Below the pieces are notes generated by a model. The model was not told the DNA's origin. It saw only the letters and a list, made by a program, of their open reading frames with translations, and made no database searches. Shown one piece after another: positions 1 to 64,000 of a DNA stretch of 64,000 bases (position 1 is the first letter of the stretch; each line of letters starts with the position of its first letter). Location of the stretch: positions 929,357 to 993,356 of the forward strand of contig NMRA01000022.1 in the NCBI GenBank assembly GCA_002633005.1, written 5' to 3'. A program made the translations under genes and the position numbers. The stretch is from Phoronis australis (lineage: Eukaryota > Animalia > Phoronida).

Positions 1-646
1 TCATAGTTTTTCCTCATCAGTCATATATGTGGAATGTATGTATGATCAACGCAGACGCGGATTTAAAATCATGACCAGGCCGGCTTTTGTTAAGGGGCAG
101 ACGTAGCGTACGATTTGTATTCCTCCACTGTATTGACAGCACAGATGTTGTGCAAATTTGTTTGCTCTGGATTCACGTTTCGGTTTTTTCAGGACTGTTT
201 TATATACGATGAGCTCATGTAATAGTGCTGTCATTTTCATGATTGTTTACAATGTATGAAAATACAAAAAGTAATTTTGAAAATAGTCCATTTGTTTTCT
301 AATACGTCGTGAAAGCTTGGAACATTTGCGTAACTGAAAATAGTTACAGATATTAAAATATTGGGAAGGTTGCTTTTTGTAATCTTCAATAGGCATGGTT
401 GCTGTTTGAAACGACTGTATTGAAGATCAAATGAATTATAGGTGTAAATATCGTGTAATTTAGTTGGTGACTGAGAATTTATGTCGTAACAAATCAATGA
501 CATGATCAATAATGGTGATCCTTGCTCAAAAGAGTGCTTGTGTATGTAGTTTATTCTGGTGTTTGTGTCTGGCAAAGTTTCCCACGCTGAGAGTACAGTT
601 CAAATCGACGTCACATGGCACTAAAATTGGCCTAGCTTATTACTAC

Positions 647-834
647 CTGTTGGTTCTTTCACATTCTGAGGTCTCAGTGACCCCTGTTGGTTCTTTCACA
701 TTCTGAGGTCTCAGTGACCCCTGTTAGTTCTTTCACATTCTGAGGTCTCAGTGACCCCTGTTGGTTCTTTCACATTCTGAGGTCTCAGTGACCCCTGTTG
801 GTTCTTTCACATTCTGAGGTCTCAGTGACCCCTG
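647..834. repeat. 37-bp minisatellite, about 5 copies (ctgttggttctttcacattctgaggtctcagtgaccc)
   Basis: Near-identical head-to-tail units start at 647, 684, 721, 758 and 795, with no spacers. Confidence 0.95.
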
Positions 835-2957
835 ACAGGTTCTTCAGAGAAGAGTGGTCTCTATGGGGTAAAAAAGGAACCTATTTCAATAGCCGCGAAT
901 CTTAAAAAAAATCTCTCACATTAATTATTTTCTCAGATAATGACCCACACAAAATCCACACTGAAAAGAAATTAAATACAAGACTCATTATTTTGACTTA
1001 TAACTTATTACCAGATTAGATAAAAATACTTCGTGAAATTTATTGCAAAAATGAAACTAGTGGTCATTGTTCATATCTCTGATTTGAGTCTTCCCGTGAA
1101 GAGATTCCTTGTTTTAGGATGTAGTGATCCGTGAAATTTCCCCAAATTCATGGACGCGAACGAGTGTATTGGAACTGAAGCGGCCGGTGGTAAAGATTTT
1201 GATGGCCCCAACTGAATGGAGGATAGAGTTGATGGGGTCTGAATTACGCACTAAACACTGACATTATCTTCCTGAACCGAATCTCGAGACTATACTACCT
1301 TGCAGACTGAACATTCACCTTCCAGGGTGAGGGTACAGATATTTAAGCCGTTCATAAAGATTTCCCAAGCACACAATCAAATCACAGAGTGTCGCGGCAC
1401 TTGATTAAATATTTTCCTCGTTAATGAGAGAGAAAAAAAAAGACAATTTGAAATGTTAAAATACGCATACAAATCAGATTGTAGCTTAGTATGATAAAAA
1501 TCTGCTCAAATCACTTTAATTTTCCTTGAGATCTACACCAAACTAAAATTTCAGTAGAGTATCTGATAGAGACTAGCAGCGCCCAGCTACTCCTAGTGGC
1601 GGGGAAACGAAGCTTGTATTTATTTGCTTTTCCGAGAAATCAAGGGACGGTTCAGTTGGGAGGTGAATTGTTGTTTGGGTGTCAGGTTAAACCAAAGACG
1701 CTCTACGGTATATGGATAAACCATTTGGTAAATATATTACGTTCGTGTTAATTGTCGGTTCAGTTTCTCACTAAAGGCATGTACATGTAGCACTCACCGA
1801 GTCAACTGGTGTGAAATCATAACCACTGGGCCAAATTTTATTGTATGACCCAGGATCGATTTCGTTGAGTCAGGTCACAGTGAATTGTTCCCAACTGCTT
1901 CCATGTAGGCTTAGCAGGTATTGTACTGTGAATCGTAGAGATTGCAGGTCCCTTGGTCGATTGAAACTAATCAAAATGAAAAGTGCGTAGTGTTAATAAA
2001 CGCGTTTCCGGGTGCCTAAGTTTTATTTGAATTTGACCAGTAAGTTTAATAGGACGGTGAGTAGCCGACTACCTACCGGGCACTGATAAGAGACAGGTAG
2101 TAGGTGTCAGGGGACTAGGCGCTAGACCTGCATTAAGTTGATCCGAAGTAACAAATGGCTGAGACCAACGCCGGCACAAGATGATGATCACTATTTTCCA
2201 AATCTTTCATAGTATATCTTTTTTATTACGAACGTATTACAAACTGCATTACATCAGAACAACATTGATGTTTCTTAGTGGTAAACGGTGAGCAATTAAA
2301 TTAAACAAAATTAAAGTAAACACTAAAACTTTAAGTCTTATTGCTTTATCAAATTAGACATGAACTGACACTTGCTGTAGTTGTGACGATCCAAATAGAA
2401 CATCCTCGAATGTTAGAATGTTCCGGCCAGTCATACATAAATATAACCCCGCGTGCCGCTCGCATATATCAGTATCCCTTTGTCTATGAAAACGTCTACA
2501 TCGAAAAAGCAAACAAATTATGAATAGGCATAATTTGGCAAATTTCTCCTCACCTATTTTATATAAGTGACTTGCGATGCACTTGCTCTCGTTCGGTAAC
2601 TCAAAATTGCTATTCCAAGTGACAAAACCTTCTTCTATGAGAAATTCGCTACCCAAGGTCATGTTTTTCAAGCAATGCATTCCACGGGCCAGTTGTATAA
2701 TACTGAACACTCGACTATCGTATAGAAGAGTTGACATTGACAGTTCTCTGCAAGTCTGTGATGACTCCCCAGGTCAAATCAAAATGGTCGGGACTAGGCG
2801 AGAAAGCATGCTAATGACTTAGAAAGTTAGTGCGCCACCAAGAAGAAATCAACACGGCAAGAAGTTATTTATATCCTGTAAGTTTCATGGACCAGCGAGA
2901 CGAGAAAACAGTTGAAAATGTGGATTCTAAATCTGTAGCCACAAGGATGTATAACTC

Positions 2958-3173
2958 CTGCGCGCACCTAGCCTAAAGAATGTGGGCCTTTTACTAAAAA
3001 AAAACAAAAACAAAAAGCTATGAATGGTGAATATGCTGAATTTTGGTAGTTCCTGCCTTTACAATAGACTTTTGTCTCGTTTCTCGGACTTTTTGTTTCT
3101 CTGAGGCGGACATTTTTACCAACTTCGCCAAAAAGTTCGAGCCCCCCGAACCCCCCCACTGGGTGCGCGCATG
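2958..3173. mobile_element. MITE family B copy (TIR catgcgcgcaccc...gggtgcgcgcatg)
   Basis: Terminal inverted repeats are present. The interior (ggactttttgtttctctgaggcggac...gagccccccgaacccccc) is reverse-complement similar to the copy at 49694-49943. Confidence 0.7.
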
Positions 3174-3233
3174 TAAATGAATCCGTCAACACTACGCTGT
3201 CGTGTCTTACCAGTCATAATTCGCAGACGAAGT

Positions 3234-3575
3234 TTAGACCGTCAGGTCGTGGTCACTCAACAACGGAAGGATANTGCCGAACGCAAACACACTAGGCACA
3301 TTATCTGACTTCAGCCTCGGTTGCTTTTTCTGCCCTGGCATGAGCTGTTTGGCAAGCCGGAATTCGTCAGTGAAATCACTGTCCACGAAATGTCGGTCAC
3401 AGATACGGAGATGTTTCACGGGCTCGTACTTGGTATGAACTCCGTACTTGTCCTTTTTCACTGCCGCGAGCCACTTCCGAAGCATTTTGGGCTCTCGAGG
3501 AAATCGAAAAAACGATGTACCCGCTTTCCTCGCCGCTTCATAGTTCGAACAGGCAGGAACGACTCACCACACCAT
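3234..3575 (-). pseudogene. THAP zinc-finger domain remnant (likely DNA-transposon derived)
   Basis: From a Kozak-context ATG at 3575 the frame reads MVW*VVPACSNY...SFFRFPREPKMLRKWLAAV...LRICDRHFVDSDF...PRLKSDNVPSVF. This matches the THAP signature (C-x4-C, FP, W, ICxxHF, AVP-like box), but the first Cys codon is TGA (3564-3566). No transposase catalytic domain follows. Confidence 0.85.
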
Positions 3576-3999
3576 GGCGGAATTCACTCTGCATACGAAC
3601 CACTGACGTCGCTGCGGACTTTCTCACCTTCCTCACAGGCTAACGCGACACCTCTCGGCAAGGTAAGGTCGACCGTGTACGAGCCGATGTGGCCCCAGAC
3701 CGATTAAGACGGTAAAAAAGACTAATTAAATCGGGTGGCATTAGCCTTTAAGACCATTAAAACAAATTGAACGTCGTATTCAACAATAATTGTCTCAAGG
3801 TTTGTCATTTATTAGGCATGTCTTTACACTCGTATTAGTTCTGATTTGTAAATTTTGGGAGTGATTACTTTAGGAACGATTCTTTAAGACGCAAAAAACG
3901 TGTGTAACATTTTGGGTCACTATGTAGTATGACATTCCTGGTTTCGTGCACACCATACGAACTGTTAAGCCGCTTTTGATGAAATTTGTTGTAGAAAAA

Positions 4000-6600
4000 A
4001 TGATGGAGGAAGAAGACGCTATTCTGAAAAAAATCGAAAACGTTCCCAATTTGTGTCCTGTAAAACTGTCCTCTACGTACCCCGGCAAGGCCCGTGGTGT
4101 TCTTAAAAAGCTTGAACAAGAGTTGTCTGAAGATCCTAAGTCAAGTCCCGAACGGATACTAAAGATGAATCTAAGAACATATTTACACATGGAGATAAAT
4201 AGCTTCAAAGACATTCAAAGTGCTCGCAAACTGAACGAAGAAGTTCGAAAAGAGGAACCCAAAAATCTTGGTGCTATCTGCCTTCACATCAAACTTCTAC
4301 TCTTTAACGACATAGCTCAAGCTAAGAAACAAGCGGACTACATCGATCAGTTGCGCGAAACCGAGGGCTACGGGCAACTGTTCATTGAGGCACGTGCCGA
4401 ACTGGCTTACTGTTATTCACGTTTTGGTCCTGCATTCCACAACCAGTCTTTGAGTCTTTATGAAAGGATTCTAAAACAGGTACCCGACAATTATTTGTGG
4501 AGGTTCGGTTACGGCTTGGTGTTACAAAGGTGTTTAAATACAGAGAATTACGCAGAGTTGAAGACGTTTGATGGTAGTGCCTGTTTCCTCAAAGCTGTTG
4601 ACGCTCTCTACCCAGTTACAAAGTGTTCAGATTCCTCGCTAGCGGCGCAAGCCTGGGTAAAAATAGGATCCTGTGTCATGCTTTACAATAACATGCCTAC
4701 CCAGTGCAAACCGGATTGGGAAAGACCAATAAAATACCTCAGTGAAAGGAATATCACCGATGCGAGGATGTGTTTTGAAAAAGCTTTAGAAATGGACCCG
4801 GACAATGTTGTTGTTTTACAGGAGTGTGGGAGGTTTTATCGCAGGCGTGAAGCTACCCAAAACCTGGAACTAGCACAACGGTATTTGGAAATGGCGTATG
4901 CAAAGCAGCCGACTGTGTTCAACTGCCAACATCTAGCCTTGCTCCTTGAAAATAAATGGGTAGGCGAAATGCAGCGCATGCATAGATCGGAATCGTCTTT
5001 GTATTCACCTGAAAAGAACTCAAGTGATAGACGGCCGCAATTTTTTGTTCCTTGTCTTTACCCTGCACGTCGTATACAAATCCCTGCAACAAAAAGTTCT
5101 GTTCGGCCGTTTTATGTTGCCGATGTCTACCCCGTTCCTAGCTTACAAGCTCCTGTCAATTACGAAACGTCGAATGAATATGAACTTTTTCATTTGTGCG
5201 GTGATCGTCCGTTTTTTGAAGCTCCTGCCAGCAAAAACGTAACACCAGTGGGCAGTGTGGGACAACAGACCACACATCAAAATAAGGGTTTGGTTCAGTC
5301 TTACTCACCATCTCATTCCAGTCGATCGAATGCAGAATTGTTTCGAACTTACTACTTTAGGTCACATGCAAGATTACTCAAAGCTGAGGACGCGAATGAC
5401 CCTGTGCTGATGAAGGTGCTAAAGTATTTACAAGAGGCATGCGACCTGACCAATGCGACTGTAATCTCTGTCTGAAGCATAATGGGCCAAGTCTACCGCC
5501 GTCTTGGGAAGAATAGAGAAGCTATTGATTGTTTCGCGGAGATCTCACGTTGCAGTAGTGCCGGACTCTTGTCCAAAATCTCGGCTTTTGAACAGCGAGG
5601 CTATTGTTTTGTTGAACTCGCAAACATGAGTAGGAATGCAAAAGAAAAGCGTGATAACATCGACAGCGCCTTATCAATGTTATTTCTTGCTATAGAGAAT
5701 GCTGTCCTGTTAGACGGTGCTCTACCGTTTACGTACGGCTGTCCTTCAGAAGAAACACTGCAGGAACTTCTAGAAGAGCAATCACTACAGCGTCCTCGCG
5801 AAAATCATCCTCGTAAGCAACTTAGTAGGTTTCACGAGTTGATAGGAAACCACAAAATTGCCTTGAATTATTTGGAAGACGTTCTCCAACTTGATCCAAA
5901 TGATTTCGGGGCCCATATGCAAAAGGTTCAACTTCTAATGAAATGCGACCAACACGAGAATGCCCTCTGTTTTATGATGATGCTTTTGAAAACTAAGTTT
6001 AAAGATAAAGTTCTCGACAAGAAGGAGCTGATGCTGTTAGCTGCTGTAACGGCCGCAAAAAAACAACTGGACAACGGAGAATTCGAAATAGCCAAGGAAT
6101 ACTTTAAGCGAGCTTACCAGATAAAGTTTGGAATCGTTGATGAAACCAAGCATGATGACAACAACTGTGCACAACTACACGTATTCATTACTGGCAACCC
6201 AACTGAAAGTTGTCTCTACTTTTCATCTGTGATAAAGAAGTACTTCGACCTGGATTGCTTTTCGTTTGACAATGTTCCTCCTGGGGAGTATGTACCTGAA
6301 CATATTTCATCTGCAATAGAGAAGTCCACAAATTTCCTGATAATTATTTCTCAACACTCAACTGACCAAAGAGAATACCATTTCACGCAGGAGGTTCTTA
6401 TGTCTGTGAAGAATAGAAAGTGTGAAACGTATAGCGTAACAGTTTCCACCGGGGACTGTGAAAATATGGATCCATGTTTGAAGCATTGTAGTCCTAATAT
6501 AATTGCTTCGTACAGTGCTTGGAAGAAAACTGGAGAAAGTCCAAAGTTGGTGATTGACCTGTTCAAAGCCATTATCAACTTTAAGGAGAAGGATCTATAG
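4000..6600 (+). CDS. IFIT/TTC22-like TPR protein with C-terminal TIR-like domain, copy 1; interrupted by one in-frame TGA at 5473-5475 (split gene or recent pseudogene)
   Basis: ORFs 3946-5475 and 5482-6600 are in the same frame and together align end to end with the intact paralog at 12544-15327. The ATG at 4000 lies just after the acceptor tttgttgtag (3994). TPR motifs include ARMCFEKALEMDPDN, GQVYRRLGKNREAIDCF and ALNYLEDVLQLDPND. The TIR-like tail reads LHVFITG...FDNVPPGEYVPEHISSAIEKSTNFLIIIS. Confidence 0.8.
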
Positions 6601-7189
6601 AATGGGTCTTTGTGACAAGCACTTTCAGAGTTTCCAACAGAAGGTGCAACTCAGGATTTTTTTCATAGCATGTTGGTAGTGCTGTTCTCTGCATTTGTCA
6701 GCAAATATGGAAGTTTTTGTAAAGTCTCTGCTGATATCGTAGCCGCTTTAATATTAGGTGAAATATTTTCATAAACTCGTCCACCCATAGTAAGCAAAGC
6801 GATAACTGCTCTACGTTGCTAATATTAGTATATTCGTCACATATTAGAAAGAAAAAAATCATCGATATCTGTTACCAAATTATGAATAACCCGGTTTCCC
6901 ATCAACCCTAACATTTCATTCGGCGTACGTATAATGGATGAGATATTTCATTGTCACTGCATGAATTCCGTTTCATCCATTTTCCAACAAGGACGTCGTC
7001 GTTTGCGAGGAGGCGTAGCAGTGGATGGAATATGATTCCGCGTCAGTGTGGACCCTGAGTGCTATGCCTGAGGAACTAACGTTTCCATATTTCTTTGGAG
7101 ATTTAAGGATTTGTTTATGTAAGGAACGCAGTACAATTGAATGATGCAATCAATTTTCGTCGATTTGTAGATATTTGCTAACAACAAAT

Positions 7190-7330
7190 CATGGGCGTAT
7201 CCAGGATTTTGAGTTAGGGGGTCAGGGCAGAGCATTAAGGATTTTGCCCGTCAGACATTCGCACCCCCGAACTGCCAAATGGAATCTGAAAGAATTTTAG
7301 TGGGGTATGGCCCCCTTAAATCCGCCACAG
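7190..7330 (+). mobile_element. MITE family A copy (ggcggatccaggattttgagtt...taaatccgccactg)
   Basis: The same ~150-bp sequence recurs at 34715-34880 and in reverse at 9124-9215 and 63848-64000. It has short imperfect TIRs and near-matching 5-bp flanks (caaat/caaag). Confidence 0.75.
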
Positions 7331-9123
7331 CAAAGAGGGGGGGTGGGTGGGTGGGTTTACCACCTATCCAACGTAGAGCACCATGTGTGTAACTCATTAG
7401 GCGTAGACAAGAAAATGCAAAACCTTCGTTGCCTATGGCCCAGCGAGGTTTCCTTGTTAGTGATCATGACAGGGTAGCGCGCTGAACGTTCTGGGTTTGT
7501 TGACTCGGGTTACAAATGTAACGCCAGGGAACGCCGTTTATGAGTTGTGAGGTGTACATGTTACAATTTTGCATGAACGACTGGCCTGGTTCATTTTAGT
7601 GAAGCTGACTTTTACCTAAATTCCATATTTGGCTCGACCAATGTCGCAAATTTAATTTTGCATTTTTAATGGTTTTCGTCTTAATCTTTAGACTCCTAAA
7701 AAGCGTATTTTGGAACATTCTCAGCGCAGATTTGGCATGTAGAAACGGGTCTCGGATTCTGTCGGATCTAGTTAATATCAAGTAAGAGTCATAACTTTTT
7801 AACTTTATGAACTTAAAGCTTCAACTTTGACTTCCAAAATTATCTTTTTTAAACCTTCGGCTTTGGAAACTTTAGATCTTAGAATTGACCCAAACAGAAG
7901 CAATTGAGGGGATGACATATGCTGTAAGTTTGTAGTATTATATTTTATATTTAGTGTTAAATAAACCGTTTTGTGTCTGATACTCTATCTCTATTTTTTA
8001 TCTCTTTTGAGATGTCACCACGATTCCGCCCGTTTACGACATACGAACTAACTAAAAATACACAACGCTGCGAACTTTAAACTTTGACGAAGCAGTCTAA
8101 AAACTAAATTAGTAGATCCGTGCTGGGAGCTCCACCGATTACAGTTACACATGGGCACACAGCTGCCTGCCTGTAAGAAATAATGCCTCGGCTTGTTTTT
8201 GCAGTGTCACATGATGATTACGGAAAACCTTCAAATTTTGTTTTTGAAACACAAAAATTGGCCCACGAATAATAAAGTTAGTTTGATGTGACTAATATAG
8301 TACATGTATTTTGCTCCGTGGATTCCTGCAGTCAGACATTGTTTCAAAACAGGTGGCCTAACTGACAGGCCCCGGCCTAAGGGCTACCACTCTACTAGCG
8401 ACTGTTACTCATGGGTTCAGTTCTTCAATTTCACGCCAGGTGACACTAATTTTGACCTAGTTTTTATGACGCCTTTTCTTGGAAGAGGTGTTTGTTAAGT
8501 GATATATTTATTGAAGAATACGCAGAACATAAAAAGAAATAGAGATGTTTATGTGATAGCTCTGTCGGGAGATGCAATTTGCGTGTCTAGTAAAACCACT
8601 TTCCAAGTAAGTTACCTAAAAGAAGTCGCTATCAAATATAAGACCGATAAGGCTACCGAGGATGGCTGTCACATCTAATTAGACCCCAGATCTGTTTTCC
8701 TTCGGCTGTTAGCGGGGCTGGCTTAGTTTTTCAATGTCGCATAGCCCGGCCATAGGCTAGCCAGGTCACGTAGAGCGAGCTTAGTCGCCCTTGATAAAGA
8801 CAAGAAGTTGAAACTGGGAATCAGGCAGTACTGGTTCCTAAGGCGAAAGGTACATAGATTAAGGATATATGGCCAAGATCTGGTGTGAACTATCGTCTAA
8901 TTGCCCCGCTGGGCGTTAGGGGTTGCACCGCCTTAGCAGTTGCTCCACAGACCCGACTTAATCACCACCGCTCTAAAACAGTCCTATGACATCGACGGGC
9001 CGGCTGATGACAGTGGCTGTGACGGTTGGGCCCAAGACCTATCAAAGGCCCATCTGACGAGGCATGAAATATGAGCCGCAACGGGATAAATGGGCGGGCG
9101 CCGAATTAACATGGGCGGGGAGG

Positions 9124-10053
9124 CAGTGGCGGATTTTAAGTTAAGGGGAGGGGCCAAGACGGCCATGGCACCCCTAAAATTCTCCTATTTGGCAATTCGG
9201 GGTGCTAATTGCTGACTAGCATATGCACGCACCCGGCGGGGGGGACTCGACTAAAGAGGGATGAATGCACGATGCATAGGCCTTGAACAAATCTCGGTCA
9301 CCGTTTTTTTAGTAAAAAGGTCAACAAACACAAAAATTTGAGACCCTGCATACCTACATTTTAGGCTGGGCGCGCGCATGTGGCGAAATCCTGGTTATTC
9401 ATGTGCCTTGGATCTGCCCCATGGGGGGCTATAGTCCGCCCTGACTTACGTCAGTGCTGCACCACCCATGTAAAAGCCCTTGACTTGCATGTCACCACTT
9501 GTGCTCGCCATCAATCATGAACCGCACAGATTATCTTTGATCAATGCAAACCCTGTTTCGATGATTTCCGGCAACCAAACCTCGTTCTGTGGCCTGCATG
9601 CTAATATATCATTGGCGTCAATCTTCTAAATTAAAGGCAGCAGGAATCAACTAAAAAAATCATACTCCCTACGTCACAGATTGGACATTGTGGTCCTTGG
9701 TGGGTAGTCTTTTTCACAATTGCGGTGCAATTCGCTAAAAGTGTAGGTCACGCTTTCCCGTTTAGAAGAAATTTTTCTACAACTTTTGAAGATTCGCGAG
9801 TGTTACAGAGCTTTATTTCGTTTCTGAGAACTGGATGGGAAATGGTTTTTATGGTTTGATATCCATTTAAGTAAAGAAGTAAAAATACACATTAGAAAAC
9901 GTTGGCACACATGGGCGGCGCAGCACTGAAAAATGTGGGCTATAGCCCCCCCCCCCAGCGCCCCTCAGTGTGGTGCACCCCACATAGACCATGGGCGGGT
10001 CAGGACTGAAATAAGTGGGGGAGGGAGCTATAGCCCTCAGCCCCCTATGGTGC
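9124..10053. mobile_element. Cluster of nested or adjacent MITE fragments (families A, B and a cagtgcaccatagggg-type element)
   Basis: A family A end lies at 9124-9215 and a family B-like copy at ~9220-9380 (…ggctgggcgcgcgcatg). The end gccccctatggtgcactg at ~10035-10053 is reverse-complement similar to 61712-61780. Confidence 0.55.
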
Positions 10054-10248
10054 ACTGTCCATTGTACAGAATACAAAAATTCACCAAGACTGGTTGAATT
10101 TACTGCTCCTAATCTCATTAAAGTTGGTGCCTACTGTGTTGGATGGGCAAATTACGTTTTAAGCTGCATGCAACTTTTTATGTGAAGGTTACAAATGACC
10201 ATTGGTTGGTTTTGAGTCTATACTGAGTGAAAGATTGCTGGTTGTTAC

Positions 10249-10320
10249 ATAATAATAATATTAGTAATAGTAATAGTAATGATAATGATAATGATAATGA
10301 TAATATAAGAATAATAATAA
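10249..10320. repeat. (TAA)n/(TAATAG)n/(TAATGA)n compound microsatellite
   Basis: Simple repeat visible directly in the sequence. Confidence 0.9.
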
Positions 10321-12543
10321 AGTTATTAGGAACACACAAGTGCAGAGAAATAAAAGAAAAACATAAAAACAGAAGACAAAAACAAAAACAAAAGTACTAG
10401 TGTAAGACACGGATAACATAACGAGTCAAAGACTTATTTCCATTATGGTCTGTGTTGATCTCTGACCCACTTTTGCTCAGTTATGCCTTTGGTTAAACGT
10501 TTACTGCTTGCAAATGTGAAGTTGAAATTTAACAGGAAATTTAGGTACGGGTTAGACGCTTTAGATCTGTACATGTAAGAAGTGACTGATCGACACCCAG
10601 TTTTCTCCTGGTTTCTACATATATAATGCACCAGAAGGTTGTGGCACTCTGGATGCACTGTGACTAACGTTTGTAGTACTTGCATTCAAATTTTGGCTTT
10701 GTGGTGAACATTGCTGATTTGATGTATTTTTGTTCGTTTTTTTAGATAGCCGGTTACACTTGAGGTAGTCGTAAAAGATTGAAGAATGACCTTTTAATAA
10801 GTTTCAGTGGATTTTATATAAGGTTTTGAAGTCTTTGCCAATTACACTGTTCATATATTTTCAGGTTTATTACACCCTGTGGAACAGATTGTTAAGAGTT
10901 TCACAGACCAGGTTTCACAAGCCCCAAACCAGCAAAACTATTGAGCGTCACCGCCTGAAACCACAAGACATATAGGTGAGTGCAATCGAAGGGGCATTGT
11001 TTCTGTGTAGGCTGGCGAGACCAGCTGCTTGTGTAGCGGAATGTGTGTCAAATTCCCCCGACGACTTCTTGTGTGTGTGGACGCGATTTTTGATGTGTTT
11101 GGGTGCAGACGTAAACCTGGAAATACGCGTGGAATCATAGTTACGCTTGCCAGATCATCAACTAAGCTATAGCATACGATCGACAAACAAGACGCCCTGC
11201 GTCTGCAGACACAGGGCGATAATTTTTTAATAAACTTGTGACTACGTTTATGTATACAATACAGGACAAAATTCACGCTATGTGGAGCAACATTGTCTTT
11301 ATTAAATGCAGTGGAGGTTCATGAAGAAATTGTATTTCGTGGAAAACACCTTTTGCTGGTGAATTGTTTTGTGCTTGCTTTAGACGCTCGTGACGTAAAC
11401 TCGAGTCAGCGAGCAGCTGTTTTACTATGCTTCTCTGAAATTTGAAAGGTTATTTTAGTGTATCAAAAGTTAAAATTCCTGTACATGTACTTACATGTAA
11501 CTAGTGTCGTACTTTTCTCGATGATAATATAACCTCGTCGGCAAATTGAACCTCAATATGCATGCACGTAGGTCAAACAAAATGGGCTCTCTTGCTCATT
11601 TTTCCTACCAACCCTTTACTCTCTAAAAACGGAAATACCAACAATCAACATATCTTTTAAAATAACTTGCAAATATTTACGGATACCTGATGTTTAATGG
11701 TGATGTGTCCATTGTCTGCTGGGCCCAGATAAGTCGTTCTCATGCCGAACGATAATGGCAAATTGGACGTCTAATTCGGCGTCTGAAAATTTGGCATGTG
11801 AACGCTCGTCATGGTATTATGCTTTTTGCCGATGTTGTTGCTGTTGGTTGTGTCTTTCAATTAAGTTCACGATTGGACAATTGATTCATTCGATTTTGAA
11901 GTTTGTGATTTTGTTTTGACGTAATTAGTGCGAATGGGCGAATAGAAACTGAATACACTCGATTCAAAGCCTAATAAATAACAGCGCGTCCCCCTTTTTG
12001 ATATCTGATTAGAGTGAGAGCAGCAATCATATGGGGGCGTTCGTGTGACCCCATTTCTATGTGATGGTCCCCTGCTACATTGCAACACCGTAAATTTCGA
12101 ATTCCTAATTGTGGGCCCTGGTGTCCATTAAGGTATACTCTCAAGGTTTAACATGCAACGTGTGAAGTTACATACATGAAAGATGAACCCCTTGAGCGAA
12201 AGCGACAAATGACAGAAAAAGAGATCCAAGAGAAATACATGCTTTTGAGCAGTCCTTTGACATCATTCCGAGAGAATCGACGCAGGCGGAGACTGCGTGT
12301 AACGGTCTAGATTTTCTGCAATTGACTGTTTTTAATTGGTACCTGGCTATCGTATTTTTTATGTAGACCACTGAATGTTGACCTTTTTGCCTGGTAATAG
12401 AGTTAGCAGTTTGTCCAGTCCCCATATTGCGAGTGAGTGGATAGAAATAGCTTAATTTGATCCTGTTGCACATGTTATACTAATGTATGTACACTACTTG
12501 TAAACTACTTGCTTGTATGAGACTAACAATTTGTTTTAGGATA

Positions 12544-15327
12544 ATGGTTTCGGAGGCGGATATTCTTCTAAATAGACTTGAAGATGTTCCCAACATATGC
12601 CAGGTAAAGCTGGGTTCTACGAATCCGGGCAAGATCAAGGGCGTTCTGAAGAGGCTCGAGCAGGAAATGTGTGAGGATACTACACATGGTGTGGAGTGGT
12701 TACGAAGCATGAACCTGAAGACATACTTACATATGGAGATAAATAGCTTCAAGGACATCAAAAGTGCTCGCAAATTGAACGAAGAAGTTAGAAAAGCAAA
12801 ACCTGATAACCTTGCTGCTATCTGTCACCACATTCGGCTTCTGCTCATTAATGATATTGCTCAAGCTAGGAAACAAGTGGATCATGTCGATCAGTTGCGC
12901 AAAACGCCAGGTTACGGAGAGTTGGTCCTTGAAGCGAAGGCCGAGTTGGCTTACTGCTATTCACGCTTTGGTCCTACATTCCACAACCAGTCTCTGAGTC
13001 TTTTTGAAGAGGTTCTTGCGGTGACATCCAACAATTACTTGTGGAGGTTTGGTTACGGTCTAGTGTTACAAAGGTGCCTCAATCCAGAGAATTATGTTGC
13101 GTCTCAAAAATTTGATGGCACTGCCTTTTTCCTCAAAGCTGTTGACGCGTTGTACGAAGTGACGAAATCTACAGACACCGCATTAGCTGCGCAAGGGTGG
13201 GTAAAAATAGGAACTTGCATCACTCTTTACAAGAAAATGACTAAGGAGTATAAACCAGGTGAAGAAGTGGCTATGAAACGGCTCAGTGTGCTGAATATAA
13301 ACCATGCGAAGATGTGTTACGAAAAGGCCATACAAATAGCACCGGAAAATCGTATTGTATTACAAGAGTGCGGACGGTTTTACCGCAGGCGTGAATACCA
13401 AAACATGGAGCTTGCAGAAATGTATTTGAAAAAGGCACACGAAATACAGCCGACTGTTTTCAACTGTCAACATTTAGGTTTGCTACACATTGATAAATGG
13501 AAAGTTGAAATGCGCATGCGTAGATCTCCATCGTTTCCTAATTCCCCTCACAGAAGCACTGGGGTCCGTGGCAGGAGTCCTAAGTACAGTGACAGGGGCT
13601 GCAGAAGGGATGGGGTCAGTGTTTCAAGAAAACTCCAGTGGGAGAGTAGTTCCTTGCGCCCGCCTGATGTAAAGGATAGACCTGAAAGTCGATTAAGTCA
13701 TTCTATATCTTTGCCAGCCAGTGAACCAAATCTAGAATCGGGCTACTACAGTTCAGACTTCTGTGAAGCTGACACTAATTTAAGAGCAAACTTTTCGGCT
13801 TTAGCTGTGTCCCCGGAAAGTCACATGCCTAGGCTTTCCGAAACGCTGAGGTCTCGGCAACAATTTTGTGTTCCAGTTGTTACGCCCGGACGTGGCTCAC
13901 AAATTCGCACTGCACTAAACAAAGGTGAAAGTGCTTCTTCAACAACTGTCTGTCAGAACGTAACACCAACACGTAGTTCGGAACAACAGGCCACGCCGCA
14001 AAATATACGTTCCGTCAAGTCTTCCTTATATTCCAGTTCAAGCCAAGAAATTTCGAGCGCAGATATTATTCGAAGGTACATAAAGTCGCCTAAAGTATTA
14101 CTCAAAGCTGATGACCCAGGTGATCCTAACCTGAACAATGCATTACAGTATTTGGAGGAAGCATGTAAGCTGACCAAGGAAACCATAATATCTGTCATGA
14201 GCATAAGTGGTCAAGTCTACCGCCATCTCGGGAAGAATAAAGACGCTATTGATTGTTTTGCGGAGGTCACACGTTGCGGCAGCGCCGGACTCTTGTCCAA
14301 AATTTCGGCTTTCGAACAACAAGGCTATTGTTTTGTTGAACTCGCAAACATGAGCAGGGATGAGGTTGAAAGGCGCGATTATCTCGATAGCGCCCTGGCG
14401 ATGTTCTTTTTTGCAATAGAGAATGCTGTCTTATTAGAAGTAGACTTACCGTTTGCGTACGGCCCTCCTTCTAAAAAAACACTGCAGGAGCTTCTAGAAG
14501 AGCAATCACTACAGCGTCCTCGTGAAAAGCAGCCCCGTAAACAACTTAGTGACTTTCACCAGTTGATAGGAAACCACAAAATTGCCTTGAGTTATCTGGA
14601 CGATGTTCTTCGACTTGATCCTAATGACTTCGAAGCCCATATGAAAAAGGCACAACTTCTAATGAAAGATGGCCAGCATGAGAAAGCCCTCTGTTTTATG
14701 ATGATGCTTTTGAAAACTAAGTTTAAAAATCAAGTACTGAACGAGAAGAAGTCGATGCTCCTAGCTGCTGTTACGGCCGCAAATAAACGACTGGAGAACA
14801 ACGAAATTGAAATCGCCAAGGAATACTTCAAGCGAGCTTACCAGATAAAATTTGGAGTCGTGGATGAAGGCAAAGATGATGACGACAGCTATGCACAACT
14901 ACATGTATTCATTACTGGCAACCCACCGGAAAGTTTTCCCTATTTTTCATCTGTATTAAAAAGGTACTTCGACCTGGAGTGTTTTTCGTCTGACAATATT
15001 TTTCCAGGGAGGCATGTACCTGAAGTGATTTCAACTGCAATAGAGAAGTCCACCAATTTCCTGATAATAGGTTCACAACCCAAAGCCGACCAAAAGGAAT
15101 TCCATATTATACAAGAGGTTCTTGTGTCTGTGAAGAGCAGACAGTCTGAAAGGTATAGCTTAACGGTTTCTGCCGATGGCAGTGGATGTATGGATCCATG
15201 TTTGAAACATTGTAGCCCTAATATAATTGCTCCGTTCAGTGATTGGAAGAAATCTGATGAAAGTCCAAAGTTGGTGGTTGACCTGTTCAAAGCCATTATC
15301 AGCTTCAACCAGGTGTCCTCTCAGTGA
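12544..15327 (+). CDS. IFIT/TTC22-like TPR protein with Ser/Arg-rich insert and C-terminal TIR-like domain, copy 2 (intact, 927 aa)
   Basis: Uninterrupted ORF. The ATG at 12544 follows a branch point gactaac (12521) and acceptor ttgttttag (12539), which implies an upstream non-coding exon. IFIT-like segments are EAKAELAYCYSRFGP...LFEEVLAVTSNNYLWRFGYGLVLQR and VLQECGRFYRRRE...AEMYLKKAHEIQPT. The TIR-like segment reads LHVFITG...SDNIFPGRHVPEVISTAIEKSTNFLIIGS...IIQEVL. Confidence 0.9.
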   Translation: MVSEADILLNRLEDVPNICQVKLGSTNPGKIKGVLKRLEQEMCEDTTHGVEWLRSMNLKTYLHMEINSFKDIKSARKLNEEVRKAKPDNLAAICHHIRLLLINDIAQARKQVDHVDQLRKTPGYGELVLEAKAELAYCYSRFGPTFHNQSLSLFEEVLAVTSNNYLWRFGYGLVLQRCLNPENYVASQKFDGTAFFLKAVDALYEVTKSTDTALAAQGWVKIGTCITLYKKMTKEYKPGEEVAMKRLSVLNINHAKMCYEKAIQIAPENRIVLQECGRFYRRREYQNMELAEMYLKKAHEIQPTVFNCQHLGLLHIDKWKVEMRMRRSPSFPNSPHRSTGVRGRSPKYSDRGCRRDGVSVSRKLQWESSSLRPPDVKDRPESRLSHSISLPASEPNLESGYYSSDFCEADTNLRANFSALAVSPESHMPRLSETLRSRQQFCVPVVTPGRGSQIRTALNKGESASSTTVCQNVTPTRSSEQQATPQNIRSVKSSLYSSSSQEISSADIIRRYIKSPKVLLKADDPGDPNLNNALQYLEEACKLTKETIISVMSISGQVYRHLGKNKDAIDCFAEVTRCGSAGLLSKISAFEQQGYCFVELANMSRDEVERRDYLDSALAMFFFAIENAVLLEVDLPFAYGPPSKKTLQELLEEQSLQRPREKQPRKQLSDFHQLIGNHKIALSYLDDVLRLDPNDFEAHMKKAQLLMKDGQHEKALCFMMMLLKTKFKNQVLNEKKSMLLAAVTAANKRLENNEIEIAKEYFKRAYQIKFGVVDEGKDDDDSYAQLHVFITGNPPESFPYFSSVLKRYFDLECFSSDNIFPGRHVPEVISTAIEKSTNFLIIGSQPKADQKEFHIIQEVLVSVKSRQSERYSLTVSADGSGCMDPCLKHCSPNIIAPFSDWKKSDESPKLVVDLFKAIISFNQVSSQ

Positions 15328-15559
15328 CAAGGAGCATTCCCGATTGGCATGTATTGTTCAAAGGGCACTGTGATGTGGCGAGCGAAGACTTTCTTTCGTT
15401 ATCTCGCGAAGTTCAGGGTACTTACCGTATTGGAATGAGTTCAGTTGCGACCCGACGTTAGTACATACTGGTTTCCTCTAGACTTGTGAGTGAGACAGGG
15501 TGATTGTCTATGGCCCAATTTTTGAATAATCATGACGTGACCATAAAAAACTTAGGACT

Positions 15560-16350
15560 AAGAGTTGAAATCGACAGCTACAAATCGTGTATACTCTTGT
15601 ATTATGTTGGATACGTCGAACCAATGGTGCTTCAAGTGGAGAATGACAATAAGTGAAGAAAAAACCAACACTGTCACCTATAAGCCTACGTCTCATACAT
15701 TGACATCTTTCAACTTTGCCCATGGAAATCTTACACTAAGTAAAAAGAATTGGTGCAAATAATTGGGTGTGTTTTTAGACGAACATTTAGATTTTGCCTT
15801 GACATCGGTTGTTTTGACTACGGCTAAAGGGAGAGCAGTTGGGAGATTGATGTCGAACTTTTTAAATTTAAAAGTGCTTTTAAAAAAGGCTTGGGATATC
15901 AAACTGACACAAAAACTGTTCGACTTCCCCGAGGTCGTATCCTTGATTATTGTGCAGGAGTATAGGGATTCAATTAGCGTAGCAAATGTGATACAGTACA
16001 AAATAGGTATCAACACTGTTTTCTCGTAGTTCATAGAGTTGCGCCAAATATAGCCGTTCTTGACGACATGGCTTGGCATGATTCTACATGTACTTTGCGA
16101 GGGAAAGTTCAAATGATCAGACTCTGGAATAGATTAGTCACAATCGAGGATTCCAGAGTTACTAAGGTGTGCAAAGGCAACTGGATGACACCAGGTCAGA
16201 CCAGATCCAAACAGCGCCCAAATTGAGAAATCTAATTACTTTTTAAATTGCTTTTGACACAGAAGTACACATTGAGGTTCCACTTGACTGATCTGTACGG
16301 CCATTTCCGGCTTTCTCCGTTTTGCAGTGGAATTCTTCCTCTTAGAATAG
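15560..16350 (+). mobile_element. Decayed non-LTR retrotransposon (LINE) ORF2 C-terminal fragment
   Basis: Degenerate translations include K*LGVFLDEHLDF (post-RT KYLG motif), IRLWNRLVTIEDSRVTK and SGILPLRI, all typical of LINE ORF2 C-termini. Frameshifts and stops are present. Confidence 0.65.
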
Positions 16351-17351
16351 ATTTTAATTATTTCAAATGTAGTTATAATCCAGCCTTGGTCTCAAATGTT
16401 TCTAAAATACGAGCGTAAGATTGCGTAATATGACGACCCTTTTCACGCCCATGTTTTATTCGGAGAACAGTGCATAAAGCATATTATCCCATAGGCGTTG
16501 AATCTGTTGAGGGAAATACGGCCATGTAATAAAGTTTTCCGTATTCACCTCCCGCACTACTTCAACAGTGACCTCTGACATGAAAAGTTCAAAAGGTAAG
16601 TCAATGTCGACTCGACGTCGTTAGCGGGTTCGATCACCAAACTTTCGGAAAATAGTTTAAAGTAATATAATTATAGCAGTGTAAATAACGCTCAACATAC
16701 AATCAGGTCTCAATTGTAACGTCTGGAACAGACCGGACTGTTAATTATCTGACAGTTCTGTCTCAGTTTTCATTTGCTAAATATTTTATCGTCTGCAACT
16801 CAGGAGCCGATTCCTCTGTAACTGAAATATCAATATTGTTGTTATTTAACTATTTTCAGGTGATGTTACAAGTTCAATCAAAAGTTACCCTTGTTTTCAT
16901 CTTTGTTATCTCTTTTCAAGAAATAAATCGTCACTTTTAAAATTATTTCTTTTACTAGAGGAAACTTGCAGCCTAACGCGCAAGTACATACAATTAGGAT
17001 GTGATCCGCCACGTGAAGAGTCTGAGTGAATTATTTCAAAATCTGCAGAAAAATGAAAGAAACTTAGGAATTCGAAAAGTATGGGATAAATACATTCGGT
17101 CGCAGTCGATACGCGTAATAATGTCTCGTGGGATATTACTTCATGTACGCCACTCTCGGTGCAGGTTACAATCCGATTCTTTCAGTATATTGGATTTTCA
17201 AATGTCTTCCTCTTACTACATGTATTTATCTTGATTTCGTTGTGCAAAAGCTATCAGATATTTTCAATTGTTCACAGTTGTGACATACTTTTCCACAGTC
17301 CGATGTTTTCATACTCTGCACTGAACTGAGAGACAATTAGGCTACAACAGT

Positions 17352-19037
17352 GGCCGGTTGCATGAAACACTGAGTCCCAAATATCTAAGGTTATAAGTCT
17401 TTTTGCGTATTTGTGCTTTTATTGACTCACTGATGCAATATTTTTCAATCAGTTTATCTTTATTATGATCTCCTCTTTGATTAATGACATTTCCTAATAA
17501 TATAACTAAAAACTGAGCCCAGAGTTCGTTGAAATTAAATAGCGCATACCGTGAGTAATACGCTTACAAGGAAGCAACGCATTTCTAAAGATATGCGGGA
17601 ATTTTCACCGCTCGTCCTAGCTTCTGAGCGTCTTTTTCCAGGATCAAAGAGAGAGCGCAGCGCCGGAGTCAGGTACAGTTGTGATGACCACATTGCGCTA
17701 TACGAGCAAGACCCAATTAAGTGTAATTACCCCACCATAAACTGTTAAACATCTCTGCCTGTACATAATGGAGAATTTTCAAAATGCATAAACCAATAAC
17801 TTTCGTTAAAAACGAACACCACGGCGACATTCAGCTGGAAAAAAAACAACCAAGTACGGTTTTCAATTTTTAAAAATCAATGAACTACAGTAATAATCCA
17901 AAAACTACAACCATTGATTGGATTAAAAATAAACTACCGCGCGTATTGATATACTCGGTGGATATACAAACGCTGATCAGAGTAAACAATATGACATGGA
18001 TTCATTTTTTTAATATTCTTTCAATCTCGTTTAACCAGATTTTTGACCAGGAAACAGTTGTACTTAAATAACTTGTGCCCACTTTTTTATTACTGACAAA
18101 GAGCTACATGTAGAATAGTTATATAGTCAGTGCCACCAAAATTGTCCCGAGAGATTTTAAGTCTTCAGTTTGGTTATCACCATTGCACTTTGTATATATT
18201 TTATGATTTGAGTTCCAATGAAGATTAAACTTTAATGAAATGCTTAGTACAGGCACCTGTAATGTGGAAAGTTCAAGGATGGGCTCACAATGAACTTAAC
18301 TAATTAAGTTTCGCTGGCGATCAAAATCTACCTTTGTTTTGGTACTTCAAGTTTAAAACTTAGATAAAAAGTTATCAACCAGTTCCAGGTAAAAAAAAAC
18401 AAAACACAATGGACAGAAGCACTAAAAATTAAATAGAGAAAATGAAACATATCGTTCCTTTGGGAGGTGGCCCCAATGTGAAGATAAACACAAGTTAACC
18501 TTTTTAGTCATTGTGTAATATTTATAATGAACCAAGTTAACACTACTCTCCATAGTTGCAGGCTGTAACTCTGCAAATGTCAGAGGAAACCCTGAAATAG
18601 CTAGGGCCGGGTTCAGTGACGACAACCCATGATTTTTGTGACAGTGATGCTACAGCTACATGTAGCTATTACCTTTCTACTTCATTGAGCTCAGATCTAC
18701 ATCAATACAAAGGGCGTGTTGGATAGGCATCGTAACAGTAGTGAGGGGCTAAGGGAATCGGTGACCAGTGTAAGCGAGAAATTCTCCACATGGGGGACTC
18801 GGTCCTTAAATTGGTGGTGACGTTTTATGAAAAGATCCTTAATTATTTTTGATAATATTGACAATTATAGTAGAGTTCACTCTCAATTTGTCAAAAATTG
18901 ACTTAGTATTGAAACTAAAATAACGCAAGAAAGGGCAATCGATGTTTTCACGAGTCCCAAAATACGCAGTAGGCCTAAAAGAATTTTGAACTTAGCAGAG
19001 TTCCTATACTGACTGAGGGATTTCATGCAACCGAGCA
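17352..19037. mobile_element. Non-autonomous TIR element, family C (PIF/Harbinger-like MITE), long copy
   Basis: Ends are tggccggttgcatgaaa ... tttcatgcaaccgagca. It shares internal motifs (ataactaaaaactgagccc; gaaaagatcc; aaaaattgactta) with 50724-51112. Confidence 0.65.
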
Positions 19038-20944
19038 CTCAACAAATTCGTCGCCGCCACCGCCTAATGTCACTGGTGCATGCCCTCGAATGTCTAAATT
19101 TGTTGTTTAACTTCGGTCAAAAATAAGAAAGCACAGTAGCCTAGTAAAAACAGCACGTGATAGCCTTTCGGACGACTAACACACGCTTTATGGCCCCTGA
19201 CTTCGCAAAGTTTGTTTTCTCACATGACCTGGAATTATCTCATTGACCTAAATACTATGTAGGTCAAGTTAAAATGGCAGGAGTGTGAGTCTTGTAAAGA
19301 AACGTGTTATCTCGGTAAACGCAGTATTTCAGCACTATTGACTTGGTGCGGTAGGTACCTCATTGTTTGACGTNNNNNNNNNNNNNNNNNNNNNNNNNNN
19401 NNNNNNNNNNNNNNNNNNNNNNNNNNNNNNNNNNNNNNNNNNNNNNNNNNNNNNNNNNNNNNNNNNNNNNNNNNNNNNNNNNNNNNNNNNNNNNNNNNNN
19501 NNNNNNNNNNNNNNNNNNNNNNNNNNNNNNNNNNNNNNNNNNNNNNNNNNNNNNNNNNNNNNNNNNNNNNNNNNNNNNNNNNNNNNNNNNNNNNNNNNNN
19601 NNNNNNNNNNNNNNNNNNNNNNNNNNNNNNNNNNNNNNNNNNNNNNNNNNNNNNNNNNNNNNNNNNNNNNNNNNNNNNNNNNNNNNNNNNNNNNNNNNNN
19701 NNNNNNNNNNNNNNNNNNNNNNNNNNNNNNNNNNNNNNNNNNNNNNNNNNNNNNNNNNNNNNNNNNNNNNNNNNNNNNNNNNNNNNNNNNNNNNNNNNNN
19801 NNNNNNNNNNNNNNNNNNNNNNNNNNNNNNNNNNNNNNNNNNNNNNNNNNNNNNNNNNNNNNNNNNNNNNNNNNNNNNNNNNNNNNNNNNNNNNNNNNNN
19901 NNNNNNNNNNNNNNNNNNNNNNNNNNNNNNNNNNNNNNNNNNNNNNNNNNNNNNNNNNNNNNNNNNNNNNNNNNNNNNNNNNNNNNNNNNNNNNNNNNNN
20001 NNNNNNNNNNNNNNNNNNNNNNNNNNNNNNNNNNNNNNNNNNNNNNNNNNNNNNNNNNNNNNNNNNNNNNNNNNNNNNNNNNNNNNNNNNNNNNNNNNNN
20101 NNNNNNNNNNNNNNNNNNNNNNNNNNNNNNNNNNNNNNNNNNNNNNNNNNNNNNNNNNNNNNNNNNNNNNNNNNNNNNNNNNNNNNNNNNNNNNNNNNNN
20201 NNNNNNNNNNNNNNNNNNNNNNNNNNNNNNNNNNNNNNNNNNNNNNNNNNNNNNNNNNNNNNNNNNNNNNNNNNNNNNNNNNNNNNNNNNNNNNNNNNNN
20301 NNNNNNNNNNNNNNNNNNNNNNNNNNNNNNNNNNNNNNNNNNNNNNNNNNNNNTTCTCCACATGGGGGACTCGGTCCTTAAATTGGTGGTGACGTTTTAT
20401 GAAAAGATCCTTAATTATTTTTGATAATATTGACAACTATAGTAGAGTTCACTCTCAATTTGTCAAAAATTGACTTAGTATTGAAACTAAAATAACGCAA
20501 GAAAGGGCAATCGATGTTTTCACGAGTCCCAAAATACGCAGTAGGCCTAAAAGAATTTTGAACTTAGCAGACTCCTATACTGACTGAGGGATTTCATGCA
20601 ACCGAGCACTCAACAAATTCGTCGCCGCCACCGCCTAATGTCACTGGTGCATGCCCTCGAATGTCTAAATTTGTTGTTTAACTTCGCTCAAAAATAAGAA
20701 AGCACAGTAGCCTAGTAAAAACAGCACGTGATAGCCTTTCGGACGACTAACACACGCTTTATGGCCCCTGACTTCGCAAAGTTTGTTTTCTCACATGACC
20801 TGGAATTATCTCATTGACCTAAATACTATGTAGGTCAAGTTAAAATGGCAGGAGTGTGAGTCTTGTAAAGAAACGTGTTATCTCGGTAAACGCAGTATTT
20901 CAGCACTATTGACTTGGTGCGGTAGGTACCTCATTGTTTGACGT
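18782..20944. other. Scaffold gap (N, 19374-20353) flanked by a ~590-bp direct duplication, probably an unmerged contig overlap
   Basis: 18782-19373 is almost identical to 20354-20944, and the copies abut the gap exactly. Confidence 0.85.
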
Positions 20945-21063
20945 TGCATTGATCAATTAACAGTGGAATCAATCTCGAAAGTGTCGAACTGATTATTCGA
21001 TTTGACTTAGTCACGCAACACGCATCACAGACAGTTTTGTCCACAGTACGCAGACGTAGCATG

Positions 21064-21161
21064 CACAGGCGTCCTCAGCTTCTGATCGTCCCCAATACAC
21101 TACAAGCTTGTAGTATTATATGTAGTGTATTGGGGACGATCAGAAGCTGAGGACGCCTGTG
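21064..21161. mobile_element. 98-bp hairpin MITE: perfect 41-bp inverted repeats, 16-nt spacer, 8-bp TSD gtagcatg
   Basis: The arm cacaggcgtcctcagcttctgatcgtccccaatacactaca (21064-21104) has its exact reverse complement at 21121-21161. The octamer gtagcatg lies at 21056-21063 and 21162-21169. Confidence 0.85.
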
Positions 21162-22250
21162 GTAGCATGCTACGCTACGCTACTCGCTAGTCCTAGTGAC
21201 AGTGTAATGACCCTACTCAGCTACTAGTACCTGGTTTGTTACTGGACTCTCAAACGACCACTTTAAGTGGCAGACGATCCACCTTTCAACGTTGTCTATA
21301 TTAAGTGTTTGTTTGGCCTTAAACTGGCATCATGCCCATTGACCCCAGGCATGGCCAAAGTTTAGACAGCCGTAGCAGGGGCAACGTGTTGTTTGCCAAA
21401 TCCCAAGCACACACGGCTTGTCCACGATCAGGGTACTATAATTGCATTTACTGTCATGTTATGACGTGTTTTCAAGTATTTAAGTCCACATTAAATTTTG
21501 TTCCCAAATGATGAGTGTGTTTGGGTAAATCACAATCAAGGTCCATATTCGGTGGCCACTTTTGATGAAAAATTCTATGGTCTGATGCATCGAAGTTGTA
21601 TAAAAGGGTAGTAAACTACAACTTGTGGTCACAGCTCTTTTTTAATTTGCACAACTAAATAACCTTTTACATATGAGATTCAGTTTCCATTCAGCAAGTG
21701 ACCAAAAAAATTATTAGCCCATAACACAGCTTTCGAATATGGACCTTGATTGTGATTTACCCGATTGTACTATTGTCAATGAATTCTTCAAAGGGATGAT
21801 GATATTGGCCTCTGAAATTTTAGAGTGCTACAAGTTACCAGAAACATTGCAATTTTTGATGTTATATTTGCTCATTAGGAAGATAGCAATTATAATTATG
21901 CATTTAGATATATGGTATCATAGGAAAACCTTTTAAAATGCACAATTCCTGCAGATAATGGTCTATATATATGGCATGAAAATATTTATTCTAAGGGAAA
22001 TTTCACTTATTAAGCTGAAGTAAAGGCAATTAATCACATTTTGTAGGAAAGCTCAGCAAGATAACTAAATGAATAAATCAATGCATTTGTGATCGTCAAG
22101 AAGTTTAAAAGTTTTTGGTTGTATGGATTGGAAATTTATTAAGTACTTGGTCTAAGGTGATTATGGTAATCAAAAATGTTGATTCCTTGTAACAATGTTA
22201 ATCGATTAGCTTAGTCATTTTGCACGTTTGTTTACTTTGCAATATTTTAG

Positions 22251-25200
22251 ATGTCTGACTTGTTACCAAGTCTGAACCATGTGTATGAAAAATGGGAAAA
22301 GAAAAAGCCATTCACTGGCGGATCAGTGTCAGCTTCCAATGTAACCACAAGAAACTTCCCTGACCGAGAGGCATGGGTATCAAAGTACAGAGACAATTTA
22401 CAAGTGCCTGATCGCAGACGAAGAAGACGAGAGAAGGCTGTACCACTGCCATCTTTTGTGAGTTTCTTTGTTAAATTTGGCAAGGGGATTGAATGATGCT
22501 CTGAAATGGGAATTTTCACATCTCATACGGTATTCAACCTTCCTCTTATGCAGAGGCAGAAAAACTTCTGCGATTGACCTAGTTTTTGCAAAGTAGGGCT
22601 TTGTTGCGCTCAACTCTTATTCTGCATTTTAACTCCCTGTGCAATGTCAGTTAAACTTTGTTAGGATCAAAAGACTGGCAAACTAATCTTATGCATGGAA
22701 TACAATTTTTAACTGAACTGCAGGCCAAGTGCTCTAGGTGCATTGTGGGTATCTTGTGTATCTTGGGTTTATACTTGGTTCACTCATCTGAGTGATTAAA
22801 ACAATTATTTGCAATCACAGATATACGGGGTTGTCGAGTTAGTTCTGTTCCTGTAAAGGTGCTTTACTTGTAACACGAATGTTATGGTTTGTAATCGCGG
22901 TACCAAATCACTTATGTTCAAAATTCGTGATTTTGTGACTAGTGACGCTTTGCAGAGTATAAAATAAATACATATTGAAACATGTGTTGCCTGCATTGTA
23001 CCAAATTTCAGACATTCCGGTTGGTTTTGTGTCTCTATGGTGATTCTTGAATTTGGGATGGCCAGTATTAATAGTCTTATTTCTAAAATTTGGTACAAAC
23101 TCCAGCCTTGAGCAAGTTAATTAATTTTTCTCTTCCCAAATTGAAGAATTTTTTTGTCATAAATTGTGCATAATCAAACAGGGCTCGTTTCTTCAAAAGC
23201 AGAACATTATTTCTTGCGAATTTAGTGTATCTAAGAGCAGATTTATGCGCATACCATTAAATTCAGGTTTGCTGCAGACTGACTGGTAGAGAGTGTTGGT
23301 CTTGTTCAGGTTACAAGAGACATCATGAGAGTTTCAGCTGCTGTTCAATATTCTGGAGGAATTTTGTATTTTATTAGTTAATTTGGTCCTGCTGTGTGAC
23401 TAGCTATAGGATCTATTATTTACCCGAAAAAACACAGTTTACTATTCCTTGAGTTAAAACGTTACTTAAATATTTACATTTTTTTCCAAACTAGTAATGG
23501 AAAACTGATTAGCATTAAGAGTGCGGTAAATAGTCTTCAGTGCGTGACACAATTAGTAGATGAAGAAAATTTTAATTTATTGAAAATGTTCACAACTTAA
23601 TGGTTTTCTTTAAGTTACAAGTTGCATATACAACAAACACAATATGGCATTTTGGAAAACTAAAAACATTTTTGACATCTCACCTCCCATCAACTAATGT
23701 CTTATCATTTTATTGTGCTTTTCATTTTGCTAAGTCTTAAAAAGTCATGGCTATGTGACCCAATAAGTGGCAGATCGCAGTAGTCTGTAAGCTCTTTCCT
23801 TTCAGAAAATATTCACTTATAAGGAGTGTAAGTCATTAGTTTAATGTGTAGATAATTGACTAAATACACACACTTGTCAATAAGTCAAAGCGTTAGTTGT
23901 ACTACAGTGTTCTCCACGACCTGTTTTGACTCGACGCGGTAACAGATTTGGATTTTGCCCCGTCGAGTTTGGGGAAAGCGCGTCAAGTTTAAAAATTGTT
24001 AGTACTACTAGTAACATTTTGATTCGGTCAGTTCCATGACTTTCAGGTCATAATACTGAGTTTTGAAAAGTCATAACTGATCAAGTTTACATTGCTTACC
24101 ACAACCATGAGAGTCATTAAGGACCTTCCTCTTCAGGCTGACTCTAACTCTCTGGGTGAATTCAAAGTGGTGCCTACCATTCTCCCCGAGAACAAACATC
24201 GCCGACCGTTCATGGGCTTGACTTGTAGCCAGTGCACGCCAGATAGCAGGGTAAGTTCATTAACTTAATTTATACACCATCACACCCAGCGAGGAAGTTG
24301 TTCTATGAATAGTATTGTCTTCCACTTGTGAGAATCGTCTAACATGACATTGTTACTGCCAGTTTCTATAGGTGTGTTACCCCTTTTGATAATTTCTCTG
24401 TTGATTATAGTCCATAGCTAACGTTTTCAAAAGCATACAAATCGTACTCGATACAGTATTTCTTAACTTATTTAGCACACATTATGGTGAACAGTTCAGC
24501 GAAGTTATTGTAAGATGGCGCTTTCATGATATTTGGTCGTAAGGCCTTTCTGTTTTTGACAGTGTTTGCCGTCAAAACTGGCAAGGAACTCTCACTCTCC
24601 CCAGTTGGAAACTAAAATTTCAACTTCACAAGGAAGCCGTTTGCCACATTCGGACAGTGACAATGTACTAGAAACTGACATATTGAAAAAATTGACTCTT
24701 GATCAGGCTAAAAGCTGATCCAAACAAAGGCGGTATGGTGTAGCAGGAACCCGTTTTGCATTCATTACACGTTCAGTGATTTTTTAGTGCAAAGAATCCA
24801 GCAGATACGTGGATAAATTGAAGCAGAATGCTTATACCACCAAAATGATAATAATTATTAAAACCAAGTATTAAACAAATAGTTGCCAGTCACCGCCCGC
24901 TGTGAGCAAACGCAGGCAGTGACCCCTGCCGAAAACTCCAATGTCATCAAAGTTAAGTGTTACCATTGTAGCAAAGCATTGACGCCTTGTTGTTAATCTT
25001 CCTTTTTTACTTCAGAGTAAACTTGCTCTGTTAATTTCGATTCAAGACCAAAGTTAAGTGTTCCCATTGACCGAAGTTTTGGCGATACCGAAGCTTTGGA
25101 GGCACTGGAAAAAGCCTTTTAATGTCATGGGTATTAGTTTTGGTCACTGATTTTCCAGTTAATGTTTTTGACATGTCTGACTTTAAAATGACCATAACTT

Positions 25201-28200
25201 TGACCATGACAACATGAAACGTAACGGTGTCTGAAATTGTATATCTTCAACTTGAAAAAATCCTATCGAGTAAATATCTGAACACTTCACTATCTTCTCA
25301 AAAAATTGATATGTCATGAACATGTTCATATTAACTAACTGTTCATTTTGCTGTTTCTGAACCTTAATTTTTTACACCTGTTTGGATCTCTCTTTCTCAT
25401 GTCAATGTTTTTGATATCTGTTGCACTTTTGTAGAATCACCTCTATGAGGACTCCTTCCCTCTTCTCGGCATCAGGGACTTGTTGCGTGTCCCCACGGAA
25501 ACCAGAAATAACAACATCATTGTCAGAAGTTTGTGTCACGTAATCTATACATTCCGACGGAACGTCAACCATCGATATCCCGATGTTTCCATAGCTGTGA
25601 TGACCAATCAAAATGTAGCTGAAGCCATTAGACGAGCGGCTCTTGATGAGTTAGCAGGTGTCTAGTATTGTACTGGTCATTCCACAGGTGTCTAGTATTG
25701 TACTGGTCATTCCACAGGTGTCTAGTATTGTACTGGTCATTCCACAGGTGTCTAGTATTGTACTGGTCATTCCACAGGTGTCTAGTATTGTACTGGTCAT
25801 TCCACAGGTGTCTAGTATTTTACTGGTCATTCCACAGGTGTCATACTATTGAATTCATGGTCAACGTTTTTTAGTTTCTATTCAATATGTGGAAAAGTGG
25901 AATGTGCTTTCTCTAAATTCCAAACCACGCTATGATGTAAGAGAAAATGCCTGAACTTAGCATGAGTTTTCTAACAGCTATCGTTAAACAACGCAGTGTA
26001 ATTTTTTAATGTTTTTAGCACTGTAGTTGGCACTAAAAACAAATGAAAAAGGCCAATTACTTACAGGAGTCCCGCACTTTGACAACCAGTTTCACTGAAC
26101 ATTGGCTATCAAGCTGGTTCTCAAAATATGGGATTGCTATAAGTCCTTGTTGCCTGTTTGACAGTAGTTTTTATTTGAAATTGAGAAAGATCTACTTTTC
26201 CTGTCTTGGTCATATTCTGCTGTGCAAGAGTTTCTATCTTTACGACTCAAAAGTGAATAATTAGCAAATCTGTTTAGCAACTATAAGTGTATTTTCTATG
26301 TGTTGAAAAACAGCTCTCAGGTGGACACAACTCTCTAATAGTCAGATAAATGGCTGCTTGGTTTGGGAATTTGTGAATTTTGAATTTTTGATTCAACTTA
26401 CCAATTTAAATCATTCTTTGTCAGTCAATAAATCTTAAGTACAGTAAGACTAGCCATGAAGTTCCGAATTCTTTTTTCTCACATTTTCAAATTGATTTGA
26501 TATTTTTGGCGAAGTAGTTATTGTATATCCCGTCCATATTTACATCTGATTCAATTTAAGTGAATACGATTAGACTAAGTCTCTTTTTAAGTAATATGGA
26601 TACTTATCAACAACTCAGACACTGATTATGCATGTACTACATAGCTAAAGAGTCACACATGGTCACATCATGAACTTGAAATGACTAGGTCACGTATTGT
26701 GACGATGTAAAACTCTAGTGTTGTATCTATTCTATGCATATATTATTTTCCCTGTTGCTAATATATTCTGTTGTTGTTATTTGGGAGCTTTGTTTTCAGA
26801 CGAGGAATCAAATACAAAGAAGTTTGTGAAAGTCATGAAGGCTGCAAACATTAAAGCTAGAAAGATCCTGAAGAAGATGAAAGCAGGAATATCCGTAACA
26901 CTTGTCAGGTACTGTGTTTAAAGCGGTTACACAGCCTTCCATCACAAACTGCATCTTTTAGTTTAGATCACTTACTATGTTGAAGTTGGTCTCAAATTGA
27001 TCTCACATTCAAAATTAGAGGACTGGTACTTGCAAGGCTTTTAATGCCATTTTATGCACCTAACGTGGTCTCAATAAATATAGAACTTTCAGATCTTTCA
27101 AAACCCAGAAATCACTGCTCGCCTTAGGGACAATTTGAGACAAATTTTATATTCTTTAAGTGGTCTAAATGGAATGCTCTCGTGGACGGAACACGGGTTT
27201 ATAGCTCCTGTAACTGAACTGAGATTTATACCTAGTCTTGCTCTGGCACCGTGCAGACAGCGAATCTCGTTAATTGTTGTTGGCATGGTCAGCTTATTGG
27301 TTTTGCTTGAATCTTTGATGGATTCTTGATTGATTGTTTGAATATTTTGCCATTTGATTTTATGAATTTGAGTTTTTTTAAGGTTATATTTTACTTTCAA
27401 AATCTTAGCTAGATCTTTCATCACTATAAAAGTTGCCTTGCATGAAATCGCCAAATTCCAATAATACTAGCCTTATGGATTGCACACCAGGTGGCACAAA
27501 GGTTAGTCGTTCCTGTGTGAGTTATCTCTCTTCCTTGTGAAAGTCTGTTCTGACTCTTTATATTGAATTTCTTGAGTCCCATGACTGGATCCTTACTGAG
27601 GTTCAGGGTTATCTACTTCATCACCAACATTCTTTATATGGGATTTGTGGTTTGCCTGTTCCTTTCAGGTCAAGGCCCTCAGACATGTCTCTGATTAATA
27701 GTATTGTTCTTTTTTTCTCAGGTTCACAGGATGGTTTCTTGTCAAAGCACTGGGCTACCTCCTCACGTCTGTTCAAGTCCACGAAGGACAGATGTTAATG
27801 GTTAAAAAAGCATCTGAGGTGTGACTTTTGTATTTAGTATTAATTTTGTATATATTGGCTTTTCATATAAAGTGCAAACATTATGTCTCATAGGTGCTTT
27901 TGGTCTGAAGAAATTGGTTGTGGTAGACACAATTTTTTAAATCTTGATGCTAAACTTGGGTAATATGCATTTTTGTTTGCCCACTTATTTTTATGTGGTC
28001 CCATGTTGCTGTCATCTCTGTCCGGCTATTAAGTGTCCATGGCTGTATCTCCTAGCAGGATCATTGCAAAATTTAGGAAATGTATTCCCATGAGTGTGAC
28101 AATGGATGACGGCGACTATTGGATAGATCCGACTACCAATGGTCTCAGTGCTAATTTTTTTTTAAATTTGCCTTGTACCCTTGACAGACCTTCATGAAAT

Positions 28201-31200
28201 TTTGGCATATAGATATGTATTAAGGAGACCACAATGTCTTCCAGTTTTAGGATAGATTTGACGTATTTTGTACCACCTGTGTTTTTGGCATTTGCTTCTA
28301 TTTCTGCGAAACCACTTGAAGAATCATAATGAAAACTGTCACATGAGATGAGCTCTGCTGAATTTAATTTTCGGACAGCTACAATTACTTTGGCACCTTC
28401 TTGTAGAACTTTTATTTCCATACACAGCTGCATTTCCTAAGTCCCTTACAGGATCTTTCTGACACTAGAAGATGACCACTTTCTGACACATCCAGCTACT
28501 GCTGTGACCCCTGGTGGCAGTTTTATTTTTTTGTACTTTCCTGTGTATCTTCATAGTTCTTTGACAAATTTTTATGAAATATGGTAAAATGGTTTGCATT
28601 AAGGAGATGATGATGCTTTCCTATTTTTGGATGGGAATTTTGTCTTACTTTGCATTTGATATCTACCAACTTCCTTGATTGATGTTCATGAAAGTTGGCA
28701 AATAAGTTTCTGTCTTTGAGGCTACGACTCCTGCTCTAGTGAAGGAGCATTTGACGTATGCTGCACACCCTACTGGCCTTTGTTACTATTTTGTTTGATT
28801 GTTCATCTCCTTATCTGCCACACCTGTTGAGGAATTACGATGAAAGATGGCTGGCGCAATCCTGATGAGAAGAGCATTGCTGACATGCTGTGTGTTCCCT
28901 AGAGGCTACATGTATATTAAGTTTATCAGTGTTGCACCCTCTTGTGGCTGTGTTCAAAATATTGATCATCCCTCGTATCTGTATTTTTTACCATGCACAT
29001 AGTGGGCAAGTATCAGTGCTTTGCATTGCCCTTAAGTTATTTAATATCACGACTACTCACATTTGAATTGGACCACTTGAACCACAAGTAAATAGTTTTC
29101 GCTTGTTATGTTAACGTATAATTTTTGAACTTTGTAAGAGCTGATATCACTTAGGACTGTGTTCAACTAGCTGACTGGGTTATTTAATTATATCTGTCTC
29201 AAAAGATATATTAATTAATAGCCGCATGTTGACTAGGTTGGTTCTCGAACTTGACACTAGATGGAGTGATTGCTGCATCATCATGGATGTTTAGCATTTT
29301 TAATTCATTCCAGAATGACCTGCCAATGATTTACCTGCCTATGCACAAGAGTCACTTGGACTACATCCTGTTGACCTATATACTCTACCATTATGACATC
29401 AAGGCACCCCACGTGGCCGCAGGTGATAATCTGGACATTCCTCTCTTTAGGTGAGGTGCGCTTACCTGTTACCAATAGACTTCCATTTTTATGCCCTCAA
29501 ACATTTTCGGGTTGCATTGTAGTCCAGAATCGGAATATTCACTTATTTTGCATAAAGACAATTGCCTAAATTTTAATTTTTCTACTTTTCAAAGGCTGAT
29601 TACTTACTAGGTACAATTAATGGTATATTCAACAAGTGTTGTTTTGTTAGATCTACACAGTACAAACCAGGCTAGTAACAGACTAGCATATCTTAATATG
29701 CAATTTTGTGAAGGAATTTGAGAAACTAGAATTTCACTTGTTGGCCACATTTATGTGCTAAAGAAGTGATTGAAGAATTACCTTGCACTCATAGTCCAAG
29801 TCAAGACATTCGAGGTGAAAAGTCTTAAGTGGGTTTTGGATTAGTCTTTAATGTGTCATATTTCGTACTATGTCAGCAAACAGCATCTTTCACAAAAGAC
29901 CAACTGCATACTATATGTGATATGCCCTAGAACTACAGGATTGGTGTCTATCAACTAGATACATCACCAAAAAACTGGTTTGAAGTTAGTAAATTTGCAT
30001 CCATCTAATTTTTGTTGGACAGAGTCTTAGACAACCAAATTGGGCATCCAATGTTTGCTTTTAATTTCAGACATTTCACAGTTTATTGTACGCAGTAGTG
30101 TCTATCGGATGGAGCTGAAGTCGACATATTTGAATTATTGTCTGCTAGCCTGGGTCTGTAATAGTTACATTTCATGCAAGACTTCCCTCTGAGGTCCTGC
30201 GACATTGACCAAATTTATGTGTGTGTGTTTAAAATTCATTGTGTTTATTTTCAGTTGGTTAATGAGGGGACTTGGAGGGTTTTTCATCCGCAGGCGACTT
30301 GATATGACCAGTGGCAAGAAAGACGTTATTTACAGAGCTATCTTACAGAGTGTATGTCACTGACACTTTTTGCTGTTTTTTTTTTCAACTACCAATAGCA
30401 GATCGTCTTCGTAACTAGAAGTATACCTGGTTGTTTTTTATGGTTGAAACTTTCTAAAACTCTTAAAGTTTGCTTGGAGCACCAAAATATTCACTGAAAA
30501 CTGGAACTAATACTTAAATTTCTTCGTAAGCATTCTTTTCAGCTTGAGATACTGAAATTTGCAAGGTGAGGTGAAAAGTTATAATTTTTTTTGGAAGAAG
30601 GACATTGCCTTTGTAAGCATTTCAGTTCCTTCAGGTACCACCTCAACACTGGTCACAATGTGGCTAAACACTAGCATTTTCACTTGCATTTTTGCTAGTA
30701 GCTAAAACACCAGAAATGTGAACGATTAGTGTCTGTTTTGCTGACAGTTTGGGTTACTCCAAATTTTCTTTCATTTTCACTTGCACTTTTGTAACCACGC
30801 AGCTTACTTTGAAGAACACAAATGTGTAGGGGTAAGAGGTCTTTGTTCATCGTCGCATTAATCAATTCATGGCAGAGAGTGGATGTTCGTAACATCAATT
30901 TTCACTTAAATAACAATTTTGATAGTGAGGAAGTTAACTGTTGGGTAAAATGAGCCCTGTTGGGCAGCTTGCCTGTCTAGCTAAATTGCTAGCATTTTCG
31001 CTAGCATTTTAGCATTTTTGCCGCTCATGTGAACCTAGTATTAATATCTGGATAGGCTCTTTCCATTCAAAATTAGACCCATGCCCTCTAATTTTCAGGA
31101 AAATAGTTTTTCTGTGCTTGAAATGAAGGATTTCTGTTTGCACATTTTAGTACATGTTGGAGTTGCTGAAGAATGGCCAGTCAATGGAGTTTTTTATCGA

Positions 31201-34200
31201 GGGGGGACGGTCAAGAAATGGTAAAGCTATTAGGCCCAAAGGAGGTTTGCTGTCTGTGGTCGTAGACTCAGTTACTAGTGGTAAGTTTGTATTTACATTG
31301 AGGGCAACTGCTCTGTCTGTCGGCTGCACTGACATTTTAAGAAAACATATTTGTGATACAAGTTAGCAGAATAGCACAACTGTGCCGTGGGAACTGTCAG
31401 TGGAAAGTGAATGGGGGGAAGGGTATATTTCATTCAGAGACATTTGAAGTGGATCCCAGCATGAATGTGAACTTTTCATTCGATGGGAATCAGTTAAAAA
31501 TGTTAGGTATTGCCCATACAAGCAAAATAAAAGCAATGTTGCTGTGCATTCTGGGTAAACTGTACTTCTAATTCCTTGCGTCATAGTCAGTCAGAGCTCT
31601 TGTGAAGTGTAGATGATATGTCTAAGAATGTATTGACATAATATAAAAATAAATTGTTTATTGTCTCCTGTTAAAAATATGCGAACTCACTTAACTGGGA
31701 GATGAGTGCGAACTCGTTTCCTGCGTTGTTTTTTTTAGAAAATGTACATAAGCATCGCTTTTATTGTTTTCATGGTGTCTCATTAAACATGCTTCTCAAC
31801 TTCGATTTTTCCAGTTTAAATGCCAGCTTTTCATTTAATCGTACTGACTGTACATGGTAAAATCTGATAATAAACGGTGACAAAATGTTATGTTTTACTT
31901 AATTAGATTTACACAGTACTTATGTCATTGTAGACCATCTGAGGGGTGAGTAAGGTTCTCACTTAATTTCAGTAATAAGCGGTTAGGATTGACAGCTGGT
32001 ACGACTCAGTAAAAAAGTAGCGATTAGACTGGAAGGTCAAAGTCAAGTTCTGTGTTTAGTAAGACTTGTATGAAAGAAGGAATTGGCTGTTCCCAGCATT
32101 AGAGTTAGATACTAGAGAGATATTTACCTGTTGGGTAAACTTGAATAGTGAATTGTGCAAATCTCAATGCTTATGCCCCACACCAGTTCCTCTCTATTGC
32201 ATTCTGGGATAGTTTGTATGCCTAGCAGCAGCGTGAGAGTTTGTATACAGAAGAGATTATTATATTTAGCTGCCCTGTTCAATTATTAAGACTAAAAAAA
32301 TATGTTACAAGTTCTTAGTAAAATTTGTACAATCCAAGACATGTGCTTATAGTTTACCTGGCCCCGGTCTCGTCTCCAATCTCCGTACTCAGACTCGAAT
32401 CATGCTCAGACTCACACTTCATACTCACCGCACATCATTGCCGCCAATTTTTAAAGTCCTTACTACGATTCCTGGCAACTGGCGAATGATAATCCCATGT
32501 CGATGAGTCATTACAAGGGTCAAAAGCAGCTGTGGAGTGGGATTGCCGTGATTGAAGTGCGTGTGCAACGGTTTGTACGGTTTACTAAGGAAAGTTAATG
32601 AAAACAATTTGCTTCCCTGTCAGATTTCACATAATAGTTGAGTCATCCATAATTCCTCAATCCCTGAATGGCATTCCAGATTTTTTTTTGCCGATTTATG
32701 AGTAGACGTCTCGTCCCGTTTACTGATGAACTCTGAATGCCTGTCTATAGTGTACTACAGTCTGTAGTTCTGTAGTAGTATTTATTTATTATAGTGACAA
32801 GTACAATTGAATCAATAGGTATAACATTCGTAAGAAAGATACCCAGCCCAGTTGGGCTTATTAGTCACTTTAACCACACAACTCAGATGTAAGCCTACCA
32901 TAAATGCGTCGGTTTCTAAGTTCAAAAGCAGACTTGATATATTTGGCAAATTGCCCAGGGAAATACTGAAATAACAGTTTTAACGTAATCTAATCTAATG
33001 AAATCTACAAATTTCGGCATTTGAATTGAAACATTATTAAACAGAATAGACCTCTGTGAGTTATAAAGAGAACAGTGTTTTAAGTCGCGTGCCAAATGTC
33101 AGCTAACTTGATACATCCCAGTAAAATGCAAAGATGCAGTATCAAAGTATTGACATCATCATAGGCCTACACGGTTTACTAGAAAAGAACACCACGGCTG
33201 GCAATTAAGATACAAACTTTTGAAATTCGACCTCCCGTCGAAGAAAATGTGCAATTCGAACTCTCCCTTAAAAATGTTGGTTGCAGGCCTGTGATATGGT
33301 ACCTGATTCCCGTACCAGGGTCACCGGCCCACCACTGCATTAATGAAAAAGATAATTTCAATATGCCGTCAATCGTTGCTGTGACCATGCCAATTTTAGG
33401 AGTAATGAGTCAAGTGTAGGCCGGGGAGAATGACCCCTGACTAAATCAGACACTGAGATTTTGGCTGCTCCACTCCGGCCGACTGACTTTCTTTGATAAG
33501 CTGTTTCAAATTTCTTGAGACATTTTCCGGCGGGAGATAAGGAACTCAAGAAGTAAAGCTTAATAATTGGCAAATGTACATGTATCAAGAAATGGTAGGA
33601 GAATATTGTATTGAATAGTTACAGAACACTCAGCATTACACGTTATACTCCTGTAATTGTAGCGAAAGCCGACGATAACATAGTTGCTAGGGTAGTCGAT
33701 GTGTATATAGGGAGTGCTGAATCAGAGCGACTTTTCGCAGTTTTGCATTTCACATCATAACTGAAGAGTTCTTGTCCATAGCAACTCGAGTACGATTCTC
33801 TGAGATTTGAGTACGCGTTTGGAGTCTATTCGAAATTTGACATTAAAATACGCTTTTTCGAGTAGGCCTACGACTCCAGTGAGCACGATTTTGAGTATGA
33901 AGTCTCGAGTATGAGTATGAGCCTGACAGAGATTGCAGACCGGGCCCCGAAGTCACAGTGGACAGAGCTGCAACGTTGACTTTATTCATATCCAATTATT
34001 TCTATAATAAAATACAGTTGCATGCTTCCTGCACTAGTTATTCGTTTAATATTAATTTTTGGATAAGAATTCAAATAAAATAACTTTATTCACCGCTTCT
34101 GTGCTAAACATTCATTACAAAAACACCTGGCAACACTGTACACAATCGGTTGTCAAGCGATAGAGGCATACATTTCCCATAATGCAACTGCGGCGACAAA

Positions 34201-37200
34201 TTCAAGATGGTGGATTTGCACATTCGCCATTGGTTCTGTAAAATTTTTGTTACAGGGGCATGGCTTAGTGAAGCACGATCATAGATCTCATTGTGTAAGG
34301 TTTGTTGGTGCAGGTCAAATTAGTAAAAATTCCAACATATATTCTGCGTTACTTATTAACAGCGTTGACAAACATGAGAACCATGGCAATAGCCAACCAG
34401 AATTAGCAGTCTGTACTTTTCACACAGATTGTGAATGAGTCTGTAAAGAATGGTTAGTGTCGACTTACAGTTTTACATCCCCACCAGATGTCTCCAGTGT
34501 AATCACCCTTGCCGTTTCAGGATTGGTCTCCGACGTTTACATTGTACCAGTGAGCATTAGTTACGAGAAGTTGTTGGATGGTGATTTTAAGTTGGAGCAA
34601 TTGGTATGTTCAATAAATTATCACATGTCATGTGAATTAGGGGTATTACACTGAGGGAGTAATGTTTGTTTCTCTCAAGTGTAAGCCGATGAGATCAGAA
34701 TTTTCTGGTCTCACCAGGCACGGATCCAGGATTTTGAGTTGGGGGGGGGCAGGCCAGAGTATTAGCCAGGATTTTGGCTGTCCGACATTCGCACCCCGAA
34801 CTGCCAAATATAATCTAGGAGAATTTTAGGGCAGGGGGCCCATGGCCCCCTTGCCCCTCCCCCCTCTAAATCTGCCACTGCTTACCAGTTATAGGCATTT
34901 GAGGAAATATTGAAACTCAAATTGTGTGTGAAATATGAAATGTTTACAAGAAAGGTTATGTTAAAGTGAGTTGTATTCAACTTTATAACTGATTTTATCG
35001 TTTGTTGGCCATGTATTAGACAAGTGTGTCGGAGTAGGACTCAAGATTTAATGTGAGCTCAAATATTATAACTTTCTCCTTATTTTTAGTGTGGAAAACA
35101 TACTTGATAGGTATCTTTTGTCAGGTAAATGTACGGTTGGGTAACACAATTTGTTTCTGATCACCTGAGGCACCTACATGTACGCTGGGGAAGTCAGTGT
35201 GAATGGGAAAGGTTTGATATGTCAAATCACTGGCTCAGCTACCATATTCCAAACTGAGTTGAAAAGAAATATATGATGCAGTTGGCTCCCTGGCAGTGTG
35301 TGCCTGTATTTTCCAGGGTTACCCTAAGAGTAGAGAGACATTCTGGAAGGCTGTCAAAGGCCTGTGGAAGGTGTTCAGAGCCAGGTTTGGCAGTGTACGA
35401 GTCGACTTTTCACAGCCCTTCTCATTACAGGTATATGTCGCAACTGATTATAGTGCAGGAAATAATTGAGTGGCAGAATACTCTGTGTGGATACTGTAAA
35501 CACTGGTCACTGGTGGAAGTTGTTTTGATGTTGCCTTTAGTAAACATGTAGATCCTTGGTTATCTCATGGAGAGAAAGTTTTTGTGTTGTTTGATGTTCT
35601 CTTGGCGTGTATTTACTAACCATGGAACAGTAGAAAGTGACCTCTATGGCCCAACAAAAGGCCAGCATATTTGTTCTGCTTTCAATTACACTTAACAAAC
35701 ATTAATCAGTGACAGTCTGTGTTCAATAGGGAATAGGACGTTGTGATTGCTCAATGAAGTAAATGCAGAACTGAGATGCGGGCCTTTTACGCAGTCATTC
35801 ACGTCACTTTCTGTTGTTCCAAGGAAGAGAGGGGTTAGTATTTTTACTAAATATAACATTAAAACTGGTTGCAATTAACTGTTAGGGCCTAAGTCATCAA
35901 AATACCTATAAAAGGACATTTATATAAAGTGTAGTACTTGATTTGGTGACCTGAAGGTTGCCAAGGAATGTGACTTCACACTGTGTTTGGCGACCTGGGA
36001 AAAATACCAAGTTGCCATGAAGTCGCCAAAGCGAGTATCAAAATCGGAAAATAATTCCCCCGAAATTCATTTCAAAGTGTGTTGTGACTTCCAAACTTTA
36101 AATTATTAACAGTTTTTCCAGATTTTATGCCTTTGGTTCACAATTGTTCCCTTTATTTTGTGAAATCAGTGCATTTGCCAGCCTCAGCAGTCAACACACA
36201 TCCAATGCACTCTTAAATTACAACAGGAAGTAAACAGATCGAAGTCTGAATTGTTTGGCCAAAATCAAATACATGCCTCCAGTGTATGCGATGGTTTGTG
36301 TTGTTTGTTGGCTGGCGAAATGGAGTTAGAGACAGCTGTGCATTTTCTTACACAGAGAAATTGAAGAAGTATGCCTAAGTTTCTGAGTGTGGCTAGAAAT
36401 TTATTTGTTTTGTTTAGTCGACGATTTTGACGTCAGTTTTGTTGACCTGGGATTTTTACCAAGTTGCATTTGTTAGACTAATTGAGCTTACCATCTGTTT
36501 TCAGGAGTATTTGCTCACTTCTGAAGGGTTAAACTCGAGGCTGCCAATGTCTCCCTTTGCATCTTCAGAGTGTTTTTCATCAGCAAACAGGCCAGTTATG
36601 CCCATCAGGGGAAGTACTACATCCTTATATGGAACAGACGTGGTGAGTGAGGAACAAAGGGACCTGGTCAACAGACTGGCTGAACACTCCATACACAGTG
36701 AGTCCACTGACAGGGATTAAGTGCTTAGGATAGTGTTTTTGGAATCATGCAGGTCTCTTCTATTGGCTGTTGTACAAAGGTATGTGTCTGTTCACCTTGA
36801 GACGTCTTCCATTCTCTTTCCACTAACACTTAGCTCCTCCCTTTACTCCCATGTAATGCCTGTCATATTTAAGTATACACAGTAATTTTAATTCCATTCA
36901 TCATGGTGGAGCAAAGTGTTCAGCCGCCCGACTCAAGAACATTCTAAATAAACCTGCCAAATCCAAATGTGCTACTCTTTAGACCCAAAGCTTGAGGTCA
37001 AGTGCTGTGTGCTGACCCAATTACACTCGGGTTAGTCTCTGTAAGAGTTATTGTTCAGTCTCACATGTTCTGCCTCAGTCTACTTGTTTTGCAGCTGATT
37101 GGCCAGAATTGACACGAGTCTAGTGTATAAACTACCAGCTGCTATGGGAAGTCATACATTTGACTCTATGCCCTTGTCTATGGTGCCTCACAGATCAAGA

Positions 37201-40200
37201 ATTTAATAGTCAGATTCGTGGGTTTTTCCTTTTTTTGTGCCTTTGGTACATATGTTCTGCACAAGATTGTAATATAGTTTGTTTCATCCTCAAAAATAGC
37301 ATCTTCCCATGCTCTTGTTTTGTTCAAGCATTAAGAGTCATTGATACCACTGGGTTGTTTCTTACCTTGTCCATTCTTTAAAATTATGCCTTTGTTACAT
37401 ATATTGTGTTCAAGACTTAGCTTGTTTGTTTCATGCGGTAAAAATAAGGTATAATGTGCTCGCATTTTAAGAACGGTTTTCTCCACTGAATAACGGGCAT
37501 CAAACTAGTGTTCAAATGTGGGCACGTTATATGTGACTATTACCTTCCATCCTCTGAAATTCTTTTCTCCCTCACATCTGTATGACCCGAGTATTGTTAA
37601 AAGAGTCACATCACTGGGTTGTTGCTTAACCCTATCCATTCTCTAGAGCTGTATTTTACGGTGTTCAGCTGGCTGGAAGGAAGAAATAAATTTGGCTATT
37701 TACTTTCACAAAGTTGATCTCGTTACCGTGATAGAATTCTATTTTTGTTACCAGTAAGAAAATCGAAGACATCCACGGTAAACCTTAAAGTTGCAGGATT
37801 CGAAAATGGGGCACGTATGCAGTGCTTATGACTTGAGTTACTGGCTTATTTGACAAAATATCACAATTTGATGAGTGTAGTGACATTTTTAAGCCCAAAA
37901 CTCTCCAGAATTCAACATTGGCAGCTAAATAGCAGCTGAATTCCGCTTTAAAATTATGCCATTGGTAAATATATTCTGTAGGTGTCTGTAATCTAGTTTG
38001 TTTCACCCTCGAAAATTCCTTCCTCTTCCAGGTGCAGTGTGTTGTCAGGCTGTGATGAGTACACATTTACTGGCATTTCTTCTTTTGAACAGATTTAGAC
38101 AGGTGAGGGATGTACTTTAGTCACCATAGCGATTTTCTGACTTTGCGTGATGTAGTGTATACAGTCATGTAGAACGTGTACACTCTGGAGATGTCTGGTG
38201 AGGCTCTGCTTGAGCTTGTTTGTCGCGTGTAATTTGTCAGAATTAGAAACAGATTACACACAAAGTTTTAACAGACTGAAGGCACAAAAGTGTCTATCAC
38301 CTGACCCAACAAAACAATTTCTTTCATTCACAGACATTTTGGGAGTTTGATTATTTTCGCTTGAACGTCTCATCGCAGTATCATGAAAATTTAACGAAAC
38401 AATGGTCTCAAAGAATTTAAATACTGTATTGTATCCACACGGAACACTGTGTATGGATTATCTTTTTTGCCATCTAGTGACAAGATGTATTTCACTATGT
38501 CGCCACTATATCGCAACACGGCAATTTAGTGTTTTGAACATGGTTGGATTCACAAAGTGGTGCTGCAGATGCTTCAACTAGTCATAAAACTGTTGTGAAG
38601 ATGCTCATCAGAAGTTACTGATTTGTTGTCTGATCAAATATTTGATAAGCACTATGCGTCAATGAAAAGCACGTCTCGCTATGAAAAGCTGTTCTGAACA
38701 AATATGCTAGAACTTAGCTTCATGCCTCGTTTCCCTGTTGAAATACATAATAAATAGCTTAGTTACAGGCTAGCACACAGTTCGCAATGTCTGTATGGCA
38801 ACGATTGAGCCAAGAAGTGCATTGTATATAAGTGACAAATGTGGTAGTTCTATCAGGATTTCCTGTTGTTATGTCAGGATTTCCTGTTGTCATGTCAGGA
38901 TTCCCTGTTGTCATGTCGGGATTTCCTGTTTGAAGCCTGGTACGCACAGCTTCGCCAACAGGCTTTTTTCAATTCATTTGTTGCGACATCGTCATTCTCT
39001 CCTGCCCAGCATGCACTTGGCGTTTTGCAGGGTATAACAATCAAGAGTCTTATACCTGTTTATGACTGGCTAAAAGAGGAGATCAATATCCGCGGACGAG
39101 ACGTGGGCTTTGTTGGCAAGACTGAGGATGTTGTGAAGTACTCATGTCAACTACTGGGTGAAGACTTGGTCACCTTGAACAGGCGTGTGGTACAGCCCAA
39201 GTAAGAACTGTAGCAGTTGTTGTGTGATGTTGGGTGAAGATTTCCTTACTGAGCCGAATAATGAAATAGCAAAAGTGGGGTCCCAGATTTTGAGAATCAG
39301 TTTCCTCCACTCAATAACTGCATCTGGTTTAAAATTTCAAAATCTGGGATACCTGTACGTGCCTATTGCCCAAAAGTGAATGATACAGTTGGGGAGTCGC
39401 TACTCCAGAGGTGCATATGAAGAAAAGTCCTCTCTTTGATATCTGTCTTGAATAGATTGAGTGCAGAAGGCAGTTCATCAGCAGGCGGGCAACGTTATTT
39501 TGTCTTCTGGGAGACAATCCTGGGCTGTAAGTAGAGATTGGCCAAAGTGAGCGATGTTGCTGTATGTTGACTGTTGAGTGGAGACGTGGTCACAAACAAG
39601 AGAGATTGAACAGATTAACAGAGAACAGAAGAAGTGGAAAGTCACTGTTTTAGTAGATATGTGGGCTAACAGTCCTGTTGCAGGACTCAATAATAGTTAC
39701 ATTTAGGGGTCTGTCTCACATTGTTTTTGGGTTTGGACACCAATGTTGTGCTCATGCCAAGTGTCCACAGAATCCAGAAGATGAACTTAAAAAGCTCCTC
39801 AGATGATCTACAGTGCATTGGAAGCCTAAACAAATCATTACAGTGCATTGGAAGCCTAAACAAATCATTACAGTGCATTGGTACTGGTTGCCTAAAGTAA
39901 TCACTACAGTGCATTGGTTGCCTAAAGTAATCACTACAGTGCATTGGTTGCCTAAAGTAATCACTACAGTGCATTGGTTGCCTTAAGTAATCACTACAGT
40001 GCATTGGTTGCCTAAAGTAATCACTACTACTGTTTCCCCGTCATGACGGCTTAGTCTGTTAGTAACAAAATGATTGGTGCTAACTATTACAGTGGCAAAG
40101 TTCTTATTACAGGCCTAATGCTGTGTCACCTTTAATAATGACTTTCCTGTTAATTGCCTTTTATTCTCTGTCATGAGAGAAGGCTTCTACTTTAAGAATG

Positions 40201-43200
40201 AATTTGACTTCCACCCAGTCGCCATGGTGGGGAATTCCATTTGTCTGCATACATGTACTTTTGGCGTGTACTCTATGAATCCTACTGTTGAATTTTTCCT
40301 CTGCCTTCCTTTCGGTGTTTTAATTCTGTCCTGTTTCGCACGCTAGCGGTGTGACAGACACAGTGGAGGAGGTTGAGTTGAAGCCAACGTCAGATCTGTC
40401 AGGCATTCTTCAGTTGTTCTACTACAGCAATAACCTCATCAGTGTGTTTATACTGGAGAGTGTTATTGGTAAGTACATTCTGGGTTACAGCATGCTTATG
40501 TTGCTATGTACAGGGTGTTGGAACGATTCCATAGCCAAGCGAATTGAGCCATGTTGTCGCATCGACTCCTTTACAGGTTAACAGCTGTTAAAGTTGTCTA
40601 GCTAAATAATTATTTTAATTGATAAACCGGACAATTTACAAATTGTGTCGAAGGGGTGATGCTCTGATATCCAGAGGACTGCTGGAGGATGAGTCAGGAC
40701 AACTGATTGGTCCCGTATTGCTACCAAGCCTGGTGTTTGTAAATTCAAAATGAAGTGAAAGGTCAAGGTTCGCGCCCATAGACAACTAAGCGCAATTAAA
40801 ATTTTTTAATTGAGTTTGTATAGTCTGCCATCTGTTTTTCACCTAAGATCTTCAATATTCTACCTGGTAAATACCTGCCCCATGGTATGATATAATTTTG
40901 AATTAATATTATCAATTGAAAGAATATTAATAGTGCATCTTTCTCTAAATGGTTCATAACATCAACAAATAACTCTTTGAGGGGTTTTTGTGATCATTGT
41001 ACCCTTTGTTCTACGTATCCTTCAAAACATTGTTACTGGATAATGGGGCTCTAAAAAAACTTGTTAGTGAAAGATTTAATGTATTCATCTAGTCAACAGC
41101 TTTTGAAATTACAGTTTTAATATCATTATTTTTGGCAAAACTAAAGAGTGGGCTAGTGTAGTGTGTTTGGTAAGTCACGGTGCTATTGGCCACATCATGT
41201 CCATCTTCCAATACATTCTGAAAGAATAAACTATAGTAAGGCTGTGGAATTTGATTTTTGACTTTTTGTAAAGATGAAATTAAATGGGTTAATGATTGTG
41301 TCTTTTTTAGTAAATTTTAACAACGCTCTGAGGTACATTGATAGCAAAGAACAGTATCAATACCATGACCAAATTAACCAATGAAATTTTGTTTCGTATA
41401 AAATAATGAACTCTCATTGTCTGCTGGAATTTTTCAGATTTTTCACGAAGACCATAAAAATCCTGTTTTTGGTTAACCTCTCATTCACTGTATGTTGGAG
41501 AAGTCAGAGTGCTTAAAGGATAGTTCGTGAACGTTTCATGTGAATTCAGAGTGCTTAAAGGATAGTTCTTGAACGTTTCATGTGAATTCAGAGTGCTTTA
41601 AAAGGATAGTTCTTGAACGTTTCATGTGAATTCAGAGTGCTTAAAGGATAGTTCTTGAACGTTTCATGTGAATTCAGAGTGCTTAAAGGATAGTTCTTGA
41701 ACGTTTCATGTGAATTCAGAGTGCTTAAAGGATAGTTCTTGAACGTTTCATGTGAATTCAGAGTGCTTAAAGGATAGTTCTTGAACGTTTCATGTGAATT
41801 CAGAGTGCTTAAAGGATAGTTCTTGAACGTTTCATGTGAATTCAGAGTGCTTAAAGGATAGTTCTTGAACGTTTCATGTGAATTCAGAGTGCTTAAAGGA
41901 TAGTTCTTGAACGTTTCATGTGAATTCGATCCATTTTTCTTTGATATGATGCTCCAAAGTCAAATTTGGTCATTTTTCTAGGGTCNNNNNNNNNNNNNNN
42001 NNNNNNNNNNNNNNNNNNNNNNNNNNNNNNNNNNNNNNNNNNNNNNNNNNNNNNNNNNNNNNNNNNNNNNNNNNNNNNNNNNNNNNNNNNNNNNNNNNNN
42101 NNNNNNNNNNNNNNNNNNNNNNNNNNNNNNNNNNNNNNNNNNNNNNNNNNNNNNNNNNNNNNNNNNNNNNNNNNNNNNNNNNNNNNNNNNNNCAGGGCTC
42201 GACGCTATTAAAATCGCCAGGTCGCATTTTGCGACCTAGCCAGAATCCCAGGTCGCATTTCCAAAATCCAGCTCGCATTCATAAATGCCAGGTCGCAAAT
42301 TTTCCCGCCATTTTTACGCGCCAAAATTGATTTTAGATCATCGAGAAAATGTTTAGATTATGCTCTTTCCTGCCGCGTTAAATACTCACAAATTTCAGAT
42401 CCCAAAACTGACGTCGTTCATGCAGGTACGGCGTTAATGTTCTTCACGACCGCCATTGAAAGTCTCTAGAGCGCAAGTCAAGTTCCCGACGTGAAAGTTG
42501 AATTAGTGCTCTCTAACTGACACGTGCATTCGAGTAGCTAAGTTTGCGATTTGAAAAGGGAGAAAATGCCCGTTGAAAAAGTATCCGGGATTTTGCTAGG
42601 TCTGACCTGCTACTGGCTGTCATCAAAGTCGTTAAAGATTCAAAGTAACTCCGAGGGCAAATTCCCTCCGCTTTTTGTTCGCAGGCCGAATTATGCAACT
42701 TAATGACTCATGTTTGAAAAACGTCTGCCGCCAAAAAATCCGTGAAACGATGCTTTAACCGAATAAACAATTCAGTGCAAATTTCACAACAAAAATGTGG
42801 TACTTATGCTGTTTACGTACTCAACAATTAGTTTTCCATGAAGTGAATAGCCTCCAAATAATTCCCGACTCCCTCCGTGCGAGTTTCCATCCGATAATGG
42901 CAAGTTTGCTCAATACCTTCCAGGTACGGGAAAACTAGGTCAGTCTGTTCTCAGTTAGTGGTCTTTTAAACTTGGATTTGGCAACAACCAAGTAATGGTC
43001 GGATTAACACTAGTTGCTTTATATTTGCCAGGTATCTGTTGAGAAGTGTAAAAACTCAGCTCGCATTCCTTGGAAATTCTAGGTCGCATTTTGCGACTTG
43101 ATACGAGCTGACAAAAATCTCAGCTCGCATTTCCAAATTTCAGGTCGCAAATGCGACCTGCAGCTCGTTATGTCGAGCCCTGAATATGACTCATGTTCGG

Positions 43201-46200
43201 CTCAAGTGTGCTTTGGCAAAATGTAACCTTGTGTTATTATGCGGCCACATATTTACACATATATGCATATTGCCATCATCTCTGTCTGGGCATCTGGTGT
43301 CTGCTGCTGTATCTTCTAAACCACTTGCAGGATCTCTTTGAAATTGGACAGATGTGTTTCCATGAAGCTGACGACAGGTGACAATGAATTTCGGACCAAT
43401 CCGAGGGCTGCTGATTCCCCCTAATGGCAATTTTAGATTCTTACATTTCCCTTTGGATCATCAGGAGTTCTAAATGGATTTCCATTAAATTCGATGACAA
43501 TGCCATTTCATTTTCAGACAAGTAATTTGACAGATTTTGCGCCACCTTTTGGATTTTTTTGTTATTTTTGCTTAGTACGTTTTCTGGCGTCTGCCTCTCT
43601 GTCTGGCAAACTGCTCAAAGGATCATAATTATGAAAATTTACAGATGTTATCCTGACTATGTCTCTCCCTTGTGATGCCCACCTCTTTATCTGCTAAACT
43701 ACTCCAAGGATTATTATGTAAATTGACGGTTGTGGTTCTGATGCAAAGATTGCAGCTGATGTTGATTTTTGGATGGTTTTGTCTACTTTGACACCCCCTA
43801 GGGGCAGTTTTGATTTTTTTTCTGCTAAACTGGAGTTGAACATTAAAGTAGAACTTGCACGTCAATTTTCCATATCTCTTTGATCGCTTGGTCAGTTTAG
43901 TTAGAAACACAACATATAGCGAGGATATGAATATGAAGTAGGTTGAAAATTGCCAAATATTTTTAAGATTGAGTTTTTTGTTGAAAATGATCCACCGTCA
44001 ATCACTCAACTGTGTCCAATAAGTATCGTGACGTGGTGTTGGGGAATAACACTATATGTTATGCAACCCCCCAAGGTACGTCATTAGTGCAAAGGTGACC
44101 TATTTGCAAAATATTTTGTTTTCACATTTACAAGCTGTCAGTGAATACAGCTGCGTTTTGTTTAGCGTAGGAGATATTTAAATAGCTTATTGTCACATAG
44201 TTCCTGCTATACATTAACATAGTTAAGAGCATGCAAATACATCTTTAACATAACACTTTTCATTTGCCTGGAATTTTAGATGTAATAGTTTCTCATTCAC
44301 ATCACATGTGGGTTCCCTAATTTAGAACCAGTTTCTTCACTGAATAACGAGCTTTATTGTTTACCGCTTTGGGGGCACACTAGTGACACACTTGTCAGCG
44401 AAGTCCAAGTAATCCAAAATAGAGCCGCCAGGGCTATCCTGGGTACTAGAATTAGGGACACTAGGATTGACGACTTGTATTCCAAGCTGGGATTTATGAA
44501 AGTAAGACAAAGAAATAAATATCTCTCTGCCTGTTGTATGTACAGATGTATCAGTGGCTTGGCTCCAGCTTATCTCAGCAGTAAATTCAATAGCAGTTAG
44601 GCTGTATATTCTACACGTTCTTCTGTTGCTGGCAATGTTTCTTCTAAAAAAATTAAAACCGAGACGGGCAAAAGATCTTTTAATTATGCAGCTGCTATAA
44701 TATGGAATTCTCTTAGCCCAGAAATTAAATGGTCCAATTCAATTACTGCCTTCAAAGTAAATATTAAAAAGTGGCTGTAATTTACCTAACCTTTTATACC
44801 CTGCCTGTCTTAACCATGTCATTTTTCATTGTCGTAAATACTCTCTCTGTCTAGAGTCATCTCTTAATTTATTTCATATGACTTTGTTAAATTTTTACCA
44901 TTATTCGTCATTTAGTTATTGTCTTAATTCTCAACCTGTTTTAATTGTGTCTTTGTTACGCATATTTCATTGTTGTTTTATTACTTCATTGTATTATATT
45001 ATATTACTGTTTTTCTTGTTGAGGGCCCTCTTGGAAAGCAGTGCTATCACTGAAGAGGCCACCCTCATTTTAAATATCACAATAATAAATAAATAAATAA
45101 ATAAATAAATAAACTGGTTATCAAAATTTGGGACCTCTGTAGGTGACTATTGCTCACATGTGCTGCGTTATGTTTGCTCAGCTCAATACAGACTGGGATG
45201 TTGCCATGGAGAAGCTACAATTCCTGAGGAACATCATCTCGCCATTCGTGGAGTCCTATTGGTTGGTTTGCTGTCAGCTGATCAAACTTGTTGCCACTGA
45301 CATGCCAGGTATGTGTGTAATCTTTACAGTAGGGACTAAGGAAATAATAGGATGAAATCCCACCAATTTTCTCTCATTTTTAACACTGTCTGGTGGTAGC
45401 CTGCCACTAAACAATGTTTTGAGAAGTTATGAGAATTCACAACAATGTTAAAAAACTAATTGGCAAATGAAAGAATGTTACTTTTGACGTCTTTCAGAAA
45501 TTGGTGAGATTTTAAAACTGAAGAGGAGGAAAAATGTGTACCTTAACTCTTTAGACAAGAGTGATAATTATGATGTCTAACTCATTTATTGAAGTAAGAA
45601 ATCCAATCCGTGCCAACGTTATAAAAACAGCTTCTTGTTTCAAGTGATTGCTAAGTTGGCTATCAAAATGTAAGGATGTGTCCACCAGATTTAGCATCAT
45701 AATTTAAATCTTCACTGCCTGTTGTCTGTATTCACACAAGTAATCTTGGTGCGTCTTAAAGTGCTTAAAATTACTGATTTCACATCAAAATACCAAAAGA
45801 CAATCTTACCAGTCCATCAGCCACAACCACTACATGACGGTGTGTTAATTACCTTCACTCTAGTTACGGGCATTAATTGGTCGACACATACTACATAGAA
45901 TTGTGACAACCAATCACAGCACTAGTTAGGTACTGCTACTCGTTTTCTTGTGGTTTATGGCATAATAAAGAATGATGAAGAGTTGCATTGGTGGTTGTTA
46001 CAACTCAGTATTTGAGCGCATTGTGACATTTTACTTCCCCGCGGGATATCAGAGAAGCCTGCATATGGCACAAGTTTGTACAAGAAACTGGCGAGTAGGT
46101 GGACACGAGAATGGGTGCATTAACACGCCACACTCATGTCCGTGGAGCTGAGAAGCTTTCAGTTGGTTTTCTCCTGTGTTCTTGTTTTATGGCATTCAGT

Positions 46201-48330
46201 GGTATAAAGGAAGATTTAGTGATGTTGACAATGTATGGTATTCACTTGTCAAAACAAGGTAAATGGTGGTTTTAAACACTTAAACCTAATTTTCAGCCAC
46301 ACATTGCGCCATTTTTAAAAACCTACTTTTTCTCAAATACAGGTTTTTTAACATCACATGTCAGAATTCAAATTTTATACAATTACAAATTGTACGGAGT
46401 GGGATTCATTGGTTGCTTCTCTGGTGACATTTGTCGTGTCTCCATTTAATATTCTGTTTAGAAGTTAGTTGTTTTGACTTAACACAGTAATTACGGTATT
46501 GATTTTTCAGAGTCAGATTTCTTGAACGATATTCAGAAACTTGCCATTGAAAGAGTCAAAACAGATGTAGCTACTTATGGTGAGTTTGCCAAGACTAGAT
46601 TTGTCTTAAACATTACGTCTTTGAGTGGGGAATGTGTTTCTTCATCATTCAAATGCCTACATGTAAACACCTCAACGGAAGTTAAGAAATTTGTGTTCAC
46701 TGGCTCGTGTTTTTATCATTTTTGGTTTATTATAATTAAATCATGTTCTATACCAATGGAAAGTCCAATCATTCCCCTTTCCAACGATACCACAGTCCGT
46801 TAATAAATGTTTAATATTGTTTAGAAACATTGCTGCCAAAAAAGGCTTGGAATCAAAGTGAATGTTGCAAGATCATTTGGAACTAAATAATTCAAATTTG
46901 AGCATTCAGGCTTTTCAATAGCAATTACAGTGCTGGTTCCATGGTAATAAAAACCTATTATAATTTGGCAACGCTTAAACACTTTATTCATTGAACAACT
47001 GACTGCTAGACAGTGGTGATAGTCTGACTGATAGACAACAGTAACAGTCTTTTCAGTATCCGGTTGATGAACCTTTCACACCCACACAGTCACCTTCTTC
47101 ACATGCTGTTTACTAGCCTGGCAACGCGTTGCCGTGTGATGGCATTCCACTCCTGAGTCAGTAAGCGCCTTAAATCAGCCACAGTGATTTTGTTGGTCAC
47201 TCGCCCACGTATTGCCCATCCGAGATGGTACCACAGGTGTTCGATAAGGTTCAAGTCTGGACTGCATGCGGGTCATTTGGAGCCAGAACACCAGATTTTC
47301 ACATGTGAAGAAAGCTGCAAACTGGGCACTCCAAACACAATTTACATTGCGATTCCAGTATGGAGCCTGCTAATAACAGGAGTTCCATGCTATCAATCAG
47401 TGTCTCACAAATTTGGTGTTTACCCAAGCCCCGCTCCTGGTGTTAATCACCAGGACATCACAGGTGATGACACAGCTTGGCAAAAACAAAGAAATTTAAA
47501 TATTCAGCTCTCTATGGCAGCAAAATTAGAGTACTATATAAAAATTATTTACCAAATGTGGTATTGTTGGAAAGGGAAATGTCCAAGTATTCCATTTGTA
47601 TGCAACATGATGTAAATAAACCAAAAGTAATGAAAACACGGACGAGTGAACACAAATTTCCAAAATTGTTGAGGAGTTTACATGAACAATGCAGACCTGT
47701 GTATGGGTATTTGTATGGATGTATACATTGCCTGCAAGAAAAGTGCAAGTACAGACAAGTTGGATGACCTATTTTGTTTCTGTATTACAGTACTTAATTG
47801 TATGTCCGCAAATACTGCTTTTTGGTGGTACACAGGTCTGACAGTTGTTTTACCCATTTGTATGCTTACATTACAACAACATTTTGTGGGAGATTTTTGC
47901 ATGCATTTTGGATTATTTCCTTCTTAAATTCCAGTAATGAAATCTATTTTACATTTTGATTCAGGTGAGCACGTGTGCTAAGCGTTTTTCACAACATAGT
48001 TTGGTTCGTTGTGGATTTCTGTCTAATCGTCCTACTTTACCTGAAATTCACCTGGATAACATTTGGGGTGCTGCAAAGACCAATGTGATGCATGTCATGA
48101 GACTTAGGCTCACAAATTTCAGTACAACTTCTTTTCGCTTCTTTTTTTTTCTTCCAGCTGAAAGTGCTGCACACGAATCTATTAAAAACGGTGTGAGAGC
48201 TTTGCAGAGGATGAATGTGATCAGCCTGTACATCGTGGCTGATGTCAAAATGCTCTCCCTCACTGATGCATACCAGTCAAAAGACAAAGTCTTGGAGCTG
48301 GTGTCCCTGGTGGAGACTTACAAACCCTGA
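22251..48330 (+). CDS. GPAM: Glycerol-3-phosphate acyltransferase 1, mitochondrial (multi-exon)
   Basis: GT-AG coding exons: 22251-22457, 24137-24250, 25435-25657, 26800-26908, 27722-27818, 29314-29450, 30255-30351, 31151-31280, 34521-34603, 35317-35430, 36505-36697, 38032-38102, 39031-39200, 40347-40468, [missing exon(s)], 45182-45308, 46511-46579, 48158-48330. Phases are consistent except across the missing part. Acyltransferase motifs are present: HKSHLDY (HxxxxD), GGFFIRR, FFIEGGRSRNGK and IVPVSISYEK. The N-terminal RRPFMGLTCSQCTPDS is GPAT1-type. Confidence 0.93.
25655..25841. repeat. 30-bp minisatellite x6 (caggtgtctagtattgtactggtcattcca) starting at a GPAM exon donor site
   Basis: Head-to-tail copies. 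The first copy overlaps the exon/intron boundary at 25657/25658. Confidence 0.95.
32361..33948. mobile_element. ~1.6-kb intronic TIR element (Harbinger-like ends)
   Basis: The left end gccccggtct...caatctc..tactcagactcga..catgctcagactc mirrors the right end gagtatgagtatgagcctgacagagattgcagaccgggcccc. No intact ORF inside. Confidence 0.55.
34715..34880 (+). mobile_element. MITE family A copy
   Basis: Similar to 7190-7330 and the reverse of 63848-64000. Flanks are ctcac/cttac. Confidence 0.75.
38853..38930. repeat. 21-bp tandem repeat, about 3.5 copies (tcaggatttcctgttgtcatg)
   Basis: Visible directly. It generates the spurious (TTGNPDM)n ORF. Confidence 0.85.
39808..40027. repeat. 30-bp minisatellite, about 7 copies (tacagtgcattggttgcctaaagtaatcac), two sub-variants
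   Basis: Visible head-to-tail copies. They generate the spurious (MHCSDYFRQP)n ORF. Confidence 0.9.
41505..41926. repeat. 42-bp minisatellite x10 (cagagtgcttaaaggatagttcttgaacgtttcatgtgaatt)
   Basis: Near-identical tandem units with no spacers, lying just before the N-gap at 41986-42192. Confidence 0.95.
42193..43182. mobile_element. ~1-kb non-autonomous hAT-like element (TIR cagggctcgac...gtcgagccctg)
   Basis: An 11-bp TIR beginning CAGGG, plus clustered subterminal motifs (caggtcgcattt, ggtcgcattttgcgac) at both ends. The left TSD is hidden by the gap. Confidence 0.7.
44370..45113 (+). mobile_element. 5'-truncated CR1/L2-group LINE 3' end with (AAAT)n tail
   Basis: Translates VQVIQNRAARAILG...LYSKLGF...MYRCISGLAPAYLS...GKRSFNYAAAIIWNSL...FKVNIKKWL*, followed by a 3'UTR and (aaat)n at ~45081-45113. 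Confidence 0.85.
46666..47678 (-). mobile_element. Internally deleted Tc1-like transposon
   Basis: Long imperfect TIRs (aacacctcaac..aaatttgtgttcact..cgtgtttt / aaaacacg..agtgaacacaaattt..gttgaggagtt) are flanked by TA. The minus strand at ~47060-47275 encodes PACSPDLNLIEHLW...DLRRLLTQEWNAITRQRVARLVNSM, the Tc1 SPDLNPIE motif. Confidence 0.85.
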
Positions 48331-49156
48331 AGTGACCCCTGGTGGAGACCTTCAAGTTCTGAGGTGGGATTCTTGTACAGGAGAGAGGGGTCATATGAGT
48401 AATATGGTCAAGCTTCAAATAGATGCCAGTTTTCTCACAGTTGGTCTCTAAAATAAGCTGAAGGATTATGTAATGCGTGCCAGTCCTCCAGTAATCCCAA
48501 GCATATTGCACCAGCTAGGGGTCCTACATTTTGAGAACCAGTTTGTTGACCATTATTTAATGTCAAAAACTGGTTCTCAAAATGCAAGGCCTTGCCAGTG
48601 ACTATTACCAGGTCTGTCAGTTTATTTGATGGGTGCTATAGCAATGGAGAAGATTAGTAACAGTAGAATGAGCGGTATTTTGCTGTTTCGTTGCGGCATT
48701 TTGCTGTTTGGTTGTTAATTTGCGAGCACAGAAAATGGAACTGATGCGGTTATAATACTTAACTGATACTACAAAATTACGTTTGTTATCAATGGCGTGA
48801 TGCTTTTGTGGAGTTGGAGTGGAGTTGTGTCTTTTAAAAAAGATTCATTTGACAATTGGAAGTGGGATTAGTACAAAGAACATGTCAGTTTTGACTAGAT
48901 ATAAACATCTACAATCCATATGACTACTTAGAAGTTAAGTAATATGTGACATGATGACATCTGATCATTTTTAGATGATATTACGTGTACCAATAAGAGA
49001 TTTTCGTAATAGATACTTTATGCTTCTACGTCAAGGTAGCTAAATATGTTGAAAACTATTGTTAACCAATGTTCAGTTTGAAGGTACTCTAGTTCCACAT
49101 GTATATGCAAGTTGTACGTTGTTTGTTTTGGTGGTAATGGGGGTTTTAACATGCAT

Positions 49157-49162
49157 AATAAA
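49157..49162 (+). terminator. Candidate polyadenylation signal (AATAAA) for GPAM
   Basis: AATAAA about 830 nt downstream of the stop codon, followed by T/GT-rich sequence. Confidence 0.4.
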
Positions 49163-49693
49163 CTTGCGTTTTATTTGTCTTCATTGTATTTTGATAATTT
49201 AAGTTTACTTAGAACATACCCAGAATGAGAAGTGCACTGCTGTGACAGGCTTCCCAGCCTTTGGGTTGGATTATCACTAGGAAACGTTGCCTCCTTTCCC
49301 GGTCGTCACCCTTATGCGGAAGTGGGATTAAAGCAGAATAGATTTCGCATTAGTTGGTTAGCTCATTGGTTTGGACATTTGCTGTCGGATGCAATTTGCC
49401 ATCAGTACTTTATAACTGGCACAAGCTGTTTAGACAAAATAGCAGGGCCCACTGGCTAATCTCTGAACTTAGACTTTTCTCATCGAACTCAAACAGGTAA
49501 AATCAATAACAGTGTATTATTGGAGTACTAATACGAGAATTTACTGAAAGTGCCATGCATTGTGGTTGATTTGAGAATTGGTTTTTGAGTGCCTAGATTT
49601 CAGTTTGCCTGTTGACAGAAATCATTCCGAATTTTGGCTGGCAACATGCTTGGTGATCATGACAACAATACACATTCAATCTTAGCTATCTCC

Positions 49694-49943
49694 CATGCGC
49701 GTACCCAGGGGGGTGGGGCTCGGGGGCTCGAAGGAGCCCCCCAATTGGAGAAGTGGGCAAAAAGGTCCGCCCCCGAGAGACAAAAAGTCCGAGCAAATGG
49801 GACAAAAGTCCACTAAATAAGCGCAAAGTCGCAATTCCCAGAGGTGCTTCCGTTTTTTTTTAGTCCGCCCGTTCTTTTGTTAGCAAATGGTCAACAACGT
49901 CGGGAATTCGAACCCCCCATATCGAAGGCTGGGTGCGCGCATG
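49694..49943. mobile_element. MITE family B copy with 5-bp TSD (tctcc)
   Basis: TIR catgcgcgtacccag...ctgggtgcgcgcatg. The pentamer tctcc lies at 49689-49693 and 49944-49948. Confidence 0.8.
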
Positions 49944-50723
49944 TCTCCTATATTTCAACGGAGTGTCACTAGAAGTATTTTGAGGGTGGTTGCCTGGTTG
50001 AAACATAACTTAGCTATAAAACCGAAAATTACTGCTTTTTACCGGCTGATCATAGTGCGGTTACTCAAAACGGAGTGCTGAAACCACGAAATCTTCGTTT
50101 TCTGCAGCTGTAGTCAATCTCCACTCTTAAAAGCTTTATTAAACATGCTTAATCTCCACACTTAAAAGCTTTATTATATATGCTTGCCAGTTCTGTGCCG
50201 ATGGTCTTTTAGACTAAATTAACGATTCTGCAGATCGAACTCGAGCACTGTTAACAGCAAATCTTACCGGGATTTTCCGTAGATAAGCCCATGGGCGTGT
50301 ATTCGCAAATTGAAAAATTTCAGACGTTTTAGTAACACCAAATAAACGCCCGGGCGTTTATTCAGAAAAGGGGGGCGTGTAAGCGAAAAGTTATAGGTTT
50401 CCTGATTTTTCCTTAAAAATGTGTTTTTAAATTTTATGTTAATAAATGCATAGTTCGCAAGCACTTTGTGCGTTTTTATAAATGATAAGTCCTCCACAAA
50501 ACTGAGTTTATGACTGGAAGTTGACGCTTAGTTAGAGGAAATTTTCTGAATAAACGCCCCACTAACTGGACATTTGGCACCCAGGGAAACTGAACCCCAT
50601 CTACAGTCTTAACAAAGGCAATTTTGATTGCCAGTCATTGGGAGTAACCGAGTAACGCAATAATTCGATCACAAGATCGTCCGTGGTCGGGGTTGCCAAG
50701 TGTGGCTGGAGTTCATGCTCCTG

Positions 50724-51112
50724 TGCCGGGTTGCATGAAAGTCCCAAATAGGGACTCAACTAGTTCTTTTGCCGGTTTGTGTCTTTCTTTACTCACAAAT
50801 GTAATCTTTTTCTATCAATTCATCTTGATGAGCTCCTCTGACTAATGAAATTATCTAATAACATAACTAAAAACTGAGCCCTGAATTCAGAATACAAGTT
50901 CGGGGCATTGCATGAAAAGATCCCTTTTTATTTTCGATAAGATTGAGAAATCAACGTCAATTCACTGTCGTTTGTAATAAAACCAAAAATTGACTTAATA
51001 ACGCAACTATAACAGCATAAGGACATTCGGTGTTTTCACATTAACACACATACGTAGGAGATACAGGGAATTTAGTAGAGTCCCTCTTGAGACTGTTTCA
51101 TGTAACCAGGCA
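50724..51112. mobile_element. MITE family C (PIF/Harbinger-like), 3-bp TSD ctg
   Basis: TIR tgccgggttgcatgaaa...tttcatgtaaccaggca, flanked by ctg on both sides. Related to 17352-19037 and 57033-57762. Confidence 0.75.
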
Positions 51113-52006
51113 CTGGTAAGTTTTTGCGCGTGGTAACGATATTAGCCGTGCGATAAAGGTTCAAGCCAACTGGGAGATGGTTTCCACTCCCTGGGCATGT
51201 GACGTCTTTTAGTTTACGTGCACCAAAACGTCTCGAATATTGAAACAAACGAATCATAATCGTTAAAACCAATCGTTGAAATTACAGTGTATTGTTACCG
51301 ATACAATTCGGTTCAGTTCATGTTCACCATAAAAGCGGGATAGAGTTTAGTAACAGTAGGACCTCGCTAAAAAGCAAGACTTACCGAGATAGTCGAGCAT
51401 TTAAATGAGAACGCAAATTTGGCTGGACTTTTCTAGTCTGCACGGCTGGTACTTAACACTCCCGAGGTGTGAATTTTTCACAAATGTAGTTCCAATATAA
51501 ACTGCACAGCTTGACCATAAATGGCTATAGCATAGTTTCTTGGAAATTGTGTTAAGCCCTCAGGGTGCCGAGTTGTGTTTCCTTTTACAACAAAATTTAC
51601 CCAACCACCAATAAAACTGCTGTGATAACTATAATGGACGACTGTTGTACTTCGAATGGAATTTCATTAAATGAAACATATTGGCAGGTGTAAAAAATAT
51701 ATTACAAATCTCTAAAGTATATATAATAACGGAACAGGTATAAATATAACATCTGGATCAGGATGAGACTGAAAACCAGGTAGGATTCATGATCTATGCG
51801 TCCTGACAAACATGGATAAGTCAATTAGAGTCCAAACGAACATGATTTAGAACAGCACATGATCTTGTCTTGAGGATGATACAGTTGCGAAGAACTTGGC
51901 ACGTCCAATCGAATATTCCATAAAATAACTTCAACAGAATATACGACACACTACCTTAGAGTAGGAGAAACTAGGAGTAGTTGACTATTGTCTCATAATT
52001 TATTCT

Positions 52007-52276
52007 CTATCCAGACTTGAATAAGAGAATTGCCACCTGTCCCATGTAAAAGTAGATAAAGTGCTTGGTTTCGTGGGTCACGTAGCTACCAAAGTTACGT
52101 CCAACAATGCAATGCCATGTGGGGTTGTACTTCTTGTCAAATTCCTTCTTCATATAAGCTGCAATGTCCTTCTCAATGTTGAATTTCTCCATTGCCTGCA
52201 CTGAACAGTCGACAGCATCCTGCTGCATTTCCTCCGACATGTCAGCATTTTTGATGACAGCCTTTCTCTCAGTCAT
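52007..52276 (-). CDS. DYNLL1: Dynein light chain LC8-type (DYNLL1/2, ctp homologue), 89 aa
   Basis: [21 protein letters not shown]...[47 protein letters not shown] is nearly identical to animal LC8. A 5'UTR acceptor lies just upstream (tttttgtttcag, ~52283) and a candidate donor gtaag at ~53474. Confidence 0.97.
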
Positions 52277-53474
52277 TGTTTACTGAAACAAAAATTAATT
52301 TTATACAGCAATGTGAACAAAATGATTTTGAGACTTGTCTTTCAGAAATCCCTGAATTTGAGAACCAGTCTCATCCATTAAAGAGGCATTATTTAGCAGG
52401 AATCCGCGACCACCCCACTGTCACAATCTCAGCAATCATTTTTGAAAAAACGATGGAACGAGTGAATTGACACATGGACTCAAGGACATAAGCCAAGTTG
52501 GAGCTATGGGCCACGTTATTTCGTTTTTCCTTTTCAGTGTTCAAGGGCCCATTGGCCGCAGTTACGCAATCACAGTGCGGCAATGAAATTATTTTGCCTT
52601 CAGTGATGCAGTGTGTCCATGAAATTGGACAGTGACCATGCACTGCCTCTCGCTGGCCCCAAAAGAGGGTGAAGTTCCTATCTTTCCTGCGCCCGGCCAG
52701 GAGTACACCCCGTGTTAAAAATGCCCAGTTACCAAATTGGGAAACCGAACGAAGGACTGCTCGAAGGAAAAGTTTGATAATGGGAGTATTTGTTCTACTT
52801 GGAAGGAAGTAAAGACATGGACGGCCTCCTAAGATGTCCCTCTATGCACAAACGGTACTTATGACAACGTGACTGAAATTTTAATCAGTTTGAGGCGTAT
52901 GGAGCTCCTACAGGAGCTTCACTATCTCTACTGGGACCAGGTAGAGACGGTGGTCACTGCCAACCCTGAAGTCTGTGACAAATTGTCTACCACTACCGGC
53001 TTTAAACGCGACTACGCGAGTCACCACTCACCAACACCAAAGCCACAAATTTCAAGTTTCATACGACTCTCGAGAAGTTTAATATATTTTGTTAGAATAT
53101 GGAAATGTCGTGCACAACATCCGAACATAAAAAAATGATCAGCTACGATAAAAAATAATAGGCCTACATAATAAGGTGATGTGTCTAAAGCTCTTAGCAA
53201 CGGCATTGCCTCGGGCTCAGAACAAGTCAAATGTTCACGACAGGATACAGAGGCCATTGACGTTAATAAATAAGCTGTTACATTTGAGAAAAACTTAAAT
53301 TTCCTTGTTATTCAATATGCGCGTTGAGGGAAGTTGGCGGGAATTCATCTGGTGTAGAAAAGTTACATGACAAATGAAAATGACCGACGACTGAAGCATA
53401 ATTAGAGCGTAAAAACTCATTAATCACCACAATTCTTTCGTCATGCTATTTTAAAGAACAAGAAATAAACTTAC

Positions 53475-53640
53475 TGTTTTACCAGTCTGTTGTAAGAAAA
53501 TTTACAAATAACGACCGACAACCCCAATATACAGGTTCAGAATTGAACTTATGGTTGTTTGTTAGTAATCGCCTCATGAGCTCTGCTTTCATACGATTGG
53601 CTACTTGAATAAAAATTCTAACAGCTGATTGGTTAATACT
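53475..53640 (-). promoter_or_regulatory. Probable LC8 5' non-coding exon and CCAAT-box promoter
   Basis: Minus-strand donor cag|gtaagt-like site at ~53474 and two ATTGG/CCAAT boxes at ~53596 and ~53628. Confidence 0.45.
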
Positions 53641-55842
53641 TAAGCATTTCTCATAAGCTTGATAAACTGCCCTCTAAAGAAGAAACATTAAACAAGCAAG
53701 TTGCTTGTTGTCATGGAGCGACGTTGCCAGGTGTCAAGGACATTGATTAGGATATGGACCGCGGGGGGGGGGGGGNGGGGGGTTGCTCAACTTCAACATT
53801 TAGAATGGTGGATTAATTCGGTAAATGCACTACAAACGAATTCTTTGCCCATGCAACCAATTTGCTCTTGTTCGGATCGAGTTGAGTTTATTCTTGTGTG
53901 ATCATTTCCCAGGATTATTGAAATACCCCCAGCCGCGGACATAAATTGTTACGGAATCAATAAAACTATACGTTTTTGAGTACTGCCCTTTTTCCACGAA
54001 CGGATTACTTTTTTTCACGGAAGCTCTCCTCAGATGGAGTCTTTATCAAGTTGTGGCCCCCTCTTAGTCTTATAGGGGTGGCAGGCCAATCTTCAATAAA
54101 TTTCCAGTTTACATGACCAATCCCAATTCAAAAACAGTACAACACCAGGTGAAAATCTGAGTAATGTGACCCCCAGGACTTGGCTTGAGCTGTCCAGTCA
54201 CAAGAAATGTAAAGAAAACACAGCTAACCCATTTGTGAGGTGCTTGCAAACCATGTATTTCATGTTGTTGGTATTGGTATATGACAGATCTGATATTCGA
54301 CGATTGCTGAAAACAACACACAGAACAAATGTGGATAATGTTTTAGAGACAAACCGATTGTTTGCTATACAATGTGTGTTACACATTACTGTATATACAG
54401 GCATCAACCCTTTGGGCACAGTGAAATCGTTTTACCAGGCGCATTAACCATTAAACGCATGAATAATTTTATTACATTATAACAGAAAATTTTACTCCAA
54501 TATTAATTACTTATACTGGAAATTAATTGCTTTATCCCTGAATTAGGGACGTACTCGTGAAAAATATTAAAACTGAGAGTATTTTGTCAAACGCGACTTT
54601 CCTCTAGGAATTAATTATTCTGAAAATTGGGAGTTACTTATTTTCTCCGGGAATTCCCTGTTTCATCCTAGAATAAATAATNGACAACCCCAATATACAG
54701 GTTCAGAATTGAACTTATGGTTGTTTGTTAGTAATCGCCTCATGAGCTCTGCTTTCATACGATTGGCTACTTGAATAAAAATTCTAACAGCTGATTGGTT
54801 AATACTTAAGCATTTCTCATAAGCTTGATAAACTGCCCTCTAAAGAAGAAACATTAAACAAGTAAGTTGCTTGTTGTCATGGAGCGACGTTGCCAGGTGT
54901 CAAGGACATTGATTAGGATATGGACCGCGGGGGGGGGGGGGTTGCTCAACTTCAACATTTAGAATGGTGGATTAATTCGGTAAATGCACTACAAACGAAT
55001 TCTTTGCCCATGCAACCAAATTGCTCTTGTTCAGATCAAGTTGAGTTTACTCTTGTGTGATCATTCCCCAGGATTATTGAAATACCCCCAGCCGCGGACA
55101 TAAATTGTTACGGAATCAATAAAAGTATACGTTTTTGAGTACTGCTCTTTTTCCACGAACGGATTACTTTTTTTCACGGAAGCTCTCCTCAGATGGAGTC
55201 TTTATCAAGTTGTGGCCCCTTCTTAGTCTTATAGGGGTGGCAGGCCAATCTTCAATAAATTTCCAGTTTACATGACCAATACCAATTCAAAAACAGTACA
55301 ACACCAGGTGAAAATCTGAGTAATGTGACCCCCAGGACTTGGCTTGAGCTGTTCAGTCACAAGAAATGTAAAGAAAACACAGCTAACCCATTTGTGAGGT
55401 GCTTGCAAACCATGTATTTCATGTTGTTAGTATTGGTATATGGGACAGATCTGATATTCGACGATTGCTGAAAACAACACACAGAACAAATGTGGATAAT
55501 GTTTTAGAGACAAACCGATTGTTTGCTATACAATGTGTGTTACACATTACTGTATATACAGGCATCAACCCTTTGGGCACAGTGAAATCGTTTTACCAGG
55601 CGCATTAACCATTAAACGCATGAATAATTTTATTACATTATAACAGAAAATTTTACTCCAATATTAATTACTTATACTGGAAATTAATTGCTTTATCCCT
55701 GAATTAGGGACGTACTCGTGAAAAATATTAAAACTGAGAGTATTTTGTCAAACGCGACTTTCCTCTAGGAATTAATTATTCTGAAAATTCGGAGTAACTT
55801 ATTTTCTCCGGGAATTCCCTGTTTCATCCTAGAATAAATAAT
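53517..55842. other. ~1.16-kb tandem duplication joined by a single N (54682), probably two haplotypes assembled side by side
   Basis: 53517-54681 and 54683-55842 differ only by scattered SNPs and small indels, and the junction is an N. Confidence 0.85.
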
Positions 55843-57032
55843 AAAACGGTTTAGACGGAGCTCTACAGAACATTTAATTATTACGTAAGCCATTAGTACA
55901 AGGTGTACGGTTTTCTCCTGTAAGGCATCAACGGCCCTGGAGTGACTTGAGAGTCGGTCAGTCTGAGGTTTGCGTGATTCATCCAAATCTTTACGAACAT
56001 GATTAAGGCAAGTCCATCATCTTATACAGGGTGTTTCAAAATCACGTTTTTACTTTCAATATATAAAAACACAAATTGTGCGACACGACTGCTTTGGAGT
56101 TCTAGGACACTGTAACGTGAAGGGTATCGCAAACCCCGTTGAACATTTTGTCGGAGTTTCAACTTCTCGGAAAAGTTAGCAGGATAATATGGTACGTAAT
56201 GTGCTATTAAGCCTTTCACTTGAAAACGAAAAGAGTAAAGCCGCCAAAGTAAAATTTCATCATTCCAAAGTTAGCTTGACGTCACTGATGGAAATGCCGC
56301 CATAGCAAGTGTGTTCATGTGCCGCAGGCCAAAATAAAACTATAGCTCGAGGCGCCCACTTGTTCACCAAGCGTTTGGCATCAACCGTTTTTTCGAGTTT
56401 TTCTTATTTAGAACGTGGCCTATACATTTGAGACAGTTTCAACAATAAGCGTCATGTTTTGGAAAGGTACATATACCTCTGGGGCCTGATTACATTCTCC
56501 ATAATCAATATGTTTTAATGAATGACTTTAAGGACTCGTGGATTTGGTGATATCATTTGTGCCCGGATAAAAAACCCAAGAAATTGGTTTAATTTAAATT
56601 CCATCCGTCTTATTCGTCAAAATTTGTTTCACTGAGCATCTTTCATACCAACTGACAGCACTGTGTCGCCAAGTTTTGGATATAAATTATTGTAAGCTTT
56701 CTGATTTAACGTAAACGCACAACTTAGGTTCCTGGACTACTTGGTCATCACCGGATGGCAGTTAAAAATTTCCCCATAAGCACTGAGGCCTATATGTAGG
56801 CCTACTGAATCGTCGTTATCAAGATCTATAGGAAGTTACAAAAAGAAAAAAAAACTTAGCTTTAATATAACATATTTACATGATCACAGTAGCTAAGTGC
56901 GATTGATTATCATTGATTTGGATCGAGGGAATAAGAGGAATTAAGGCGGAGTCAAATTCGTAACAATATTATGAATACCCCATGAAGTGCTATAAAGGGC
57001 CTGGGTTCCAGCATACTAACGCACAAGTTCTG

Positions 57033-57762
57033 GTGCCGGGTCGCATAAAACAGTTCACAATTCAGTGATTTTAGAGACAAAAAACACTTTAAAAATAGCT
57101 GAACATGCCATGTATGGAATATGTCACTCGAAAGTTAAGTTTCTGCAAATGCCTTCGTTGAAATCTAAGCGAGTGGCAATGGTGACGTCATCATCTGTAT
57201 CAGTGGTTCAATACGTCGACGCGTTTTATCTCAGGGATGACGCTAGGCAGATGCCGACGGTTATTGATGTCGTTAATCACAAAGTTAGCTCCTTGCAATA
57301 GCTAACATTTCGAATAAAGTAATTTCATTTACCGTGGTAGATCTCAAATCCCATACGGTATCATCATACCCACCGTTTACCTTAACCAATGGGGTTAGGA
57401 CCATTCTTATTTAGTGGGAATGTTCATAGCATGATATCCCATTTCTCATATCCGGTAAAGCAGTACAACCCGTAATGGCGATGCCTTTCCAGTTGTATGT
57501 CGTGAAATCGACTTAGTTGTCTGTGTTTTACTTGTGATATTTTCTTGTTGGTATATACTTCGGGATGTTTTATGAAAAGTTCCCTATTTATTTTTAACAA
57601 CTGAATACCAAGAGTCCAACGGAGACAAGTCTCATTTTGTATCAACTATAGAACAGAAAAGAACTATATAATCAGTGTTTTCACAAAGTCGACAAATGCG
57701 CTGAAAAATCAGGGAACATGGTTGACTCCCTACTGAGACTGTTTCATACATGCAACCGGGCA
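57033..57762. mobile_element. MITE family C copy
   Basis: Ends gtgccgggtcgcataaaa ... tttcatacatgcaaccgggca. The subterminal gtgttttcaca and tgagactgtttca are shared with 50724-51112. Confidence 0.6.
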
Positions 57763-58077
57763 CTGTTGCATTTGGAAGCTTTCTGTGTGTAGTAACACGC
57801 CTAGTAGGTAGTTTTTCACATTTTGACGCAAAACATTACGATATCAATTAATTCCACACTACAAATCAGTACGTAGGATAAGGTCATGACTGTCAATACC
57901 CGTGCTTCAGCCATATCTTTTGTGTTGTCCCCGTCATCTTATATTCAGCGTACCTTGCCAAGTTCATCGTACAGGTAAATATCGTGCCAGCCGACAGTAC
58001 ACAACCGTGACCTTTGTTGGTCATAAACTGAACGAGACAGAGATCCGATCATCCTGATCGAGAAGAAGGGCGGCACA

Positions 58078-60912
58078 ATGTTGAGTGTCTTGTTTAGAGT
58101 TGACATTTCAATCGTTGTCTTCATCATTATAGGATGCTTGGTTTCCAAAGGTAGGCTTTGTACAACTCACTTTTTCAAAAAGATGTATATAATGTTCATT
58201 ACATCACTTCGTACGCTCAAGGATTCGACGGGAACAACTCGTATAGGCTTAGTTGAGACTGTAAAACTGCATGGCGATAAAGACAGTTCATGCACCGCAC
58301 AGTTTCTGTTAGTTATATAAACATAGTTTGTACGGAAGTCAATTGCCTGCAGTAACATGCCACAACTAGGCCTATATACATTTTAACAAGATCAATCGGA
58401 CACCGACTTCCAGAGTCAACTACTGACGTGCGTGAATAGGATATATAATGACAAGGCCCCGCATAATGCGCCTGCCTGCGGTTTACTCGGCTGTACAGTC
58501 AGAGGGCCTGTATCAGGGAGTGCAACCAAATTTTACAACGGGCGCATACGCTTACCACACACCGCAAAAACTTGTAATACCACGCACAAAATCCCGCTCA
58601 CCACGGAAATGATGAACTCGACCAATCACAATCCTGCGTATAGGTGTACAAATTTTTATTACAATTATGGTGTACTCCACAGTGCGTGTTAGTGTTTCCA
58701 GTAAAGGCCCTTTCATGACTTAATTCCTGTCTGAGCGGAGCGTCGTCCTATAGGCCCTACTGCGGAGTTAACCGGACCGTTCTTACTGACTTCGATCAGT
58801 AAACGGTACTGAAGTAACACATCGTAGTTGTATCACAAGGTAGAACCGCACGCTAAGAATTTGGGAACATTAACATATATTAAGTGACAAAAAACTTATT
58901 TTGAAATCGATTGGTGATTATTAGAGCAAAATATAAGCAAATATTAGCGACGGCACTACCTTGTAATTGTTGACGATAGCAATGGCACCTGGCGATAACT
59001 TCGATAGGACCGAAGTTGACCGTTAATACTGTACTATAGTGCGAAGTTAACTGGCGATGTTAATTTCGATCCAGGATCGAAGTTAAGCGTTCATACTGAC
59101 CGCAACTCCCCCAAAACATCGACGCGTCGACGTTAATTCACATTCAATTTTGATTGTATAAATTTTGACTATTACAGAAACATAACATAAGAAATTATTG
59201 TTTTTGTGTCATAAACGCGACACATATATTCATCAAACCACCAATTCTCGTTCCAGGCGAGTGCCACGATAACACTCTGTCATGCTACGTCTGTGATGAC
59301 ACGGCCTGCGGGGACAGGTACATGCGACTGGAAGTTCACAAACAAAAGTGCAATGACGGACTCAACGTCTGTTTGAAATACAATTGTAAGTTAATGTTGA
59401 AATTTTAGTTCGTCAAAGTAATTCGAAATCTTACTTTGCAATATTTAGAGACATTTTTTAAAAATTCTATGAAAAGAATTCCTACTTAGTCCCGGCAAAT
59501 CGATTCAGTCAAAACGGAAGATGGCGACCTCTGAGATATCTAAAAAGAGCAGTATTACGTTTAGTTCTTTAATTCCTAGTAGTGCACCAACATGGCGTGC
59601 AGTGTGAACGTTACCATAGGAATATAGAACAAAGTGAATGGAAAATATAGGCTGCATAGTAGGATGCTTATAACGAAGGGCGCAGTTGTGAGATCTTGTG
59701 ATAGAGGAGTTTTATTGTAATCGCATGTGTTCTCAACTCGAAAGAACAATATTCCTGAGCGTGATGTTACGGATGTCGCTTATGGTAATTTGAACTACTA
59801 CTTCGTACATGTAGTGAACCCGTTTCGTTCAGTATTTCACGGCCTTTTAAGGACATGAATTCAGTCGTTAACAATGGGGTGAACAGGCCAAAACATAACA
59901 AAACTGGTTCTAGTATGTTTTTAGAAAATTCAGGTGCCATGATGGGATATTTTTAGTAGTTCATATTTCAAAAGTAAAATTACGTGAGGCAAGCTGAAAT
60001 GGATTGGGAACTCGAGATCCTTCTTTTTTTACCCAGCGCCACCTGATGTCAGCCAACAATACCATTTGGAACTGGACTATTGTTCTTTCTTTGTTGTTAT
60101 CCCCAGCATCCCCTGGTGCCACTTGGAATGGGCCGGGATCCTTCTTTTTACCCAACACCAATTGCGATTCCAACCAGTAATACTATAGCAACTTTAACTG
60201 TTACATTGTTCTTGTCAACTTAAAGGTGCAGGTATGAGTCTGGCGCATATCACTGAGCGAGAAGCACTGCTATTTTTTGCCTGCAGTTCTTACTATCATG
60301 GTTGAAGTGACGTTTTGTAACTATACAATTAGATAATCTTAAGTGGCGTTGCAATACAAATCCGTAACTTTACTGGATTCCCAATTTCAACTGTTAAACT
60401 AGTCGTTTCTTTTTCTGATGAATTGGCGTTATTTTTAGTTAATTCACCGCGTTTGGGTGTTTTATGAAAAATATAAGAGCCTGTGGAAAGAGGTCGTAAT
60501 TTGAAATAAATCTCTTAGCATTTCTGGTCGGCCATGCGGTATGATAAAAATGTAAACTTAACGTAAAACCATGAAAATCCATCGAAAGCACTATGTTCGG
60601 CCCACAAAAATTGAAAGTGAAGTTTGACCAGCAACTGAAGTAAAAAGATTTCTACCAAGTTTGAAAACTGTATCAATTTCTTCTTTTTCAGTCACAATTG
60701 TTGATCCAGGAAAAACGCCGAATACTAAAAACGTAATCGAGAGATTATGCGGAACAAAACAACCGAATTGGCAAGATGGCGGCTGTTTTCCGCATGGCGA
60801 CAAGACAGTATGCGTTTGCGAGGGCAGTTTTTGTAACAATGCTTTGAAATTAGAAACATCATTCATAATTGCGGTTATTGTCGCTATGCATTGGTGTTGC
60901 AAGTATCAGTAA
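58078..60912 (+). CDS. GPI-anchored Ly6/uPAR (three-finger) protein, quiver/sleepless-like, 140 aa, 3 exons
   Basis: Exons 58078-58150, 59257-59385 and 60692-60912 have GT-AG boundaries and phase-1 introns. A signal peptide (MLSVLFRVDISIVVFIIIGCLVSKG) precedes LSCYVC...C...KC...VCLK...RLC...GC...VCVC...FCN (10 Cys, ending in CN) and a hydrophobic tail (SFIIAVIVAM). Confidence 0.88.
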
Positions 60913-61128
60913 TGGTGAAAAGAATAGTTTAATGTGATGTAATGTCCGTATTGACTCCTAAAAACGGTACTTGGAATCAAATACAATTCAACAGTGCGGA
61001 GCCTTAATATACCACAATGTGGACTGATTCCGAGGGCAATGTCAGATTGCAAAGACTTTGAAAGAGAGGGAGACAGGAGGAAGGGAGATGAAGATGTAGA
61101 AGGCGGAGGGCAAGAGGGATGGGGGGAG

Positions 61129-61131
<3 letters not shown>

Positions 61132-61172
<41 letters not shown>

Positions 61173-61190
61173 NAGGGAGGGAGGGAGGGG
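61132..61190. repeat. (GA)n / purine-rich microsatellite
   Basis: Visible directly in the sequence. Confidence 0.9.
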
Positions 61191-63847
61191 GTAGGGAAAG
61201 AGATAATAAGTTTATTAACTTACGTAAAAATTAATAAAATACAATAAAAAACAATTGGGTACATATGTAAGCCGGAGAACCTAAAAACAACAGCCGCTTC
61301 ATTGAGGAGGGTCGTAGCGTACATGCATCTACAGTTTAAAGCAACAGCAAAGTTAAGAAGTTTTAACTTCAATCTTACATTTTTATAATTAAAATTATTG
61401 GATATTAGTCAGACATGGGGTAAACGTTTAGAGACTGACATACGATATGGATAAAAGAAACTCTTGAATAAATATATCTGAAGGCTTAGGGTCCCACTGA
61501 AACGTCTGCTCAATGTCATCAACATTTGTTGAGAGATGTATAATTTTCAACATGTAAGAAGTTCAATGTTTTTCCCAATACAAGTCAACGTCTACTTATA
61601 TATGAGGCAACTCATACGCTAACATTTGGAGTTCAATTACTCCACCACCAAAACGAGCTCAAGCCAGACTGTGACTAACCGGTCCTAATCGATTCACAAA
61701 TTAATCAAAGGCAGTGCACCATAGGGGGCTGGAGGTTGGATAATACCCCCCCACTAATTTCTGTGCTGCGCCCCCCATGTTAATGTGTTTGGCTTTAGCC
61801 TCGCTTCGAAAGAAAACCTAGTCGCTAATGTCTCGTCAGCCTCGTCCTGTGCCTCAAGATGGCGCTGATCAGTTCACCCATTTGAGACTTGGTTAAGCTC
61901 CACCCTCTTGCGAAAAGTCGCGTGACACCCGACAAACAAACAGGTTTACCCGACAACGTGTTGTTAGCAGGGTAAAATGGCGGCTTGGACACAAACGTGT
62001 GTAAAGAATGCTGCGTTTTGATAGGTCAATTAAGCCAGTCACTCAAGATCCTGCCATCGATAGCGATAGGTAAATTACATTCTGCGCAGTGATTGGCCGC
62101 CGCCTTGACGTTGTTAAAACAAAGGCAGATTTTGATTATTTTCACAGGCGTTGTGGCTGCTATTCATGAGGCAGAAAGCTTGTTTTGGTTATTGTTGAAA
62201 CAAAGATTGTGCGCGACTTATTTGCAATTCTTTTTTATTAAAACTTTCATAGAAATTGAACCGTTTTCGAATCAAAATACATCATTTTTTACAATAATTT
62301 AGACCTGAAATGCTGCAATATATCGTTAGTTTTCATTTTTATATTATACTGCAGAAAATTTCAAAGTTATATTACTCGTGATGTTCCGGCAATTTCCGTA
62401 AAAATGTGCCGAAATTCTGACACATTTGATTTCCCATAACCAAGCCTCACATGATGGCTAAACCGATCAGCGCCATCTTGAAGCTTGGGAACGAGGCTGA
62501 TGTCTCGTATAACTCCATTTTCAAAATTCAAAGACACCTAACATTTACTTTTGTTGAAAACAGCTGGTCGTTTGCCTTACATATCGTTCATTTTTTTACT
62601 TTGAAACTAGTACGCTAAGCAGGTGCGTTGATTACGACCACAATTATCTCTTCCAATACACATTCTGCCATGTCCATGAGCTCACTTCAATCTGTGACGG
62701 CGCCATCTACAGGTTCACCATTTACACCCGCTTGTACTGATATGAAGCTGCACTCACATTAGAATTTACGAGCCCATTAGCAAATCTTCTGAGTAAATCA
62801 AGCAGTAAGCGAATTTCTAAATAATTTGTAAGTGAAAGTCATCTTATCTTTTACAAACGGTTCACGTCAACGTATTTTGATTTGCACGTGGATTTAAAAT
62901 CCATATACGCCATCTTTGAAAAAAAGATTTCTGGCTCATGTTTTGAGGTGTAACCTTGTATGATTTTTTGTTCATTTTAAAAATGAGAGTTAGTGTTCAT
63001 AATTTTACATGGTAACTGGTCCATGAATTGCAGAATAGAGTTTATTGGTTGCTTCAACGAGATGGGCCTGCCGCTATCTTGCTTAATTGCAGGTTGAGTT
63101 TTCGTCTTCGGCATCAGTTGACCTACTTCGTGCTGTGTGGTACTTAAAATCATTGAAAAGTACTCAGGATAGATAGAAGACAGGAAAAGAAAAAGTTTAA
63201 GACACGCATATCATCTACGGGGTTATTGACACGCACTTGCAAGTGCAATTTTTACACACAAAATTCATTTGACTCATAAACGTATTAAAGAGTTCCCACC
63301 ATACATTTTTTTAGTTTTTGAGGTTTCAGTTAGCTAATGTGAAATGCATACCATAAAATCTAACACAATAAGCACTTTTTTGTGCCAAATAGTCGTGATT
63401 TTCCAATTTTGAAGAAAAACTAGTTATTTCCAGTTTTCTAGCCAAATTATCATCGGTAATGGATGGAAAACGTTTGGTCACTTGAAAATCAATTGCAATG
63501 GCGGAACACAGCAGGTCAGAAGACGAGGGCGATTTTGAGCGAGAAATGGAAAATCATTATGCAGACAGAGACAAAGATACTATAACCGTATAAAACCTTT
63601 GACAGAGAGGAGGGAGGGTATGGGCATCACACTCAAGTACTTGAAGTATCAGACAATGAATTCGGTTTCCCACTTAGCGAACTTTCGTCGACTTGAGGCC
63701 GCATATGAACTCGACTCACTTGCACGAGAAATGCTGCAGACCTAATGTGAGCCACAGCCAAGTGAACCAAGCAGTGGTCAAGATATTAACAAAATAGACA
63801 CTTATAATAATCACTGACAAAGGTCACAGTAAACCTGGGTCACTCAT

Positions 63848-64000
63848 CAGTGGCGGATTTAGAGGGGGGCCAAGGGGACCATGTCCCCCTAAAATTCTTA
63901 TTCTCCCAGATTCCGGCAGTTCGGGGGTGCCAATGTCTGACGGGCAAAATCCTGGCTAATACTCTGCCCTGCCCCCCCAACTCAAAATCCTGTATCCGCC
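63848..64000 (-). mobile_element. MITE family A copy (reverse orientation, runs to the window end)
   Basis: Reverse complement of 34715-34880 / 7190-7330. Confidence 0.75.

What the first reader, a model, noticed from the sequence alone, without database searches (positions are those of the whole stretch)
4000..15327. Tandem pair of IFIT-like TPR + TIR-like fusion genes: candidate undescribed invertebrate sensor-effector immune module
Seen: two paralogous single-exon CDSs share the architecture N-terminal TPR block, low-complexity insert, second TPR block, and a ~140-aa alpha/beta domain. That domain has a TIR-like pattern: beta-A LHVFIT, BB-loop DNxxPG, IxxAIEKS, beta-C FLII, then a Glu-containing helix. 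Knowledge: the N-terminal block resembles vertebrate IFITs and TTC22 as I recall them (E-x-[GA]-aromatic...[KR]FG, FExxL...PxN..aromatic..GY[AG]LV..R, [KR]FYRR, AL/AH...PT). IFITs bind viral RNA ends and carry no signalling domain. TPR-TIR fusions are a known logic in bacterial anti-phage defence and in some expanded invertebrate TIR repertoires. Inference: these may be cytosolic receptors that couple non-self (possibly RNA) recognition directly to TIR signalling or NAD+ cleavage. A near-intronless CDS, tandem duplication, divergence and TE-rich surroundings fit a birth-and-death immune family, and IFIT genes are organised similarly.
Basis: partly seen in the sequence, partly recalled or inferred. 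Interest (0 to 1): 0.85.

Follow-up and report, generated by a model that had tools for sequence, protein, structure and literature searches.

The report
IFIT-like RNA clamp fused to TIR
Two neighbouring animal genes (one intact and transcribed, one cut by a stop codon) encode a relative of the vertebrate antiviral IFIT proteins joined to a TIR immune-signalling domain, a design shared with molluscs, acorn worms, amphioxus and lampreys that likely acts as a receptor coupling recognition of foreign RNA ends to immune signalling.

Summary
Largely real. Gene B (12544-15327) is an intact, weakly transcribed 927-aa ORF. Gene A (4000-6600) is not one CDS: an in-frame TGA (5473-5475) is also in a DNA-read contig. 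The TPR blocks are not generic: together they superpose end to end on human IFIT1/IFIT5 (Z 24, 438 of 454 residues), with a disordered insert in the pivot loop; a homologue's N block is equally near TTC22. The C-terminal domain is a TIR fold (Z 14.3). The architecture is an uncharacterised, tandemly expanded family in molluscs, hemichordates, amphioxus and lampreys (90 of 120 near-complete hits carry the TIR). The family's three most conserved basic columns map onto IFIT5's RNA contacts R186, K150 and R260; R253 is not kept. The TIR catalytic-Glu column holds Glu in 0 of 86, so scaffolding is likelier than NADase. Best reading: an RNA-end-sensing TIR receptor from which jawed-vertebrate IFIT/TTC22 arose by TIR loss; binding and signalling are untested. 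A 2013 survey held IFITs to be jawed-vertebrate-only; ten searches found no paper on this fusion. This scan noted the same family before, on other DNA (e1-8662622).

The parts
12544..15327 (+). Gene B: intact single-exon CDS, 927 aa (P0001), IFIT-like clamp + TIR
   Evidence: sense-strand RNA reads at depth about 1-5 in 3 of 3 RNA runs
12553..13524 (+). Gene B aa 4-327: IFIT subdomains I-II and first pivot helix; R37, R141, R177, R278, R281 map to IFIT RNA contacts
13543..14040 (+). Gene B aa 334-499: Ser/Arg/Pro-rich disordered insert at the position of the IFIT pivot loop; covered by RNA reads in one run
   Evidence: pLDDT <50; position; composition
14056..14853 (+). Gene B aa 505-770: second TPR block = second pivot helix, subdomain III and further helices
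   Evidence: IFIT5 2-482 aligns to model 1-725
14899..15300 (+). Gene B aa 786-919: TIR domain with BB-loop Pro-Gly (821-822); canonical alphaC Glu column is Ile856
10865..10975 (+). Inferred non-coding 5' exon of gene B (AG before, GTGAGT after, no ATG)
   Evidence: sequence; sense reads in this bin in 3 of 3 RNA runs and none in 11308-12442, but no joint listed: inferred
12523..12539 (+). Branch-point-like CTAAC, pyrimidine tract and AG four bases before the ATG of gene B
   Evidence: sequence; inferred splice acceptor
4000..6600 (+). Gene A: paralogue of the same architecture (866 codons), interrupted by one in-frame stop; recent pseudogene or null allele
   Evidence: dN/dS 0.19-0.55 against gene B
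5473..5475 (+). Premature TGA at codon 492 of gene A, early in the second TPR block
6169..6582 (+). TIR-coding stretch of gene A, downstream of the stop
   Evidence: Pfam TIR E 0.005, below cut-off; family TIR profile E 6e-13

Best explanation
Gene B encodes an IFIT-homologous TPR clamp fused to a TIR domain, and it likely works as a cytosolic receptor that grips the phosphate-bearing 5' end of foreign RNA and would then signal through TIR-TIR scaffolding rather than NAD+ cleavage. Shown: the two-domain anatomy, end-to-end IFIT homology, conservation of the basic channel residues, loss of the TIR glutamate, transcription of gene B and the stop in gene A. Inferred: RNA (5'-ppp or under-methylated cap) binds between subdomains I-III through R141, R177, R278, R281 and R37; clamp closure about the pivot, where the variable disordered insert sits, or crowding of several copies on RNA, frees the TIR to recruit MyD88-like adaptors. 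Inferred history: the fused form is the ancestral bilaterian state, kept in molluscs, hemichordates, amphioxus and lampreys, and jawed-vertebrate IFIT and TTC22 are TIR-less derivatives. My odds: IFIT/TTC22 homology 0.95, RNA or other polyphosphate ligand 0.7, immune receptor signalling by scaffolding 0.5 overall.
For: Family profile against PDB: best natural hits IFIT1 E 7.5e-33 and IFIT5 4.6e-31, next non-IFIT natural protein 2e-16; colinear alignment from the IFIT N-terminus. Model: Foldseek TM by target 0.60-0.69 for IFIT1/5, at most 0.43 for other listed chains; VIA Z 24.3, 438 of 454 residues, best non-IFIT Z 19.9 over 283 residues. Atlas, N block of homologue P0009: TTC22 and IFIT clusters at 0.95-0.96, TM 0.67-0.78 against at most 0.51 for the other listed rows. 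TIR: Z 14.3 IL-1RAcPb, 13.4 IL-18Rbeta, 13.1 MyD88, 12.6 SARM1 and TIRAP; best non-TIR 10.7. K/R rank among 523 TPR columns of 100 relatives: R177 first (95 of 100), R141 second (88), R281 third (84 of 99), R278 seventh, position 316 tenth; these map to IFIT5 R186, K150, R260, K257, R294, named as RNA contacts in PMC9677429 and PMC13197388; p about 7e-4 even among the 46 columns that are at least 40% K/R. Glu column 0 of 86. Many divergent paralogues, tandem loci, a TRIM-type fusion and a broken copy fit birth-and-death evolution.
Against: No binding, induction or signalling data. IFIT5 R253 (about 30-fold effect in the table) is Q274 here and K/R in only 6 of 100; Y250 is Ile/Val, Y254 is Glu and R294 is Ile/Glu in the two window copies, so they keep 4 of 6 basic IFIT5 contacts. 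IFIT5 E33 and Q41 are not kept. By structure a homologue's N block is as near TTC22 (TM 0.78) as IFIT (0.71), and I know no RNA-end sensing by TTC22 (recalled). Conserved arginines could be structural. The residue map was read by hand from a profile alignment, not from a superposition. AlphaFold was trained on IFIT structures. BB-loop Pro is in only 36 of 86 relatives. ISRE-like words occur 16 times in 64 kb with no clear enrichment at these genes. Expression in the three RNA runs is very low. 30 of 120 near-complete hits gave no TIR at E<1e-3 (17 are under 650 aa and may be cut). The direction of TIR loss was not tested with a tree holding IFIT and TTC22.
Confidence: 0.5

Rival explanations
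1. It is an IFIT-like effector that sequesters foreign RNA ends and blocks their translation; the degenerate TIR only localises, oligomerises or damps signalling.
For: Same RNA-contact conservation; the TIR is divergent, below Pfam cut-offs, has dN/dS 0.55 between the copies against 0.19-0.24 for the TPR blocks and is missing from some relatives.
Against: TIR is kept in 90 of 120 near-complete relatives across protostomes and deuterostomes and its nearest folds are signalling TIRs.
Confidence: 0.2
2. It is a TTC22-like cellular scaffold or binder of self RNA or phosphopeptide with no role in sensing infection.
For: TTC22 clusters rank with or above IFIT for homologues; four IFIT5 contacts differ in the window copies; no promoter signal.
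Against: Extensive lineage-specific duplication, 26-32% identity among nearest relatives, a broken copy and a TIR domain are unlike a housekeeping single-copy gene.
Confidence: 0.12
3. It is a sensor-NADase like SARM1 or bacterial TPR-TIR defence proteins: ligand binding switches on NAD+ cleavage.
For: SARM1 TIR scores Z 12.6; both window copies carry a Glu (E858) in helix C, and that column is Glu in 21 of 86.
Against: The column aligned to the conserved TIR Glu (via P0023 to TLR6 and oyster TIR-STING) has Glu in 0 of 86; gene B matched no PADLOC model at E<=0.001.
Confidence: 0.08
4. It is an immune receptor, but for a non-RNA polyanion or a pathogen protein held in the IFIT-like channel.
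For: Partial retention of the triphosphate site, with Glu at 275 in both copies; fast divergence among paralogues.
Against: The best-kept basic columns are precisely the RNA-backbone and triphosphate contacts.
Confidence: 0.1

Closest known systems
Jawed-vertebrate IFIT1/IFIT5 (PDB 6c6k, 5udi, 4hor, 3zgq)
   Same: Whole-length fold and colinear sequence similarity; R186, K150, R260, K257 and IFIT1 R38 equivalents kept; coding sequence in one exon behind an inferred 5' exon; tandem copies.
   Different: C-terminal TIR and extra helices; 0-405-aa disordered insert in the pivot loop; R253, Y250, Y254, E33, Q41 not kept; only 16-17% identity; found in lineages without known interferon; induction untested.
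TTC22 (vertebrate TPR protein; Atlas clusters, PF30990)
   Same: Homologue P0004 aligns over residues 4-720 (TM 0.64 by target); N block of P0009 TM 0.78.
   Different: About 500-565 aa and no TIR family listed for its clusters; which of TTC22 and IFIT is the nearer branch was not tested.
TIR adaptors and receptors (MyD88, MAL/TIRAP, IL-1RAcP, oyster TIR-STING)
   Same: TIR fold, Z 11.9-14.3; BB-loop Pro-Gly in both window copies.
   Different: No death domain, membrane segment or STING domain; the putative sensor is on the same chain.
Invertebrate 'TIR-TPR' and ecTIR-DC classes of genome surveys (PMC4346834 legend; PMC6321704)
   Same: TIR plus TPR in one chain in invertebrates.
   Different: Those are domain tallies; the passages seen give no IFIT link or domain order, and I could not check whether they include this family.
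Bacterial TIR-TPR defence proteins and SARM1-type NADases
   Same: TPR sensor plus TIR logic.
   Different: Conserved Glu absent; TPR part is IFIT-type; bacterial Atlas rows score only 0.85-0.87; no PADLOC match for gene B.

Membership tests
IFIT | Three-subdomain TPR clamp with pivot helices over about 450-480 aa | tested here: met
   VIA Z 24.3, 438 of 454 IFIT1 residues; 451 of 482 IFIT5 residues; colinear profile alignment
IFIT | Basic RNA-channel residues (IFIT5 K150, R186, R253, K257, R260, R294) | tested here: inconclusive
   4 of 6 kept in both window copies, 5 of 6 as family consensus; R253 not kept
IFIT | TPR-only protein with no signalling domain | tested here: not met
   C-terminal TIR
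IFIT | Two-exon layout with nearly the whole CDS in the last exon (PMC3688568) | tested here: inconclusive
   Single coding exon and splice signals seen; RNA pattern fits but no joint listed; ATG lies in the large exon, unlike IFIT
IFIT | Interferon/virus induction through ISREs | tested here: inconclusive
   Motif scan at chance level; no challenge data
IFIT | Binds 5'-ppp or cap0 RNA | not testable with these tools
   needs a binding assay
IFIT | Falls inside the jawed-vertebrate IFIT clade | not tested
TTC22 | Orthology to vertebrate TTC22 | tested here: inconclusive
   Atlas similarity of two homologues; no tree or synteny
TIR domain superfamily | Five-stranded flavodoxin-like TIR fold with BB loop | tested here: met
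   top 18 VIA rows are TIR/SEFIR, Z 14.3, rmsd 2.6, 133 aligned; Pfam TIR_2 above cut-off in relatives P0023 and P0065
NADase TIR (SARM1, plant, bacterial) | Conserved catalytic Glu in helix C | tested here: not met
   0 of 86 relatives; Ile856/Thr in the window copies; E858 is two residues off, so a local register shift is not fully excluded for these two

The most novel reading that the evidence does not exclude
IFIT-TIR fusions are an unrecognised, bilaterian-wide class of cytosolic RNA-end pattern-recognition receptor that predates interferon; jawed vertebrates turned it into the IFIT effectors (and TTC22) by dropping the TIR, while lampreys, amphioxus, acorn worms and molluscs still carry and diversify the receptor form.
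Probability: 0.45. Interest if true: 0.9.

Novelty: new variant of a known kind. Interest (0 to 1): 0.76.

Why it matters
The survey read here (PMC3688568) concludes that IFITs arose with jawed vertebrates and interferon and rejects amphioxus, acorn-worm and lamprey BLAST hits. A whole-length IFIT homologue with conserved RNA contacts and a TIR domain in those same groups and in molluscs would move the origin back to the bilaterian ancestor and recast IFITs as receptors that lost their signalling domain. It also offers a directly testable candidate RNA sensor for animals such as oysters that mount interferon-like antiviral responses.

Tried and rejected
Word-index homologue searches: P0001 gave none; alignment A2 gave only 15 generic TPR proteins; P0023 1-330 gave amphioxus relatives only: none reached TTC22 or IFIT, which shows low sensitivity, not absence. 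No whole genome is held, so copy number in this species is unknown. TIR four-copy complex prediction: no verdict (score 0.02, alignment not used), no evidence either way. Scan of prokaryote genomes with A4 could not run; bacterial relatives were not properly sought. No RNA holder was listed by index; raw RNA runs were laid instead. Rejected: assembly error as cause of the stop; selenocysteine at the TGA (the column is Leu/Ile/Val/Met; no SECIS search made); generic TPR; response-regulator or flavodoxin fold for the C-terminus (Z at most 10.0 for receiver domains); ISRE or kB promoter evidence. My first map of three N-terminal IFIT residues was off by one and was redone. Paper searches, all 10 used: none listed a paper on an IFIT-TIR fusion; one search was swamped by one common term. 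Two papers sought by recalled id were not held.

Full report
OBSERVATION. Stop-to-stop ORFs show one 947-codon frame at 12484-15327 and two abutting frames at 3928-5475 and 5476-6600. Gene B (ATG 12544) gives 927 aa. Gene A (ATG 4000) gives 866 codons with one TGA at codon 492, where gene B has ATG. The copies are 63% identical and differ mostly in the central insert; no third copy is in the window. A DNA-read contig covers 5165-5627 at depth 48 with no difference, so the stop is in the reads of that individual. dN/dS between the copies is 0.19 (N block), 0.24 (second block, after the stop) and 0.55 (TIR): gene A was under constraint until recently (inference). RNA reads lie on gene B at depth up to about 5, almost all in the orientation expected of a + strand transcript, in 3 of 3 RNA runs (about a fifth of each run read); gene A has depth 0-2, too low to show the stop. 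Splice signals and read placement suggest a non-coding exon at 10865-10975 and one coding exon; no joint was listed, so this is inferred.

FAMILY. A full phmmer scan found 244 proteins at E<=0.001; the best 150 were listed, the nearest at 26-29% identity. Of the 150, 141 carry the N block, 120 both TPR blocks, and 90 of those 120 a TIR by my own profile (the profile was built from 87 of these sequences, so the count is partly circular, but it also finds TIR in rows outside it such as P0003, P0033, P0127, P0133 and lamprey P0196, E 9.6e-7). I looked up 30 clusters; 26 had names: 19 molluscs, 2 hemichordates, 3 amphioxus, 2 lampreys. Almost all are 'uncharacterized'; two Biomphalaria records are auto-named IFIT5 or IFIT5-like. 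The Atlas adds a mostly echinoderm TPR+TIR_2 cluster (score 0.96; not aligned by me). The insert varies from 0 to 405 aa at one site in 92 rows and is Ser/Arg/Gly-rich. The window pair sits on a long branch with no supported sister.

THE TPR PART IS IFIT-HOMOLOGOUS. Gene B alone barely reaches IFIT5 (E 0.046), but the family profile ranks IFIT1 (7.5e-33) and IFIT5 (4.6e-31) above every other natural PDB protein; designed consensus TPRs score as high or higher, and the next non-IFIT natural protein is at 2e-16. The N-block profile aligns in order to IFIT1 from its N-terminus and to IFIT5 34-187 and 235-387, and places the insert in the loop between the pivot helices. The AlphaFold model (pLDDT 76, insert disordered) matches IFIT1/5 with TM by target 0.60-0.69; two long TPR chains rank above them by E-value but with TM 0.15. 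VIA gives Z 24.3 over 438 of 454 IFIT1 residues and 451 of 482 for IFIT5, against Z 19.9 over 283 for the best other TPR. For homologue P0009 the Atlas returns TTC22 and IFIT clusters, TTC22 slightly nearer by structure.

RNA CONTACTS. From passages of PMC9677429 and PMC13197388 I took the IFIT5/IFIT1 contacts and mapped them by hand through. Among 523 well-filled TPR columns the three richest in K/R are R177, R141 and R281 (IFIT5 R186, K150, R260); K257 and R294 equivalents rank 7 and 10, IFIT1 R38 ranks 22, and R253 ranks 288. Chance is about 7e-4 among the 46 basic columns (columns are not independent). 75 of 100 relatives keep at least 4 of these 5 sites. The window copies keep R141, R177, R278, R281 and R/K37 but have Gln, Glu and Ile/Glu at the R253, Y254 and R294 positions.

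THE TIR. Modelled alone (pLDDT 77) the domain's top 18 VIA rows are TIR or SEFIR, led by IL-1RAcPb (Z 14.3, rmsd 2.6), IL-18Rbeta and MyD88; Foldseek is weaker and mixes in receiver domains. Weak alignments of amphioxus P0023 to TLR6 and oyster TIR-STING (E 0.05-0.08) put the conserved helix-C Glu against a Val; that column holds Glu in 0 of 86. That this Glu is the catalytic one in NADase TIRs is established knowledge, recalled.

MECHANISM. Most likely a one-chain receptor: RNA end in the clamp, closure or clustering, TIR scaffolding to adaptors (0.5). Rivals: effector with accessory TIR (0.2), TTC22-like cellular role (0.12), non-RNA ligand (0.1), NADase (0.08). No step beyond anatomy and conservation is shown.

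KNOWN WORK. PMC3688568 (passages; supplement header rows, one file unreadable) finds IFITs only in jawed vertebrates and rejects amphioxus, acorn-worm and lamprey hits; I could not tell whether those hits belong to this family. PMC4346834 (one legend) and PMC9334734 (passages) list a 'TIR-TPR' class without detail; PMC6321704 (passages) cites ecTIR-DC families whose source paper I did not see; PMC6723221 (passages) notes interferon-like pathways in molluscs. Ten searches (listed under Tried and rejected) showed no description of an IFIT-TIR fusion; most subscription papers and preprint supplements are outside the library.

VERDICT. It works like an IFIT joined to a TIR adaptor, but is not an IFIT in the strict sense (extra domain, clade untested). 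New variant of a known kind; interest 0.76.

Noticed in passing
window 3276-3563 (-): THAP-domain fragment (Pfam E 4e-16) in a high-copy repeat stretch (about 2920-3960) just upstream of gene A; a likely transposon remnant that may have disturbed its promoter or intron.
   Followed up: partly
window 5473-5484: An in-frame ATG lies two codons after the premature stop of gene A, where gene B has AGT; re-initiation would give a separate TPR+TIR chain of about 370 aa. No evidence that it is used.
   Followed up: no
window 5236-6584 vs 13957-15308: Synonymous distance between the copies falls from 1.09 (N block) to 0.48 and 0.31 (3' blocks), suggesting gene conversion in the 3' half.
   Followed up: partly
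window about 29200-45400 (+): Exons of a glycerol-3-phosphate acyltransferase-like gene (Acyltransferase and GPAT_C hits).
   Followed up: no
window 52010-52279 (-): Dynein light chain type 1 ORF (E 1e-42).
   Followed up: no
window 53517-55842 and 18782-20944: Near-identical adjacent duplicates (98-99%) around N gaps, probably assembly overlaps or haplotypes.
   Followed up: no
P0083 (Sinanodonta), P0003 (Batillaria), P0176 (Haliotis): The whole module is fused behind a RING/B-box/coiled-coil/FN3 TRIM in P0083; P0003 is a tandem double and P0176 has two TIRs; these may be gene-model joins.
   Followed up: no
P0061/P0188 and P0111/P0196 (lamprey): Two lamprey loci on records of the same length, with short isoforms of 331-363 aa holding only the N block; possible TIR-less decoy forms.
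   Followed up: partly
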